Of a DNA stretch of 64,000 nt, positions 1 to 64,000 are shown piece by piece. Source of the DNA: Gemmatimonadota bacterium (lineage in GTDB: Bacteria; Gemmatimonadota; Gemmatimonadetes; Longimicrobiales; Gaopeijiaceae). The stretch is from NCBI GenBank assembly GCA_034521595.1, contig JAXHMG010000003.1, positions 2,720,001 to 2,784,000 of the forward strand, written 5' to 3'. How positions within the stretch are numbered: position 1 is the first letter of the stretch; every line of letters starts with the position of its first letter. The notes beneath the pieces are model-generated. The model was given only the letters and a program-made list of their open reading frames with translations, was not told the DNA's origin and made no database searches. The translations under genes and the position numbers were made by a program.

Positions 1-20
1 CCCAACACCAGGAGTTCCAT
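1..20 (-). CDS. 5' start of a gene running off the window edge (MELLVL...)
   Basis: ATG at 20 on the minus strand with GGAG upstream, just downstream of the gyrA stop; only about 6 codons visible. Confidence 0.4.
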
Positions 21-37
21 CGTCGGCTCCGTCCCGC

Positions 38-2662
38 TCAGCCGAGCAGGTCGAGTTGGTCTTCCGGGGCGACGTCCGTTTCGTCTTCCCCAGCGTCCTC
101 GTTCGCCGGAGCGGCCGGCTCGTCGGGTCCGTCTTCAGCGACCGATCCCTCCGACGTGTCGGGAACGGCCGCGGCCCCGGCCTCCGGATCCGCTCCGGAG
201 GGCCCCTCGGGGCCCTCTCCTTCCGCCTGCGCCCGGGTGACTTCGACGACCCGGTCGTCAGACTCGAGCTCCACGATCCTGCGCCCCTGCGTGCGACGCC
301 CCTGAACCGGAACGGCGTCGGCCTTGACCCGTGTGACCTGCCCGGTCGCCGTGATCAACATGACTTCGTCCTGGTCCACGACCTCGAGCCCGCTCACCAT
401 CGCCCCCGCATCTCCGGCAATGGCGAGGGTACCCAAGCCGCCCCGCTTCTGCAGGGGGAATTCCGACACCGGGGTCCGCTTGCCGAGTCCGTCCGCGCTG
501 ACCATGAGGACCGTCGCGTCCCTCCGGATGAAGAGCACGCCCACGACCTCGTCGTGCTCCCGGAGCCCCATCCCCTTCACGCCCCGAGCGGTTCGGCCGA
601 ACACGCTGACGTCCTCCTCGGGGAAGCGGATCGCCCGCCCTTCCTTCGAGAGCAGAATCAGCTCTCCGCTGCCGTCCGACAGCACCACGTCCAGAATCCG
701 GTCGTCCTCCTTGAGGCCCGCCGCCCGGATCCCGCCATTCCGGGGATTCGAAAACTCCGCGAGCTCCGTGCGCTTGATGAGCCCGTGCCTGGACAGAAAC
801 ACCAGGTACCGCCCTTCCTGCTCGAGATCACTCACGGGGATCATGGCGACCATACGGTCGCCGCGGTCCGCCCCCTCCAAGAGTGAGTAGACCGACTGCC
901 CTCGGGATGCCCGCGCCCCTTCCGGGACCTCCAGCACGGGGAGGAAGTGACATTGACCGGCCTCGGTGAACGCCAGGATCCAGCCCTGGGAGCGCGCCAC
1001 GAACACCCGCTCGAGGTAGTCGTCCTCGTACCGTTCCATCCCCGCCAACGGCTTCCCGGACGCCACACGCCGCTTGTACAGATGCATCGGGATCCTCTTG
1101 ATGAATCCCTGGTGCGACAGGGTCACGACTACGTCCTCGTCCGCCGTTTGGTCATCCAGCGCCGCGGGCGTGCCGGGCTCAGCGTCCGCCTCGTCGAGCA
1201 GGACCGTCCGTCGCTCGTCCCCGTACTTGTCGACGACCTCCTGGAGCTCGTCGAGCATCGCCTCGAGCTGGAGCTCTTCGGAGCCGAGGAGCGCGCGCAG
1301 GTATTCGATGCTGGCTTTCAGCTCCGCAAGGCGTTCTTCGAGTTGCGTGCGCGACAGAGCGGTGAGGCGGGCGAGCCGCATGTTGAGAATCGCGTCGGCC
1401 TGGATTTCGCTGAGCCCGAAGCGGCCCTGCAATCCCTCCGACGCCTCCTCGCGGTCGGCCGAGCCACGAATGATCTCGATGACCTCGTCGATGTGATCGA
1501 GCGCGGCGAGCAAGCCTTCGACCACGTGCCGCTCCGCCTCCGCCTTCTCCAGGTCGTGGCGGCTCCGGCGTTGGATGACGTCGAGCCGATGATCCCGGAA
1601 ACGCTCGAGCATCAGCTTGAGATCAAAGACCCGCGGCTGCCCGTCGTCGAGCGCGATCATGTGCGCGCCGAACGTCGTCTGCAGATACGTGGCGCGGTAC
1701 AGACGCTCGAGGACGACGCCGGCGTCGGTGCCCCGCTTGAGCTCGATGACGAGTCGGATTCCGTCCCGGTCGGTCTCGTCCCGCAAGCCGGAGATCTCGT
1801 CCGCCTTTCCCTTTTTCGCGAGGGCGGCGATCTGCTCGATGAGCTTCGTCTTGGAAACCGCGTACGGAATCTCGGTGACGACGAGCTGCTCCTTGCCGCC
1901 CCGGAGGGCTTCCTTCACGACCCGGGCGCGCATGACGATCCGCCCCCGCCCCTCGCGGTACATCGCCTCGATCCCGTCGCGCCCGACCACGAAGCCTCCG
2001 GTCGGAAAGTCGGGGCCCGGGAGGCATTGCATGAGGTCGTCCACGGTGCAGTCGGGATCAGCCGCGAGCTGCCGGACCCCCGCGGCGACCTCGGCCAGGT
2101 TGTGCGGGGGCACGTTGGTGCTCATCCCGACCGCGATGCCGGACGACCCGTTCACCAGGAGGTTCGGGAATCGCGCCGGGAGGACGACCGGCTCCTCGCG
2201 CTGGTCGTCGAAGTTCGGCTGGAAATCGACCGTCCCCTTCTCGATGTCCGAGAGCAACTCGGTCGCAACCGCTTCCAGGCGAGCTTCCGTGTAGCGGTAG
2301 GCCGCCGCCGAATCGCCGTCGATCGATCCGAAGTTGCCCTGACCGTCCACGAGGGGCATCCGCAGCGAAAAGTCCTGCACCATGCGGACGAGGGCATCGT
2401 AGACCGCCGTGTCTCCGTGCGGATGGTACTTACCCAGCACGTCTCCGACGACGGCCGCGCTCTTCTTGTAGGCACGGTCCGGGGACAAGCCCATCTCGTG
2501 CATGGCATACAAGATGCGCCGGTGCACGGGCTTGAGTCCGTCACGAACGTCGGGCAGGGCACGCTGAACGATGACGCTCATCGAGTAGTCGAGGAACGAC
2601 TCGCGCATCTCTTCTTCGATCAGGCGCGGGAGGATGCGTTCCCGCTGGGAAGCCGTGGCCAT
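38..2662 (-). CDS. gyrA: Type IIA topoisomerase subunit A (GyrA/ParC family)
   Basis: [22 protein letters not shown], catalytic [11 protein letters not shown], beta-pinwheel repeats, acidic tail; canonical GyrA-box missing, so it could be a ParC-like paralog. Confidence 0.9.
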
Positions 2663-2849
2663 GCAAGCTCCGGTGGGTGTATCACGGATAACGGGTAGCG
2701 CGCGGGGCCAGCGAAAAAACCGGAGTGGGGTTCGAGGCCGCCGCGTTCCGGCCGCGGCCCAGCCGCGGCTCGAAGCTTCTCACCTCGCGATAGGGGCCGC
2801 AACCCGGCGTAGGGGCCACCTGCAGGGGCGTGCCGTCGTTGCAGGACGG

Positions 2850-3125
2850 TTAGCTCCGCTCCCCCTCCGAAGAGCCGTCGGCAGCGACACCCGAGATCAG
2901 GTCCTCGACCCGGCGCTTCAACTCGGCCGGGGCGCTCTCGCCTCGCCCGGCACGGATCAGGGCCTCACGAAACGAGCGCTCGAAACGCAGGTGTGGATAG
3001 CAGCGGGAGCACGCCTCGAAGTGGGCGCGCACCTGCTCGGCCGGCACCTCCGAGAGCTCGCCGTCGAGAAACTCCTGAACCATGGCCACCGCCTCGCGGC
3101 ACGAGATCGCATCATCACATGCCAT
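2850..3125 (-). CDS. Zinc-binding anti-sigma factor (zf-HC2/ZAS, RsrA-like)
   Basis: N-terminal Cys plus HxxxCxxC (HFEACSRC); immediately downstream of the ECF sigma. Confidence 0.9.
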   Translation of the reverse strand: MACDDAISCREAVAMVQEFLDGELSEVPAEQVRAHFEACSRCYPHLRFERSFREALIRAGRGESAPAELKRRVEDLISGVAADGSSEGERS

Positions 3126-3129
3126 CGTC

Positions 3130-3738
3130 TCAACCTCCCTCGGAGGACACAGAACCGGCGGGGACGTAGCCCCTCTCGATCGCGTATTCGTACAGTGCCG
3201 CTTGCAGGCGACGCCGCCCCCTGAACAGGCGGCTTTTCACCGTACCCACCGGCACGTCCAACAAGTCGGCGACCTCCTGGTACGTGAGTCCTTCGAGGTC
3301 CGAAAGCCGCACGGCCTCACGATGCTCCTCCGGGAGAGCGTCGATGGCGTCGAGGATCTTCCCGTCCACGATGGAGTCGAAGAACGCACCTTCCGGATCC
3401 ACGGTATCGACGGTGGCCCAGATCGGATTCACGGGATCGGGTAGGGTGTCGTCCCGCTCGCTGTGCTTCTCGACCAGCTCGTCGTGGCGTTGGGAACGCT
3501 CCCGGCCGCGCAAATACACGTTCCTGCAGATGGTGAACAGCCAGCTCTTCACGCGCGTCCCGCGTGTGTACTGCTCCCATGAGCGGTAGGCCCGCAGGAA
3601 GGTCTCCTGAACGAGATCGGCCGCGTGATCCGGACTTTCGGACAGCCGGAGCGCGAAACGGTACACGGCGTCCAGGTGGGGCAACGCCTCTTCGTTGAAC
3701 CCGCGCTTCGACTCACGTTCGGTCGAAACGTCAGTCAC
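3130..3738 (-). CDS. ECF RNA polymerase sigma factor (SigR/SigH-like)
   Basis: Region 2 DLVQETFLRAYR...WLFTICRN and region 4 YQEVADLLDVPVGTVKSRLFRGR. Confidence 0.93.
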   Translation of the reverse strand: MTDVSTERESKRGFNEEALPHLDAVYRFALRLSESPDHAADLVQETFLRAYRSWEQYTRGTRVKSWLFTICRNVYLRGRERSQRHDELVEKHSERDDTLPDPVNPIWATVDTVDPEGAFFDSIVDGKILDAIDALPEEHREAVRLSDLEGLTYQEVADLLDVPVGTVKSRLFRGRRRLQAALYEYAIERGYVPAGSVSSEGG

Positions 3739-4058
3739 CGATCCAGCCGCTCCAGGTCCTCGGCGAGGTCCTCGGCCATCGTCGGATGTCCGTGCCGCTC
3801 CGCGGCCGCGATTCCCTCACGATACGCCTCCTTGGCTTCGTCCACTGCTCCGAGCTCACTGAGCGCGGCGCCCAAACGGCCCCACGCGTTGCCCTCGTCG
3901 TCCGAAGCCGCGAGGTACGCACGAAGTTCCCGCACGCCGTCCCGGGTCCGTCCCTGATTCAGGTACTCGACAGCGAGCGCGAACCGGACGCGCGTGTCTT
4001 CCGGCCGCTGCTCGAGCATGTGCTCGAGCGACTCGACTCTCTTGGCGGGATCGGTCAC
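3735..4058 (-). CDS. Small TPR protein
   Basis: TPR pattern (RFALAVEY; AWGRLGAAL...EAKEAYREG); GTGA overlap with the sigma gene. Confidence 0.8.
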   Translation of the reverse strand: MTDPAKRVESLEHMLEQRPEDTRVRFALAVEYLNQGRTRDGVRELRAYLAASDDEGNAWGRLGAALSELGAVDEAKEAYREGIAAAERHGHPTMAEDLAEDLERLDR

Positions 4059-4068
4059 GCGGGAGCCG

Positions 4069-4491
4069 TCAATCGGGGAAGTGGATGTCGCGGGCCGACT
4101 CCGCCGTCGGCGAGGCGCCCGTCATCAGCTCGATGAGAGCGGTCATCTCGCTGGCCATCTCCGAGATTCGGTGCGACACCGTGAAGGCGTGTGCGAAGTC
4201 GAAGTAGGCGGCGACAGCCGATTCATCCGCCGCGTGTGTCGCGACCACGGCGCTCTCCATCTCCTGCCGGAGCCAGGCGACGATGGAGTCGACCGCTTCC
4301 TGCACTTCGTGCACCTCGGCCAAAGAGTCCAGGGACAGGTCGCCGTCCAACATGCCCACGAGCGCCTCGACGCGGGCGCGCTTCTCGGGCGGTGCGAGCA
4401 CCGATCCGTCCGCCGGCACGTCCTCACGGAGCAAGCCGGTGGCCCCGGACTTCAGAGCGGTGAGCTCTTCGTAGTTGAATTGGAGGATCAC
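4069..4491 (-). CDS. Hypothetical helical protein
   Basis: GGAGG then GTG at 4491 (MILQFNYEEL...); protein-like composition within the operon. Confidence 0.7.
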   Translation of the reverse strand: MILQFNYEELTALKSGATGLLREDVPADGSVLAPPEKRARVEALVGMLDGDLSLDSLAEVHEVQEAVDSIVAWLRQEMESAVVATHAADESAVAAYFDFAHAFTVSHRISEMASEMTALIELMTGASPTAESARDIHFPD

Positions 4492-4564
4492 GGCGCCTCC
4501 CTTCGCCCTCGACCGTCTCTGGCGAAGCTGTTGAAGAAGTGAGCCGAAGCGCACCCTATGATAC

Positions 4565-5377
4565 TCAACCAACCGCTTCGTTGTTTCGGCGAGAGTCTTC
4601 GACGAACCAATCCCCGATCACGAGCCCCCCGACGATATCCACCAGCGCATGCGCGACGATGACCGGCAGAAGGCTTCCCGCTCCCAGGAATCCACCAGCA
4701 AGGATCGCGCCCATCACGGCCGTCCGCACCATCCCCAGCCGCCCCTGGTAGGCGTGGAGCGCCCCGAACACCACCGATGTGAGCACGACGCTCCAAGGAA
4801 GGCCCACCGCTACCGCGAGCATCGGGATGGCGTACCCCCGGTAGGCGATCTCCTCGCCGAATCCGGCCACGAGGGACAGCAGCACGAACACCCGCTTTTC
4901 CTTACGGTTCCGTGGAAGAAGGCGCCCCAGAACGGCTGTTTCCGAGACACCGCGCCAGAGACCGACGAGGCGGAAGAGCAGCATCACGCCGACGCCCGTG
5001 GCACCGAGACCGAAGCTCCACAGCACGAAGTCGAAGAAGGGCATGCCGACGATCCCGATCGCCGCGATGCCTCCGTCTCGGGCCCCGACGAGCCAGGCGG
5101 TGGCCCCCAGGACCCACAGCGTCGCGATCGAGCTCCAGTAGGCGGAGAGCCGGTCGAACTCCATCCCCTCGAGCATGGACGCCTGAACGAGGGCGAAGCC
5201 CGGCATCACCACGAGCAACAGCACCAGGAGAATCGTGTCCAGAAGCGGGACACTCCCTCCGAGAAACAGGGCCAACCCCACGCCCCACGCCGCGGCCACC
5301 CCCGCCACGACCGATGCGCGGGCCGGCCCCGGAGCGACCGCCTGCTCGTCGCCGCTCGTGACCTGGGACGAGATCAC
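4565..5377 (-). CDS. CPBP (Abi/CAAX) family intramembrane metalloprotease
   Basis: Multiple TM helices; EExxYRG, FGALH and HxxxD motifs. Confidence 0.88.
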   Translation of the reverse strand: MISSQVTSGDEQAVAPGPARASVVAGVAAAWGVGLALFLGGSVPLLDTILLVLLLVVMPGFALVQASMLEGMEFDRLSAYWSSIATLWVLGATAWLVGARDGGIAAIGIVGMPFFDFVLWSFGLGATGVGVMLLFRLVGLWRGVSETAVLGRLLPRNRKEKRVFVLLSLVAGFGEEIAYRGYAIPMLAVAVGLPWSVVLTSVVFGALHAYQGRLGMVRTAVMGAILAGGFLGAGSLLPVIVAHALVDIVGGLVIGDWFVEDSRRNNEAVG

Positions 5378-6795
5378 GCGTACCGCTCCGTCGCTTCGAG
5401 CGTACGCCGCACGTCGTCCCAGCTCGTGGTGTGATTGAGGATGCAGAGTCGGAGCGCGTACGTCCCGCGAAGCCGGGTCGACGACATCATCGCGAGCCCC
5501 GAATTCACGATCTCCGTGCGGACCCTCTCGTTGAGGGCTTCCAACTCTTCGGCGTCAGCAGCTTCCGAGGGGCGCACGCGGAAGCAGACGATGCCGAGAG
5601 ACGCCGGCTGCAGGAGCTCCAGGACGGGTGAGTCGCGAATGAAGGCCTCGGCCCGCTCCGCCAGATCGAGCGTCCGGTCCACGGCGCGCCGGAACGCCCC
5701 GAGACCGAACGTCTGGATCGACATCCACACCTTGAGCGCACGGAAGGACCGGCTGAGCTGGAGGCCGCGGTCCCCGAAGTTCGGATTCTCGGTGCCCCAG
5801 TCGGCATCTTGCAGATACTCGGGCCGCACCGAGAAAGCCCGCTCCAGGCCACGAACGTCCCGCACCATGAGGCAACCCGCCTCGAAAGGCTGGTAGAGCC
5901 ACTTGTGCGCGTCCATCGCGATGGAGTCGGCGCGCTCGAGCCCGGCGAGCGCCGCCTTGCCCCGTTCCGTCAGGATCGCGAAGCCACCGTACGCGGCGTC
6001 CACGTGAAGCCAGATTCCGAGCTCGGCGCACAGGTCCGCGAGATCCCCGATAGGATCCACGGCCCCCGTGTTCGTCGTGCCCGCGTTGGCGCAGATCGCG
6101 ACCGGATTCTTCCCCTCCGCCCGGTCCTCCGCGACGGTCCGACGAAGCGCTTCCAGATCGATCCGATATCCGTCGTCGGAAGGGATCATGCGCACGTTCT
6201 CCGGACGCACCCCCACGATCCGGGCGGCACGAACCAGGGCCGTATGGCTCTGGTCGCTCATGTACACGGTCGCTCGCTCGGGGGCCCCGGCAGCTTCGCG
6301 GGCCGCCACGAGCGCGTCGAGACTGGCCGCCGAGCCCCCGCTCGTGAAGAGCCCGCCGGCCCCTTCCGGATACCCGATCCACTCACGGAACCAATCGACG
6401 ACCACCAGCTCCAGCGTGCTGGGACCGCTCGACCCCAGCCACGTACCCTGAAACACGTTGTGCCCGGCGCTCATGAAATCCGCGAGGACGCCCGGCCAGG
6501 TCCCGGACGAGGGCACGAACGCGAAGAAGCGCGGGTGGTCGACGCGGGCGGCGTACGGCAGGACGTCACGGAAGACCCGTTCCACGACCTCCTCGCACGA
6601 TGTGCCGGCCTCGGGTGCCGGTCCGGCGAGGCGGGGATCGAGGTCGCTCCTGCGGGCGCCCTTCCAGGCCGCCTCCTCGGGCAGATCGCGGAGCCGCTCG
6701 ACCGTCAGCCGGCTCACGAGCGAGGCGAGCTCGAGCATCCGGTCCGGGTCGAGCGAGAGCTCCGATTCGGGTGTGTCTTCCCTGGAGGGCGTCAT
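5374..6795 (-). CDS. Group II PLP-dependent (aromatic amino acid-type) decarboxylase
   Basis: [18 protein letters not shown] lysine in DAHKW. Confidence 0.9.
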
Positions 6796-6813
6796 CGGGG
6801 TAATCTTTCCTTC

Positions 6814-7131
6814 ATGTCTGCGACCACTAGCACCGCCAAAGGCGTCGTATTCCGCGTCCTCGACGCGATGAACGCACCGCATTCCGGCCGTATCCTACGA
6901 CTGAGGCTGCAGTCCGGGGAACCGCCCGCGGTCAAATCTCTCAAGGGCCGGGAGATGCTCGCCGTCGCACCGGACGACCGGCGCTGCCGGATTCGCATCA
7001 CCGGCTTCGCGAAATTCGGCGGAAAGCCGAGCGACGACCGGCTGGCGCGGTCGGGGCGCATCGACGTGCAAGTCGAGGAGCTCGACGACACGGGCCCCGT
7101 GGATCTTCGCTGGGAAGTGCGTCCGGCCTGA
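6814..7131 (+). CDS. Hypothetical small beta-rich protein
   Basis: ATG at 6814, 3' part of ORF 5809..7131, filling the gap between genes; protein-like sequence. Confidence 0.65.
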   Translation: MSATTSTAKGVVFRVLDAMNAPHSGRILRLRLQSGEPPAVKSLKGREMLAVAPDDRRCRIRITGFAKFGGKPSDDRLARSGRIDVQVEELDDTGPVDLRWEVRPA

Positions 7132-7159
7132 GCCCTCGACGGGCCGGTGGGAAGTGGGC

Positions 7160-7900
7160 TCACTGGGAGCGCAGTCCCGGCGGCTCCCGGCTGAAGGTGT
7201 CGAGGAACCACTCCCTGTACTCGTCCGCCCGGTCGGGATTGGCGCGGGCCCACTCCGCCCTGGACGAAGCGAACTCGTCCGGACGGGCGGTGAAGATGAA
7301 GGCATCCAGGTAACCGGCGTCCGACGCATAGGCCAGCTCGTCGAGGGGGCCGTACGGTGCCGTGTCGAACACGGTCCGTCCCAGGGTCCAGGCGTCGGCG
7401 CACCGCTCGAGGATGGCTCGCTCGAGCTCGTACCCGACCGCATCCGGAGCCTCCGGAAGCCACTCCTCCTGGCGGCCCATCGAGCTCATCAGGTGTAGAT
7501 GGCCGTAGATCTGGTGCACGAGCCGCGTGTCGGGGGCCCTCGCGTCCACCTGAACCCATACGGAGTCGTTCGAGACCCGGAGCCCCTCCCACACGTAGAC
7601 CTCTTCGGTGACCGGCTCGCCGATGACCCAGAAGCTCGGGTCTTCCACGATGTTCCGCTGCTCCCGCGTCACCCATTCGTTGACCTTTTTCATCTCTTCG
7701 TGATCGGCGTTGATCCGGACGCCCGAATGGATGACGATGGGTCTGGGCGCCGGAAGCTCGGGCGTGGCGACGCCGCAGCCACTCACCCCGGCGACTAGAG
7801 CCGAGACGACGAACAACCAGCGGGAACGCGACTGTACGGGCTCCCGCCTCCCCGAAGCCGTGCCGGCTCCGGAGCCGCTCCTGATCGATAGCCTTGACAC
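7160..7900 (-). CDS. Hypothetical lipoprotein
   Basis: Hydrophobic stretch then lipobox VSGC; start uncertain. Confidence 0.7.
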   Translation of the reverse strand: MSRLSIRSGSGAGTASGRREPVQSRSRWLFVVSALVAGVSGCGVATPELPAPRPIVIHSGVRINADHEEMKKVNEWVTREQRNIVEDPSFWVIGEPVTEEVYVWEGLRVSNDSVWVQVDARAPDTRLVHQIYGHLHLMSSMGRQEEWLPEAPDAVGYELERAILERCADAWTLGRTVFDTAPYGPLDELAYASDAGYLDAFIFTARPDEFASSRAEWARANPDRADEYREWFLDTFSREPPGLRSQ

Positions 7901-7926
7901 TTTGAGGTCCTTGGTCCGGAATTGGA

Positions 7927-8529
7927 GTGACTTCGAACCCTGCAACCCATGGACAACTGGACGTGCAGAGCACGCTGACGGACGATACCCACGCATTCCG
8001 CGCTCCTCGGACGATGACCCCGAACGAGCTCGGGGACAATCTCGCCCGCCTGGTCTGGGAGAGCTTTTCCGACTTCGTCTCACGAGAGGACGTCGAAACA
8101 CCCCTCCCGGATATCGATGCCCTGTATGACGACGATGGTAGCGCGCATCGCACAACCGAGGAAGCGCTGATCTTCTTCATGTGGGCCCACACACGGGGCG
8201 CGCAGCTGGCGTTCCTGGGGCGGGCGCCCGACGAGCTCATCCGCGAAGGGCTCGACGCGATGCACCGGGCGGTGTTCGAAGACATGACCGAGCACGGAAC
8301 CCCCGAAGCGCAGATTCCGCTCTTCGAGCAGCGGGTCAGCGCGCGGTACGCCGAATACCATCAGGCGGCCGCGGAGTCGGACGTCCGGCTGGGACAGGCG
8401 GCGTCGAGGCATCTGAGCGGAGCCGAGGAAGGCCCGGCCCTCTCGGAAGCGCTCCGAGAGCGCGCGGTGGCGGTCGCCAACCCGCTGCGGGATTTCCTCG
8501 AGGACGTGGAGTTGGTCAGGGAAGGTTAG
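7927..8529 (+). CDS. Hypothetical protein
   Basis: Long ORF with globular composition; start could be near 8014. Confidence 0.7.
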   Translation: MTSNPATHGQLDVQSTLTDDTHAFRAPRTMTPNELGDNLARLVWESFSDFVSREDVETPLPDIDALYDDDGSAHRTTEEALIFFMWAHTRGAQLAFLGRAPDELIREGLDAMHRAVFEDMTEHGTPEAQIPLFEQRVSARYAEYHQAAAESDVRLGQAASRHLSGAEEGPALSEALRERAVAVANPLRDFLEDVELVREG

Positions 8530-8565
8530 CGGGGTGTTGCGGAGTGCGCTGGGCCGAGGTTGCCA

Positions 8566-9252
8566 CTAGCGTCCAGGGTCGAACTCCAGACCGGCGAGGA
8601 AGGAGAATGCTCGGTTGTTGGCATTCCCGCGAGAGCCCACGGAAACGGATCTCAGCCCCCATTCACGCCGCGCCGATATCGTCACAGCCAGTGAGCCACC
8701 GAGGTCCAGCTTCGCTCCGGCACCCGCGACGACCCCTACGTCACCCCATCCGGGACGTATGGAGACTGTGTCACAGCCGACAGTATCGGGATCGTCTGGT
8801 TCCAAGAAGGGCACCACGTTGACCCTGCAGTCCAAACGTACGCCCACGTACGGGCCGACGTGAACGCGTGGCGTGAACCGACCGTAGGACGGCAGCTCAA
8901 ACTGAAGCAGTACGGGAGCTTCGAGGTATCGAATCCTGACCCGGTATCCAAAGTCTCCGCGCACGGGTTCGTGCGCTCCCTTTTCGGCATACACGCCCGC
9001 GACGAGCACGCTCAGCTCACCGGAGATCGGAAACCGAGTGTTCACCTCGAAGCGGATTCCGGTGAGAGGTTGGGTATCGTCACGTTCGTACTCAGAGCCA
9101 CGCCAGTTTGCGGATACAACACCGGCCGAGACCCCGACGGGTTGACCAATCTGGGCGCTCAGGCTCTCGGCAAGGGCACCGAAAAACAGGGTTACAACCG
9201 TACAGCCCACCAGCCTCCCGGCCCAGCCCTGACGACGACCGAGAGACATCAT
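8566..9252 (-). CDS. Outer-membrane beta-barrel protein (PorT/OMP_b-brl-like)
   Basis: Signal peptide ending LSA-Q, YLEAPVLL motif, amphipathic strands, terminal FLAGLEF. Confidence 0.8.
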   Translation of the reverse strand: MMSLGRRQGWAGRLVGCTVVTLFFGALAESLSAQIGQPVGVSAGVVSANWRGSEYERDDTQPLTGIRFEVNTRFPISGELSVLVAGVYAEKGAHEPVRGDFGYRVRIRYLEAPVLLQFELPSYGRFTPRVHVGPYVGVRLDCRVNVVPFLEPDDPDTVGCDTVSIRPGWGDVGVVAGAGAKLDLGGSLAVTISARREWGLRSVSVGSRGNANNRAFSFLAGLEFDPGR

Positions 9253-11147
9253 CCGCCCCCACCCCGACGCTCAGGGGCTTCGGGGCCACCACCAATGTTG
9301 TTGAAGACGACGACCGTGTCCGCGACAGCGTCCGGATCGGATCCGTTCACGGTCACCGAAATGTCGAAGTGTGGGTCGGACTCACCGACCCACCGAGCGT
9401 AGGAGTCGGATGAGCCCACGGTGCTGCAACTGGGATCGCACTCGGTCCACGAGTACGAGTAGCTACCGCTCCCGCCGGATGGGAACGCTTGGTACGTGTA
9501 GTAGCCAGCTGTCTGGATATTGTTCTCACCCGTGACGTATACGGACAGGGGCTCGCAAGGGTCGTGCTGACTGAGAACGCAATAGGCATCCACGAACCCA
9601 TGGCCGTAGGAGTCGTCCCGACCGCCTGGGCCCAGATCCCGGGCGTGTTCCTGCAGCTCATCTCGCAGGTCCGAGGCACTCCAACCGGGAAACTTCTCGA
9701 GCGCCAGACGCGCCACGCCGACCGCCCCTGGCGCCGCGAACGAGGTACCATCTTCGACTGAAGTATACTCCTGGCTCCCGCTGCGGTCGTCCTCGCGGTT
9801 CCACGATACTCGGATCGACTCACCGGGCCCCACCAGCTCGAGCTGATCTCCCGTTCTCGAGAACCAAGAGAGGTCAAGCGATGAGTCCACAGAACCCACG
9901 GCCACGACCTCAGGGAAGGCCCCCGGCAACTTGACTGGCCCGTGCGCTCCGGTATCGTCATTTCCTGCGGCGGAGAACCAAAGGACGTTGTCGTCAAGCG
10001 CGGCGGACTTGAACTCGTCGTGCAGCCCCTGGTACGACAACGTGTCGTCAATGGACGTGCCGGACGGTCCCACTCCCGTGACGGCAACGCGCACGTCGAC
10101 CGAGTAGTTGTCCCAGTACTCCGTGATGAAGGATACGGCATCGCGCATACCCGCCACGTCCAGTGCTTGGTGATCTTGGGGGCTGATCGGGTCGTATGTC
10201 ACCTTGAAGATGATCGTCGGGCTTGATCCGCTGGCGAACGGGGCGATACCGACGGAACCGACCGAGTTGTTGGTCGCGAGCACCGTCCCGAGCACCCCCG
10301 TTCCGTGGTAGTGGTGGGCGGGTGCGTTGTAGCGACCCTCATAACACCAATGCTCGGTCACAGGGTTGCCGCACGGCTGGTCGGCGTACTCCAGGGTGGG
10401 GTTGGCGAAGAGGACGCTATGGTCAATGAGGTCGGGATGATTGGTGCCAAACAGGTCCGCGCCCGTATCCATCATTCCTACGTTGGCACCGTCACCAGTG
10501 TACCCGATATCCCATGCAAGGTCTGCACGAGTCGCCTCGATTCCCCACGAACTCCATTGGGTGGGATTCACACGAGCGTCGTCGACTGCCCGAACGGTGC
10601 TGTCAGCGGTGTGGGGGACGACCGCCTCGTGAGGGCCGCCCACGGTGTAGTTCGGCTCAAGGTAGGAGACGTTCGGATGGTCCAAGAGTTGCCGCAAGAA
10701 CACGGTGTCCCTTGGTGCCGTGACCGTCAGGTAAGTCCGGTAGATCGTATCCACCTGCTCCTGACCGTCCAGGTACGTCGTTATCGGACCTGCGACAGGC
10801 TTGACAACCTCCAGTCCCGGAAACGCCGCCCGGACCTCGCTCCCGGCATCTAGTCGCGCCTCCACGGGAAGCTTCAGGCCATCAGTGCTCACTCCGCGGA
10901 CGGCCTCTTGCTCTTTCAGATTCACGAACATCAGGCCGCTACTCACCGTGGAATCCCTCGTATCCGAAACGATTCGGTCAAGGGCCATCTGACTGCGGGG
11001 CGTTTGCTCCACAACCGTGGGCCCGCTCCCAGCGTGATCATCGACGGGCTCCAATGGCTGACCAAGATCGCAAGCGGCTGTGAGCGTCAAAATCATCAGT
11101 CCCACGACCATCTTGGATCTCTGGTGTCGTCGCGTGTCGTACCGCAT
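9249..11147 (-). CDS. S8 subtilisin-like serine peptidase, lipoprotein with C-terminal Ig-like domain
   Basis: Lipobox TAAC; triad MDTG / HGTGVLG / GTSFAAP; oxyanion AAGND; D.GPGGRDD.YGHG motif. Confidence 0.9.
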   Translation of the reverse strand: MRYDTRRHQRSKMVVGLMILTLTAACDLGQPLEPVDDHAGSGPTVVEQTPRSQMALDRIVSDTRDSTVSSGLMFVNLKEQEAVRGVSTDGLKLPVEARLDAGSEVRAAFPGLEVVKPVAGPITTYLDGQEQVDTIYRTYLTVTAPRDTVFLRQLLDHPNVSYLEPNYTVGGPHEAVVPHTADSTVRAVDDARVNPTQWSSWGIEATRADLAWDIGYTGDGANVGMMDTGADLFGTNHPDLIDHSVLFANPTLEYADQPCGNPVTEHWCYEGRYNAPAHHYHGTGVLGTVLATNNSVGSVGIAPFASGSSPTIIFKVTYDPISPQDHQALDVAGMRDAVSFITEYWDNYSVDVRVAVTGVGPSGTSIDDTLSYQGLHDEFKSAALDDNVLWFSAAGNDDTGAHGPVKLPGAFPEVVAVGSVDSSLDLSWFSRTGDQLELVGPGESIRVSWNREDDRSGSQEYTSVEDGTSFAAPGAVGVARLALEKFPGWSASDLRDELQEHARDLGPGGRDDSYGHGFVDAYCVLSQHDPCEPLSVYVTGENNIQTAGYYTYQAFPSGGSGSYSYSWTECDPSCSTVGSSDSYARWVGESDPHFDISVTVNGSDPDAVADTVVVFNNIGGGPEAPERRGGGG

Positions 11148-11410
11148 CTCGGGCTCCGGAATCGCGAGTCGCTGGTAGCCTTCCAAGGTCGTTCACCACC
11201 AGACTACCGTGCTTCCGTGCGGGCCGCGTCCACGATTCCGGACCAATCCCACGTATCGGACATGGAGACCGGATCGCTTCCGGAGCCGACGAGCCCCGGC
11301 CCGGGAATGCCTTACAAACCGCTGACGCAGCATGACTCGCCCCCGCGGCCTCGGTCGGCTAGTAGTGAAGGCAAGCAAACGACGTTGCAGGGCTTCCTGG
11401 GGAGGGTCGC

Positions 11411-12214
11411 GTGTCGCCAGCCGACGTGGATTCACGCAGCGTCCTCGTGTGCCGGCCTAGGGATGCGGGCGAGATGGAGCTCGTCGGTTATCACCGGATC
11501 CGACGCCACCTCCGAGGTGCGTTCGACCTGGTCACCGCCGTTCGTCCGGATGGAGCGGTGTCTGAAGCATCGAAGGCCGACGCCGTGGTCGCGTACGAGC
11601 CACACCTGGATCGCCGCACGGCGGCTTTCGTCGAGACGATCGGGGTGGCTTGCTCCGGGGGTCTGGTGCTCGTAACGCCCTTCGATGCACCGGGCCTGAG
11701 GCATCTGGCACCCGTGCGCATCGATGCCGTGATCTTCGAAGAGGAGATCGACCAGCGGTTGATTCCGGCGGTCGACGACGCATGCCGCCTCACTACGATT
11801 CTCTCGGCGATCGCCCGCTGCGAAGAACGAGATGGGCCTCTGCCCGGGGTGGTGGGAGCCGGTCTCGAACGCTTGGCCCGGGACGCGTGCTCGGGACAGG
11901 ACTACGTGGGATCCTTGCGAGCGCTGGCGGATCGTGTGGGCTGTTCGGTCGGCTATCTCCGGGGCGTGCTGCGTAGACGGGACATCCGCGGGTCTGAGCT
12001 CGTCAGGCTATGCTTCTTGCTATCCGCGCTACGGGCCCGTCAGAGTGGATCAGCTTGGGAGCGTGTGGCTCTGAGACACGGCTATCGTTCGGTGAGTGGT
12101 CTCTCCGAAGCGTTCCTCCGAAGGTTCGGCAAGCGTACGAGCCACCTCGACGCCGCACTTCAGGTGCCGGTCGTCGTTGCCAGCATCTGCGCGTGTCTCG
12201 AGGGCGACCCTTGA
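11411..12214 (+). CDS. Putative AraC-like HTH regulator with degenerate N-terminal domain
   Basis: C-terminal LADRVGCSVGYL...WERVALRHGYRSVSGLSEAF..RFG double-HTH pattern; divergent from the S8 gene. Confidence 0.65.
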   Translation: MSPADVDSRSVLVCRPRDAGEMELVGYHRIRRHLRGAFDLVTAVRPDGAVSEASKADAVVAYEPHLDRRTAAFVETIGVACSGGLVLVTPFDAPGLRHLAPVRIDAVIFEEEIDQRLIPAVDDACRLTTILSAIARCEERDGPLPGVVGAGLERLARDACSGQDYVGSLRALADRVGCSVGYLRGVLRRRDIRGSELVRLCFLLSALRARQSGSAWERVALRHGYRSVSGLSEAFLRRFGKRTSHLDAALQVPVVVASICACLEGDP

Positions 12215-12236
12215 GGTGAGCCCGCGACGGGTCGGC

Positions 12237-12479
12237 TCAGCGCCTCCACCGCATGATCTCGAACGGGCTCCCGCACGCCCGACACCAGTACGTGCTCACC
12301 GACGCGTGCGACCCGAACGCGTTCATGATCTCGGTCTCCTGGCCGTCACAGAACGGACAGGGCGGCGCGGTGGGCAACGAGTCGGGAGACTCCTCCCTGC
12401 GCGCCTCGGCGTCGTCGGCCTCGTCGCGGGCCGTGTCGGGAAGTCCCGAGCGCCGGAAGGGAGGGGGTGTCGGGGTCAT
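12237..12479 (-). CDS. Stand-alone PaaD-like zinc-ribbon protein
   Basis: CPFC...FGS....YWCRAC.SPFE matches the PaaD C-terminal ribbon; ATGA overlap with upstream gene. Confidence 0.8.
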   Translation of the reverse strand: MTPTPPPFRRSGLPDTARDEADDAEARREESPDSLPTAPPCPFCDGQETEIMNAFGSHASVSTYWCRACGSPFEIMRWRR

Positions 12480-13273
12480 TCGACGAAGAGCGCGCGATTC
12501 CGGTCGCCTCGTGCCCGCTCGATGGTGTCCTGGTCGGGATGGCCGGGTCTTCGGCCACGCTCCGCGTCCCACTCGTCGGTGGCCGGCTCGACCGCGTCGA
12601 CATCCACACCGCCCGCGGCGAGCACGTCCCGAACATAGTCGCGGAACGTCGTGACCTGGTCGGCGCCGGGCTCGGTGCCCCCGGCGTCCACGAGCGTCCT
12701 GGCCGGACCGTCGTCCGTTCCCAGCCATGCGAGCGCTTCCGGCAGGAAGCGGTCGGTCGCTTCTCGCAGAAGCTTCTTGGCCTCGTCCGAGGAACTCGCC
12801 AACCGTCGATACCACGCGGCTCCGAGGCTGATGTGGAAGTCCTCCTCGGCGATCATCTTCGCGCACCGGTTCCGTGCCGACTCCAGGTTCCCGCGTGCGA
12901 ACGCCGCGATCGCGGTATAGAGCGCTCCGTCCACGACCACGATGCCTGCGACCGTGGCGGCCCAGTCCGGGAACGGCTCGTCCACGGACCCGATGTTCGC
13001 GTACTCCTCCGCGGGACGCTCGTGCTCGACCTCGACCGGATCGATATCGAGCTCCTTCAGCATCGCGTAGAGCAACCGGGCGTGGCCCCACTCGTCCTGG
13101 GTCATGGACGACATGGCGATTCCCGTCTCGACGGTCGGAGCACCCAGGTTCCAGTCGGAATAGCGGATGCCCAGAAGGCGCTTGCTGTCGGCCAGGCGGA
13201 GGATGTGGCGCGTCAGCGCGGAGCGGGTTTCCGTGTCGAGCGTTTTCAGATCCAGCACCGTGCCGGCGGTCAT
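12476..13273 (-). CDS. paaC: PaaC-like ferritin-fold subunit of an aryl-CoA epoxidase-type oxygenase
   Basis: W..GAP.VE, QDEWGHAR, EEDFH. Confidence 0.8.
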   Translation of the reverse strand: MTAGTVLDLKTLDTETRSALTRHILRLADSKRLLGIRYSDWNLGAPTVETGIAMSSMTQDEWGHARLLYAMLKELDIDPVEVEHERPAEEYANIGSVDEPFPDWAATVAGIVVVDGALYTAIAAFARGNLESARNRCAKMIAEEDFHISLGAAWYRRLASSSDEAKKLLREATDRFLPEALAWLGTDDGPARTLVDAGGTEPGADQVTTFRDYVRDVLAAGGVDVDAVEPATDEWDAERGRRPGHPDQDTIERARGDRNRALFVE

Positions 13274-13494
13274 GACGTCTCTCCGTGATTCCGGGCGAAC
13301 GGGCCTTCGGTGAGGTTCACGGGGATGATCTCGGAGCGAGGAACCACGCACATCTCGAACCAATTCTCTTCGGAGTACGTCGTCCACGCGTACACCTTGG
13401 CGGTATCGTCGTCGAGGGCGTCGATGTAGCCGATATGCGCGAGCATGTCGCCGCGGCTCTTGCGGGCGAACACGTCGTAGGTGATCTCCATCAT
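13270..13494 (-). CDS. paaB: PaaB-like small subunit
   Basis: YDVFAR...HIG.I.A.D...A; WFEMCVVPR pattern. Confidence 0.75.
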   Translation of the reverse strand: MMEITYDVFARKSRGDMLAHIGYIDALDDDTAKVYAWTTYSEENWFEMCVVPRSEIIPVNLTEGPFARNHGETS

Positions 13495-13565
13495 CCGTTC
13501 GTTCGTCTCTCGTCTCGGCGCGCTCCGTCCGGGCCTCGGATACGGTCCGGCGGTTGGCGCGCGTC

Positions 13566-13991
13566 TCAGGCGGTGACCCCGAAGCGCTTCAGCGTCTCAC
13601 GGCCCTCGGGGGTGATCATCTCCGTCGTCCACGGGGGGCTCCAGACCTCTTCGATCTCGACCCTGTCGATCCAGGACTCGACCTCGAGCCGGTCCCGGAT
13701 GTCCTCGCGGATGAACTCCATGCACGGACAGGCGGTGGCCGTGAACGTCAACTCGATGCGCACCACACCGCCGTCGAGCTCCAAACCGTAGATGAGGCCC
13801 AGGTCCACGAGGCTGATCGGCAGCTCGGGGTCCAGGACTTCCTTCAGGGCGTCCCACGTCGCCTGGAGCGGATCGTCCGGGGGCTCGGACAACGGACCCG
13901 TCCACTGGTCTCGCCCGCCGCTCTTGTGCGACGTGACGGCCTGGGGCAGTCCGGCGTCACGCCCGGACGCGAGCGGAAGCACGGTCGACAC
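13566..13991 (-). CDS. paaD: PaaD N-terminal / DUF59 (SufT-like) protein
   Basis: LKEVLDPELPISLVDLGLIY, TATACP, WSPPWT. Confidence 0.8.
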   Translation of the reverse strand: MSTVLPLASGRDAGLPQAVTSHKSGGRDQWTGPLSEPPDDPLQATWDALKEVLDPELPISLVDLGLIYGLELDGGVVRIELTFTATACPCMEFIREDIRDRLEVESWIDRVEIEEVWSPPWTTEMITPEGRETLKRFGVTA

Positions 13992-13993
13992 GC

Positions 13994-14944
13994 TCAGGCC
14001 GCCCGGCCGTTCAGCCAGCGGTCCACGTCACCGCGGGAGCGCTGGATCGACTCCACGTAGGCCTGGTTCATCGGTCCACGCGCCTTCCAACGCTCGAAGA
14101 CCCGCTCCCAGGGGATCTCTCCTTCCTCGAACAGCCACCGCTTCTCTTCCTCGCTGTAGTGGCAGGGGAAGGGGAAGTCGAGCACGTACTTGTTCTCCGC
14201 TTCGTCCCAGTGCGCGGGCACGTCGAGTCCGAGCTCCTCGCACAACGGAACCGTCGACGACATCCAGACCTGGCGGAGCTGATCGTTGGTGAGCCCCTTG
14301 AGCCGGTAGTCGAGCTGACCGGAGTGACGCTTCATGTCGTCCGGGAGCCCGAACCACTCGATGGTCATCGGGAACATCCAGTCCACCGAGCGCTGGACCA
14401 GCTCGCGGGCTTCCCCTCCGGCCTTCGTGAGGCGTCGCATCCAGACCTCGCCGTGCCGCAAGTGGAAGGTCTCCTCCATGCTGATCTTGACCAACGCACG
14501 CTTGAGCGGTCCGTACGACGTGTTCTCGTGGACATCGGCGAGCAGGGTGATGCCGGCACGGTCGAAGAACCCGGTGGCGACCACGAGCTCCGCCCAGTTG
14601 TCGAGCGGTTGGTCGAACCCGTACGGGTGCTTGAACTCGTGCGGCTCACGCCCGTAGACGAGGTGCTCTTTCGACTCGCCGAGATCCTCGAGGAGGCGGT
14701 AGGCGATGTTGGCGTGCGCCAGCTCGTCCTGGATGATCGCGTGCGCGGCCACCTGCGTGTTGTTGGACGGCGCATACCGGGCCGCCATCCAGTACGCGGG
14801 CGCGCTCATGAGCTCCGTGTCGGCCTGCACCGTGAGCTGGCCCCTGAGCGCCTTCTTGTACCCCTCGGTCATCTCTTCGGGGCTTTCGACGATGTAACCG
14901 TCCTGGACCTTCTGCTTGAGCTCGTCGTCGGTAAACGCTGTCAT
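13994..14944 (-). CDS. paaA: PaaA-like diiron catalytic subunit
   Basis: Diiron ligands DTE, QDELAH, FFD, EETFH; WFG motif. Confidence 0.82.
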   Translation of the reverse strand: MTAFTDDELKQKVQDGYIVESPEEMTEGYKKALRGQLTVQADTELMSAPAYWMAARYAPSNNTQVAAHAIIQDELAHANIAYRLLEDLGESKEHLVYGREPHEFKHPYGFDQPLDNWAELVVATGFFDRAGITLLADVHENTSYGPLKRALVKISMEETFHLRHGEVWMRRLTKAGGEARELVQRSVDWMFPMTIEWFGLPDDMKRHSGQLDYRLKGLTNDQLRQVWMSSTVPLCEELGLDVPAHWDEAENKYVLDFPFPCHYSEEEKRWLFEEGEIPWERVFERWKARGPMNQAYVESIQRSRGDVDRWLNGRAA

Positions 14945-15086
14945 GGTCGCCCTCTCCGGTATGACACTTTCGCCTCGACGGACGAAAGAGTGTAATATAA
15001 TCTAGCGGGCCCGGCCCGACGGGCAATCCCCGTACGCTCGACCGGGTACCGGACGCGCCCCGCGCGAGCGCGGGACACGAGGTCGG

Positions 15087-15386
15087 TCACAAGCCCAGGG
15101 AAGACCGTACGAGCGGGTTCATGCGCTCCGGGCTCCAGGGAGGGTCGAACGTGAGTTGGACGTCGGCGCTGTCGACACCGTCCACGCCCAGGATCGCCTC
15201 CTTGGCCTGCTCGACGATCTCGCCCGCTACCGGGCACATCGGAGACGTCAGCGACATGACGGTCTTCACGTCACCCCCGTCCACTTCGATGTCGTAGATG
15301 AGCCCCAGGACGACTAGATCGATCCCCAACTCGGGATCCTTCACGCCCTTGAGCGCTGTCTGGATATCCTTCTCTGTGACCGCCAT
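15087..15386 (-). CDS. DUF59/SufT Fe-S assembly factor
   Basis: DPELGIDLVVLGLIYDI, SLTSPMCP, FDPPWSPERM. Confidence 0.88.
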   Translation of the reverse strand: MAVTEKDIQTALKGVKDPELGIDLVVLGLIYDIEVDGGDVKTVMSLTSPMCPVAGEIVEQAKEAILGVDGVDSADVQLTFDPPWSPERMNPLVRSSLGL

Positions 15387-15477
15387 GGTCGGTACCTCTA
15401 ACTAGAGTTCGCGCGGAGGCGTCGAACCTTGCTGTACCGCGCACCCCCGGGGAATGATCCGGAGCAACGCCCTGAGC

Positions 15478-16854
15478 TCACCCCGACCGAGACGCACCAT
15501 CCGGATCGAGCGAAGCATCGAACGCCGCGGCCGCCTTGGCGATGACGTCCGAGCCCGACCGATCCTCGCCTTCCGCCGCTCCCGCACGGGTGACGAGGGT
15601 GGCCGTGATGTCGAAGACGCCTTCGACACCCGCATCGGATTCCCGCACGCGCGCGACGAGCGCATCCAGCCGCGCCCTCGCGCTCGCGAACGTGCCTCCC
15701 TCGGCGAGGAACTTGCGGCCCAGGATGACCGAATCGCTCGGTCCCTCCGCGAACGCGAGCAGGTGATCGCCCTCACCGAGGCTCAGGCGGACCGACCGGT
15801 ACTCCAGCTCGTCGTCCGAGCCGAGCGCCGGAGCGTCGGGCACCAAATCCTCGTGCGCCCCGTTCGCCCGGACGACGGTGCCCCCGACCCCTCCCGCGCT
15901 CGCCCACTCGACCCCATCCTCGGAAAGAGCGGCGAGCCCACAGCTCACCGCGCCCGATATACCTTCGACCCATCCGGCCCGGAGCCCGCGGTTCACACGG
16001 GCCAACAACGCTCCGAGATCGGGCAACGGATCCTCCGCGAAGTCCCTCAGGAGCCCTCGCACCGAGAGGAGCCGGTGGGCCGAGGACAGGCTGACCTGAT
16101 CCGCCTTGAGCACCGCCAGGGCAAGACGCCCGTCGGAGAGCAGAAACCAATCCCACGCCGCGGCACCCTCGCCGTGCTCGTGGGCGACGGTGCTGCCCGC
16201 CACGTCGAATCCCGGGAAGTTCGGCGTGCCGCGCGGAAGCAAGCGACCACGCACCATGCGGTTGTACTCCGACAGCGCCTCGCGCGGCGTTTCCCGGGGC
16301 GCATCCTTGTGGGCCAGCCGCACCGACGTGGCCCACAGCGCCTTCGAGAGATTCTTGAGGAGCCTCGCGGCGAGGGAGTCGGAATCGAGAAGCCCGAAGA
16401 AGGCATCCCGCGAGATTCCGATCAGGTAGCTCTGCTCGGGCACGTGCGCCGTCGCTGATCGGGGCGCTTCGTTGAGGAGCGCCATCTCGCCGAAGGCCTG
16501 GCCGGCACGCAACACGGCCAGACGCTCCCCGTCCTCGCCCCCCTTGGTGAGCTCGACCGACCCACGGACGACGACGTAGAAGTAATCCCCGGGCTCGCCC
16601 TCCTCGAACAACCGCGTGTCGGCTTCGAGGATCACGGGCTCGGCAATGGTCCGGAGGCGTTCGAAGTCCTCCTCGGGCAAACCATCGAAAAGCTCCACCT
16701 GCTTGAGGGCCGAGCCCACCTGGGCGCGCGTCTCCTCGACGACCAGCTCGCCGATCCTGTTGAGAGCTTCGTCGGAGATGCTCGCCAGCACGGGATTCGA
16801 GCGGAGCGATTCGAGTACGTCCGGCGGAACGGTATTGCTCGTTTCTGAGTCCAT
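15478..16854 (-). CDS. cNMP-binding domain fused to a degenerate SpoIIE/PP2C-like domain
   Basis: FEEGEPGDYFYVV.RG, GQAFGEMALL...PRSATA; C-terminal PP2C-like pattern lacking the catalytic Asp motifs. Confidence 0.8.
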   Translation of the reverse strand: MDSETSNTVPPDVLESLRSNPVLASISDEALNRIGELVVEETRAQVGSALKQVELFDGLPEEDFERLRTIAEPVILEADTRLFEEGEPGDYFYVVVRGSVELTKGGEDGERLAVLRAGQAFGEMALLNEAPRSATAHVPEQSYLIGISRDAFFGLLDSDSLAARLLKNLSKALWATSVRLAHKDAPRETPREALSEYNRMVRGRLLPRGTPNFPGFDVAGSTVAHEHGEGAAAWDWFLLSDGRLALAVLKADQVSLSSAHRLLSVRGLLRDFAEDPLPDLGALLARVNRGLRAGWVEGISGAVSCGLAALSEDGVEWASAGGVGGTVVRANGAHEDLVPDAPALGSDDELEYRSVRLSLGEGDHLLAFAEGPSDSVILGRKFLAEGGTFASARARLDALVARVRESDAGVEGVFDITATLVTRAGAAEGEDRSGSDVIAKAAAAFDASLDPDGASRSG

Positions 16855-17063
16855 GGACGGACACTCCCGCGTTCGATCGCATTCGTCAAGCTGCGCGCTC
16901 CACTCCGCCCGGAGCGGTGGCGGGCGGAACCCCGAATCCACCAGGAACCGCCGGCTGGAACCGCCGGGCGGACATGCCTCGCGAAGCGGCCGGGCACGCG
17001 TGTACATTGGGAAGCATACGCCCGGCCCCTCGAGGCTGCCACACGAATGGAGGAGCGAGCCGA

Positions 17064-17981
17064 GTGGACTCCGTTTCGTCCACACCACAGCCCACGTCCA
17101 CCGCGGGCGACAGCGCCGACACGGGCGTGACGGTGCGGTGCGCCGGCGTCCGGGGCTCGATCCCGAGTCCCGGGCCGTACACGGTGCGCTATGGGGGCAA
17201 CACGAGCTGCGTGGAGCTTTGTTCAGGCTCGACCCGACTCCTGCTCGACGCCGGATCGGGGATCCGCGCCCTGGGCCGAGAGCTGGCGAGCGGGGACGTC
17301 AAGGAGCACACGATCCTCCTGACACACTTCCACTGGGACCACATCCAGGGGTTTCCGTTCTTCGGTCCGCTGCACGATCCCGCGTGCCACCTCCGCGTGT
17401 TCGCTCCCGGGCAGCCGAAGGCCGACGTGCGACAGCTCTTCGAACGTCAGATGGATCCGGCCTTCTTCCCCGTGCCCCTCGAGGCGGCCGCCGCGCGACT
17501 GACGTTCCATGAAGCTTCGGAGGGCCCGGTCGAGGGTCTCGGGGCCGTCGTGCACGCGATGCGGGTCAGACATCCGTCGCACGTGCTGGGCTACCGCATC
17601 GAGCTCGAGGGTCGGGTGGTGTGTTACGTCCCGGACAACGAGCTGGCGAGCACCGGGTACGACCTCGGACCCCGTTGGCGCGAGGAGATGATCGAGTTCG
17701 TCGGGGACGCGGACCTGCTCATCCACGACGCCATGTACACCGAGTCCGAGTACGAGAATCGCGAGGGCTGGGGCCACTCCACCTTTCGGCAGGCGGTGCG
17801 TCTCGCGGAGGATGCCGGGGTCCGACGTCTGCTCTTCTTCCACCACGACCCCGCCCGCACCGACGAGCAGCTCGACCGGATCGTCCACACCCTACGCGAG
17901 CACGTCGCGGCCCGTGGCTCCCGTGTCGAGCTCGAAGCCGCTTCCGAGGCCTCCTCCTTCCATGTGGAGCCACGCGCATGA
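17064..17981 (+). CDS. MBL-fold metallo-hydrolase (possible cyclic-nucleotide phosphodiesterase)
   Basis: GVRGSIP, YGGNTSC, HFHWDHIQG, HDAMY, WGHS, FHHDP; GGAGGAG RBS before GTG. Confidence 0.88.
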   Translation: MDSVSSTPQPTSTAGDSADTGVTVRCAGVRGSIPSPGPYTVRYGGNTSCVELCSGSTRLLLDAGSGIRALGRELASGDVKEHTILLTHFHWDHIQGFPFFGPLHDPACHLRVFAPGQPKADVRQLFERQMDPAFFPVPLEAAAARLTFHEASEGPVEGLGAVVHAMRVRHPSHVLGYRIELEGRVVCYVPDNELASTGYDLGPRWREEMIEFVGDADLLIHDAMYTESEYENREGWGHSTFRQAVRLAEDAGVRRLLFFHHDPARTDEQLDRIVHTLREHVAARGSRVELEAASEASSFHVEPRA

Positions 17982-19885
17982 GCACCCCCACCCGCCGGAG
18001 GCGAGGACGACTCGCGATCCTCCTCGCGACGCTTCCACCCCTGCTCGCGCTCGACGCGCCGGACCGGGCGGAGCCCACCAGTTGGGCACTCGTCGTGGGC
18101 GTCACCGACTACGTCCACTTCGACGACGAGGAGGGCGGCGATCTCCCGGGCGCGGAGCAGGATGCGCGCCGGATGCGCGATGTCCTGGTCAGTCGGGGAT
18201 ACGTGCCGGAGACGAACGTCCGACTCCTCCTGAACCGGGAAGCGACCCGCGCCGGAATGGAAGAGGCGATCACGGGCTGGCTCGGAGAGCGGGCTGCTCC
18301 CGGAGACGACGTCTTCGTCTTCTTCGCGGGGCACGGATCACAGATGTGGGACGAGGACGGGGACGAGAGCGACGGCCTGGACGAGACCCTCGCTCCGGCC
18401 GACGCGCTTCCCGACCGGACCGACAACGACATTTCGGACGACGTCTTCGGCATGTGGCTGGACGGGATCCCCACCGAAAACGTGATCGTGATCCTCGACA
18501 GCTGTCACTCCGGCACCGGAACGCGGGACGTCACCCCGTTCAGCCGCGCCCGTGCGCTGGGACGTGACCTGGACGACATCCCCGAGCCGGAGGAGGGGAT
18601 GAGAACCCGCACCGCCGATGGCGGTCCCGGCGCCGAGCCGTCGGGGTTCGAGGCCGGGGAGCGGGCCGTGCTCGAGCTGGCGGCCGCGCAACCCGATCAG
18701 GCCGCGGTCGAGGTTCTCTTCCCGGAAGAGGGGGGCGCCGAGCCTTTCCAGGGCGGAGCGTTCACGACCCACCTCGTCCGTGAGCTCTGGCGCGCGTCCG
18801 AGGGGGACACGTACGAACAGGTCTTCAGGCGGACCGCCGAAGCCATGAAGAGGAACCGGTTCCAGCAAGACCCGAGGCTTTCGGAAGAGGTCGACCTCAA
18901 GAATCGGTCGATCGCCCGACTCGACGCCACCGGATCCGCCGGGCGGCCGTCGGGTCTGCCCGTGCTCCGCGTTTCGGGAACACGGGTGGAGCTGGGAGGC
19001 GGCGCGGCCCTCGGGATCCCCCCCGGCTCGACCTTCGAGACGCCTTCCGGGGGTCGCCTCACGGTCGTGTCCAGCGGGGAGCGGGAGATCACCGCGGAGA
19101 TCGCCGAAGGCCCGGTCGAGGTCGGAGACCTGGCTCGCCTGACGGCCTATCGATACCCCGACCGCCCGCTCCTCGTGAACGTCGCGGCCGTCGATACGGA
19201 GATCGCCCGATCCCTGTCGGATATGCTCGAGGGCACGACGGGCATCCGGACGGTCGAGGATCCCGACGGCTTCAGCCACCTGCTCCTGCGCCGCTCGGGG
19301 GAGGAGCTCCGTGTCCTCGGGATCGACGGCTTCGTACGCCACGACGGTCTGAGCGCGGCCCCCGACGCGCTGGGGGCGGTGGCCGCCATCTTGCGGACGG
19401 AAGCCGCCTCGAAGCGGCTCGGTGATATGGAGAATCCCGCGCAACCCTTCGACGTACGGCTCGCGATGTCCGACGGCCGGTTCGCGTTCGGGCTCGGGGA
19501 AGAGATCCGGTTCCGCCTTCGGTCGGAGCGGGACGGGTATCTCACCCTCGTCGACCTCGGCACGGACGGTACCGTTGCGATGCTCTTTCCGAACGGAGAA
19601 ACGCCGAGCGTGAGGGTGCGGGCCGGGGAAGAGATCGTGTACCCAGCCGGCGCCGACGTGTACTTCGAGGCGCTGCCTCCGGCCGGCAGCGGTCTGGTGC
19701 GCGCCTTCGTGACGGACCGGCCGCTCGACATCCCGATACCGGACGGCGAAACCTACGCCTATGGAGACGAAGAGTTCGCCGCCACGGTCGTGGAGGCGCT
19801 CCTCGACGCCGTCGGGTCCAGCCACGGTGGCGTCACGCTCGATTCCTGGGGCACCGCGTCGCTCACGTACCGGATCCGTCCGTGA
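17978..19885 (+). CDS. Exported metacaspase (peptidase C14) with C-terminal DUF4384-like domain
   Basis: Basic-hydrophobic N-terminus; ALVVGV.DY, FAGHGSQ, DETL.PAD, LDSCHSG; C-terminal GEEIRF..RSERDGYL.L.D.G.DG....LFPN. Confidence 0.88.
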   Translation: MSTPTRRRRGRLAILLATLPPLLALDAPDRAEPTSWALVVGVTDYVHFDDEEGGDLPGAEQDARRMRDVLVSRGYVPETNVRLLLNREATRAGMEEAITGWLGERAAPGDDVFVFFAGHGSQMWDEDGDESDGLDETLAPADALPDRTDNDISDDVFGMWLDGIPTENVIVILDSCHSGTGTRDVTPFSRARALGRDLDDIPEPEEGMRTRTADGGPGAEPSGFEAGERAVLELAAAQPDQAAVEVLFPEEGGAEPFQGGAFTTHLVRELWRASEGDTYEQVFRRTAEAMKRNRFQQDPRLSEEVDLKNRSIARLDATGSAGRPSGLPVLRVSGTRVELGGGAALGIPPGSTFETPSGGRLTVVSSGEREITAEIAEGPVEVGDLARLTAYRYPDRPLLVNVAAVDTEIARSLSDMLEGTTGIRTVEDPDGFSHLLLRRSGEELRVLGIDGFVRHDGLSAAPDALGAVAAILRTEAASKRLGDMENPAQPFDVRLAMSDGRFAFGLGEEIRFRLRSERDGYLTLVDLGTDGTVAMLFPNGETPSVRVRAGEEIVYPAGADVYFEALPPAGSGLVRAFVTDRPLDIPIPDGETYAYGDEEFAATVVEALLDAVGSSHGGVTLDSWGTASLTYRIRP

Positions 19886-19939
19886 TGCGAACCTACGTGA
19901 TCCGACCGACCCCGTGACGCCCTCGCCGTTTCGCCCGAA

Positions 19940-22192
19940 GTGAGTCGCGCGAGGAAGTTGCGGCGACTCGCCGCGTTCCTGGCCATCGTGCTCGGCGCGT
20001 CGTCGCTCGCGCTCGTTCTCGACGCGATGGGGGAGCTCACGGGCCTCCGCGCGTTCGAGGATCTCACGCTCGATCTGCGGCAGCGCACGACGGCGGAGTC
20101 ACTCCTGCCGGGCCCCTCGGAGCGTTCGACCGACGTGGTCCTGGTTCTCTTCGACGAGCATTCCGTGCTCGACCCGGATTTCGGGTGGCCCTGGCTCTCG
20201 CCGTTCCCCAGAAGCGTGCTCGCCGACCTGGTGGACGCGCTTTCGGAGGCCGGCGCCCGCACGATCGGCTTGGACGTCTACCTCGACCGCCTCTTCCCCG
20301 GTCTCGACACCATCGACGGGGGCAACGACCGCCTGCACGCGGCGATGGAGCGGGCCGGCAACGTGGTCCTAGCCGCACCGCTCCAACGGACGGACTCGGG
20401 ACCGACCGTCGCTCCACCCCACCCGATGTTCGCCACCGCGGCCACCGACGTGGGCGCCGCCGACCTCCCGGCCGCCTTCGAGACCTTCCGGGATGGGGCT
20501 CTGGCGGTACGCTCCGGCAACGGTCTGGAGCCTTCGTTCTCCCTGGCGCTCTACGCTCACGCTCGGGGCCTGGACACCGACTCGCTGCTCGCGGCGGCGG
20601 AGCGCTCGGGCCGGCTCGACCTCCCCGGCCTCCCCGAGAACGTGGGGCACGTGCCGAGCGGCTGGTTCCGGGACGACGGCGCGGGAGCGGGGTCCATCGT
20701 GCCGTTCCGGGTCCGGTACACCGGCCCTCCCTCGAGCGCGGACGCGGAGGACCCACCGGGCACGTTTCCCACGTACGCGTCCGGAACGCTCCCCGTGACG
20801 GCCTCGTTCGCACCCGAGATGTTTCGCGACAAGATCGTTCTTCTCGGAACGGGCTTTCACGACGAAGACAAGTTCCGGACGCCGTTCTACGGCGCTTCAC
20901 CTCCCGACGATGTCGAAGGCCCGGACGGCCGGGAACCGTACACGTGGATGTTCGGTGTCGAGCTCCACGCCAACGCGCTCCAGAACATGCTCGACGAACG
21001 CTACGTCGAGCCACTGGGCTCGACCGCCTCGGCCCTGCTGCTGCTTCTCGTGGCGTTCGTGCCGGCCGCCGTGACGTTCCGGTCCGGGGCAGCGTGGAGC
21101 GGAGTGGTGACCGCGGGCGTCATTCTCGGCGTCGTGGCCGGCGCCTGGTGGGCCTGGGCCGGAGCCGTGTATGTGCCCGGCTTCGAGGTCACGGGCCTCG
21201 GCACCGCTTTTCTCTGGGTTCCCGTCGCGGCCCCGATGGCTTCCGGCCTGCTCTCCTATGTCGGATCCGTGGGATACGTAGCCATCGTGGAAGGGCGGGA
21301 AAAGCGATTCATCAAGAACGCATTCGGGAAATATCTCTCGCCCGACGTCGTTGCCGAGATCGCTGACGACCCCGAATCGCTCTCGCTCGGCGGGCAGAGT
21401 CGTCCACTCTCGTTGCTCTTCTCCGACCTGTCCGGCTTTACCTCGCTTTCGGAGCAGCTGTCACCCGAAGAGCTCGTCGCCCTGCTGAACGAGTACCTCG
21501 ACGACATGACCCGAGTCGTGCTGTCCGAGCGCGGATATCTGGACAAATACATCGGGGACGCGATCATGGCGTTCTGGAACGCCCCGCGCGCGCTCGACGA
21601 TCATCCGGACCGGGCGCTCCGGGCGGCGGTTCGAATGCAACGAAGCCTCGATCGGCTCAACGCGCGGTGGAGTCGAGACCACGACCGCCCCGACCTTCGG
21701 GCGCGGATCGGCGTGCACACGGGGCCCGCCGTCGTGGGGAACGTCGGGGGCCGCGACCGTTTCGACTATTCGGCCATCGGGGACGCGGTGAACCTCGCCG
21801 CGCGCCTCGAGCCGGCCAACGACACCTACGGCACGCGCATCATCACCTCACGGGAGACATTGGACGAGGCGGACGCCACCCGCTTCCGGATCCGCGAGCT
21901 CGACCTCGTGGCGGTGAAGGGGAGAGACCAACCGGTCTCGATTCACGAGGTCGTGGAGCTCCGCGAAGCCGAGCTTCCCCCCGGGCTCGCACGTGCGCTC
22001 GAGCGATACGACCAGGGCTTGGCCGCCTACCGGGCAAGGGATTGGAACCGGGCGAAGACGCACTTCGTATCCGCACTCGACGCCCGGCCGGAAGACGGCC
22101 CGAGCCGACTGTACGTCGCCCGCTGCGACGCGCACATCACCGACCCACCCGCTCCCGATTGGGATTTCGTGGTGCAACGGAGCTCGAAGTAA
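19940..22192 (+). CDS. CHASE2-domain class III adenylate cyclase with C-terminal TPR-like tail
   Basis: TM, PFPRS..ADLV..L...GA..IGLD, FRTP, GVELHAN, 3 TMs, FSDLSGFT, DKYIGDAIM, DYSAIGDAVNLAARLE. Confidence 0.92.
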   Translation: MSRARKLRRLAAFLAIVLGASSLALVLDAMGELTGLRAFEDLTLDLRQRTTAESLLPGPSERSTDVVLVLFDEHSVLDPDFGWPWLSPFPRSVLADLVDALSEAGARTIGLDVYLDRLFPGLDTIDGGNDRLHAAMERAGNVVLAAPLQRTDSGPTVAPPHPMFATAATDVGAADLPAAFETFRDGALAVRSGNGLEPSFSLALYAHARGLDTDSLLAAAERSGRLDLPGLPENVGHVPSGWFRDDGAGAGSIVPFRVRYTGPPSSADAEDPPGTFPTYASGTLPVTASFAPEMFRDKIVLLGTGFHDEDKFRTPFYGASPPDDVEGPDGREPYTWMFGVELHANALQNMLDERYVEPLGSTASALLLLLVAFVPAAVTFRSGAAWSGVVTAGVILGVVAGAWWAWAGAVYVPGFEVTGLGTAFLWVPVAAPMASGLLSYVGSVGYVAIVEGREKRFIKNAFGKYLSPDVVAEIADDPESLSLGGQSRPLSLLFSDLSGFTSLSEQLSPEELVALLNEYLDDMTRVVLSERGYLDKYIGDAIMAFWNAPRALDDHPDRALRAAVRMQRSLDRLNARWSRDHDRPDLRARIGVHTGPAVVGNVGGRDRFDYSAIGDAVNLAARLEPANDTYGTRIITSRETLDEADATRFRIRELDLVAVKGRDQPVSIHEVVELREAELPPGLARALERYDQGLAAYRARDWNRAKTHFVSALDARPEDGPSRLYVARCDAHITDPPAPDWDFVVQRSSK

Positions 22193-22229
22193 GAGATTGG
22201 AAGAGTTTTCGCCGTTCCGGGAGACGCAA

Positions 22230-23213
22230 ATGCAGCATCCAAAGAGACCAACCTCCGCAGGAGGCGGCGGCCACGCCGCACGACGAGGGCGGATCCTGGC
22301 ATGGGTCACGCTGGCCGCGGCCTTCACCGGAGCCGCGACGGACACATCCGCCCAGGAGGAGGCGGTCGCGCTCGTCGTGCGTGTTCAGGGCGCGGTTCAG
22401 GTCGAGCGTGGGGATGACTCGGGGCCGGCAGCGGTCGGGCTGCGCCTCATCGAAGGCGACGAGCTGCGACCCGAAGACGGAGGGCGCGCGATCCTCGTCA
22501 CACCGTCGGGCGCCCAACAGGTGGTGACCGAGGCGACGACCGTGCGTGCTCCGGCCGTCACCGAGCCCACGGACCTCTTCACTCGCGCGGTCGCGACGCT
22601 CGCGCAGGCCGCGAGCGTGGACGCCACACTCGGTGGTCGGCAGGGCATGATCCGCCCCATTCCCGGACGAACGTCGCTCGTCGCGCCACGAAACGATCTG
22701 CTCGTGTCATCCACGCGACCCACCTTCCGATGGACCGCCACGCCCGACGCTCGCTACGACCTCATGTTGCGACGAGCCGACGGTGGCCGGCCCGAAATCT
22801 TCGAAGTCGGGACGGATACCGTGTGGAGCCTCCCGAGGGAGCTGGACGCGCTACGGGAGGGAGACACGTACGCGTGGACGGTGTTCGTCGGGGGACGGGA
22901 CGGCGGTCGGCCACTGCCGCAGCAGGAGTTCCGGGTCCTCGATGCCGAGCGACGTGGGGAGCTCGAGTCCCGGCTCGACGCGGTACGTGCGCTCGATCTG
23001 GATCCGACGGCAGAAGGGTTGGCGCTGAGCGCCATCATCTACCACGACTTCGAGCTCTTCTACGACGCCACTGCCGCGCTGCGGGAGCTGCGGGAAGCCG
23101 GAGCCCCCCTCAGCCCGAACCTCCACCGGCTGGAAGGCGAAGCGTGGGCTGAGCTCGGGGACGCGGAAGCCGCCCGTGCCGCGTTCGATCGGGCGACGGG
23201 AGGAGCACATTGA
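22230..23213 (+). CDS. Exported protein with FecR-like N-terminus and DUF928-like C-terminus
   Basis: Signal peptide; V.RVQG.V....G..L..GD.L; RPTFRW, L..GDTY.W.V, F.VL, AIIY...ELFYDA; TPR-like end. Confidence 0.7.
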   Translation: MQHPKRPTSAGGGGHAARRGRILAWVTLAAAFTGAATDTSAQEEAVALVVRVQGAVQVERGDDSGPAAVGLRLIEGDELRPEDGGRAILVTPSGAQQVVTEATTVRAPAVTEPTDLFTRAVATLAQAASVDATLGGRQGMIRPIPGRTSLVAPRNDLLVSSTRPTFRWTATPDARYDLMLRRADGGRPEIFEVGTDTVWSLPRELDALREGDTYAWTVFVGGRDGGRPLPQQEFRVLDAERRGELESRLDAVRALDLDPTAEGLALSAIIYHDFELFYDATAALRELREAGAPLSPNLHRLEGEAWAELGDAEAARAAFDRATGGAH

Positions 23214-24904
23214 CCCCGGACGCATCCCCCAGCGACGACCTCCGCACCGCGCTCGACGAAACCCGCGAGGATCTGGCTCGCACCCGAGCCGAGCTGGACC
23301 GGGCCCACACGGAGCTTCGGGAGCTCCATCGCATCGGCGCGGCGCTCATGAGCGAACGAAACCCGTCGCGGCTCATGGACTCGATTCTCTCGCAAGCACG
23401 GGCGCTCACCACGTCCGACGCGGGAAGCCTGTACCTGGTCGAAGAGGACGAAGAAGGAAACAGCCTGCTGCACTTCCTGGGTTCGCAGAACGACACGCTT
23501 CCGGACCTGCCGCCGGTCGACTTCACGCTTCCCATCGACGAAGGCTCCATCGCCGGGTACGCGGCCACGACGGGTGAGCCGTTGGTGCTCGATGACGTCT
23601 ACGATCTTCCGGACGACCTACCGTTTTCGTTCAACAAGACGGTGTACGACGAGAAATACGGGTACCGTGCGAAGTCGATGCTCGTCGTGCCGATGCTCGA
23701 CCACCGGGACCACGTGGTCGGGGTTTTGCAGCTCATCAATCGCAAGCGCGAGCCCACCGCGACCGTGCGGTCCGAGGCGGAGGCCGAGCGGTGGGTCCTC
23801 CCGTACACCGAGCGCGAGGTGACGTTGGTTTCTTCGCTGGCCGGCCAGGCCGCGGTCTCCATCGAGAACGGCCGCCTCTACCGGGACATCGAGAACCTCT
23901 TCGCCGGGTTCATCAAGGCAGCGGTGACGGCCATCGACCGCCGTGATCCGACCACGGCCGGTCATTCGGTTCGGGTGACCGAGCTCACCTGCGCGATGGC
24001 CGAGCTCATGAACGAGCAGGACGAGGGCCCGTTCTCGGACGTCGCATTCGACGAGGAAGAGTTGAAGCAGCTCCGCTATGCGGGTCTTCTACACGATTTC
24101 GGGAAAGTCGCGGTCCGCGAGGAGACGCTGGTCAAGGCGAACAAGCTCCCCCCGGTGCTCCAATCGCGGGTGGAAGCACGGTTCGCGTTGATCCGTCGTA
24201 CGTTGGAGCGAGTGGCGGCCGATGACCGGGCGGCCGTGCTCGCGCGCGCCGCGGAAGCCGGCGACCGACGGACGCCGACCGCCCGCGACCACACCGCCGC
24301 CGAGCTGGCCACGATCGACGAGCGGCTGGAGCGGGAGCTCGCCGAACTCGACCGCTACTGGACCGCGATCCGCGAAGCGAACGTTCCCCGCGTGCTCGAA
24401 GAAGGCGCCGCGGAGATCCTGGAGGAGATCGCCGGCAAGACGTTCGAGGATGCCGACGGGGAGGAGCACCCCTACCTCACGCCGGAAGAGCTCCACTACC
24501 TGTCCATCCGCCGTGGCAACCTCGACGAACGGGAGCGCGCCCAGATCGAGTCCCACGTGCTCCACTCCTACGACTTCCTGCTCGACATTCCGTGGACGGA
24601 GGATCTTTCCCGGATCGCCGAGATCGTGCGCGGCCACCACGAAAAGCTGGACGGAACCGGATACCCCGACGGCGTCACGGCGGAGCACCTCGCCCTCGAA
24701 ACCCGCATCATGACCGTTTGCGACATCTTCGACGCGCTCACGGCGTCCGACCGACCCTACAAGAAGGCGGTTCCGGTCGAGAAGGCGCTCGACATCCTGC
24801 GCGCCGAAGCCGCAGAAGGGGCCCTCGCTCCGGACATCGTCGAGCTGTTCATCGAGAGCGGGGTGTACCGGAAGGTGCTGGAAACGGATTGGCGGGAGCT
24901 GTAA
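23210..24904 (+). CDS. GAF + HD-GYP phosphodiesterase
   Basis: GSIAGY, KSMLVVPM..H...VVGVLQLIN; LLHDFGK, HHEKLDGTGYP, DIFDALT..DRPYK. Confidence 0.92.
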   Translation: MTPDASPSDDLRTALDETREDLARTRAELDRAHTELRELHRIGAALMSERNPSRLMDSILSQARALTTSDAGSLYLVEEDEEGNSLLHFLGSQNDTLPDLPPVDFTLPIDEGSIAGYAATTGEPLVLDDVYDLPDDLPFSFNKTVYDEKYGYRAKSMLVVPMLDHRDHVVGVLQLINRKREPTATVRSEAEAERWVLPYTEREVTLVSSLAGQAAVSIENGRLYRDIENLFAGFIKAAVTAIDRRDPTTAGHSVRVTELTCAMAELMNEQDEGPFSDVAFDEEELKQLRYAGLLHDFGKVAVREETLVKANKLPPVLQSRVEARFALIRRTLERVAADDRAAVLARAAEAGDRRTPTARDHTAAELATIDERLERELAELDRYWTAIREANVPRVLEEGAAEILEEIAGKTFEDADGEEHPYLTPEELHYLSIRRGNLDERERAQIESHVLHSYDFLLDIPWTEDLSRIAEIVRGHHEKLDGTGYPDGVTAEHLALETRIMTVCDIFDALTASDRPYKKAVPVEKALDILRAEAAEGALAPDIVELFIESGVYRKVLETDWREL

Positions 24905-26234
24905 CTCCGGGGAACCGCCGCGACATCCACTCGAACGCACCTCGGAGCAACCACGCGGCCGCGGCGACGATCAAGGCGAGCGCCCCCCACCGGAGCAACG
25001 TGGCGGCGAAGCCGAGATCGAACGCCGGCATGGTGAGCTCGTGCTGGAGAAAGCCCCCACCGCGCTCGATCATCCAGTGCCACCCGGTATGGGCGAGCAT
25101 CGCGGAAAGCACCACCACGCCCGCCACCTCGGGGACGACCTTCCGGAAGAGCAGCTCGAGCAAGGGCGCCGCGAGCGCCAGCACGAGAAGCTGTCCCAGC
25201 TCGACCCCCACGTTGAACGCGAGCAGCGACGTGATCAGGTGGGCCCCCGCGAATTGGAGGGACTCCGAGAGCACGAAGGAGAACCCGAATCCGTGCACGA
25301 GCCCGAACCCGAATGCGATCGCCCACCGGCGGTGCAGGCGTGCCCCCAGAATGTTCTCGAACGCCATGAAGACGATCGAGGCGGCAATGAGCGTTTCGAT
25401 GAGGGGCGGGAACCAGAGCGCCTCCGGGGCGAGTCCGAGCGCCGAGGCGATGAGCGTGATGGAATGGGCCACCGTGAACGCCGTGACCACGGGAACGAGC
25501 GCCCGCACACTGCGGAACGGCACCACGAGGCAGAGCAGAAAGAGAAGGTGGTCGATGCCGTCGAGGATGTGCTCGAACCCGAGGACCACGAACCGGAGCG
25601 CGGCCTGGTGCCACCGCGGATCGAGCCGGACGAGCCCCGGATTCCCAGTGTACTGGAAGACGCGCTCCGTCTCGGCATCCGGGAGGAACCGCAGGACCGT
25701 CAGGGTCCGAAGACCGAGGTGGGCGAACCGGGGGTCGATCGAGAACTCCGAGCGGTCCGAAGCGATCGGCACTTCGAAGAGCACGTCGAGCGCCGCCTGG
25801 CGCCAGTGGAGCTCCGTGCCCGCCGGCAGGGGATCGGACTGAACGTGCGCGAGCGCCAGCTCGTAGTCCCCGAACGAACGGTCTCCCGGCGCCGACACCC
25901 GAGCCTCCGTGAGCTCCAGCCCTTCGAGCACGCGGTCGTTCTCGCGGACCTCCACGTAGCCGCCGATCCACTGGCGTGCGGCGTTCCGGATCAGCGGCTC
26001 GGCCCGCTCGATCTCGAGGTACCCCGGCCCTCGAACCGGGAAGTCGTAGTCGCGCATCGACTCCAGGGGTACCCGCACGAGGAGTCGCAAGCGATCGCCT
26101 TCGGGCTTCACGAACGCCTGGACCGTCACGTCGGCGGGGATCTCGTGCGCTTCGGGCCAAGACGGGAGCAGGAGGACGAACGCGACGACGAGCGCGGCCG
26201 TGCGACGGATGGACGGCCCGGTTGGACGAAGCAT
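24849..26234 (-). CDS. HupE/UreJ family membrane protein with N-terminal soluble domain
   Basis: Signal ending A-HE; GFEHIL.G.DH, FTVAHSITL, FGLVHGFGF, FNVGVELGQ. Confidence 0.88.
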   Translation of the reverse strand: MLRPTGPSIRRTAALVVAFVLLLPSWPEAHEIPADVTVQAFVKPEGDRLRLLVRVPLESMRDYDFPVRGPGYLEIERAEPLIRNAARQWIGGYVEVRENDRVLEGLELTEARVSAPGDRSFGDYELALAHVQSDPLPAGTELHWRQAALDVLFEVPIASDRSEFSIDPRFAHLGLRTLTVLRFLPDAETERVFQYTGNPGLVRLDPRWHQAALRFVVLGFEHILDGIDHLLFLLCLVVPFRSVRALVPVVTAFTVAHSITLIASALGLAPEALWFPPLIETLIAASIVFMAFENILGARLHRRWAIAFGFGLVHGFGFSFVLSESLQFAGAHLITSLLAFNVGVELGQLLVLALAAPLLELLFRKVVPEVAGVVVLSAMLAHTGWHWMIERGGGFLQHELTMPAFDLGFAATLLRWGALALIVAAAAWLLRGAFEWMSRRFPGVTAPANPFPAPSGTPRSR

Positions 26235-26455
26235 CGGCGAACTCCGGGGGTTGGACTCTCGTGGGCCGCGAAGGTACGCCGGGGAGAATCGGACCCACAA
26301 GGTCGCCCCGACGGCCACCACGCTGCATGACTCGATATCCCGCTGCGGGAATTGCCGAACCGTCTCGGGGGCCGTAGCCTACCGGAGCGGTGCACCCGCG
26401 GGAGCGTTGCCGGAAGCGCTCCCACGATCCACGCGGCAGAGGGAGAGAACAGCGC

Positions 26456-27655
26456 ATGCGGAAGCGCAAGATGGCGGTCGGCTTCGGACTCGTCGCGGGA
26501 GCGGCCGCGCTCGCGTGCGCCTCGGAAGCGCTCGACGATCTCGCCGCCGGCACGGTCGGACAGGAAGGGATGGCCCCGATCTTCGAGGTCGATCCGTTCT
26601 GGCCGAAGCCGCTCCCGAACCACTGGGTCCTCGGATCCGTGGTCGGCGTGGGGGTGGATTCCCGCGACCACGTGTTCATCATCCACCGTCAGGCTCCGCT
26701 CAACGAACGGACCGAGATCGGCGCGGCGACCGATCCGCCCACGGGAGAGTGCTGCCGGCCGGCTCCGTACGTGCTCGAGTTCGACCCCGAAGGGAATCTC
26801 GTGAACTCGTGGGGTGGTGAGGGCGAAGGCTACACCTGGCCGGCTTCGAACCACGGCATCTCCATCGATCCCATGGACAACATCTGGATCGGTGGGAACG
26901 GCGCGGGCGACAGCCACGTCTTGAAGTTCAGCCGCGACGGCACGTTCCTCGCCGAATACGGCATCCCCGGCCAGCGCACGCCCGACTCGAACAGCACCGA
27001 GTTCTTCGGCCGCCCGGCCAAGATCTCCTTCGATGCCGAGGCCCAGGAGGCCTACGTGGCGGACGGATACAGTCACCGTCGCGTAGCCGTGCTCGACATG
27101 AACACCGGTGAGATCAAGCGCTTCTGGGGCGCGTACGGGAACGAGCCCACCGACGAGAACCCGGGACCCTACGACCCGGACGCACCGCTCATCGACCAGT
27201 TCCGCACGCCGGTGCACTGCGCCGAGCCCACGGACGACGGCCACGTCTACGTCTGCGACCGGCCCAACAACCGCATCCAGGTCTTCCGGACCGACGGGAC
27301 CTACGTCGACGAGGTCCAGCTCGCGCCGCGCACGCTCGGGGACGGATCCACGTGGGACATCGCCTTCTCGCGCGATCCGGAGCAGACCTACATGTACGTC
27401 GCGGACGGCAAGAACATGAAGGTCTACATCATGGACCGAGCCTCGCTCGAAGTGCTCACGACCTTCGGCGACGGGGGCCGGCAGCCCGGGCTCTTCTTCG
27501 CGGTCCACTCGATCGCGACCGACTCGGAGGGCAACATCTACACGACCGAGACCTACGAGGGCAAGCGCGTGCAGAAGTTCCTTTTCCGGGGCATCGGTCC
27601 GGTCGAGGAAGAAGACCAGGGTGCGCCGTGGCCGGAGGACCGTCTTCCGGGCTGA
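26456..27655 (+). CDS. NHL-repeat beta-propeller lipoprotein (PAL-like)
   Basis: Lipobox LAC; FEVDP.WPKP, YVADGY, YVCDR.NNRIQVF repeats. Confidence 0.85.
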   Translation: MRKRKMAVGFGLVAGAAALACASEALDDLAAGTVGQEGMAPIFEVDPFWPKPLPNHWVLGSVVGVGVDSRDHVFIIHRQAPLNERTEIGAATDPPTGECCRPAPYVLEFDPEGNLVNSWGGEGEGYTWPASNHGISIDPMDNIWIGGNGAGDSHVLKFSRDGTFLAEYGIPGQRTPDSNSTEFFGRPAKISFDAEAQEAYVADGYSHRRVAVLDMNTGEIKRFWGAYGNEPTDENPGPYDPDAPLIDQFRTPVHCAEPTDDGHVYVCDRPNNRIQVFRTDGTYVDEVQLAPRTLGDGSTWDIAFSRDPEQTYMYVADGKNMKVYIMDRASLEVLTTFGDGGRQPGLFFAVHSIATDSEGNIYTTETYEGKRVQKFLFRGIGPVEEEDQGAPWPEDRLPG

Positions 27656-27797
27656 GCCCAGCCGAAGCGACACCGGACCCGGACTCGCCCGAATCCGCGA
27701 ACGGACAAACATTGACGGCGAGCACACCGGAGCGTTCCTTGATGCTCCCAGCGGCTCACGAGACGAACCGAACGAACGCCCGAACAGGAGATCCCGA

Positions 27798-28439
27798 ATG
27801 CGACGTAACCAGATGATCCCCACGCTCCTGCTGACCGCGGTGGTCGCGGCCTGCGGCGGGGGCGAAGACATGGCCGAGCACGAGGCGGATCAGGAAGCGG
27901 AGATGGCCGCGGCGCCGGCCACGGAGACGGCCGCCGGATGCTTCCTTCAGGGAGCGACGATCGAGGAGGCGGGGGAGCGCCCGAGCCCGCTGCACACCAC
28001 CGAGCTCTCGGTCGGTGGCACGGAAGGGACCCTCTGTTACGGTGCGCCTTCGGCGCGTGACCGGGAGGTCATGGGTGGGCTCGTGCCGTACGGCGAGCTC
28101 TGGCGGACCGGCGCGAACGAAGCGACGGCCATCCACCTCGAAGGCCCGGCGGTCATCGGTGGGATCGAGCTGGACGCGGGGAGCTACTCCCTCTACACGA
28201 TGCCGAACGAAGGCGAATGGGAGGTCTTCCTCAACTCGTCTGTCGAGCGGTGGGGCATTCCGATCTCCGACGAGGTCCGCGAGACCGAGATCGGCAGCTT
28301 CACGGTGACGCCGGAAGCCACCGACGGAATGGTCGAGACGCTGGATTTCTCGTTCGAGTCGAGCGGCGAGGCCTCCGCTGAGCTCGTGATGGAGTGGGAG
28401 AACACGCGCATCCGGATCCCCGTCGAAGCCGGGATGTAG
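27798..28439 (+). CDS. DUF2911 domain lipoprotein
   Basis: AGGAG RBS; lipobox AAC; PSP, Y.APSAR.R...GGLVPYG..WRTGANEAT. Confidence 0.85.
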   Translation: MRRNQMIPTLLLTAVVAACGGGEDMAEHEADQEAEMAAAPATETAAGCFLQGATIEEAGERPSPLHTTELSVGGTEGTLCYGAPSARDREVMGGLVPYGELWRTGANEATAIHLEGPAVIGGIELDAGSYSLYTMPNEGEWEVFLNSSVERWGIPISDEVRETEIGSFTVTPEATDGMVETLDFSFESSGEASAELVMEWENTRIRIPVEAGM

Positions 28440-28467
28440 CAGCCCGAGAACCCGAACGGGCGGGAAC

Positions 28468-28503
28468 GGCCCCGGCTCCGGACACTGCTCCGGGGTCGGG
28501 GCC
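28468..28503. terminator. Hairpin between convergent genes
   Basis: GGCCCCGGCTCCGGA-cactgc-TCCGGGGTCGGGGCC. Confidence 0.6.
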
Positions 28504-28532
28504 TTCGCGTTCCGTACGGAGGCGCGACGACC

Positions 28533-29519
28533 TCACACGTATGGCTCGTCCGTGGCCAGGTATCCGGTCACGTAGTCCCGCACCCCCTCTTCCACGCTTC
28601 GGAACGGGCGGTCGTAGCCGGCGGCTCGGAGTCGGCCCATCTCCGCCTGGGTGAAGTACTGGTACCGGTCCCGGATCTCCTCCGGGATGTCGATCCACCG
28701 CACGTCGAGCGGACGCTCGACCGCGTCGTAGAGCGCGGTCATGAGCTCGAGCCACGTCTGGGCGCGGCCGGTGCCGACGTTGAACAGCCCGGAGACCTCC
28801 GGATGCTCCAACAGCCAGAGCATCACGTCCACGCAGTCGTCGACGTACACGAAGTCCCGCATCTGTCCGCCATCGGGATAGTCGGGATCGTGCGACCGGA
28901 AGAGCGTTGCCCGGTCGCCGCGCGCCGCACCCGGATACGCCTTGGCCACCAGACTCCGCATGTCGCCTTTGTGGTACTCGTTCGGCCCGTAGACGTTGAA
29001 GAACTTGAGGCCGACCCACTGCGGAGGCGTCGCCCCCCCGGATTCCACCTCGCGCGCGACCCACCGATCGAAGAGATGCTTGCTCCACCCGTACGCGTTG
29101 AGGGGAAGGAGGCGGGCGAGCGCTTCCGAGCTCCCGTCGTCGTCGAACCCGGCCGATCCGTCGCCGTACGTCGCCGCGGAGGACGCGTAGAGGAACGGCA
29201 CCTCGTGCCTCGCACACCACCGCCACAACCGTTGTGAGAGGCGGACGTTCGTCTCGACGATCAGGTCCGCGTCGGTCTCCGTCGTCGAAGATATCGCACC
29301 CATGTGCACGACGTGCTCGATCTCGGCCGCCCTCCGATCGAGGAAGGCATCCAGGGCGCCGGGATCCACGAGCTCGTCGAGCGCCCTCCGCCTGAGGTTC
29401 TTCCACTTGTCCTCCGTACCCAGTCGGTCGACCACACTGACGGAGCCGAGCGCCGCGCGCTCCAGCCCGGCGACCAGGTTGGACCCGATGAAGCCGGCTC
29501 CTCCCGTGACGACGATCAT
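28533..29519 (-). CDS. hldD: ADP-L-glycero-D-manno-heptose 6-epimerase
   Basis: TGGAGFIGSN, GAISSTTE, YASSAATYG, PLNAYGWSK, FFNVYGPNEYHKGDM.S, YQYFTQA. Confidence 0.93.
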   Translation of the reverse strand: MIVVTGGAGFIGSNLVAGLERAALGSVSVVDRLGTEDKWKNLRRRALDELVDPGALDAFLDRRAAEIEHVVHMGAISSTTETDADLIVETNVRLSQRLWRWCARHEVPFLYASSAATYGDGSAGFDDDGSSEALARLLPLNAYGWSKHLFDRWVAREVESGGATPPQWVGLKFFNVYGPNEYHKGDMRSLVAKAYPGAARGDRATLFRSHDPDYPDGGQMRDFVYVDDCVDVMLWLLEHPEVSGLFNVGTGRAQTWLELMTALYDAVERPLDVRWIDIPEEIRDRYQYFTQAEMGRLRAAGYDRPFRSVEEGVRDYVTGYLATDEPYV

Positions 29520-30559
29520 GCCGACGCCCCTCCTCCCTTCATGACCACGGTGCGAATCGGGAACGGAATCTCGATGCCTTCCAGATTGTAGCGGCGGTGA
29601 AGGTGCTTGATGAACTCGTGGCGGACGCGCCCTCTCGCCCGGAGCTCGGTCACGAGCATCCGCACCTCGAAGTTGATGCTCGAATCGCCGAACTCACGAA
29701 AGAGGATCTTCGACTCCTCGCCACGGACCCCACCGTCCACCGAATCGACCACCTCCTTGGCGACCTCGCGCGTCACCCGTTCCACGTGCTCCAGATCGCT
29801 GTCGTAGGCGACGCCGACCATGACGCTGATCCAGAGCGCCGTCTCCGGGTAGCTGAAGTTCTTCACGATCGAGTTCGCGAGCACCGAGTTGGGCACCACG
29901 ACCAGGTTCCCGTCGGGAAAGGTGTCGATGGTCGTGTTGCGAGCCTTCACGTCGGTGACCCACCCCTCCTCCCCGGTGGAGAGCGCCACGAAATCCCCCT
30001 GCCGAACCTGTCGGGAAAAAATGATCTGCATGCCTGCGAACAGGTTCCCCAGCGTGTCCTGCAGGGCGAGGGCGACCGCCAAACCGCCGATGCCCAGGGC
30101 GGTGATGAGCGGCGTGATGTTGATCCCCAGGTTCTGAAGGATGATGAACACACCGAGCATCCCGACCGCGATGCGGGCGAGGTTCACCACCAGCGTCGGA
30201 GACTTGAGCGTCTCGGGACTGCTGTCCGACATGATCCGTACGGCACCGCCGGCCGCGCGCATCCCCGCCACCACCGCGGAGCCGATCACCACCACCGTGA
30301 GCACCGTTCGAATCGTCGAGGCCAACGTCTCGTCCACCGTGCCCACGTTGCCCGCGAAGTAGACACCGGCGGAAGCGAGCCACACGGTGGGCAGGCCTTT
30401 GATGGCGCTCACGATCAGGGAGTCCCAGCGGTACCGCGTCCGTAGAATGATGCGGCGGATCCGCTCCACGAGCACACGCTCGACGAGCAATCCGAGGAGC
30501 ACGCCTCCCACGATCAGGACGGTTCGCTGCACCCAAGGCTCTTGCAGGAACTCACTCAT
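29516..30559 (-). CDS. MscS family mechanosensitive channel
   Basis: LGIGGLAVALALQDTLGNLFAG, VVPNS, GVAYDSD, GIEIPFP. Confidence 0.92.
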   Translation of the reverse strand: MSEFLQEPWVQRTVLIVGGVLLGLLVERVLVERIRRIILRTRYRWDSLIVSAIKGLPTVWLASAGVYFAGNVGTVDETLASTIRTVLTVVVIGSAVVAGMRAAGGAVRIMSDSSPETLKSPTLVVNLARIAVGMLGVFIILQNLGINITPLITALGIGGLAVALALQDTLGNLFAGMQIIFSRQVRQGDFVALSTGEEGWVTDVKARNTTIDTFPDGNLVVVPNSVLANSIVKNFSYPETALWISVMVGVAYDSDLEHVERVTREVAKEVVDSVDGGVRGEESKILFREFGDSSINFEVRMLVTELRARGRVRHEFIKHLHRRYNLEGIEIPFPIRTVVMKGGGASA

Positions 30560-30580
30560 GAAGCCCTCCGCGATGGGTAG

Positions 30581-31378
30581 TCACCGGTTCTCGCTCGACC
30601 CGTGCGGGTCGCGCGGAGGGAAGGGGACGAAGGAAGACGTCCGCCGCACGTACGCCGCGTAATCCGGTCGCCGCGCTTCCATGCCCTCCTCGAGAAGCGT
30701 AACGCCGGATACAGCGACGAGCAGATACGTCATGAGCACGGGAGCGAACACGGTCCAGGCTCCTCCGGCACCGACGGCGATGACGTATGCGCCCCACCAG
30801 AGAACGGCGTTCCCGAAATAATTCGGGTGTCTGGAATACCGCCAGAGACCTTCATCGAGCACCCGCCCCCGGTTCTCCGGTCGAGCTTTGAACGCTTCGA
30901 GCTGCCGGTCGGCGACCGCTTCGAGCGTCAGCCCGAGCAGAAAGAGGAACCCGCCCGTCAGATCCCAGGGGCCGAGGGGACCCGACCCGGTCACGGCGGC
31001 GAAGAGCGGCGCGGAAACCAACCACAAGAGAAGGGCCTGAAGCCAGAACACGGTCACCAGGCTCACGTAGGAAAAGCGGGGTCCGCCCGCCTCACGCATG
31101 GCTGCGTACCGGCGATCCTCGCCGGAGTGGAGCGCTCGACGCAACAGGTGTCCACCGAGCCGCGCCGCCCAGAGAGCGACGAGCGCGACCACGAGCCAAC
31201 TTCGCGGCGTCGGCTCAGGCGCCAGCACGAGGTACGTCACCGTGACCAACAGGAAGCCGGGCGCCCAGAACGGATCGACGATGCTGACGTCTTCGAGCGC
31301 GAGGCTCACCAGCCAGAGCAGGGTCATGGCGAGCAACACCACGCCCAGTCCGGCGAGAGCGATGCCGAGGTTTTCCAT
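30581..31378 (-). CDS. DUF1295 / steroid 5-alpha-reductase-like membrane protein
   Basis: SIVD.FW, GEDRRY, ADRQL..FK, GLWRYSRHPNYFG, Y..Y...TSSF.P. Confidence 0.88.
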   Translation of the reverse strand: MENLGIALAGLGVVLLAMTLLWLVSLALEDVSIVDPFWAPGFLLVTVTYLVLAPEPTPRSWLVVALVALWAARLGGHLLRRALHSGEDRRYAAMREAGGPRFSYVSLVTVFWLQALLLWLVSAPLFAAVTGSGPLGPWDLTGGFLFLLGLTLEAVADRQLEAFKARPENRGRVLDEGLWRYSRHPNYFGNAVLWWGAYVIAVGAGGAWTVFAPVLMTYLLVAVSGVTLLEEGMEARRPDYAAYVRRTSSFVPFPPRDPHGSSENR

Positions 31379-31620
31379 CCGCGCCTCCGAGAATCGAGGT
31401 CCGTGAAGATACCACACACCCGCCTCGCGCAACTCCACCTTGCGTGCACATCACGGCCGCCTACTCTGAGATTTCGAGAAACCGCCGCTCTCCGACCTCC
31501 AGGATTCATGCACGCCTTTCCGGCCCTCGCGCTCCTGCTCTGCACGCTCGCCCACCTTTCCCTCGGTGCCCGAGCGGGAGGACAACCCGCCGGTACGCTC
31601 CCCAGGCGGGCGTTGAGCCG

Positions 31621-33903
31621 ATGAGCTCCGAATGGCTGCGCGCAGGGCTCGCTTTGGTTGTTGCTTCGGTACTGATCGCACCCTCCGTCACGGCCCAAAG
31701 CCCTGCGGATCGTCGTACGGATGCCTTGGATCGGGGGGTGAGCGCGCCCGAAGCCACGGGAATCGTCGACCTCCCGAGACTGACGGGACCCGTCACGCTC
31801 GACGGCATGCCCGACGAGGCTGCGTGGGACCGGGTCGAACCACTGCCTCTTACCATGTATCAACCCACCTTCCGGGGAGAGAGCGATCGAGAGATCGAGT
31901 TGCTCGTCGCCTACGACGACGACGCGATCTATGTGGCCGGTCGACTCTACCACGACGATCCATCACGCATCGGGGCGTTCTCGTTCACCCGTGACCGGTA
32001 CGGCGGGGACGACGGGATCGCCGTCGCGATCGACACCTTCAACGACAACGAGAACGCCCTGCGGTTTACCGGCCTCCCACTCGGTGCTCGAATGGACCAC
32101 GCGATCGAGGGCGACGGCCAGACTCCGGGTCCTGGGAACGTGTCGTGGAACACCTTCTGGGACTTCCGGACGCGCATCACCGACGAGGGCTGGTTCGGCG
32201 AGATGCGGATACCGTTCTCGAGCCTGCGCTTCGAGACCGAACCGGACGGGTCGGTCGTGATGGGCCTCCTGGGCTTCGTCTACGAGAGCCAGGGCGATAG
32301 GCGTTGGACTTACCCGGCGATGGACTCCAGCGCACCGTACGCGCGCCCTTCGGCGTTCCAGGATGTGCGCCTCGTGGACGTCGTACCGCGCAACCCCGTC
32401 TATGTCAGTCCGTACGCGCTCACGGGCGCCGAGCGGACGCAAGAGCTGACGGCCGAAGAGGACGCGTTCACGCCGGTGGACGAAACCAACTTCGAGCTCG
32501 GTGGGGACGTGAAGCTCACGCCGACGCCGAATTTCACCATCGACCTCACGCTCAACACCGACTTCGCCGCGGTCGAAGCGGATCAGCAGCAGGTGAACCT
32601 GACGCGTTTCTCGCTGTTCTTCGAAGAGAAGCGGCCCTTCTTCCAGGAGCGTGCCGGCATCTTCGACTTCAGCACCGGCACGGATCGGGGAACCCTCTTT
32701 TACTCCAGGCGCATCGGGTTGGTCGACGGAGCACCCGTCCGCATCCTCGGCGGAGCTCGCGCCGTCGGACGCGTCGGCGGGTGGGATCTCGGCCTCATCG
32801 AAATGCAGACCGCCGGATCCGGGGAACGGCCCGGCGAAAACTTCGGCGTGCTGCGGACCCGTCGGCAGGTACTGAACCCCAACTCCTTCGTGGGGCTGAT
32901 GGCGACGAGCCGTCTCGACGACCGGGGGCGGTACAATGTCTCGTACGGCGTGGACGGCTCGTTCAGGGTCGTGGGAGACGAATACCTGACGGTGAAGTGG
33001 CTTCAGACCTTCCAAGGGGGCGACGAGGTCCGTGACGCCGCGGCAAGCGGCTTGGACGCGGGCCGCGTGGTTTTCGACTGGACCCGACGCAGGCTCGGCG
33101 GGCTCAGCTACCAACTCGCGGCGACTTGGTCGGGCGCGGGGTACGACCCGGCCGTCGGCTTCGAGCCTCGGAGCGACTTCACGCGCGGGCAGGCCGACCT
33201 GAACTACGTGTGGCTCCCGAGTGCCTCTTCGGCTTTCCGCAGAGTCTGGATCGGTTCGGAGAACAGCGTTTGGGTCCGCAACTCCGACGACAGGATCGAC
33301 ACCGGGACCCTACAGCCGTTCGTACAAGTCGAAGGGAAGTCCGGCGTCACCTTCAAGGCATCCGCCAACACTCGCTACGAGGACGTGACCTCCGCGTTTC
33401 CCTTGTCCGACGACGTCCTGGTTCCGTCGGGTCGTTACTGGGCAATCGAGGGCATCGCCGAGATGCGCGCGGCCCGAGCCTGGCCCATACGCCCGAACGT
33501 GACGCTGACCGCGGGAGAGTTTTTCGACGGACACCGCATCGGGCTCACCTCGGACGTGACGTGGCCGGCCAGCCGCCATCTCGAGGTGGTAGCCGGATGG
33601 GAATGGAACCGCATCCGCTTCGACGAACGGAGTCAGGTGTTCGACGCGAACCTGGTGCGCCTCACCCTGCGCGGAGCGCTCGACACCCACCTCTCGGCCG
33701 ATATGTTCGGGCAGTACAATTCCGTCACCCGACGAATCACGACCAACACGCGGGTCCGCTACAACTTCCGCGAGGGTCAGGACCTCTGGCTCGTCTGGAA
33801 CGAAGGCCTGAACACGGCGCGAGACCGGGCCGGGACGCCGCGGCTCCCACTCGAGGAAGCACGTACCCTCACGGTCAAATACACGCACACGTTCATCTTC
33901 TGA
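31621..33903 (+). CDS. CBM9-like + DUF5916 outer-membrane protein
   Basis: Signal peptide; LDG.PDE..W, EMRIPFSSLRF, NTDFA.VEAD...VNLTRF.LFF.EKRPFF, LFYSRRIG; terminal F. Confidence 0.85.
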   Translation: MSSEWLRAGLALVVASVLIAPSVTAQSPADRRTDALDRGVSAPEATGIVDLPRLTGPVTLDGMPDEAAWDRVEPLPLTMYQPTFRGESDREIELLVAYDDDAIYVAGRLYHDDPSRIGAFSFTRDRYGGDDGIAVAIDTFNDNENALRFTGLPLGARMDHAIEGDGQTPGPGNVSWNTFWDFRTRITDEGWFGEMRIPFSSLRFETEPDGSVVMGLLGFVYESQGDRRWTYPAMDSSAPYARPSAFQDVRLVDVVPRNPVYVSPYALTGAERTQELTAEEDAFTPVDETNFELGGDVKLTPTPNFTIDLTLNTDFAAVEADQQQVNLTRFSLFFEEKRPFFQERAGIFDFSTGTDRGTLFYSRRIGLVDGAPVRILGGARAVGRVGGWDLGLIEMQTAGSGERPGENFGVLRTRRQVLNPNSFVGLMATSRLDDRGRYNVSYGVDGSFRVVGDEYLTVKWLQTFQGGDEVRDAAASGLDAGRVVFDWTRRRLGGLSYQLAATWSGAGYDPAVGFEPRSDFTRGQADLNYVWLPSASSAFRRVWIGSENSVWVRNSDDRIDTGTLQPFVQVEGKSGVTFKASANTRYEDVTSAFPLSDDVLVPSGRYWAIEGIAEMRAARAWPIRPNVTLTAGEFFDGHRIGLTSDVTWPASRHLEVVAGWEWNRIRFDERSQVFDANLVRLTLRGALDTHLSADMFGQYNSVTRRITTNTRVRYNFREGQDLWLVWNEGLNTARDRAGTPRLPLEEARTLTVKYTHTFIF

Positions 33904-33929
33904 TTCCGCGCGCGCCTTCGGGGCTACGT

Positions 33930-35426
33930 CTACGTACCCGGTGAGGGCGTCTTGGACGCCTCGGTCGCTTCGCGCGCCACCGCCTCCACCAGGTCGCTGA
34001 AGATGAGCGCGTGCATCGGGTAGAGCCCGTACCAGTACAGCCATCCCGTGAAGCCGGTCGGGGCGAAATACGCGGTCTGGACGAGCTCCGTGCTCCCCTC
34101 CCCGGGGATGGCTTCGAACTGAAGCCAGGCGCGTCCGGGCACCTTCATCTCCGCCCTGAGACGCAGGAGGGTATAGGGCTTCCACTCCTCCACACGCCAG
34201 AAATCGACGGCTTCTCCCGGATAGAGGTCCACGGGGTGCCGTCGCCCCCGCCGTAACCCCGGGCCACCCACGAGCTGATCCAGCAAGCCCCGAAGCTCCC
34301 ACGCCCATCGCCACACCAGCCATCCGCGCGAGCCCCCCAGACTCGAGAAGGTCCGGAAGACGTCCTCCTGAGAGGCCTCGACCCTGCGCGTGCGGACCTC
34401 GCGGATCACACCTTCACGGTCCTCGAGCCGGACCCCGGGCGTCATGTCCCCCCCGCTCACCGTCCACCTCGTCGCCACCTCTCCCGTTCGCGTACGCTCG
34501 AGCGCCCTCGTCACGGCTTCCTCGTAGGACATCGGCACGATGTCCGGGAAAAGCTCACGTGCTCGCGTGGTGCTCCCGACCACCGGATAGACGATGCCCT
34601 CGATCAGGGGCACAGCCAGGGCATTCGGGATCGGCGTGACGAGCCCCACCCACAAAGCCGCGAGCCTCGGCGCCAGGACCGGCACGGGCACGATCAGGCG
34701 CGGCAGGCCCCGGACGTGCGCGTACCCCTCCATCATCGCCTTGAAGCTCAGGGGATCCGTGCCGATGTCGATGGCCCCGAGCGCATCCTCGCGACCCACC
34801 GCCGCGACCAGGTACGAAAGGGCGTCCCGAATCGCGATCGGACGGACGTCGTTCTGAATCCAGCGCGGAGCGACCATCGCCGGGAGGCGCTCGGTGAGGT
34901 AGCGCACCATCTCGAACGAAGCCGACCCCCCTCCGATGACGGGCCCCGCGCGGAACTCGGTCGTCGGGAGTCCCTCCCGGAGGATGCGGCCGATCTCGCC
35001 CCTGCTTCCCAGGTGCGCGGAGGTGGTCTCTCCCGGGCCCCGCTCCGGCAGTATTCCGCCGAGATAGATCACCTGCCGCAGCCCGCCTCCGGCTTCGACG
35101 AAGTTGTGGGCCGCACGCCGGTCCCGATCCTCGAAGTCCTCGCCGGACGCCATGGAGTGGACGAGGTAATAGGCGACGTCCACACCGGCGAGCGCCGAAC
35201 GCAGCGACTCGGGCTCGAGGAGGTCCCCCTGGACGATCTCGACCGACTCGGCCCATGGGCGGGCTTCGGCGCGCCGAGGATCGCGGGCCATCACGCGCAC
35301 GTCGTAACCGGCCGCGAGAAGACGCTCGACGAGCCGTCCGCCGATATATCCGGTCGCTCCCGTGACGAGTACCTTCAGAGCACGCTCACCGACCGGTGCC
35401 TCCGACCACGGCCAGGGGCACGTCAC
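33930..35426 (-). CDS. Atypical SDR (YbjT-like) with DUF2867 domain
   Basis: VTGATGYIGGRL, YYLVHSM, GSASFEM, G...DFWRVE, LRAEMKVPG.AWL; start uncertain (possibly near 35378). Confidence 0.88.
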   Translation of the reverse strand: MTCPWPWSEAPVGERALKVLVTGATGYIGGRLVERLLAAGYDVRVMARDPRRAEARPWAESVEIVQGDLLEPESLRSALAGVDVAYYLVHSMASGEDFEDRDRRAAHNFVEAGGGLRQVIYLGGILPERGPGETTSAHLGSRGEIGRILREGLPTTEFRAGPVIGGGSASFEMVRYLTERLPAMVAPRWIQNDVRPIAIRDALSYLVAAVGREDALGAIDIGTDPLSFKAMMEGYAHVRGLPRLIVPVPVLAPRLAALWVGLVTPIPNALAVPLIEGIVYPVVGSTTRARELFPDIVPMSYEEAVTRALERTRTGEVATRWTVSGGDMTPGVRLEDREGVIREVRTRRVEASQEDVFRTFSSLGGSRGWLVWRWAWELRGLLDQLVGGPGLRRGRRHPVDLYPGEAVDFWRVEEWKPYTLLRLRAEMKVPGRAWLQFEAIPGEGSTELVQTAYFAPTGFTGWLYWYGLYPMHALIFSDLVEAVAREATEASKTPSPGT

Positions 35427-37170
35427 CGAGCCCGCTTCTCTGCGGATTCTGCCGACCCCGGGTCTCGGAGCGGACGTTTCGCTCGACGTGGTCGAACGCC
35501 TCGACGAACGTCACGATGCCGTCTCCGTTTCGGTCACCCGAGCCTCGCAACCCGTCCAGAAGGAAGTGGGTGAACACACCGTGTCCGCCCCAGCGTGCAT
35601 CCTCGAGGCTGAGCTCGTTGGTGTCGGCCGCGGTCATCATCAGACGCCGCGACGGAGTGAACAATCCCTGGAAGCTCCCGGCGATGGCGTTCCCCTGAGC
35701 CCCTCCGAGCGCGTCCCCGTCGGCCGTGCCCGCGGAATGGCACGCATCGGCGATCACGATCACCCGCTCGGCGGCGATGTGCCTGCGCAAGGCGGTCTTC
35801 ACGTCCCACATCGGAAAGCCGCTCGCGGCCAGCGCATCCAGGTCGGCGTCGCTCGGCAGGAGGTAGAGGTTGTCGGGCCGTCCGGGGTCGGGCGCGCCGT
35901 GGCCGGCGAAGTATATGACCACCAGGTCGTCGAAATCGGCCTGTTGGAGGAAGACGAAAAGCGCCTCACGCATGGCCGCTCCGGTCGCCTCTTCGTCTTC
36001 GAGATACAGCACCTCGTCGAACGGCCCCGCGGCGTCGCTCTCGAGGAACTCGCGCATCGCCCGGGCATCGGCCGGTGCGTACGGAAGGTCGGGGATGTCC
36101 GACGCGCCGTAGTCCCCCACGCCGATGACCACGGCCCAGCGCTTGTCGATGCGGGGCGCGGCGAGCGTCGAAGTCGTCGCTCCGCCGGAGCTCCGCGCCA
36201 CGATCGAGACCGTGTCACGGCTGATGGGAAGGGTGAGCTCCCGGGCGAACCGGCGGCTGTCCGTGCCCTCGAGGCCCATGCGAGATGCTTCGTCACTCCC
36301 GAGGGGCTCGATCAGGGCGGGTTGACCGTCGACCTCGACGGTCGCCGCGTCACCGACCACCACGCCCTCCAGCCGTACCAGGTTCCGGACGTCGGAGCGC
36401 TCCCGATCACCACGCTTCACCACGCCAATGCCACGGCTCACGGCACCGTCGGCGGGCAGCACATCGGCTCGCGTCACCGCCAACCCGGGCGCTCCGGACT
36501 CGGATGCCGTCCGCACTCCCGACTCGATCGATCCCGGGTCAGGAGCCCAGTACGCCTCTTCCTGCCACGCGCGCGCTTCCCAATCGTTCACGATGGGCCC
36601 GACGAAGCGCGTGATCGCGTCCTGCGTGGCCTCGCGCACGGCGAGTGCGCGGGCGGCCTGATCCGTCGCCTCCAGGGCCCGCGCGTCCGCCACCGCGTCC
36701 GCCACGACTTCCCCACGGTCGAGCCGCAGGGCCCGGACCGAGACCTCCGTGGTGGCCGTGACCAACGTCCCGCTCACGGGATCCGGGCGGGTAGCATGAT
36801 CGGCCACCCCCAGGACCAGGAGCTGCGCGCCCCAATCCCGTCCGAGCCGGGTGGCGGCTCCATCGTCCCCCGCCGTCGCCCGGGCCACCAGCTCCCGCGA
36901 CGCTTCGTCGATCGCGAGCGCGGGGTCGATCACCGGGAAGCCCGCTTCCCTGAGGAAGGCCGTCATCTCGCGCGAGGCGACTTTCCCGCGCCCTTCCTCC
37001 TCGATGAAGACCAGCGTCCGCGGAAGCTCCCCTTCGAACGCGATCTCCTGAGCTCCGGCCCCTGCCGGGTCGTAGCCCGTGGCCACCAAGAGCGCCACGA
37101 CGGCGCCGGCGACCACGCGGTGCGCCGGTGTCCGAGCCGCTCCCACGACATGCTTGATCGAGCGTCTCAT
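35386..37170 (-). CDS. Exported caspase-family (C14) protease with N-terminal CsgG/TolB_N-like and Ig-like domains
   Basis: Signal peptide ending AGA-Q; WAVVIGVGDY, YFAGHG, IADACHS, HGVFT.FLL.GL.G..D.NGDG.VT. Confidence 0.87.
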   Translation of the reverse strand: MRRSIKHVVGAARTPAHRVVAGAVVALLVATGYDPAGAGAQEIAFEGELPRTLVFIEEEGRGKVASREMTAFLREAGFPVIDPALAIDEASRELVARATAGDDGAATRLGRDWGAQLLVLGVADHATRPDPVSGTLVTATTEVSVRALRLDRGEVVADAVADARALEATDQAARALAVREATQDAITRFVGPIVNDWEARAWQEEAYWAPDPGSIESGVRTASESGAPGLAVTRADVLPADGAVSRGIGVVKRGDRERSDVRNLVRLEGVVVGDAATVEVDGQPALIEPLGSDEASRMGLEGTDSRRFARELTLPISRDTVSIVARSSGGATTSTLAAPRIDKRWAVVIGVGDYGASDIPDLPYAPADARAMREFLESDAAGPFDEVLYLEDEEATGAAMREALFVFLQQADFDDLVVIYFAGHGAPDPGRPDNLYLLPSDADLDALAASGFPMWDVKTALRRHIAAERVIVIADACHSAGTADGDALGGAQGNAIAGSFQGLFTPSRRLMMTAADTNELSLEDARWGGHGVFTHFLLDGLRGSGDRNGDGIVTFVEAFDHVERNVRSETRGRQNPQRSGLGDVPLAVVGGTGR

Positions 37171-37880
37171 CGGGCGCCTCCTCCCAGTCGTTCGAGCGCC
37201 TTCCGCGCACCGGGATGGCGCGGATGGATCTCGAGCGCCGCTTCGTAGTGTTCGATGGCTCGCTCCACGTCGCCGCGATCTTCGAAGTCCACCGCGCGGC
37301 TGAACTCGATCGTCGCCGCGACCGGAATCGGCTCGATCTCGGGGCGACTCGACGCCGGCACGAGGTCGAGCTCCGAGCCGAACTCGTCCGCCATCTCGAC
37401 GACCACGCCGAGAAGTGCTTCGGTGCGGTCATTCTTCTTCATGACGGCCACGATCTCGGACGTCTCCACGTCCACCGCCCGGATGTCCATGCGAAGGTCC
37501 TCGACGACGCTGCTCACCTGCCCGTGCAACACGTACCGGACACCCAGCAACTGGCCGATCTCGATCGCGCTGGACTCGTCCAGCCGTCCGGAAAGCGCCA
37601 GATCCTGCTCGCGGAGCATGTCGCGGATCTCGGCCCGCTCCACCACCTGGATGCCTTCGCGCCCGCTGAATTCGGTCACGAGCATCGCGGTGACGGCTTT
37701 TCCGAGATTCACTTGAGCCTCCGCGCCGGCCCCCATCATGAAGCCCGTGAAATCCATGACCGCCACCGTCGGAACATCGTCCTGCGCCTCGACCGCCGAA
37801 GCGGTGGAGCCGTAGGAGGCTCCCGCCAAGGCGAGGGCTGCGAGAAGCATCGGCATACGCGTCGTGAGCGGTGCGGGCAT
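37167..37880 (-). CDS. CsgG/HfaB (TolB_N-fold) protein with C-terminal TPR
   Basis: Signal peptide; TVAVMDF, VVER.EI...L.EQ.L, AIEIGQLLG..Y, RAVDVETSEI; TPR at end. Confidence 0.82.
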   Translation of the reverse strand: MPAPLTTRMPMLLAALALAGASYGSTASAVEAQDDVPTVAVMDFTGFMMGAGAEAQVNLGKAVTAMLVTEFSGREGIQVVERAEIRDMLREQDLALSGRLDESSAIEIGQLLGVRYVLHGQVSSVVEDLRMDIRAVDVETSEIVAVMKKNDRTEALLGVVVEMADEFGSELDLVPASSRPEIEPIPVAATIEFSRAVDFEDRGDVERAIEHYEAALEIHPRHPGARKALERLGGGAR

Positions 37881-37981
37881 GAGCGTTCCATCTGAATGTC
37901 ACGTTCCGAGTGACCCGGCGACGTCCGCACGCCGCGGGTCCGGGAGCCGTCGAGCACGACCCGTCTCGATTCCGGGGGTTT

Positions 37982-38010
37982 TTGCCGCCGTACGGGCCGG
38001 AACCTATAAT
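37982..38010 (+). promoter_or_regulatory. Sigma70-type promoter
   Basis: TTGCCG-N17-TATAAT upstream of the 38096 gene; unusual AT-rich match in GC-rich DNA. Confidence 0.65.
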
Positions 38011-38095
38011 TTACGGACGCTCGCGGGGGGATGCGAGGAATTTGCACCACCCCGAACTCGATCCGCAGGCCTGTCACGCCCGAGAGAACCCCGCC

Positions 38096-39571
38096 ATGCG
38101 CCACGACCCGGGCCCACGCCGAACAGCACGCGGCGCGGCCATTTCCCCGCACCGACACCGGCGAAGCGGCCGGCAACGTTTTTGGGCGACGGCGATCCTC
38201 CTCGCCGCGACGGCCTGTGCGAGCGGCGTGCCGGACGTCGGTCCGGCCGACGTGCCGCGGTTGGCCGAGGAAGCCTCCGAGCGCCCGGACGATCTCGAGA
38301 CGCGGACCAGGCTCGGCATCGCCCAGTACCGGGCGGGTAACGTCGACGCGGCGCTCGAGAACCTCCGGCGGGCGGTGGAAGACGGGCACGAAACAGGCCC
38401 CGCGCTCCTCCATCTCGGGCTCGCGCACGAAAGCCGCGAGGAGTGGGCCGAGGCGCGTGAAGCGTACGGGCGCTATCTCGACCGTGACGCCTCCGGAACC
38501 CTACGCTCCGACATCGAAAACCGCCTTCAGCTCATGGGGCGGAACCTGCTCCGCGAGCGGGCCCGGGAGGCGCTGGAGCTCGAGCGCCGGGTCGCCGACA
38601 GGGTGGAGCCGACTCCGCGATCGGTGGCGGTCCTTCCCTTCGGCTTCAACTCCGAGCGCGCCGATATCGAGCCGTTGATCTACGCTCTAGCGGACATGAT
38701 GAGCACCGACTTCGCCGTGTCCGACGCGCTCGTGGTGCTCGAGCGCGCCCAGGTTCAATCGTTGCTGGACGAGATGGCGTTGACGGAAGCAGGATATGCG
38801 GAAGAAGAAACCGGTGCCCGGGCCGGTCGCCTTCTGCGCGCCGAGCACGTGGTCCAGGGCGTCATCACCACGCTCGGCGGGGACCGGCTGCGCACGGACG
38901 CGAATGTCGTCAACGTGGCCTCGGGCTCCGAGGCCGGCGACCTGAACGAGACCGCGGCGCTCGAACAGCTCTTCGCCATGGAAAAGGCGCTCGTCATCCG
39001 CACCATTCGCGAGGTGCTCGGCGTCGAGCTCACGCCCGCCGAGGAGCAGGCGATCCTCGACAACCGCATGGACAACGTCCTCGCGTTCGTGGCGTACGGT
39101 GAAGGGTTGAGGGCGTTGGACCGCGGGAACTACGCGGACGCCGAAGAGCGTTTCCAGGCCGCGATCTCGCTCGAAGGAGGCAGCAACGACATGCTCGAAT
39201 CCGCCCTCGAAACGACCTCCGGCCTGAGCGAGGCCGAGGACACTGACACCGAGACGCTCGCGAGCCGAGCCCGAGCCCCCGGCGCCGTGGGCGGCGGACC
39301 GCTCGCCCCCCCTGCCGGATCGACGACCGGCGCCGAGGAGACGGGCGGAGATCTCTCGCAGGGCACCCTCACCAACGTGACCGAAGGCGTCGCCCCGACC
39401 CCGACATCGGGCCTGCTCGACCTCGGCTCCACCGATCAGGCGTACGAGCAGCCCAAGCAAACGGGAGATACCGAGCGTCAGCCGGTCGAAGAGGCGTCCG
39501 GCGAGAGCGGCATCGTCGGCTCCTCGGGCACGATCCGCCTGGTGATCCCGCGCCCCGGGGGCGAGCGTTGA
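38096..39571 (+). CDS. TPR + CsgG-like lipoprotein
   Basis: Lipobox ATAC; N-terminal TPRs; SVAVLPF, VLER..VQ.LLDE..L, ARAGRLL.A..VV.G; low-complexity tail. Confidence 0.8.
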   Translation: MRHDPGPRRTARGAAISPHRHRRSGRQRFWATAILLAATACASGVPDVGPADVPRLAEEASERPDDLETRTRLGIAQYRAGNVDAALENLRRAVEDGHETGPALLHLGLAHESREEWAEAREAYGRYLDRDASGTLRSDIENRLQLMGRNLLRERAREALELERRVADRVEPTPRSVAVLPFGFNSERADIEPLIYALADMMSTDFAVSDALVVLERAQVQSLLDEMALTEAGYAEEETGARAGRLLRAEHVVQGVITTLGGDRLRTDANVVNVASGSEAGDLNETAALEQLFAMEKALVIRTIREVLGVELTPAEEQAILDNRMDNVLAFVAYGEGLRALDRGNYADAEERFQAAISLEGGSNDMLESALETTSGLSEAEDTDTETLASRARAPGAVGGGPLAPPAGSTTGAEETGGDLSQGTLTNVTEGVAPTPTSGLLDLGSTDQAYEQPKQTGDTERQPVEEASGESGIVGSSGTIRLVIPRPGGER

Positions 39572-40722
39572 TCCGGGCTGCCGCGCGTGGGCCCCGAAGG
39601 GTCGGGGCGCTTCTCGTGACGCTCCTCGTGGTCGGCGCGCCCGAAGCGCACGGCCAGATCACGGTCGGCACGGGTCCGGAATTCAAGGGCTACGGATTCG
39701 ATCCCGGATTGGGCGCGGATGCCGCGGAGCTGTTCGTGCTCCCCGTCGCGGTGCGCGTCCCCGTGAGCGATCGCTTCGGCATCGACGTCTTCAGCGCGTG
39801 GGCCCGGGGACGCGTCGAGGTCGACGACACCAACCTGGAGCTCTCGGGGCCCGTGGACACGCGAATTCGCATGAGCGCCGAGGCCGCGCCGTGGGCGCGG
39901 GTGACGGTAGGCGCGCAGCTCCCCACCGGCCACGCATCGCACGACTCCGAGGAGGCGGTCGTCGCTTCGGTGCTCGCGACCGACCTCCTCGGCTTCCGGG
40001 AAAGCAACTGGGGCTCGGGCACGGCTCTCACCACCTCGGTCGCCACCGCCACCCGCGCAGGATCGTGGGGCATCGGCGCCGCGGCGGCGTACGCCCTGCG
40101 CGGCTCGTTCCGTCCGAGCGCGGACGTCGACTCCGTCCGCTACACGCCGGGGAACGAGTCCCGAGTGCGGGTGGGGCTCGACCGCAATTTCGGGAACAAC
40201 ACCCTGACGCTCGGGGGCACGTTCATCACCTACGCGGAGGACCAGGCGAACGGACGCAACCTCTTTCGCTCGGGCGACCGCTTCCGCTTCGACGCCAGCT
40301 ACCAGTTTCGAGCCTCGGCCGGGCTCTGGACGCTGTATGCAGCCGACGTGATACGATCCAATGGAGACCTGACGCTCCGGCTCGCCGGCGGATCCGGCGG
40401 GGCGGCCGGGGACACGACGGTAGCCACGGCCGACCAGAACATGCTGGTGGCTGGTCTGGTGGGCGCGATCGGTTTAGGCTCAGGGTTCGTGTTTCGCCCC
40501 CACCTCGATCTCAAGCTCCAGGCGAGAACCGAGCCCGACGGATCCGACGCCGGATCCGGTTGGATGCTCGCGGCCGGTGGGGACATTCCGGTTCGGCTGT
40601 TCGGTCGGTCGGAGCTCTTCCCCCGTGCGCAGGTGCTCGTGGGCTCGATCCGCGACCGGCAGGGCGAATCGGTCCCGCTGCTCGGCTTGGAGCTCAAAGG
40701 CACGCTCCGCTGGTCACCTTGA
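39568..40722 (+). CDS. Putative outer-membrane beta-barrel
   Basis: Signal peptide, alternating amphipathic strands, aromatic near the C-terminus; 4-nt overlap with upstream gene. Confidence 0.68.
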   Translation: MIRAAARGPRRVGALLVTLLVVGAPEAHGQITVGTGPEFKGYGFDPGLGADAAELFVLPVAVRVPVSDRFGIDVFSAWARGRVEVDDTNLELSGPVDTRIRMSAEAAPWARVTVGAQLPTGHASHDSEEAVVASVLATDLLGFRESNWGSGTALTTSVATATRAGSWGIGAAAAYALRGSFRPSADVDSVRYTPGNESRVRVGLDRNFGNNTLTLGGTFITYAEDQANGRNLFRSGDRFRFDASYQFRASAGLWTLYAADVIRSNGDLTLRLAGGSGGAAGDTTVATADQNMLVAGLVGAIGLGSGFVFRPHLDLKLQARTEPDGSDAGSGWMLAAGGDIPVRLFGRSELFPRAQVLVGSIRDRQGESVPLLGLELKGTLRWSP

Positions 40723-40726
40723 CGAA

Positions 40727-41815
40727 ATGAGCCCTCAGATTCGACGCATCGCCATCAACACCGGAGGCGGAGACGCCCCCGGCCTCAACGCCGTCATCCG
40801 CGCCGTCGTGCGCTCGGGCGAGCGGCTCGGTTGGGAGATCTACGGGATCCTCGACTCCTACGACGGACTCTTCCGGGAAAACGGCGTCGTTCGCCTCGAC
40901 CGGGATTCCGTGCGCGGCATCACGCACCAAGGCGGCACCATCCTCGGGACCACGAACCGGGGGAACCCGCTCCGGTACCCGGTGACCGACGACGACGGGA
41001 CGGTGCGGTACGAGGACCGGTCCCAAGCGGTCATCGACGCATTCGAGGAGCGGGGCCTCGACGCGCTGATCGCCGTCGGGGGGGACGGCTCCCTCGAGAT
41101 CGCGCACGGCCTCCACGAGAAGGGCCTCAACGTCGTCGGCGTGCCGAAGACCATCGACAACGACCTGGCCGCCACGCAATTCACCTTCGGCTTCCTCACC
41201 GCGGTCGAGACGGCGACCGACGCCCTCGACAAGCTCCACTCCACGGCCGAAGCGCACGAGCGTGTCATGGTCGTGGAGCTGATGGGGCGCCACGCGGGTT
41301 GGATCGCGCTCTTCGCCGGTCTCGCCGGGACGGCCGACGTCATCCTCATCCCCGAGATCCCCTATGACATGGACCGGGTCTGCGAGAAGGTCCAGTCCCG
41401 GTATCTGGAAGGGCGGAACTTCGCGATCGTCGTGGTCGCCGAAGGAGCGTTCCCGGCCGGAGGGGAGCCGAGCTTCAAGATCGCGGGAAGCGGCGAGAAG
41501 CGGCTGGGCGGGCTCGCGCACGAGGTCGCCACGGACATCGCCGAGCGAACCGGACGGGAGACGCGGGACCTGGTGCTCGGTCATCTCCAGCGAGGAGGTG
41601 GGCCGATCGCCTACGATCGGCTGCTCGCGCTGAGGTTCGGTGCAGCCGCGGTGAAGCTGGTCTCCGAGGGCTGCTTCGGATGCATGGTCGCGCTGGACCC
41701 TCCGGAGGTGCTCGCCGTGCCGCTCCAGGAGGCCATTCAGGGAACGAGGCTGGTCCCGCTCGATGGTGACGTCGTCGCCACCGCACGGGCGATGGGAATA
41801 TCGTTGGGCGACTGA
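40727..41815 (+). CDS. pfkA: 6-phosphofructokinase (Gly104/Lys124 type, probably ATP-dependent)
   Basis: TGGGDAPGLN, GGTILGT, GGDGS, PKTIDND, MGRHAGW, LGHLQRGG. Confidence 0.93.
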   Translation: MSPQIRRIAINTGGGDAPGLNAVIRAVVRSGERLGWEIYGILDSYDGLFRENGVVRLDRDSVRGITHQGGTILGTTNRGNPLRYPVTDDDGTVRYEDRSQAVIDAFEERGLDALIAVGGDGSLEIAHGLHEKGLNVVGVPKTIDNDLAATQFTFGFLTAVETATDALDKLHSTAEAHERVMVVELMGRHAGWIALFAGLAGTADVILIPEIPYDMDRVCEKVQSRYLEGRNFAIVVVAEGAFPAGGEPSFKIAGSGEKRLGGLAHEVATDIAERTGRETRDLVLGHLQRGGGPIAYDRLLALRFGAAAVKLVSEGCFGCMVALDPPEVLAVPLQEAIQGTRLVPLDGDVVATARAMGISLGD

Positions 41816-41910
41816 GGTTCGAAGGACGCCCGGATCCGCAAACGCGCGGGGCGTCGGGGACCGGATGCAGCTAGCGGCCCCGTCGGCTCGCCCGAACACG
41901 AAGTGAAGCC

Positions 41911-42042
41911 ATGTCGGAAACGCCCCCTCCGTCCAAGAGCGAAGCCCGCGCCAAGTTCCGGCGGACGCTCGTCCAGGTGCTGGTGGTCCAGGCCGTCGCG
42001 CTGGCCGTGCTCGCGTTTCTCCAGATCAGGTACGGCTCCTGA
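41911..42042 (+). CDS. 43-aa single-TM protein coupled to the symporter
   Basis: MSETPPPSKSEARAKFRRTLVQVLVVQAVALAVLAFLQIRYGS*; TGATG overlap with the next ATG. Confidence 0.7.
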   Translation: MSETPPPSKSEARAKFRRTLVQVLVVQAVALAVLAFLQIRYGS

Positions 42043-43730
42043 TGCATTGGCTCAACTGGGTCGTCGTCGGGGTCTACCTCGTGTACGTCGTCGTCGACGG
42101 CATCCGGAAGTCCAAGGGAACGGACTCGCTGGCGGGCTTCTTCGTCGCCAACAGGAGTCTCTCCTGGTGGGTGGTCGGGCTGTCGGTGATGGCCACGCAG
42201 CTCTCCGCCATCACGATGATCGGGACCCCCGGCCAGGGGGCGACGGACGGCATCCGGTTCGTGCAGTTCTACTTCGGGCTCCCCATCGCGATGGTGATCC
42301 TCGGAGTCACCCTCGTGCCGTTCCTTCACGGCTCGGGTGTGTACACCGCCTACGAGTACCTGGAGCGGCGGTTCGACGCGAAGACCCGGTCGCTCACCGC
42401 GTTCCTCTTCCTGCTCTCGCGCGGGATGGCGGCGGGCACGATCATCGCGGCTCCCGGTGTCGTTCTGAGCGCGATCTTCGGCATACCCCTCTCGTGGGCG
42501 GTCGCGCTCATCGGTGTCCCGACGGTCATCTACACGATGGTCGGTGGCGTGCAAGCCGTGGCTTGGGCCGACGTGAAACAGATGTTCCTCATCGTCTTCG
42601 CCCTGCTGGCGATCGTCGTGGTGCTCATCGTGAAGATGCCGGTGAACCCAGACGACGCCCTACGGATCGCGGGGGCGACGGGGCGGCTCGAGACGTTCGA
42701 CTTCTCCTTCGACCTGACCGAGACCTACACGTTCTGGAGCGGCATCATCGGGGGCACCTTCCTGATGCTCTCGTACTTCGGCACGGACCAGAGCCAGGTG
42801 CAGCGGTACCTGACGTCCCGCTCCATCGACGAAGCCCGAAGCTCCCTCCTGATGAGCGCGTACTGGAAGATCCCCCTGCAGGCGCTGGTGCTTCTCGTCG
42901 GCATCGGGATCTTCGTGTACTACCAGTTCGTCCGGCCACCGCTTCTCTACAACCCGGCCCACGAACAAGCCGTGGTCGATACACGCGGCGCCGAATACTC
43001 CGCGCTGCAGGAGCGTTACGAGGAGATGTTCTCGCTACGGTCGGACGCCGCCCTGGCGACGGCGAACGCCGAAGCCGACACCGAAAGCGCCGCCGGTATG
43101 GAGACGTTTCTGGAGCGCGAGGCCGATATCCAGGGCATCCGCGCCGAAGCGCTGACGATGGCGGAAGAAGTCACCGGCGAGTCGTCCCGGGACGTCAACT
43201 ACATCATCCCGCGCTTCGCCCTGTCGGAGCTCCCCATCGGGTTGGCGGGGCTCTTCATCGCGGGCGTCATCGCCGCCGCGATGTCGAGCATCTCGTCCGA
43301 GCTCAACTCGCTCGCCACGACGAGCATCATCGACTTCTACCGGCGCTGGGCACGCCCGGAAGGAACCGACGAGCACTACCTGCTGGTTTCCAAGGGAGCC
43401 ACCGCCTTCTGGGGACTATTCGCATGCATCGTCGCGACGTACGCCGCCACGCTCGGATCACTCATCGAAGTGGTCAACCGGTTCGGCTCGTTCTTCTACG
43501 GGTCGATTCTCGGCGTCTTCCTGTTGGCCATGATCCCGTGGGCGAAGGGGCGGGGCGCCTTCTACGGCTTGATCGCGGGGATGAGCTTCGTCGGGTTCGT
43601 GAACTTCCGCATGCCCGAGATCGCGTTTCTCTGGCACAACGTGATCGGGGCCGTGACCGTCGTGGTCGTGGGCCTCGTGCTGAGCGGCTTCGGCCCGCGA
43701 AATGCACCTAGCGCGAGCGACACCGCCTGA
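42042..43730 (+). CDS. Sodium:solute symporter (SSS)
   Basis: SVMATQLSAIT, YEYLERRFD, GGVQAV.WAD, GTDQSQVQRYL, AAAMSS..SELNSL. Confidence 0.93.
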   Translation: MHWLNWVVVGVYLVYVVVDGIRKSKGTDSLAGFFVANRSLSWWVVGLSVMATQLSAITMIGTPGQGATDGIRFVQFYFGLPIAMVILGVTLVPFLHGSGVYTAYEYLERRFDAKTRSLTAFLFLLSRGMAAGTIIAAPGVVLSAIFGIPLSWAVALIGVPTVIYTMVGGVQAVAWADVKQMFLIVFALLAIVVVLIVKMPVNPDDALRIAGATGRLETFDFSFDLTETYTFWSGIIGGTFLMLSYFGTDQSQVQRYLTSRSIDEARSSLLMSAYWKIPLQALVLLVGIGIFVYYQFVRPPLLYNPAHEQAVVDTRGAEYSALQERYEEMFSLRSDAALATANAEADTESAAGMETFLEREADIQGIRAEALTMAEEVTGESSRDVNYIIPRFALSELPIGLAGLFIAGVIAAAMSSISSELNSLATTSIIDFYRRWARPEGTDEHYLLVSKGATAFWGLFACIVATYAATLGSLIEVVNRFGSFFYGSILGVFLLAMIPWAKGRGAFYGLIAGMSFVGFVNFRMPEIAFLWHNVIGAVTVVVVGLVLSGFGPRNAPSASDTA

Positions 43731-43743
43731 CCCGGACGCATCC

Positions 43744-44268
43744 GTGCCGCGAGCCACGGGGTCCCTAACTGCGCTCGGCCGCCTCGGCCTGAGTGTGGCG
43801 GCGACGACCGTCGTCACGGCCTGCGCCTTCGAGGCGGAGTCCCTTCCCGTGGAGTGTAGGGTCACACGCAGCGGCTCCGTCACCGCCGCCGACACCCTAT
43901 ACGTCGACTTCGAGCTGCAGGACCCCCTCGGGCCCGGAGCGGACCTCCGAGCCATGGTGCGCGTGGATCCGCTGGACGAGATCGGCACGGTGGAATTCAG
44001 CGGCTCCGTGCCGCCGAGCACGGCCGCCGTGAGCGCGACGCTGATCCCGGGCGACGCCTTCTACGGCTGTCTGGGAGAAGCTCCGGAACGCGTCCGACTG
44101 CGGGCACCGCGCACGCCCCATGGGAGGGCCTGGATTCGGGTTTCCGCCGATCGCCCCGTAACGGTGCGGCTCCACCCGAACCATCGCCCGCCGGACTCCG
44201 CGCCGACACTCACCGTCCTCCCCGGCACCTCCGCCGAGACTCGGTGGAGCCGGCGGAGCGAACCGTGA
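43744..44268 (+). CDS. Hypothetical (lipo)protein
   Basis: Hydrophobic stretch with VTAC; co-oriented with the operon; start uncertain. Confidence 0.5.
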   Translation: MPRATGSLTALGRLGLSVAATTVVTACAFEAESLPVECRVTRSGSVTAADTLYVDFELQDPLGPGADLRAMVRVDPLDEIGTVEFSGSVPPSTAAVSATLIPGDAFYGCLGEAPERVRLRAPRTPHGRAWIRVSADRPVTVRLHPNHRPPDSAPTLTVLPGTSAETRWSRRSEP

Positions 44269-44747
44269 GCCCCGCAAGAGGTTCGGCAGCTCGGCGCGAG
44301 CGTCAGGCCGTCGGTCTGGCCATCGGCTGGACCCTCCTTCTCGTAGCGCTGGCCGCCGTATGGATCCGGAGCCCGGTGTTGGGAACCGGCGCCGCGTTCG
44401 TGATCTGGTCCGCACCGGCCGGGGCGTTCGGCTTCGTGAGCTGGCGGTGGCTTCGCGCGCGCCGCATCGAGGAGATTCCCACGAGCCGCGCGACTCTGGC
44501 GGCCGTCGCCGCGTGTTGGATCGGCGGGCTGGCCCTCGCGACGACGCATGTCGGGCCGACCCTGGCTCTGGACGGGCTCATCATGCGCCGGCCGCTCCTC
44601 GCCTCGAGCGGCCGGGCGCTGACCTGGCTGCCCCTCGTCATCGGGCTGGGGCTCGCCGTCGCGGGACTCTCGGCTAGCTTGGAGGCGCGTTACCGCCTTC
44701 GGTCTCGCTCACCCATGCGCGCCACGACTCCGGGTCGAGCGAGATGA
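44265..44747 (+). CDS. Hypothetical membrane protein (about 4 TM)
   Basis: Hydrophobic segments; GTGA overlap. Confidence 0.55.
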   Translation: MSPARGSAARRERQAVGLAIGWTLLLVALAAVWIRSPVLGTGAAFVIWSAPAGAFGFVSWRWLRARRIEEIPTSRATLAAVAACWIGGLALATTHVGPTLALDGLIMRRPLLASSGRALTWLPLVIGLGLAVAGLSASLEARYRLRSRSPMRATTPGRAR

Positions 44748-47391
44748 GGTTGGCGAAGAGCCGATAGGCACCCGGGACCCGCTGCGACCACTGACGGAAG
44801 AACGAGAGGGCAGCGTAGGCGTAGACGCCGTCCCCGACCGACGAAACCAGGAGCGAGCCCCGGCGCGGCGGCTCACCCGGATCGTTCATCTCGAGCATCG
44901 GGCGGTACGCATCGTCCCACTCGCTGGCGAAGTAGAGTCCGCGCTCCTGAACCCAGCCTTCGAAGTCCTCCGGTCCGATCCGGTTCGGCGTCGTGAACAC
45001 GGGCGCGTCGGGCTCCAGGATCGTCACCGGTTGCGTCTCGACCGAGACCCGGGCCGCCGGGCGGTCGATCGAGAGACCGTGGGGCGCGAACCCACCGTTG
45101 GAGAACTGGTATTGGTTGTACTGGTTCACCACCACGCCACCGGCCCGGGCGAAGTCGAGGATCTGTTCGTTCGCGGCGCGCACGTCGGGTCTCGCTTCGT
45201 AGGCCCGGACGCCGAGCACGAGCACGTCGAAGTCGTCGAAGTCGCCGTCCCGCACCCGGTCCTCGCCCAACAGCTCGACGTCCGCGCCCATCTGCCGGAT
45301 CGCCTCGGCTCCGTCGTCGCCGGTCCCCATGATGTAGCCGACACGGAGCTCCTCCGGCACCCGTACGGGCACCACCGCCACCCGGGTCTCAGCCGGTTCG
45401 AAGAGGGCCGCCCTCTCGATGTGGTCGTAGTCGATGAGCGAGAAACCCTCTTCGTAGCGCGCCCCGGTCTCGTCCGTGGCCACGGCACGGAATATCTCCT
45501 CGCCGGCATCCACCACGTCGCCCGGGGTCACCGAATAGGAAAGCGAGCGCTCCGACCCGGCGGCCGGGAGGTCGAACGCACGCGTGTCCGGGCTCACGCG
45601 CCATCCGGCGGGAGCCTCCAGCCTCACCATTCCCCGCGCCCCTTCTTCCGCCTCCGTCCGCACGGCCACGGTCACTTCGCGCGTCTCGGACAGGGTCTCC
45701 GGCCACGCCATTCCACTCGGCTGCGTGGTCACGGACACCCGTGGAAGCACGAGGACCGGCTCGACGAACTCCCCGTACGCCTGATCGACTCCGACGTAGC
45801 GCCAATCGGCTTCGTGGCGGACACGGACCGCGCCCGCCGAGCCTTCCACGGTGAGGGTCGCGCGTCCCACGACGTCCGCAGGATCCCTGGGAAGCCCCCA
45901 GAGCGAGCGATCCTCCGGCCACCGGTACATGGGCCCGTCCCGCTCTTCCCGGAGATAGTAGAGACGCGAGACGTCGGCGTCCTCCGGCACCTCCACCTCG
46001 AAGCGCCATGTCGCCAGAGCTCCGGCCGGGATCCTCCCGTCGTCGGTCACTCCCTCGAGCCCGACCTGGCGTGTCTCCCACGCCTCTCTCGGTCGCAGCG
46101 ACACCTCGGGAGCGCGCACCGACGCGCCGCCTCCGTTCCACAGAAGCGCCTCGACCTCCACGGTCTGTCCGGGCACCACGATGTCGTCTTCGGCCCGAAC
46201 GTCGAACACGACGCCGGCCGCGGCCATCAGCGCGCGCTCCGTGAGGGAGCGTTTGTGTGCCAATTCCCGTGCGAGCCCGGTCCCGGATTCCACGGTTTCC
46301 GCCGCTGCATCGAGCGCGGCCAACGCCTGCGTCAGATCGTCGACGATCGTCCCGGGATCGAGTGAGAACCCGTCCCGGGCCCGCGCGACCGCCGCTCGAT
46401 ACGCCTCCAGGTGATCCGCGGCCGCCGCGGCCACCTCGTCCGGCAGCGGTTCCGTGAGGCCGACGAGCGTCGTGTCGATGCCGGAAAAGAGCCCCTCCTC
46501 GGCATTCGGAACCCGGGCGTCCACGACCACCGCGCCGGAGCTCCGCGGGCCCGCCGGCTGCGCCGTCCCCATGTCCTGGGAGCGGTGCTGACTTCGGCCC
46601 TCCATCGCGAGCTGGAAGCTCGAGCGCCCCAACAGGGGATCGAAGCGGCCGATCGGGACCACGATCTCACCCTCGATCTCCGGGGCGTTCGGCGCGAAGC
46701 GGCGCCGGGAGGTCCGCAGGAGCTTGGCGGGCGCCCAGGGCTCGATGTCTCCCGAGAGCTGCTCGGGGTATCGCTCCGGGTCACCGGCCGCGGCGAACGC
46801 CTCACGCGCCATGATGCCCGCCGCCTGGTGATGGCCGTGCCCGTCACTGGGCGTGCCGCTGAAGACCGACACGACCACGTGCGGCCGGAAGGTGCGGATG
46901 GCCCACACGACGTCTCGAAGCAGCTCGTCCTTCTCCCAGAACGTCAAGGTTTCCTCGGCGGTCTTGGAGTATCCGAAGTCGAACGCGCGTGTGAAGCGCT
47001 GTCGCCCCCCGTCGAGCTCGCGGGCAGCTTCGAGCTCTCCCGTGCGTATGACCGCGAGGCCCTCGAACAGCTCGGGGCCGATGAGGTTTTGCCCTCCCCC
47101 GCCGCGCGTGAGCGACAGATAGGCCGTTTCCGCTCCCATCCCGCGCGCCACGGCGGTCAGGAATCCCGTGTCCTCGTCGTCGGGATGCGCGCCGATCATG
47201 AGCACCCGCTTCACCCCCTCGAGCCGGCGAAGGAGCAACCCGGCCGCGACCGTTCCCGTGCCGTCCAACGACTGCGCGGTGACGGTGGACCCGACGGCGC
47301 CCGTGCCTACCGCGGCCCAGGGGTTCAGGGGAGCCGCGAGCGACAAGAGAAGAGCGGTCAGGAGTGCTCGGGCATGAAGGGTCGGAGTCAT
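44674..47391 (-). CDS. Exported PIG-L/LmbE deacetylase with NEW3 and GATase-like domains
   Basis: AHPDDED, TRG.GGQN.IG.E, RAFDFGYSK, HGHH, SQHRSQ, GWVQERGLYF. Confidence 0.9.
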   Translation of the reverse strand: MTPTLHARALLTALLLSLAAPLNPWAAVGTGAVGSTVTAQSLDGTGTVAAGLLLRRLEGVKRVLMIGAHPDDEDTGFLTAVARGMGAETAYLSLTRGGGGQNLIGPELFEGLAVIRTGELEAARELDGGRQRFTRAFDFGYSKTAEETLTFWEKDELLRDVVWAIRTFRPHVVVSVFSGTPSDGHGHHQAAGIMAREAFAAAGDPERYPEQLSGDIEPWAPAKLLRTSRRRFAPNAPEIEGEIVVPIGRFDPLLGRSSFQLAMEGRSQHRSQDMGTAQPAGPRSSGAVVVDARVPNAEEGLFSGIDTTLVGLTEPLPDEVAAAAADHLEAYRAAVARARDGFSLDPGTIVDDLTQALAALDAAAETVESGTGLARELAHKRSLTERALMAAAGVVFDVRAEDDIVVPGQTVEVEALLWNGGGASVRAPEVSLRPREAWETRQVGLEGVTDDGRIPAGALATWRFEVEVPEDADVSRLYYLREERDGPMYRWPEDRSLWGLPRDPADVVGRATLTVEGSAGAVRVRHEADWRYVGVDQAYGEFVEPVLVLPRVSVTTQPSGMAWPETLSETREVTVAVRTEAEEGARGMVRLEAPAGWRVSPDTRAFDLPAAGSERSLSYSVTPGDVVDAGEEIFRAVATDETGARYEEGFSLIDYDHIERAALFEPAETRVAVVPVRVPEELRVGYIMGTGDDGAEAIRQMGADVELLGEDRVRDGDFDDFDVLVLGVRAYEARPDVRAANEQILDFARAGGVVVNQYNQYQFSNGGFAPHGLSIDRPAARVSVETQPVTILEPDAPVFTTPNRIGPEDFEGWVQERGLYFASEWDDAYRPMLEMNDPGEPPRRGSLLVSSVGDGVYAYAALSFFRQWSQRVPGAYRLFANLISLDPESWRAWVSETEGGNAPPS

Positions 47392-47477
47392 GATGTCGTC
47401 CTCACGATCGTCTTGGAGATGGCCGTCGGGTAACGTCCGCGCTCGGATCCGTGGCCGAACGGGACGGTGCCGCACCG

Positions 47478-48407
47478 TCAAGACTCGTCCCGCGGCCAAG
47501 GCATGGCCAGGGATGCGGGCGCGCGGACCCTTCCGACCCACCCGGCGAGGGCCGCGAGCGTGAGCAGATAGGGGAGCACGAGGAAGAGCTGATAAGGGAC
47601 CTCCAGCCCCAGCGCCTGGAGCAGGAACTGCAGGGCGGACGCTCCTCCGAAGAGGAGGGCGGCCACCAGCACCCACGGGGGGTTCCAACGACCGAGCACC
47701 ACCACCGCGATCGCGATGAAGCCTCGACCCGCGCTCATGTTCTCGGCGAACGTGCCCGCGTGCGCCAACGCCAGGTGCGCGCCCGCGACGCCCGCCAGGG
47801 CGCCGCCGAATACGATGGCCCAGAAGCGGATCCAGCGCACCCTCACGCCGGCCGCGGACGCCGCGTCCGGATCCTCGCCGGTGGCCCGGAGCTCCAGCCC
47901 CCATTCGGTTCGGAACAGGAAGTACCAGAGCAGGGGAGCGAGCGCGTAGGCCAGATACGCCGTCGGAGCCTGGGCGAACAGGGCCGTGCCCAACCACGGA
48001 ATCTCGGACAATCCGGGGATCGACACCGAGGTCAGGGTGGGCAGGCTCAACGCGGTACCGGTCGTGCCGAAGCGCGCCTGGTAGATCGCGCCCGTCATCC
48101 CGAGCCCCCCGAGGGTGATGGCCGTCCCCGTGATGATCTGGTCGGTTCCCAGCCCCACCACGAAGACGGCGAAGACCAGCGCGACCGCCGCTCCGGCCAC
48201 GGCGCCCACCGCCACTCCCTGCGTCGCGTCGACGAGCCAGAGGCTGCCGAGCGCGCCACCGAGCGCACCCGCGATGATCGATCCTTCGAGCCCGATGTTG
48301 ATGACCCCGCTGCGCTCGGCGATCGCCTCCCCCATCGCCGCGAGCGCGAGCGGTATACCGAGGCGAACCGCGGCTTCGAGAAACAGCACCAGATCCGTGC
48401 TAGCCAC
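47478..48407 (-). CDS. Nucleoside/sugar ABC permease
   Basis: ERSGVINIGLEG, GLELRATGEDP, GRGFIAIA..VLGRW.P. Confidence 0.9.
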   Translation of the reverse strand: MASTDLVLFLEAAVRLGIPLALAAMGEAIAERSGVINIGLEGSIIAGALGGALGSLWLVDATQGVAVGAVAGAAVALVFAVFVVGLGTDQIITGTAITLGGLGMTGAIYQARFGTTGTALSLPTLTSVSIPGLSEIPWLGTALFAQAPTAYLAYALAPLLWYFLFRTEWGLELRATGEDPDAASAAGVRVRWIRFWAIVFGGALAGVAGAHLALAHAGTFAENMSAGRGFIAIAVVVLGRWNPPWVLVAALLFGGASALQFLLQALGLEVPYQLFLVLPYLLTLAALAGWVGRVRAPASLAMPWPRDES

Positions 48408-49515
48408 CGGATCCCTCCCCGCCCGTTCGGCCCGGCGCGACCGCGGCGACATCCGCCCCGCTCTCGGGAACGAGCGTGTCCAGACCTCTCCTGCGAAGGC
48501 GGTCGAGCGCGATGACCGACAGGATCACGAGCGCCTGCACCACCCCCACCCAAGCCGACGGCACCCCGGCCTCGCGTTGCATGGCGCTGGCGCCCCCTTC
48601 GAGCGCGCCGAACAAGGCCCCGGTCACGAGCACGCCGATCGGGTGAAGGCCGGCGAGGAGCGCCACCGCGATGGCGGTATACCCCCACCCGGGAGAAAGC
48701 CCTTCGTACAGCGCGAAGGTGACACCCGCCACCTGCACCCCTCCGGCGATCCCGGCGATGGCTCCCGAGACGAGAAACGTCCTCATCCAGACCCTGTCGG
48801 TGTCGATCCGACCGGCCACCCGGGCCGCTCCGGCCGACGCCCCCACGGCGCGCACACGGAAGCCTGCCCGCGTTTTCCACAGGAATGCCGCGACGCCCAC
48901 GGCCAGAAGGACGGCCAGGCCGAACCCGGCATGAAGCCGTGTGCCGGGAAGGAGCACCCCCAGGCGAGCGCTCGCGGCGATGGCGTCGGTCTGGGGGAAG
49001 ACGCCTCGCGCCTCCTGGAGCGGACCCCGCACCACGTAAGCCGCCAGATGAATCCCGACGAAGTTCATGAGGATGGTCGTGATCACCTCGCCCACCCCCA
49101 ACCGCACGCGCATCAGGGCGGGCACCGCGGCCCACGACGCGCCTCCCAGAACGGCCGCGGCCAGGACGGCGACGACACCGAGCGGAGCGGGCCAACCCCC
49201 CGTGTGCAATCCGACCCACACGGCACCGATCGCGCCTGCGTAGAGCTGACCTTCCGCTCCGATATTCCAAACCCCCGCCCGAAAAGCCAGAGCGACCGCC
49301 AGGCCGGTGAGGATGAGGGGAACCGCCCGAACGAGCGTCACCGAGAAGAGCGCCGACGGCGTTCCGGCCGCGCCTCGGAGCATCGCGCCCGCGGCACGGA
49401 TGGGATCGTAACCACCCAACATCAACACCACCCCGGCCAGCGCCACCGTAACGAGCACGGCCAGAGCGGCGACGGCCACCGGGCCCCGGAGCCGTCGGGG
49501 CAACCGCACCTTCAT
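48400..49515 (-). CDS. Nucleoside/sugar ABC permease
   Basis: WNIGAEGQ, EVITTILMN, GYTAIAVALLA. Confidence 0.9.
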   Translation of the reverse strand: MKVRLPRRLRGPVAVAALAVLVTVALAGVVLMLGGYDPIRAAGAMLRGAAGTPSALFSVTLVRAVPLILTGLAVALAFRAGVWNIGAEGQLYAGAIGAVWVGLHTGGWPAPLGVVAVLAAAVLGGASWAAVPALMRVRLGVGEVITTILMNFVGIHLAAYVVRGPLQEARGVFPQTDAIAASARLGVLLPGTRLHAGFGLAVLLAVGVAAFLWKTRAGFRVRAVGASAGAARVAGRIDTDRVWMRTFLVSGAIAGIAGGVQVAGVTFALYEGLSPGWGYTAIAVALLAGLHPIGVLVTGALFGALEGGASAMQREAGVPSAWVGVVQALVILSVIALDRLRRRGLDTLVPESGADVAAVAPGRTGGEGSGG

Positions 49516-49525
49516 GGCACGAAGC

Positions 49526-51013
49526 TCACGGGCCCGCGCTCAGCATGAGCGCACCGACACCGCTCCGGCTTCGCTGTCCCTCCGGCACCGGACGAAGCGC
49601 GCCCCGCACCATGACCAGCACGCGGTCGGACAGCTCGAGGACCTCGTCGAGATCGCTCGAGATGAGCACGATGCCCGGAGCGCGCGCACCCAGGCGAGCA
49701 TGGCGCACCAGCTCCCGGCGCACGAACACGGTCGCCGCCACATCGAGTCCCCGCGTAGGGTTCTCGGCCACCAGGAGGTCCGCCGCCACGCCGAGCTCGC
49801 GACCGACGAGAAGGCGCTGTTGATTCCCGCCCGAGAGCGCGGCCACCGTGGTTTCGGTCGCCGGGGCGTGAACGCGGTACCGGGTCCGCACGTCCTCGGC
49901 CCGCTTCCGCGCCTCCGCCCAGGGCATGAGCCACCTCGGACCGATATCCCGATCGTGGAGCGACAGCGCCACGTTCTCGGTCAGGTCGAAGGACCCGACC
50001 AGCCCTTCCGTCGTCCTGTCCTCAGGGATGAACCCGGTGCCGCGGGGGATGCGCGCCACGCCCGCGTCGGGACGCATCCTGCCGGCGAGCAGCCGCGCCA
50101 GCTCGCGCTGCCCGTTCCCCTCCACCCCGGCGACTCCCACGATCTCACCCCGACGGACGTCGAGCGACATCGGCCCCACGGCCACGGCTCCGGACGCGTC
50201 CCGAACCGTCGCCCCCGCGAGCTCGGCCACCACTTCGCCCGCGGCCCCCTCGGATGCGTCCTCCCGCATCCCCACGGGGGCCGCGGGGTGCTCACCCACC
50301 ATCGCGCGCACCAGCGCGTCGGGGTTCGCCTCGGAGACGCCGCCGGTGTAGACCGTGCGGCCGTGCCGCAGGACGGTCAGCCGATTCGACGCCGCCAACA
50401 CCTCGTCGAGCTTGTGCGCCACCAGGACCACTGCGCGACCCTCCGAAGCCAGACCGCGCAGCAGCTCGAAGAGCGCCTCCGTCTCCTCCGGTGCCAACAC
50501 GGCGGTCGGCTCGTCCAGCACCAGAATCCCCGGATCCCGCAGAAGCGCCTTCAGGATCTCCACACGTTGACGCTGGCCCACGCTCAGCTCCCGCACCCCG
50601 CGCTCGACGTCGACCCGCAGCCCCGTCCGCTCTCCGAGCTGCCGGACACGCTCCCGAACCTCCGCGTAGGGGAGCGCGAATCCGCCGGCCACACCGCGAA
50701 AGCCGAGCGAGAGATTTTCGAGCACGGTGAGCCCCGGCACGAGCTTGAAGTGCTGATGCACCATCCCGATTCCGTGCCGCCACGCGTCTCGCGGGGTGCG
50801 CAGCTCCACCCGCCTTCCGTCGACTTCGACGGTTCCCTCGTCGGGTGTGAGCAACCCGGAGAGGATGTTCAGGAGAGTCGTCTTGCCCGCACCGTTCTCC
50901 CCCAGGACGCCGTGCACTTCCCCGGGCAGGAGCTCGAGGTCGGCGCCGTCCAGCGCGACCACGGCCCCGAAGCGTCGGACGACGCCGGACATGCGGACCC
51001 GAGGATCGGTCAC
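49526..51013 (-). CDS. CUT2-type ABC ATP-binding protein (two NBDs)
   Basis: GENGAGKTT, LSVGQRQRVEI, DEPTAVL, LSGGNQQ. Confidence 0.93.
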   Translation of the reverse strand: MTDPRVRMSGVVRRFGAVVALDGADLELLPGEVHGVLGENGAGKTTLLNILSGLLTPDEGTVEVDGRRVELRTPRDAWRHGIGMVHQHFKLVPGLTVLENLSLGFRGVAGGFALPYAEVRERVRQLGERTGLRVDVERGVRELSVGQRQRVEILKALLRDPGILVLDEPTAVLAPEETEALFELLRGLASEGRAVVLVAHKLDEVLAASNRLTVLRHGRTVYTGGVSEANPDALVRAMVGEHPAAPVGMREDASEGAAGEVVAELAGATVRDASGAVAVGPMSLDVRRGEIVGVAGVEGNGQRELARLLAGRMRPDAGVARIPRGTGFIPEDRTTEGLVGSFDLTENVALSLHDRDIGPRWLMPWAEARKRAEDVRTRYRVHAPATETTVAALSGGNQQRLLVGRELGVAADLLVAENPTRGLDVAATVFVRRELVRHARLGARAPGIVLISSDLDEVLELSDRVLVMVRGALRPVPEGQRSRSGVGALMLSAGP

Positions 51014-52032
51014 CGCACCTCCGGCTCTCCGTCCACGAAGGGCACCCGCGGCACGTCGAGCTCACCGGCTCGGATGCGCCGGCGCGCTTCGTCGATCTCC
51101 CGCAGAAGGGCATCGGGAATCCGGCCCTCGACCGCCGGATTGGGCACGAAGTCCACGACTTCCTGCGTGGAGCCGGTGTAGATCGGCTCGTCCCCGATAC
51201 GGCCGGACCGCCACCGGCGCGCGGTCTCGAGGAACGCCTGGGGGATCCGGATCACCGCGCTGCCCAGGGTTACCTCCGGAGCGATATCGTTCTGGTTGCG
51301 ATTCATCCCGATGGCCCAGACCGTGTCGCCCTGTTCCACCGCCTCCCTGACCGCCTGGAAGACGCCGAACGAGGCGGCGTCGACGTTGTGGACGAGCACG
51401 TCGGCCCCCCGGCCCAACTGTGCGACGGCGGCTTCCTTGGCCGCCGCCACGTCGTCCCAGTTGCCGACGAACGACTCCAGCACGCGCACCTCCGGATCGA
51501 CCGCTCTCGCCCCCGCCTCGAATGCCCGGAACGTGCCCTGAACCGGCGGGATCTCGACCCCGCCGACCATGCCCAAGACACCCGTCCGGCTCATGCCGGC
51601 GGCCATCATCCCGGCCAGGTAGCTGCCTTCCTCCAGCCTGAAGATCAACGGGACGACGTTGTCCGAGACCCGTCCCCCACCGGACACCACGATCGTCGTC
51701 TCGGGGAACTGCGCCCCCGCCCGCATCGCCGCGTCCTGGTACTCGAAGCCGTGCGCGAAGATGAGATCGTAGCCGGCCGAGGCGTAGGCCAGGAACGCTT
51801 CGTCGAACTCCGTCGGCGTGCGCGTCTGCTGATGGCTCACCGAAGCACCCAGAGAGTCGCGCAGGGCCATGAGCCCTTCGTAGCCACCCGCGTACCAACC
51901 GGCATCGCTCACCGGCCCCGACGTGAGCAGCGCGGCCCGGAACGAGCCCTCGGCCGCGTCACCCTCCCGATCCCCGCCTCCACAGGCGGAAGCCGCGAAG
52001 AGCACGAGCGAAAGGACGAGGATTCTGCGCAT
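51010..52032 (-). CDS. BMP/PnrA family substrate-binding lipoprotein
   Basis: Lipobox ASAC; GPVSDAGW, GYDLIFAHGFEY, EGSYLAG. Confidence 0.9.
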   Translation of the reverse strand: MRRILVLSLVLFAASACGGGDREGDAAEGSFRAALLTSGPVSDAGWYAGGYEGLMALRDSLGASVSHQQTRTPTEFDEAFLAYASAGYDLIFAHGFEYQDAAMRAGAQFPETTIVVSGGGRVSDNVVPLIFRLEEGSYLAGMMAAGMSRTGVLGMVGGVEIPPVQGTFRAFEAGARAVDPEVRVLESFVGNWDDVAAAKEAAVAQLGRGADVLVHNVDAASFGVFQAVREAVEQGDTVWAIGMNRNQNDIAPEVTLGSAVIRIPQAFLETARRWRSGRIGDEPIYTGSTQEVVDFVPNPAVEGRIPDALLREIDEARRRIRAGELDVPRVPFVDGEPEVR

Positions 52033-52167
52033 ACGGAGGACCCCATGGGAGCCGGACGGAAATCGGGCGGAAGAGTGCATAGCATAAACCGCTCACTGTT
52101 GGGAGTCCAAAGGGAGCCCTATGTTGTCGCGCCGAAAACTCGGAACCGATCCGGAGCGACGGAATCA

Positions 52168-53556
52168 ATGGAAGATCAGCGCGGTCACTGGAGCTCGAGT
52201 CTCGGATTCGTCCTGGCGGCGACGGGTAGCGCCATCGGCCTGGGCAACCTGTGGAAGTTTCCCTTCATCACCTGGGAGAACGACGGGGGCGCGTTCGTTC
52301 TCGTCTATCTGGTGTGTATCGCGGCCGTCGGCCTGCCGATCATGATGGCCGAGCTCCTCATCGGGAGGAGCACGCAGACAAGTCCCGTCGGGGCCCTCAA
52401 GGCAGCGGTCGGGCCCCTGTGGGGCATCGTTGGAGCGTGGGGCGTGCTGTGCGGCTTCATCCTGCTCAGCTACTACTCCGTCATCGCGGGCTGGTCCCTC
52501 TACTACTTCACCCAGTCGGTCGGCTGGACCATCGGTGGTTTTCCCACGCAGCTCGGCATGGGCGAGATGTTCGACAGCCAGGTGTCGAACGGGACGCTCC
52601 AGCTCACCCTGTCCGCCCTCTTCATGATCGCCACGGTCTCGGTCGTCTACTTCGGAGTGCAGCGCGGCATCGAGCGGATCGCGAAGACGTTCCTGCCGAT
52701 TCTGTTCGGAATCCTGTTGCTGCTACTCGCCAGCGCCCTCGGCATGGAAGGGTCCGGCGAGGCGCTCACCTTCATCTTCCGGCCCGATTTCGGTGGGCTC
52801 GACGCCGCCGGCGTGCTCGAAGCGGTGGGACACTCGTTCTTCACCCTGTCGCTCGGCATGGGCGCCATGATCACCTACGGCTCGTATCTGGAGCGGAATC
52901 AGTCGGTGGTGAAGGCATCGGCGATGATCGTCGCGCTGGACACCGTCATCGCGCTCGTCGCGACGGTCATCATGTTCTCCGTGATCTTCAGCGTGGCCGG
53001 CATGACCGACGAGGTCAGCGGCTCGACCGTGGGCATGCTCTTCATCTCGCTGCCTCAGCTCTTCTACACGGAGGTGCCGTTCGGCACGCTGCTGGGGCCG
53101 CTGTTCTACGTGCTCGTCGCGCTCGCCGCCCTGACGTCCACGATTTCCCTGCTGGAAGTCGTCGCCAGCTACGTCATCGACGAGCACGGAGTCGACCGGC
53201 ACAAGGCGACCCTCGGCTGCGGCGCGGTCGTGTTCGTGTTCACCATCATGTCGGCGCTCTCGTTCGGGGCGGTCTCCGGATTGTCCACCTTCGAGATCTT
53301 CGCGGACAAGCCCGGTTGGTTCTCCACGGCCGACCATTTCGTCTCGAACTGGATGCTCCCGACGGGCGGCTTCGCCATCGCGATCGCGGCCGGTTGGTTC
53401 ATGACCCGAGAAGTGACGAAGGGCGAGCTGGAGGACGGCACGCAGCCGGGTTGGTTCAAGTACGACCTCTGGCACTTCTTCATCCGCTTCGTGGCGCCCC
53501 TGGCCGTCGCGGCCATCATCGTGGCGGTCGCGTTCTTCTCGGTCGACTTCAGCTGA
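52168..53556 (+). CDS. NSS/SNF family sodium-dependent transporter
   Basis: GSAIGLGNLWKFP, GGAF, FFTLSLGMGAMITYGSY. Confidence 0.93.
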   Translation: MEDQRGHWSSSLGFVLAATGSAIGLGNLWKFPFITWENDGGAFVLVYLVCIAAVGLPIMMAELLIGRSTQTSPVGALKAAVGPLWGIVGAWGVLCGFILLSYYSVIAGWSLYYFTQSVGWTIGGFPTQLGMGEMFDSQVSNGTLQLTLSALFMIATVSVVYFGVQRGIERIAKTFLPILFGILLLLLASALGMEGSGEALTFIFRPDFGGLDAAGVLEAVGHSFFTLSLGMGAMITYGSYLERNQSVVKASAMIVALDTVIALVATVIMFSVIFSVAGMTDEVSGSTVGMLFISLPQLFYTEVPFGTLLGPLFYVLVALAALTSTISLLEVVASYVIDEHGVDRHKATLGCGAVVFVFTIMSALSFGAVSGLSTFEIFADKPGWFSTADHFVSNWMLPTGGFAIAIAAGWFMTREVTKGELEDGTQPGWFKYDLWHFFIRFVAPLAVAAIIVAVAFFSVDFS

Positions 53557-53664
53557 AGCGAGCCCCGCGAGCCCGGAGGCGATGTCGGGCACAGCGCACG
53601 CGACGAAACGGCGGATGCGGTGTAGATTATGGGTTCCAGGGAACCTAGCATCCGGCGAGACGAC

Positions 53665-55758
53665 ATGATCAAGGATCTCCTCGAAAGACCGATCGAGAAG
53701 CGCCCCACCACGCTTCGATTCGACGGGCGCACGCTCTACCTCCTCGACGACTCGGAGCTCGTGAGGGCACAGCTCTACGAGGGGCAGGATCTCGAGCTCA
53801 CCGACGAGCTCAGAGAGCGCCTTCGCGATCAGATCTCCACCGACGAGATCACCCCCGCTTACGTCTGTTTCTTCTACGACGAGACGCTGGGCGAATTCCC
53901 GTACCTGGGCCTGCGCACGACCAACCGGACGACGGGCGAGACCGAATACCCGGTCCAGCGCAACGCCGTCAAGGACGGAGGCTTCGTTTGCTCGGTCGCC
54001 GGTAAGCGCCGGGGGAAGGGAAGCAGCCGTGAGGCGAGCCCCTACGCGGAGATGCACGCGGGGATCGAGGTGGTGGTCGCCGAGAGCATCGAGCGCATCT
54101 ACAACGAGAACTGCCAGAACCTGGGTGTGCTGACGACGACCGACTTCTCCCTCATCGAGCGCATCGAGGCGGGCGAGGAGATCGAGCTCGAGGAGTTCAC
54201 CCGGGGCAAGGACGACATCACACGCCAGATCATCGAGTACGGCGGGCTGTTCGAGTTCAACGTGGCCCGCCTGCAGGGCAAGGTTTCGATCCCGGTGACG
54301 TCCGCGCTCGAGCCCAACGCTCCGAAGCACCGCCCGATGACCGTGGCCGAGAAGGTTTTCGCGCGGCACCTGGTCATCGACGCGTCCAAGGGTGAGGCGG
54401 GCGCGCCGTGGGTGCGGCCCGGTGACGCGGGATTCTTCCGCACCGACATCCGGTTCAGCCACGAATACGTGACCCCGATGGCGTCGATCTTCTTCGAGGA
54501 GAAGGTCGGGAAGGATGCGAAGGTCGTCGACAAGGACTCGATCCTCTTCTTCCGAGACCACCTGACCTTCCTCTCGAAGGTGATGAGCCAGGAGCGCATC
54601 GAGGAAGGGCTGCTCGACGTGGCCAACGAGCTGGAGGTCAAGCAGCGCGAGTTCGCGGACAAGCAGGGCGTGAAGCTCTACGGTGAGCAGATGGGCCACC
54701 AGCTCGGCTCACAGGCGATCTGCCATTCCAAGATCCTGGAGGAGTACGCCGAGCCCGGCATGCTGGTGATCGGCACCGACTCCCACACACCGCACGCCGG
54801 AGCGATCGGCTCGGTGGCCTTCGGCGTGGGCACGACGGCGATCTTCAACTCCTGGATCACGAAGGACGTGCGCGCCAGCGTCCCTCAGTCCTTCAAGGTC
54901 GTGGTCACCGGTGAGCCCCCCGAGAACGTGACGGCCAAGGACTACATGCTGGAAATTCTCCGTCACCCCTACATCCGGGACGGAAACGCCATCGGCCAGA
55001 TCATCGAGTACGCCGGCCCCGCGGTCGAGGCGCTGAGCGTGGACGAGCGCGCGACGATGACCAACATGGCGGCGGAGGTCGGCGCGTTCACCGGCATCAT
55101 CGGGGCGGACGAGAAGTGCGTCGAGTTCATGGTGAACGAGCGCGGCATGGACCGCGCACGGGCCGAAGAGCTCATCGAAGGGATGCAGAGCGACCCCGAC
55201 GCGGAGTACGTGAAGGTCATCGAGATCGACGCGGCGACCATTCGGCCGATGGCCGCTCTCCCCAACGACCCCGGCAACGGCATCCTCATCGACGAGCTCG
55301 AGGCCGAGCAGATTCGCATCGATATCGCGTACGCGGGCTCGTGCACGGCGGGGAAGAAGGATGACATGGACATGTACGCCCGAGTGCTGGCCGAAGCCGA
55401 CGCCGAAGGGCTCAGGGTGCACCCCGACGTGAAGCTCTTCATCCAGTGCGGCTCGACCGAAGTCCGCGACTACTGCCGCGAGCAGGGTTACATGGACCTC
55501 TTCGAGCGTATGGGGGCGGAGTTCATCGAGCCGGGCTGCGGGGCGTGCATCGCCGCGGGCCCGGGTGTGACCAGCTCGGAAGAAGACGTTTCGATCTCCT
55601 CCCAGAACCGGAACTTCCCGGGCCGCTCCGGCCCCGGGCAGCTCTACCTCGGGTCACCGTATTCGGTCGCGGCGAGCGCGATCGCGGGCTACGTCACCAG
55701 CTGGACGCCGGGACAGAAGGTCCAACCGGCGGAGCCACGGAAGCTCGCCACGGTCTGA
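53665..55758 (+). CDS. Aconitase-family hydro-lyase: N-terminal LeuD-like swivel fused to LeuC-like large domain
   Basis: ISTDEITP, GSSRE; HEYVTP, RDH, GTDSHT, GSCT, PGCGAC, NRNFPGR. Confidence 0.88.
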   Translation: MIKDLLERPIEKRPTTLRFDGRTLYLLDDSELVRAQLYEGQDLELTDELRERLRDQISTDEITPAYVCFFYDETLGEFPYLGLRTTNRTTGETEYPVQRNAVKDGGFVCSVAGKRRGKGSSREASPYAEMHAGIEVVVAESIERIYNENCQNLGVLTTTDFSLIERIEAGEEIELEEFTRGKDDITRQIIEYGGLFEFNVARLQGKVSIPVTSALEPNAPKHRPMTVAEKVFARHLVIDASKGEAGAPWVRPGDAGFFRTDIRFSHEYVTPMASIFFEEKVGKDAKVVDKDSILFFRDHLTFLSKVMSQERIEEGLLDVANELEVKQREFADKQGVKLYGEQMGHQLGSQAICHSKILEEYAEPGMLVIGTDSHTPHAGAIGSVAFGVGTTAIFNSWITKDVRASVPQSFKVVVTGEPPENVTAKDYMLEILRHPYIRDGNAIGQIIEYAGPAVEALSVDERATMTNMAAEVGAFTGIIGADEKCVEFMVNERGMDRARAEELIEGMQSDPDAEYVKVIEIDAATIRPMAALPNDPGNGILIDELEAEQIRIDIAYAGSCTAGKKDDMDMYARVLAEADAEGLRVHPDVKLFIQCGSTEVRDYCREQGYMDLFERMGAEFIEPGCGACIAAGPGVTSSEEDVSISSQNRNFPGRSGPGQLYLGSPYSVAASAIAGYVTSWTPGQKVQPAEPRKLATV

Positions 55759-55832
55759 CCACACATGGCGGAAGCCCGGTGGCCTGCCGGGGTTGCGGAG
55801 AACGCGGCGGGCTGACGAGACTCTTGATTCAC

Positions 55833-55848
55833 TGGCATTGATCATGCA
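55833..55848 (+). promoter_or_regulatory. Candidate sigma54 -24/-12 promoter
   Basis: TGGCATTGATCATGCA, GG-N10-GC spacing, upstream of the OmpA gene. Confidence 0.45.
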
Positions 55849-55928
55849 TCTATGCAGTCGACAGGAGTCGGGACGCCAGAAACCCGGCCGCCCAGCACCC
55901 TGTTACATCCTCAAGAAGGAAGGAAGGC

Positions 55929-56618
55929 ATGAGTACCATTCGTTGGACCTCTCCGAGGCTCGCCATGATGGCCGGTCTCGGCATGGTCGGATTGACGAGC
56001 GCTTGCTCCACCGTCAGCCCGGATGAGCTGGACTCCGACCTCTCCGCACTGCGTGCCGAGATGATGGAGGAGATGGAGGCGGGTGACGAGCAGGTCACGC
56101 AGGAGATGGACGGCCGGCTGAGCTCCATCGAGCAGCGGCTCTCCCAGCTCGAATCCGACCTCAGCCAGATGGAGCGCGACTTCGAGGTCACCGTCCAGAG
56201 GCTCGAAGAGCAGCTCCGCTTCGACGTGCCGGTGTACTTCGGCTTCGACGACGCCACGCTGACGGCCGACGCCCGGCCGATCCTCGACCGCTTCGCGGCA
56301 GTCGCCGAGGAATACTACCCGGAGGCGTTGATCACCGTGGAAGGGTTCACGGATCCGTCGGGCCCGGCCGAGTACAATCAGCAGCTGGGACAGCGCCGAG
56401 CCGACACCGTCCGCGACTACCTCGTCCAGGGCGCTTCGGTCGGTGACGAGCGCGTGCGCGCCGTCAGCTATGGCGAGAATTCAAATCGGTTGGTCCAGCC
56501 CGACGAAACGGGCCCCGGCCAGACCGGCTGGCAGAATCGCCGTGTCGTGTTGGTGATCGACCACCAGGGCGAGCCGCCGACAGTCTCGACCGAAGAGCAG
56601 CAGGGTAGCACCGAGTAG
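55929..56618 (+). CDS. OmpA/Pal-family lipoprotein with coiled-coil linker
   Basis: Lipobox TSAC; VYFGFD, VEGFTD..G...YN..LG.RRA, NRRV. Confidence 0.9.
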   Translation: MSTIRWTSPRLAMMAGLGMVGLTSACSTVSPDELDSDLSALRAEMMEEMEAGDEQVTQEMDGRLSSIEQRLSQLESDLSQMERDFEVTVQRLEEQLRFDVPVYFGFDDATLTADARPILDRFAAVAEEYYPEALITVEGFTDPSGPAEYNQQLGQRRADTVRDYLVQGASVGDERVRAVSYGENSNRLVQPDETGPGQTGWQNRRVVLVIDHQGEPPTVSTEEQQGSTE

Positions 56619-56645
56619 CGTCTACCCGGTTCGCGCGAAGAGCTT

Positions 56646-56686
56646 GGCGGGGCCCGGCCGGATCGGCCGGGCCCCGCCTTTCGTCT
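56646..56686 (+). terminator. Intrinsic terminator
   Basis: Perfect 15-bp stem GGCGGGGCCCGGCCG-gat-CGGCCGGGCCCCGCC followed by TTTCGTCTT. Confidence 0.8.
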
Positions 56687-56759
56687 TCCGCGAAGGAAGG
56701 CCCGGACCCGGCTCCCTTGCGGGCAACACCCGCGGAGTGTGAGCTTCGGGCGACAAGAT

Positions 56760-56810
56760 GGCGATGGAGTTCGCCAGGACCGCGGCTACCCGCCGCTGAT
56801 GACTCCTCCC
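56760..56810 (+). ncRNA. Fluoride riboswitch (crcB motif)
   Basis: GGCGATGGAGTTCGCC...GCTGATGACTCCT directly upstream of crcB. Confidence 0.9.
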
Positions 56811-56845
56811 ACCGGCGCATCGCCGGGCGGGGAGTCTTTTTTGTT
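56801..56845 (+). terminator. Riboswitch expression-platform terminator
   Basis: GACTCC...CCGGCG-cat-CGCCGG...GGAGTC-TTTTTTGTT overlapping the aptamer 3' end. Confidence 0.8.
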
Positions 56846-56858
56846 GGCGGGAGCTCGA

Positions 56859-57239
56859 ATGACGCTTCTCTACATCGCGCTCGGTGGAGCGGCCGGCGCC
56901 CTGGCCCGCTACGGCCTGGGAGGGTGGGTGCAGAACAGGATCGCGGTGGCGTTCCCCTGGGGAACGCTCACCGTGAACGTGATAGGATGCCTCCTCATCG
57001 GGCTGAGCATTCCCTATCTGGAAGCGCTGCGCGTGAAGCCGGACGTGCGGATGCTGGTGGCCGTGGGCGTGCTGGGCGCCTTCACGACGTTCAGCGCGTT
57101 CGGATACGAGACAGTAGCCCTCCTCCGTGAGGGCGCTTGGCCCCGCGCCGTAGGCTATGTCGGAGCCAGCGTCATTCTCGGGATCGGCATGGTATGGGTG
57201 GGGATCCGCCTCTCCACGATCCTCCCCGGCGGCTCCTGA
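56859..57239 (+). CDS. crcB: Fluoride channel CrcB/Fluc
   Basis: GGAAGALARY, FPWGTLTVNVIG, GVLGAFTTFSAF. Confidence 0.93.
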   Translation: MTLLYIALGGAAGALARYGLGGWVQNRIAVAFPWGTLTVNVIGCLLIGLSIPYLEALRVKPDVRMLVAVGVLGAFTTFSAFGYETVALLREGAWPRAVGYVGASVILGIGMVWVGIRLSTILPGGS

Positions 57240-59469
57240 GGTCGGCCGAACCCTTCGAAAACGGGCGCCCCACGCGGCCCAAGCGCAGCGCGTTCACGGT
57301 CACGGCGAGCGAGACGCCCATGTCGCCAATGAGCACGGCGGCGATCAGGGACACCGCACCGAACGGCACCCCCACGGCCAACACCACCTTCACCGCCAGG
57401 GCGAGGACGATGTTCGTGCGGATCACCCGCACGGACTCGCGGGACAGATTCCGCACGTAGGGCAAGCGGGCGAGGTCGTCCCCCATGAGCGCGATGTCGG
57501 CCGTCTCCAGGGCCGCGTCCGAGCCCGCGGCCCCCATGACGACCCCGACACCGGCGGTCGCCAGGGCGGGCGCATCGTTGATGCCGTCACCGACCATCGC
57601 CACCGGCCCGTATCTCCGGGTGAGCTCGCGCACGGCCTCCACCTTGTCCTCCGGTAAGAGGCCGGCCCGCACCTCGTCGACGCCGAGCTCGCGCCCGACC
57701 ACGTCCGCCGTGGCGGGCGCATCGCCCGTGAGCATGACCAGATGTTCCACGCCGCCGGCCCGCAAGGCATCGAGCGTGTCACGGGCGGAAGCACGGGTCC
57801 GGTCCGCGATCCGGAACCATGCCGCGAGCCGACCGTCGACGGCGACCGCGATGGCCGTCCCTTCCTCTTCCGGCCAGGGAGCTCTGCTCCGAGCGCCGGC
57901 GAGCGCGAAGTCAGGGGTCCCCACCGCCAGGTCCCGCCCCTCGACCGTGGCGCGCACTCCCCGCCCGGGCGTCGCCGCGAATCCCTCGATCCGGCCGGTC
58001 GGCCGGGCTCCCGAAGCGCGGGCATACTCCACGATCGCCCGGCCGACGGGATGCTCGGAACGGGCCTCGACGGCCGCGACTTCCGACAGGAGCCCGAGCG
58101 GATCCACGCCCTCCTCGAAGCTCACATCGACCACGGCCGGACGCCCGAAGGTGAGCGTGCCCGTCTTGTCCAACGCAATGGCCCGGACCTCACCGAACGC
58201 TTCCAGGTAAGTGCCGCCCTTGATCAACACCCCCCGGCGCGCGGCGGCGGTGACCCCACTCACCACCGCGACGGGCGTCGAGATCACGAGCGCGCACGGA
58301 CACGCGATGACCAAGAGGGTGAGGCCACGGGTGAACCAGACCGAGAAGCTTCCTCCGAAGAAGAGCACGGGGAGGACCACGACCGCCACCGCGGCCAAGG
58401 TCACGGCGGGCGTATAGACCCGTGCGAAGCGGTCGATGAAGCGCTCGGTCCGTGTCTTGCGGGCTTCGGCTTCCTCAACGAGCCGGATGATGCGCGCAAG
58501 CGTGCTCTCCGACGTCGGCCGATCGACGCGCACGGCGAGAAACCCCTCACGGTTGATCGTGCCCGCGAACACGACCCCACCCACTTCCTTCTCGACCGGC
58601 ATGGACTCGCCCGTGACGGGCGCTTGATCCACGGCCGAGTGTCCCTCGACCACGGTCCCGTCGACCGGGAGGCGATCCCCGGGGCGAACGACGACCACGT
58701 CGCCGGGCACCAACTCCTCGACACCGACCCTGACCTCGTCGCCGTGCCGTCGAACCGCGGCCGTGTCCGGCGTGAGCTGCATCAGCGCCTGCACCGAGGT
58801 GCGAGCCCGGTCCACCGCGTAGCGCTCGAGAAGCTCGGCGACCGCGAACAGGAAGGCGATCGCGGCTCCCTCGGCATACTCCCCGATTCCGACCGCTCCG
58901 AGGATGGCCACGGTCATGAGGAAGTTCATGTCCAGGGCGAGCGCCCGAGCCGCGCGGACCCCCTTCGGAAAGAAGTTCCACCCGCCGACGAGCGCCGAGA
59001 CGATGAACAGGACATCGGTCGGGCGCAGGGATCGTCCCACGACCGACAGCGTCGGCGCCGAGACGCCGGCCAGATGGAGCAATCCCGCGAGCGCGAAGAG
59101 CCCCGCCGAGGCGTAGGCGATCCGCGCCTGCCGTCCCGCCCAGGTCCCCGGTGTCGCGGCATCGGGCCCGAGCTCCCGCGTCGCCCCGGCCTCATCGAGG
59201 GTCTCGGTGGCGTAGCCCAAGCGCTCGACCTCACGGCGGAGGCCGTCCGATTCCGCGAGCGTCTCGTCATACACGATGTCGAGGCGCCTGCGCATCGGGC
59301 TGCCCTCCACCTCCTCGACCCCCGGAACCCGGCAGAGACGGTCGTTGATCGTGGCGAGGCAACCGGCACAATCCATGTCGGGCACGGTGAGAACGAGCCG
59401 TTCCCTCCGCGTCTGGTCGGTCGAGGAGCCCGGTGCCCCGTCGGCCGGGCGGGCCGGTCGCTCACTCAC
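57172..59469 (-). CDS. cadA: P1B-type heavy-metal ATPase (Zn/Cd/Pb type)
   Basis: MDCAGC HMA, TGES, CPC, DKTGTLT, SEHP, GDGINDAP, K in TM7 and D.G in TM8. Confidence 0.92.
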   Translation of the reverse strand: MSERPARPADGAPGSSTDQTRRERLVLTVPDMDCAGCLATINDRLCRVPGVEEVEGSPMRRRLDIVYDETLAESDGLRREVERLGYATETLDEAGATRELGPDAATPGTWAGRQARIAYASAGLFALAGLLHLAGVSAPTLSVVGRSLRPTDVLFIVSALVGGWNFFPKGVRAARALALDMNFLMTVAILGAVGIGEYAEGAAIAFLFAVAELLERYAVDRARTSVQALMQLTPDTAAVRRHGDEVRVGVEELVPGDVVVVRPGDRLPVDGTVVEGHSAVDQAPVTGESMPVEKEVGGVVFAGTINREGFLAVRVDRPTSESTLARIIRLVEEAEARKTRTERFIDRFARVYTPAVTLAAVAVVVLPVLFFGGSFSVWFTRGLTLLVIACPCALVISTPVAVVSGVTAAARRGVLIKGGTYLEAFGEVRAIALDKTGTLTFGRPAVVDVSFEEGVDPLGLLSEVAAVEARSEHPVGRAIVEYARASGARPTGRIEGFAATPGRGVRATVEGRDLAVGTPDFALAGARSRAPWPEEEGTAIAVAVDGRLAAWFRIADRTRASARDTLDALRAGGVEHLVMLTGDAPATADVVGRELGVDEVRAGLLPEDKVEAVRELTRRYGPVAMVGDGINDAPALATAGVGVVMGAAGSDAALETADIALMGDDLARLPYVRNLSRESVRVIRTNIVLALAVKVVLAVGVPFGAVSLIAAVLIGDMGVSLAVTVNALRLGRVGRPFSKGSADLRSRRGGSWRGGSPPIPCRSRE

Positions 59470-59815
59470 GAACGTGCTCCAGGCCGGTGCCGAAGAGAAC
59501 CCCGATATGGTCGTCGTCCAGCCGATAGTAGGCCATGCGGCTCTCCTTCCGGAAGCGCACCAGCCGAAGCGCGCGCATCATGCGCAGATGATGGCTCACG
59601 GCCGACTGACTCACGCCGGTGAGCGCCGCCAGGTCACATACACACAGCTCCCGGCCCGCCAGGGCCTCGACGATCCGCAACCGTGTCGGGCTGGCGAGCA
59701 CCTGGAACATCTCCGCCAGGCGTTCGAGCTCGCCCGCCCCGGCGCGAGCGGCCATGACCTCCCGGACGGCCTCGTCGTCGACGAGAGTGACGTCACACAG
59801 CGCGTCTTCCGGCAT
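59462..59815 (-). CDS. ArsR/SmtB (CadC-like) metal-sensing repressor
   Basis: ELCVCDLA, SQSAVSHHL, YYRLDDDHI...GLEH. Confidence 0.92.
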   Translation of the reverse strand: MPEDALCDVTLVDDEAVREVMAARAGAGELERLAEMFQVLASPTRLRIVEALAGRELCVCDLAALTGVSQSAVSHHLRMMRALRLVRFRKESRMAYYRLDDDHIGVLFGTGLEHVRE

Positions 59816-59860
59816 GGTCTCCACAGCCCCTCCGGGAATTCCGACCGATGTCATGACACA

Positions 59861-59886
59861 AATATATGAGCAGGCGTTCACGCATT
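59861..59886. promoter_or_regulatory. SmtB/CzrA-type operator
   Basis: AATATATGAGCA-GG-CGTTCACGCATT, imperfect 12-2-12 inverted repeat just upstream of the repressor. Confidence 0.75.
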
Positions 59887-59925
59887 CTACCCGGGACGAT
59901 CGTCATCAGTCCGCGACCGAAAGGC

Positions 59926-60175
59926 TCATTGCTCCTCGGAATCAGGGGGCAGAATGTCGCGCACGGAATCTTCCGGAGGCCTGACGGACTCCCCCGTAGG
60001 CCGCTCCGGGCGCGGGAGGATGCCGCCCGGCCGTCGACCGTCGAGATCGAACCCGATCGCGACGCCGGCGTACGCGATGAGGGCCAACTGGTGCGGGTCG
60101 GCATGGGTCAGCGGCGTCCACAGGTCCAGCACGCCAATGGGCGAATCGAGCTTGCCGAAGACGGGGGCCGCCATC
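59926..60175 (-). pseudogene. 3' fragment of a GAF-domain gene (AcoR-type GAF)
   Basis: AAPVF....IGVLDL......PHQLALI..A...I resembles the GAF C-terminal half; N-terminal half absent. Confidence 0.5.
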
Positions 60176-60712
60176 ACACGGGCGCATCGAGGGTTCGTCG
60201 ACGTCGCGAGCGAGCCCGGTCGGGGCTCGAGCTTCGTCGTGTACCTCCCGGCGGTATCCACACCGCCGGAGGCGGCCCTCCCGGCGACCGTCCCCGACCC
60301 GTCGGATGCATACGGTCGGCGCCGCGGACACGGAGAGCTCGTCCTGGTCGTGGACGACGAAGCCGCGGTACGATCGATCACGCGACAGTCGCTCGAGTCG
60401 TTCGGCTACCGGGTCCTGACCGCGGCCGACGGGACGGAAGCCGTGGCCGTGTACGGCGAGCGGGGCGACGACATCGAGGTGGTGCTTCTCGACATGGTGA
60501 TGCCGATCATGGGTGGCGCGTCGGCCCCTCGGGCACTTCGCCGCATGAGTCCGGACGTGCGCATCGTCGCGGTCAGCGGCGGGGAGCTCCGCCGGAGCGA
60601 AGCGGGGGACCGTCCTCCGGAAGCCGTCGCGGGTGTGCTCGCCAAACCCTACACGGCCCACGACCTTCTCGACACACTGGCGCACGTGCTCGGGCGGGAC
60701 GTCACCTCCTGA
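60165..60712 (+). pseudogene. 3' fragment of a hybrid histidine kinase (HATPase end + receiver)
   Basis: AITRAHRGFVDVASEPGRGSSFVVYLPA then LVVDDE, LLDMVMP, SG, KPY; no H-box, N-box or G-boxes upstream. Confidence 0.7.
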
Positions 60713-60750
60713 CGACCCGCGGCAGGAAGCCTCCTACGACTTCCTCCCGA

Positions 60751-60823
60751 TGGTCGCTGCAGGACTCGAACCTGCGACATCTACGATGTGAACGTAGCGC
60801 TCTACCAGCTGAGCTAAGCGACC
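60751..60823 (-). tRNA. tRNA-Val (CAC)
   Basis: GGTCGCTTAGCTCAGCTGGTAGAGCG-CTACG TT CAC AT CGTAG-...GGTTCGAGTCC...GCGACCA; CCA not encoded. Confidence 0.95.
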
Positions 60824-60827
60824 AACA

Positions 60828-60900
60828 TACCCCCACGGGGACTCGAACCCCGGTCTTCGCCGTGAGAGGGCGATATCCTAGGCCACTAGACGATGGGGGC
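60828..60900 (-). tRNA. tRNA-Glu (CTC)
   Basis: GCCCCCATCGTCTAGTGGCCTAGGA...TCGCC CT CTC AC GGCGA...GGTTCGAGTCCCCGTGGGGGTA. Confidence 0.95.
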
Positions 60901-60954
60901 GTGGTTTCTCCGATTCCGGAGAGCACAGATTCTAAGAAGGGCCTACGAGAACGG

Positions 60955-61677
60955 TCAACCCCCGACCTCGCCGGACTCCAGAAAGCGGAGAACCGCCCGA
61001 AAGACCTCGGCATCGCCGAGCACACCGGGATGCGTGGGACAGCAGACCTCGAGATCGGGAACCCCCGGCAGCGTCGCATTCTCTCCCGGGAGCACGTGGG
61101 TGTCGATCGGCGTGCGAACGGTGAGCGCTTCGACGCCTTCGGGGACCGGAGGTCCCACGTTCAAGCTGTCCAGGAACGAGCTGCCGGGAATCATCTCTTC
61201 CCGGCTCGGGCCCCACGCGAGGTGGGCGGACATCGTGCCACGGTGGGGCGTCGCGAGGAACGCCACCCGCCGCACGGGGACGGGATCGCCGCGGGAGAGG
61301 TACCAACGGGTCGCCAGCCCGCCCATGGAGTGGGCGACGATATCGAGCGAATCCGCCCCCGTCGCCTCGAGGAGCGCTCGCGCGGCGTCGTCGAGCTCCC
61401 TGGCGTGGTCCCGGTTACTTCCCGCCGGCTCCTCGAACGACACGGCCCGGACCCGCTCGGCTGGCCATCCCGCGGACACCAAGCGTGCCCGGAGGTCCGC
61501 GAGGTCCTGCGCGGTATCCAACCAGCCCGGCACGAGCAGGACCGGAAGCCTCGCACCCGCGGGCGAGGTTCGTTCACTCGGCACTTCGGCGCCGCGCTCG
61601 GCCCACGCGGACGAGAGCAGCCAGCCGACCGTTGCCGCCACGAGCACCGCGGCGGCAACGAACACCGCCCGGGTCAC
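60955..61677 (-). CDS. Exported small lipase/esterase (alpha/beta hydrolase)
   Basis: PVLLVPGW, nucleophile AHSMGG, LATPHRGT, terminal His (THPG). Confidence 0.85.
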   Translation of the reverse strand: MTRAVFVAAAVLVAATVGWLLSSAWAERGAEVPSERTSPAGARLPVLLVPGWLDTAQDLADLRARLVSAGWPAERVRAVSFEEPAGSNRDHARELDDAARALLEATGADSLDIVAHSMGGLATRWYLSRGDPVPVRRVAFLATPHRGTMSAHLAWGPSREEMIPGSSFLDSLNVGPPVPEGVEALTVRTPIDTHVLPGENATLPGVPDLEVCCPTHPGVLGDAEVFRAVLRFLESGEVGG

Positions 61678-63014
61678 GACAGTCCCTCGATGGCCGTCGC
61701 GACGGCCTCCACTCCGAGCCCCACTTGCCGCTCGGTGAGATGAACCGAAGGGGTGAGCTCCACCACGTTCCCCTCCGGACCCGCGGGGAGCGCGAGCACG
61801 CCCGAGCTCAGGAGCGCCCGGGCGACCCGCGCACCGTCGCCCGCTCCGTCGGAGCGGTCCCGCGGGTCGCCGAGCTCGATGCCGATGAGGAGGCCGAGCC
61901 CGCGCACGTCACGCACGCGGGGGAGTCCGGCCAGCCGGTGCCGGAGCCGGTCGGTCCAATCGCGACCAGCCGCCACGACGCGCTCCCCGATCGCCTCCCG
62001 CTGGTGGGCGTCGAGCACCGCGAGCGCGGCGGCGCATCCGAGTGGGTGCCCGAGGAACGTGCTGGTGTGAATCGCCTCACCGCTGCTTTCCGGCCAGCGG
62101 TCCATGACCTCGGCCCGCCCCAGACAGGCGGAGATCGGCACGCCACCTCCCAGCGCCTTGCCGAGGCAGAGCAGATCCGGCTCGAGCCCGACGGTGGGTG
62201 CGGCGAACATCCCGCCGCACCGACCGGACCCGGTGAACACTTCGTCCGCGATGACGAGCGCGCCCGCTCGCCGGCTCAGCTTCGACAGCTCGGCCATGAA
62301 GCCGTCGGGAGGCACCCGCGCCCCGCCCCGTCCCTGCATCGGCTCGACCAATACGGCCCCGATCGGGTCCCCGTTGGGGGCGCCCTCCTCGAGCGCTTTG
62401 GCGACCTCCTCCAAGACGGCGGTCGCGTCCGGCTCGCCGTTCCGCTCCGGGAAGGGAAGGAATCGCACCCCTCCGTACATGCGGTCGAGAAAGCGCGAGC
62501 GGAAATGGTCACGGTCCGTCGCCGCGAGCGCTCCGAGCGTGAGCCCGTGATACGCTCCCTCGAACGCCACGATGCCGGCCCGCCCGGTCACCACCTGTGC
62601 CGTCTTGAGCGCGGTTTCGACGGCCTCCGAGCCCGTGGACGAGAGCACCGTGCGGGTCTCGCTCCACGGCGACACCGCCGCGAGGCGTTCGAGGAGCTCG
62701 AGCTTGATCCGCGGGGGATGGATGTCCCCCATGCCGTGCAGGAGCCGCCCGGCCTGCCGCTCCACGGCGGACACGACCGCCTCGGGAGCGTGGCCGAGCA
62801 ACCCGACGCCGAAAGCTCCGGTGAGATCCAGAAAGATGTTGCCGTCGAGGTCGCGGACGTTCCCGCCGCGGGCCTCCGTCCAGAAGATCGGCCATCCCTC
62901 GTCCACGTACGTGACGTCGTGAGACTCGACGGCCCGTAGCCGCTCCGCCGCCTCCCGGGAGCGCGGACCCGGCGGCGGTACGCGCAGATCCGGCAGAAGG
63001 GTGCCGAAGCTCAC
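61674..63014 (-). CDS. Class III PLP aminotransferase (GabT-like)
   Basis: DLDGN.FLD, TGSEAVETALK, F.GAYHG, EPMQGRGG, IADEVFTG.GR, LGKALGG. Confidence 0.9.
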   Translation of the reverse strand: MSFGTLLPDLRVPPPGPRSREAAERLRAVESHDVTYVDEGWPIFWTEARGGNVRDLDGNIFLDLTGAFGVGLLGHAPEAVVSAVERQAGRLLHGMGDIHPPRIKLELLERLAAVSPWSETRTVLSSTGSEAVETALKTAQVVTGRAGIVAFEGAYHGLTLGALAATDRDHFRSRFLDRMYGGVRFLPFPERNGEPDATAVLEEVAKALEEGAPNGDPIGAVLVEPMQGRGGARVPPDGFMAELSKLSRRAGALVIADEVFTGSGRCGGMFAAPTVGLEPDLLCLGKALGGGVPISACLGRAEVMDRWPESSGEAIHTSTFLGHPLGCAAALAVLDAHQREAIGERVVAAGRDWTDRLRHRLAGLPRVRDVRGLGLLIGIELGDPRDRSDGAGDGARVARALLSSGVLALPAGPEGNVVELTPSVHLTERQVGLGVEAVATAIEGLS

Positions 63015-63021
63015 CGCCGCA

Positions 63022-63927
63022 TCACCCGGAATCGTCGCCGAGTCTGTCGTCCGCTTGCATCCCCATGATGTGGTATCCCTTGTCCACATGGAGCGTCTCC
63101 CCCGTGATGCCCGAGGCGAGGGGAGAGCAGAGGAACGCCGCGGTCAGGCCCACCTCGTCGGCCGTGTTGCACTCCGGCAGGGCAGCGTTCGCCTGGTAAT
63201 ACTCCACCATGCGGTCGATCGAGCCGATGGCCTTCGCCGCCCGGCTCGCCAACGGACCGGCGCTGATCGTGTTCACGCGGATCCCGTGCCGGCGCCCGGC
63301 CTCGTACGCCAGGGTCCGGGTGTCCGCCTCCAGAGCGGCCTTGGCCGAGCTCATGCCACCGCCGTATCCGGGGATCACCCGCTCCGCCGCGAGATAGGAG
63401 AGGGAAACCACCGCACCGCCCTCACGCAGGAGGGGTCCGAAGCGCTGAACGAGGCTGACCATCGAATACGCGCTCGCGCTCACCGCGGCCAGGTATCCTT
63501 CACGGCTCGTATCGATGAGCGCCTTCTGCACTTCGGGCCCGTTCGCGAGCGAGTGAACCACGATGTCGAGCGACGCGTCGCCGAAGTCCTCCCGGACGCG
63601 ATCCGCGATCTCCTGGACCGTGAACGCGTCGAGATCGGCGTAGCGCTTGTCCGTGCGCACATCCTCCGGCACCTGGTCCGGCGTGTCGTATACGGCGTCG
63701 AGCGGATACACACGCTCGAGCTCGATCTCTCCACCGTCCGGGAGCGCCACGTCGAGCTTTCCGCGCTCGAGGCTCTTGGTGAAGATCCGTAGCGCGGGCG
63801 GCCAGGTCCCCACGCAGACCGAGGCTCCGGCGCGCGCGAGCGCGCGCACGATCGCCCACCCGTAGCCGCGGTCGTCCGCCACACCCGCTACGAAAGCACG
63901 CTTTCCTGTGAGATCGATGGGTAACAT
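63022..63927 (-). CDS. fabI: Enoyl-ACP reductase, plant/chlamydial type
   Basis: [57 protein letters not shown]. Confidence 0.93.
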
Positions 63928-64000
63928 GTCCTGAGAGCTCCTGAGATTACGGTTGCCGGCTCGGAAAAGTAGTGGATCCGCGAATGCTCGTAGGCCTCTG

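Follow-up and report, generated by a model that had tools for sequence, protein, structure and literature searches.

In the mtx cluster of magnetotactic bacteria, MtxA (MGR_0208; PDB 4Z29), an exported protein with an N-terminal domain, a linker, an Ig domain and TPRs, is encoded beside a CHASE2 adenylate cyclase (PMC4439547, PMC5088516), and the cluster also has a Sel1-repeat gene (PMC5088516). The MtxA linker is protease-sensitive, being cut by trypsin in vitro; deletion of mtxA gave no phenotype in standard conditions, and MtxA was proposed to be a periplasmic interaction protein (PMC4439547). A four-gene cluster of Campylobacterota combines a CHASE2 cyclase, a cAMP phosphodiesterase (PDE), a FecR-domain envelope protein and a TPR protein, proposed to act in one pathway (PMC9239204). 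The CyaD1/CyaD2/CyaK-NsrA-Clr pathway of Sinorhizobium meliloti includes CHASE2 cyclases, which answer a protein signal through an outer-membrane barrel, a reader, and FecR/TPR proteins (PMC13001267, PMC5498481). In cyanobacteria, caspase-fold domains, CHASE2 and DUF928 occur together, in CHASE2 and DUF928 neighborhoods and in caspase-CHASE2 fusions (PMC5587647, PMC3501461, PMC8195603). No description of a link between caspases and a CHASE2 cAMP sensor was found in the literature searched.

The window, meaning the whole 64,000-nt stretch that was analyzed, covers forward-strand positions 2,720,001-2,784,000 of contig JAXHMG010000003.1 (assembly GCA_034521595.1) of a Gemmatimonadota bacterium (Longimicrobiales; Gaopeijiaceae). 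A set of six genes had been predicted at 15478-24904. ORF and Pfam checks find all six reading frames in place, intact and conserved, and they do form a conserved single locus; the set is incomplete, because a second caspase module lies 10 kb downstream (35386-40722). The ten genes are as follows.

15478-16854, minus strand: divergent gene for a protein with a cNMP-binding domain (E 1.7e-20) and a degenerate SpoIIE/PP2C-like domain (SpoIIE E 1.7e-9)
17064-17981, plus strand: cytoplasmic MBL-fold hydrolase of the RNase Z / atypical class II PDE type (PF12706, Lactamase_B_2, E 1.9e-22)
17978-19885, plus strand: caspase 1, an exported metacaspase-type protease with a C-terminal DUF4384 domain (PF00656, Peptidase_C14, E 3e-23; PF14326, E 2e-14)
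19940-22192, plus strand: membrane CHASE2 class III adenylate cyclase with a helical C-terminal tail (PF05226, E 2e-28; PF00211, Guanylate_cyc, E 2e-22)
22230-23213, plus strand: exported MtxA-like protein with an N-terminal beta domain, a flexible Arg linker (R137-P143), an Fn3/Ig domain and TPR-like helices
23210-24904, plus strand: cytoplasmic GAF-HD-GYP phosphodiesterase with a helical insertion (GAF, E 3e-16; HD_5, E 5e-32)
35386-37170, minus strand: caspase 2, a second exported caspase with a C-terminal C14 domain (PF00656, E 6e-21), outside the range of the original prediction
37167-37880, minus strand: exported protein with a CsgG-like domain and TPRs (CsgG-TPR; PF03783, E 7e-14), its gene in ATGA overlap with that of caspase 2
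38096-39571, plus strand: TPR and CsgG-like protein (TPR-CsgG), a probable lipoprotein (TPR_16, E 1e-9; CsgG, E 4e-7)
39568-40722, plus strand: exported protein, probably an outer-membrane beta-barrel, its gene in TTGA overlap with that of TPR-CsgG

The five co-oriented genes from the MBL hydrolase to the HD-GYP protein are as tightly spaced as had been predicted. The MBL and caspase 1 genes share an ATGA at 17978-17981, the MtxA-like and HD-GYP genes overlap by 4 nt (TTGA, 23210-23213), and the remaining gaps are 54 and 37 nt. Synteny is conserved across 68 Gemmatimonadota loci, which were chosen by the linker pattern: the order MBL-caspase 1-CHASE2 cyclase-partner-HD-GYP is kept with almost no exceptions. 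Where there is enough flank, the MtxA-like gene is accompanied by the cyclase in 62/63 of these loci, caspase 1 in 57/59, the MBL hydrolase in 51/53 and the HD-GYP protein in 60/62. The caspase 2 gene directly follows the HD-GYP gene in many loci, the CsgG-TPR gene is present in 20/68, and the TPR-CsgG and barrel genes are each present in 14/68. Co-occurrence was assessed in a single sample of 251 genomes from the order, of which 35 have this CHASE2 sensor and 216 do not. The MtxA-like gene occurs in 34/35 of the former versus 7/216 of the latter, caspase 1 in 32/35 (a 33rd at lower identity) versus 1/216, and caspase 2 in 33/35 versus 5/216. Locus sets may overlap, and the sampled genomes are kin, so these counts are not independent events. 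The clustering of the locus genes far exceeds chance. The gene set occurs in one phylum, in a group of mostly uncultured bacteria, mainly Longimicrobiales.

The product of 22230-23213 had been taken for a FecR/DUF928 protein, an identity for which Pfam gives no match. PF04773 (FecR) matches neither this protein nor 20 homologs; DUF928 (PF06051) does not match it, and hits 3 of the 20 homologs weakly, at 13-17 bits against a cut-off of 26 (E 0.004-0.09). A weak TPR match (E 0.005) is the only one in Pfam. The best identification is as a distant, MtxA-like homolog. In the predicted structure (pLDDT 83.4; linker 55), the Ig+TPR part (residues 149-326) matches MtxA 4z29 by Foldseek (E 5e-6, TMt 0.64, rmsd 4.3) and by VIA (Z 9.3, 161 residues aligned, rmsd 3.4), and the N-domain, a small beta fold, matches 5ix9 (Z 10.0, 70 aligned, rmsd 1.8). 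The likeness to MtxA is distant, with a family profile match of E 0.0023 over 25-190 and 11-14% identity in structure alignments. The N-terminus is hydrophobic in 62/63 homologs. Among 37 homologs found by profile, linker R142 is kept in 36 and R137 in 30, and Pro directly follows R142 in 36. A Pro after Arg usually blocks cleavage at that Arg. An Arg stands at a similar linker place in distant partners, where the next residue is sometimes Gly or Thr, and in MtxA itself.

With an MtxA-like partner, the core of the locus would belong with the mtx and Campylobacterota CHASE2-cyclase clusters already published, as a variant of them. A core of cyclase, partner and PDE has thus been described before (PMC4439547, PMC9239204). 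The Gemmatimonadota locus differs from the mtx cluster in its reversed order, with the cyclase first, in its host, which has no known magnetotaxis, and in having TPR proteins instead of the Sel1-repeat gene; the ten genes give no Pfam match to a Sel1 family. Its MBL hydrolase, a candidate cAMP PDE, and its TPR proteins may correspond to the PDE and TPR protein of the Campylobacterota cluster; its partner has no Pfam FecR match. The available text of the mtx reports does not mention two exported C14 proteases, an MBL hydrolase, a GAF-HD-GYP protein, a cNMP-pseudoPP2C protein, CsgG-TPR proteins or a barrel (PMC4439547, PMC5088516), and that of the Campylobacterota report does not mention a protease, an HD-GYP protein or a cNMP reader (PMC9239204). 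A cyclase and its partner may therefore work without a protease. The Sinorhizobium reader is a CRP-family regulator, whereas that of the Gemmatimonadota locus would be a cNMP-pseudoPP2C protein, and the accessible accounts of that pathway report no caspases (PMC13001267, PMC5498481). Its FecR/TPR proteins, which the original prediction cast as working partners of the cyclases, are reported to be dispensable for signal perception (PMC5498481). The caspase of the cyanobacterial fusion is predicted to be cytoplasmic (PMC3501461), whereas both Gemmatimonadota caspases are stand-alone, exported proteins, and a cyclase forms the output.

The cyclase has hydrophobic segments at about residues 7-32 and 358-413. 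D496, K536, D540, N618 and R622 are invariant in 56/56 homologs, and residue 611 is Ser in 45 and Thr in 11. The class III adenylate cyclase set (two metal Asp, an Asn/Arg pair, and Lys with Thr/Ser for adenine, as we assign the individual roles) is complete in all 56. These residues fit the predicted use of ATP, but the base-specifying residue in DYSAIG, which we take to be Ser611, is not the Asp originally named. Other CHASE2 cyclases of the phylum adjoin different exported proteases, namely C14 (L020), TPR-CHAT (L021) and M48 (L013, L015, L017); of the 11 CHASE2 cyclases sampled in the phylum, 8 have an exported protease beside them, and the other 3 are near contig ends.

Caspase 1 appears to be exported, as predicted: a hydrophobic N-terminal stretch is present in 53/53 homologs, and the active site is intact. 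H119, C176, D62 and D174 are invariant in 52/52, and the top fold matches of its model (pLDDT 85.7) are metacaspases. Alignment to Yca1 shows the C14 His-Cys dyad and the acidic S1 pocket, presumably formed by D62/D174. Caspase 2 has invariant H424, C477, R246 and G247 (20/20), and its N-terminal region resembles CsgG/LpoB, a lead only (Atlas matches 0.78-0.82). Caspase 1 has an invariant TR (R183) and caspase 2 an invariant RG (R246), which, by analogy with orthocaspases, resemble self-processing sites. Both are predicted to be Arg/Lys-specific metacaspase-type enzymes.

The remaining proteins of the downstream module also point to the envelope. CsgG-TPR has a hydrophobic N-terminus in 18/18 homologs. 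TPR-CsgG, whose start codon is uncertain (the ORF opens at 37910), has a lipobox-like Cys behind a hydrophobic stretch, a pattern that we take to mark a lipoprotein. The 39568-40722 product has no Pfam or NCBIfam match; its Atlas neighbors (0.97-0.98) are mostly unnamed, one set carrying PF13557 on 11% of members, and it is probably an outer-membrane beta-barrel.

The MBL hydrolase (GTG start behind GGAGGAG) lacks an N-terminal hydrophobic stretch in 51/51 homologs, and its THxHxDH and further His/Asp residues are invariant in the same number. Its proposed role as a cAMP eraser is plausible, since it shares the PF12706 fold and [T/S]HxHxDH motif with atypical class II PDEs (CpdA of Corynebacterium, YhfI, Rv1339; PMC9293780). 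The motif is also common to RNase Z and is thus not diagnostic of substrate; the NCBIfam cyclic-nucleotide PDE model scores 43.5 bits against a cut-off of 400 and is outscored by RNase Z models, themselves below cut-off. The HD-GYP protein, predicted to be a second cAMP eraser, is more likely a cAMP-reading c-di-GMP phosphodiesterase. Its HD, HHExxDGxGYP metal/GYP residues and RPYK (RxxK/R motif) are conserved in 56 homologs, and its closest structure is PmGH (4mcw, E 4e-29), a c-di-GMP PDE; it is itself probably one. The GAF domain is closest to cNMP-binding GAF domains, with best matches to those of CyaB2 (1ykd, E 6e-15) and PDE5, which suggests that the enzyme is possibly cAMP-regulated. 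PmGH (4MCW) and Tlr0485 share its GAF-HD-GYP architecture, but lack its insertion of about 120 residues in the HD-GYP domain; in Tlr0485, cAMP binding to GAF is required for c-di-GMP hydrolysis (bioRxiv 10.1101/2021.11.05.467447). The cNMP-binding protein (ATG start at 16854, placed from homologs) is a plausible reader, as predicted, though its C-terminal SpoIIE/PP2C-like domain had gone unnamed. FGEMxL and PRSA are near-invariant in 37 homologs, and in an alignment of these homologs only, the columns where we would expect the PP2C metal-binding Asp vary freely. Sequence thus makes it a probable cAMP-gated pseudophosphatase. It is the single cNMP-binding match in the window's own assembly (G000), and G003 also has a single one; neither yielded a cNMP-binding transcription factor, so a CRP-like induction route is missing from the assemblies searched.

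The gene complement, its synteny and co-occurrence, the intact active sites, the hydrophobicity-based export signals and the MtxA-like fold are shown here, and it is likely that the module's genes form one functional unit. As a tentative model, somewhat short of an even chance, this unit would be an envelope-spanning, protease-coupled cAMP circuit built on a pair of the mtx type, an MtxA-like protein with a CHASE2 cyclase. The barrel, TPR-CsgG lipoprotein and CsgG-TPR protein would catch an outside or envelope cue and bring in caspase 2 or gather it into clusters. One or both caspases would self-mature and cut either the Arg-bearing linker in the MtxA-like protein or some ligand carried by it, and the processed protein would alter the state of the CHASE2 domain. 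The cyclase, with its complete residue set, would then produce cAMP, to be removed by the MBL hydrolase and read by the cNMP-pseudoPP2C protein, while GAF-HD-GYP would read cAMP through GAF and lower c-di-GMP. The uncertain step is the placing of the proteases upstream of the cyclase by cleavage; such gating of the cyclase is likewise a possibility that falls a little below even. The model draws on the synteny and co-occurrence, on the exported proteases beside other CHASE2 cyclases of the phylum, on the conserved Arg in a linker of low model confidence, on the trypsin cut in the MtxA linker (PMC4439547), on the barrel-relayed protein signal of a rhizobial CHASE2 cyclase (PMC13001267), and on an asymmetry: envelope genes persist in genomes where this cyclase was not found, and in L007 the cyclase, MBL and HD-GYP genes are absent together. 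Against it stand the Pro behind R142, the lower conservation of R137, the normal phenotype of the mtxA deletion in standard conditions (PMC4439547), the dispensable rhizobial FecR/TPR neighbors (PMC5498481) and the mtx and Campylobacterota clusters, whose available text lists no protease. A wider version is doubtful: CHASE2 cyclases of this kind would be receptors for periplasmic proteolysis, with a two-caspase cascade triggered by barrel and CsgG-TPR, an MtxA-like zymogen ligand yielding a fragment that switches the cyclase, C14, CHAT and M48 enzymes filling the same slot across lineages, and cAMP feeding the pseudophosphatase reader and c-di-GMP-lowering GAF-HD-GYP without CRP.

The same unit could run in reverse, with caspases, CsgG-TPR proteins and barrel as a cAMP-activated output for envelope or surface protein processing (adhesin release, export, envelope repair or defence), as with Sinorhizobium Clr targets. 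Rhizobial FecR/TPR neighbors are cAMP/Clr targets, and perception proceeds without them (PMC5498481). The N-domain match, 5ix9, is an adhesin anchoring domain, the module is kept in 5 of the 216 genomes without the sensor, envelope genes persist in G016, G414, G452, G341 and G289, where this cyclase was not found, and G410 has the envelope module as a second copy. Retention without the cyclase also fits a separate role. This output reading is unlikely, given the missing cNMP-binding transcription factor in G000/G003 and the different protease families beside different CHASE2 cyclases, which shared sensing logic explains more easily. Alternatively, the linker Arg may be a binding residue, and an uncut MtxA-like scaffold would bind CHASE2 and caspases, proteolysis being self-maturation or trimming of an outside ligand. 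The Pro behind R142, the TR and RG sites and the role proposed for MtxA (PMC4439547) all suit this arrangement, but the linker is flexible and its Arg persists in distant partners where Gly or Thr may follow; we consider it rather improbable.

In locus L007 the cyclase, MBL and HD-GYP genes are absent together, as would be expected if both PDEs erase cAMP and no further genes matter. That simpler composition is nonetheless very improbable, because the HD-GYP protein is PmGH-like with cyclic-dinucleotide motifs intact, G000 has 7 GGDEF matches, and the co-occurrence of caspase 2 is no looser than that of caspase 1. Hitchhiking of unrelated genes in an inherited block is disfavored most strongly. 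All loci come from one phylum, and the pairwise identities of the three core proteins are correlated (0.86-0.92), a level that common descent would give by itself, but stop and start codons overlap, joint presence is patchy (35/251 genomes), the genes re-associate in rearranged orders (L088, L095, L107), and analogous proteases occur in other lineages. L095 has the MtxA-like, CsgG-TPR, both caspase, TPR-CsgG and barrel genes in one co-directional run without a cyclase, which ties the MtxA-like protein to the caspases independently.

Little is known of the signals of CHASE2 domains: the structure of MtxA has been solved but no function is assigned to it (PMC4439547), and in rhizobia the signal is a protein that reaches the cyclase by a route only partly traced (PMC13001267). 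The locus suggests that protein cutting outside the cell may switch a CHASE2-type sensor, and its genes are few enough to reconstitute, with a candidate ligand already named, candidate sites for the cut and catalytic mutants that can be made. If the protease-coupled model is true, cAMP would be linked to c-di-GMP in a genome that yielded no CRP-like protein, and caspase-fold proteases would act outside the cytoplasm in signaling, not in cell death; if the wider version is true, MtxA would gain a function and bacteria would have an extracytoplasmic caspase signaling cascade.

Six genes of the original prediction were read as ORFs in the window, and the sequence bears out the overlapping stop and start codons at 17978-17981 and 23210-23213. 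They are listed here with a second block downstream.

15478-16854, divergent: cNMP gene
17064-17981: MBL gene
17978-19885: caspase 1 gene (C14 + DUF4384)
19940-22192: CHASE2 cyclase gene
22230-23213: gene of an MtxA-like exported protein (the partner)
23210-24904: GAF-HD-GYP gene
35386-37170, 10 kb downstream: caspase 2 gene
Downstream block, ending at 40722: CsgG-TPR gene, TPR-CsgG gene and a gene for an exported protein without family

Pfam agrees with the predicted domains except for the 22230-23213 product, which matches neither FecR nor DUF928, and both memberships are dropped. It also places a SpoIIE/PP2C-like domain in the divergent cNMP gene product. As an observation the proposed cyclic-nucleotide signalling locus is confirmed, and its interpretation is partly supported. 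A sigma-70 scan of the divergent gap found 0 sites, with 0 expected.

The system extends beyond six genes, to a second caspase, the CsgG-TPR and TPR-CsgG proteins and an exported protein. In relatives the downstream block often directly follows the HD-GYP gene, and it is present in 21 of 47 loci having more than 4 kb downstream. The caspase 2 block lies within 30 kb of the partner gene, on the same contig, in 23 of the 34 genomes with both; in the other 11 they are on different contigs.

Several neighbours in the window are of other kinds. Phenylacetate catabolism genes (12476-15386, minus; PaaA/PaaC and FeS_assembly_P, PaaD-like) adjoin the locus in many relatives and are taken as inherited neighbours. 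A HupE/UreJ-2 gene (24849-26321, minus), which runs towards the HD-GYP gene and overlaps it slightly, occurs in 22 of 68 loci and is the first of the genes between the two blocks. At 9249-12214, where GC is reduced (0.635-0.64 vs about 0.68), the genes of an exported subtilase (minus) and an AraC-type regulator point away from each other, and an outer-membrane barrel gene (8566-9252) adjoins this pair.

Synteny is conserved, as the original prediction would have it. The partner gene is present in 12 of 40 relatives, with gene order kept at their loci. Order is likewise retained in 68 loci that carry a close relative of the partner gene, all from Gemmatimonadota and many from Longimicrobiales by record titles. 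Among those with sufficient flank, the cyclase is present in 62/63, caspase 1 in 57/59, MBL in 51/53, HD-GYP in 60/62 and the cNMP gene in 37/49; a partner-gene pattern was used to choose these loci, which are related by descent and may overlap other locus sets. Exceptions are an orphan partner copy (L058), a locus with its upstream half deleted (L038), one with no HD-GYP downstream (L087) and one with the MBL/HD-GYP pair inverted (L088).

To check this from other directions, four proteins were used as queries against 251 genomes of the order, taken in a single draw. This CHASE2 domain was found in 35 genomes, of which 34 have the partner, 32 caspase 1 (E<=1e-80) and 33 a full-length caspase 2; the corresponding numbers among the remaining 216 are 7, 1 and 5. 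Outside the caspase 1 count fall G299, where it is present at 37% identity, and the fragmented G301 and G369. The caspase 2 count retains 38 of 54 matching genomes and excludes 16 in which the catalytic half alone matched. Identity correlation among three proteins and a Fisher test were not accepted as evidence of co-evolution, since kin are not independent.

The envelope module (caspases, partner, CsgG-TPR, TPR-CsgG and barrel genes) can persist without the cyclase, as two loci demonstrate. In L095 partner, CsgG-TPR, caspase 2, caspase 1, TPR-CsgG and barrel form a single co-directional run with no cyclase, and a search of the genome, which is 91% complete, did not find this cyclase elsewhere. 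L007 lacks cyclase, MBL and HD-GYP together but retains the caspases, the partner and the cNMP gene; the three were not found elsewhere in that genome (95% complete, 250 contigs). The MBL search over five cyclase-less genomes is weak because none of the five provides a positive control. Among the loci and genomes examined, none clearly had this cyclase but no caspase; in G376 the partner is lost and the cyclase is broken across several frames. A decaying copy, L106:7391-11091, has its cyclase split over several frames, lacks partner and HD-GYP, and has caspase 2 overlapping the cyclase remnant. Five genomes carry a diverged orphan MtxA-like gene (L096, L097, L098, L099 and L100; 27-33% identity), two of them adjoining paa genes. 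A CHASE2 cyclase of this kind was not found in these five genomes, and the orphans are possibly relics of a lost locus.

By distant homology the partner is MtxA-like. Its model (pLDDT 83.4) predicts a small N-terminal beta domain, a linker of low model confidence (131-140), an Fn3/Ig domain and TPR-like helices. The Ig and TPR part resembles MtxA 4z29 (Foldseek E 5e-6, TM 0.64 by target; VIA Z 9.3, 161 aligned, rmsd 3.4), although for the Ig part alone many unrelated Fn3 domains reach equal scores. The N-domain resembles an adhesin anchoring domain, 5ix9 (Z 10.0, 70 aligned, rmsd 1.8), and the partner profile also recovers MtxA by sequence (E 0.0023). According to PMC4439547, the gene after mtxA encodes a CHASE2 adenylate cyclase, trypsin left a stable C-terminal MtxA fragment, and an mtxA deletion had no phenotype under standard conditions.

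Export was judged by a hydrophobicity window, to which a cleaved signal and a membrane anchor look the same. A stretch of hydrophobic residues lies ahead of the first domain in homologues of caspase 1 (53/53), partner (62/63), caspase 2 (19/20), CsgG-TPR (18/18), TPR-CsgG (11/13) and barrel (12/13), and in 0/51 MBL, 0/62 HD-GYP and 2/35 cNMP proteins. The catalytic His and Cys are conserved in 52/52 caspase 1 and 20/20 caspase 2 sequences. Caspase 1 keeps the metacaspase acidic residues and a metacaspase-like fold, and therefore presumably has Arg/Lys specificity and perhaps Ca2+ dependence.

The CHASE2 cyclase retains all catalytic residues, including Lys536 and Ser/Thr611, which we take to be the substrate-base positions and which point to ATP as substrate. 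The only other class III cyclase match of the genome is fused to DUF5939 (L113:9767-11641; contig C3, about 71.8-73.6 kb) and adjoins a multicopper oxidase gene. The MBL carries a motif common to RNase Z and atypical class II PDEs (PMC9293780) and is a candidate cAMP eraser, its substrate suggested by genomic context. The HD-GYP protein has PmGH as its closest structure, and its GAF is nearest the cNMP-binding GAFs of CyaB2 and PDE5. According to a review, a GAF-HD-GYP enzyme requires cAMP for c-di-GMP hydrolysis (10.1101/2021.11.05.467447), a possible precedent. The genome has 7 GGDEF matches. In several relatives (L004, L006, L009, L010, L011) the GAF-HD-GYP is longer at its N-terminus by about 120-150 residues, a region absent from the window copy. 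The cNMP protein combines an intact binding cassette with non-conserved PP2C metal residues. It is the sole cNMP match in this genome (93% complete) and in that of one relative, G003; each of four further relatives has 4 to 6.

The favoured reading is an outside-in relay in which barrel and CsgG-TPR proteins would act on the caspases, these on the MtxA-like protein and this in turn on CHASE2, leading to cAMP that the MBL would erase and two proteins would read. Protease gating of the cyclase is a tentative proposal that falls just short of probable. The linker, scored in 37 profile-found partner homologues (270-380 aa) among 150 matches listed, conserves Arg142 in 36/37 and Arg137 in 30/37, and distant partners have Arg at a similar position followed by Gly or Thr. 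The idea of a cut site is weakened because Pro directly follows Arg142 in 36/37. Invariance of RQGMIRP across the 68 loci was not counted, since the scan pattern had selected it. When the CHASE2 domain (30-372) and the mature partner (42-327) were put through complex prediction, the score was 0.00 twice with controls not folded, an outcome that counts neither for nor against the pairing.

That the partner instead joins CHASE2 and the caspases as a non-cleaving scaffold is unlikely. Somewhat unlikely, too, is that the envelope module is an output of the signalling. Speaking for this output reading and against protease gating, PMC5498481 describes the Sinorhizobium FecR and TPR neighbours as outputs dispensable for perception, although the barrel NsrA is required there according to PMC13001267.

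A CHASE2 survey matched 15 of 221 genomes at 17 places, of which 16 were examined and one below cut-off omitted: 11 cyclases, L022, three non-cyclase genes (kinase L018, HD-GYP L024, TIR L025) and an ambiguous case, L026. An exported protease lies near 8 of the 11 cyclases in this small sample of the phylum, namely C14 (window, L011, L023, L020), TPR-CHAT (L021) or M48 (L013, L015, L017); the remaining three (L014, L016, L019) are close to contig ends. At L022, where the output part of the CHASE2 gene is cut off, a TPR-caspase and a distant partner are present. No protease was found near the three non-cyclase genes in the subset of neighbouring ORFs scanned. A second cyclase subfamily (31-43% identity; L013:10606-13875, L015:10963-12542, L016:10769-12870, L017:6559-7440) neighbours a secreted hypothetical protein and an exported M48 peptidase with HExxH intact, and in two loci an MscS-cNMP channel; it is a parallel module in which both protease and reader differ. 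The non-cyclase genes include a CHASE2-TIR fusion (L025:8810-10708) and a CHASE2 histidine kinase (L018:8195-11992) accompanied by a genuine FecR-domain gene and a response regulator, next to a trimeric autotransporter.

Searches of the literature found no link between CHASE2, caspase and adenylate cyclase, although subscription papers or supplements may contain a neighbourhood description, and no periplasmic caspase-like protease tied to adenylate cyclase in bacteria; for the caspase/CsgG/CHASE2 neighbourhood only other systems were found, and no title or abstract opening among the matches listed described this locus. The MtxA/CHASE2 cyclase pair is shared with mtx by distant homology, and PMC9239204 describes a Campylobacterota cluster of CHASE2 cyclase, PDE, FecR and TPR. 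By analogy, the locus probably works like these CHASE2 cAMP clusters. The chassis (MtxA-like protein, CHASE2 cyclase and PDE) is therefore already in print (PMC4439547, PMC9239204); a protease-bearing version was not found in the literature searched. Beyond those clusters the locus adds two exported metacaspases with the CsgG-TPR/barrel block, and a GAF-HD-GYP with a probable pseudophosphatase reader; as far as the literature searched extends, the proteases are new.
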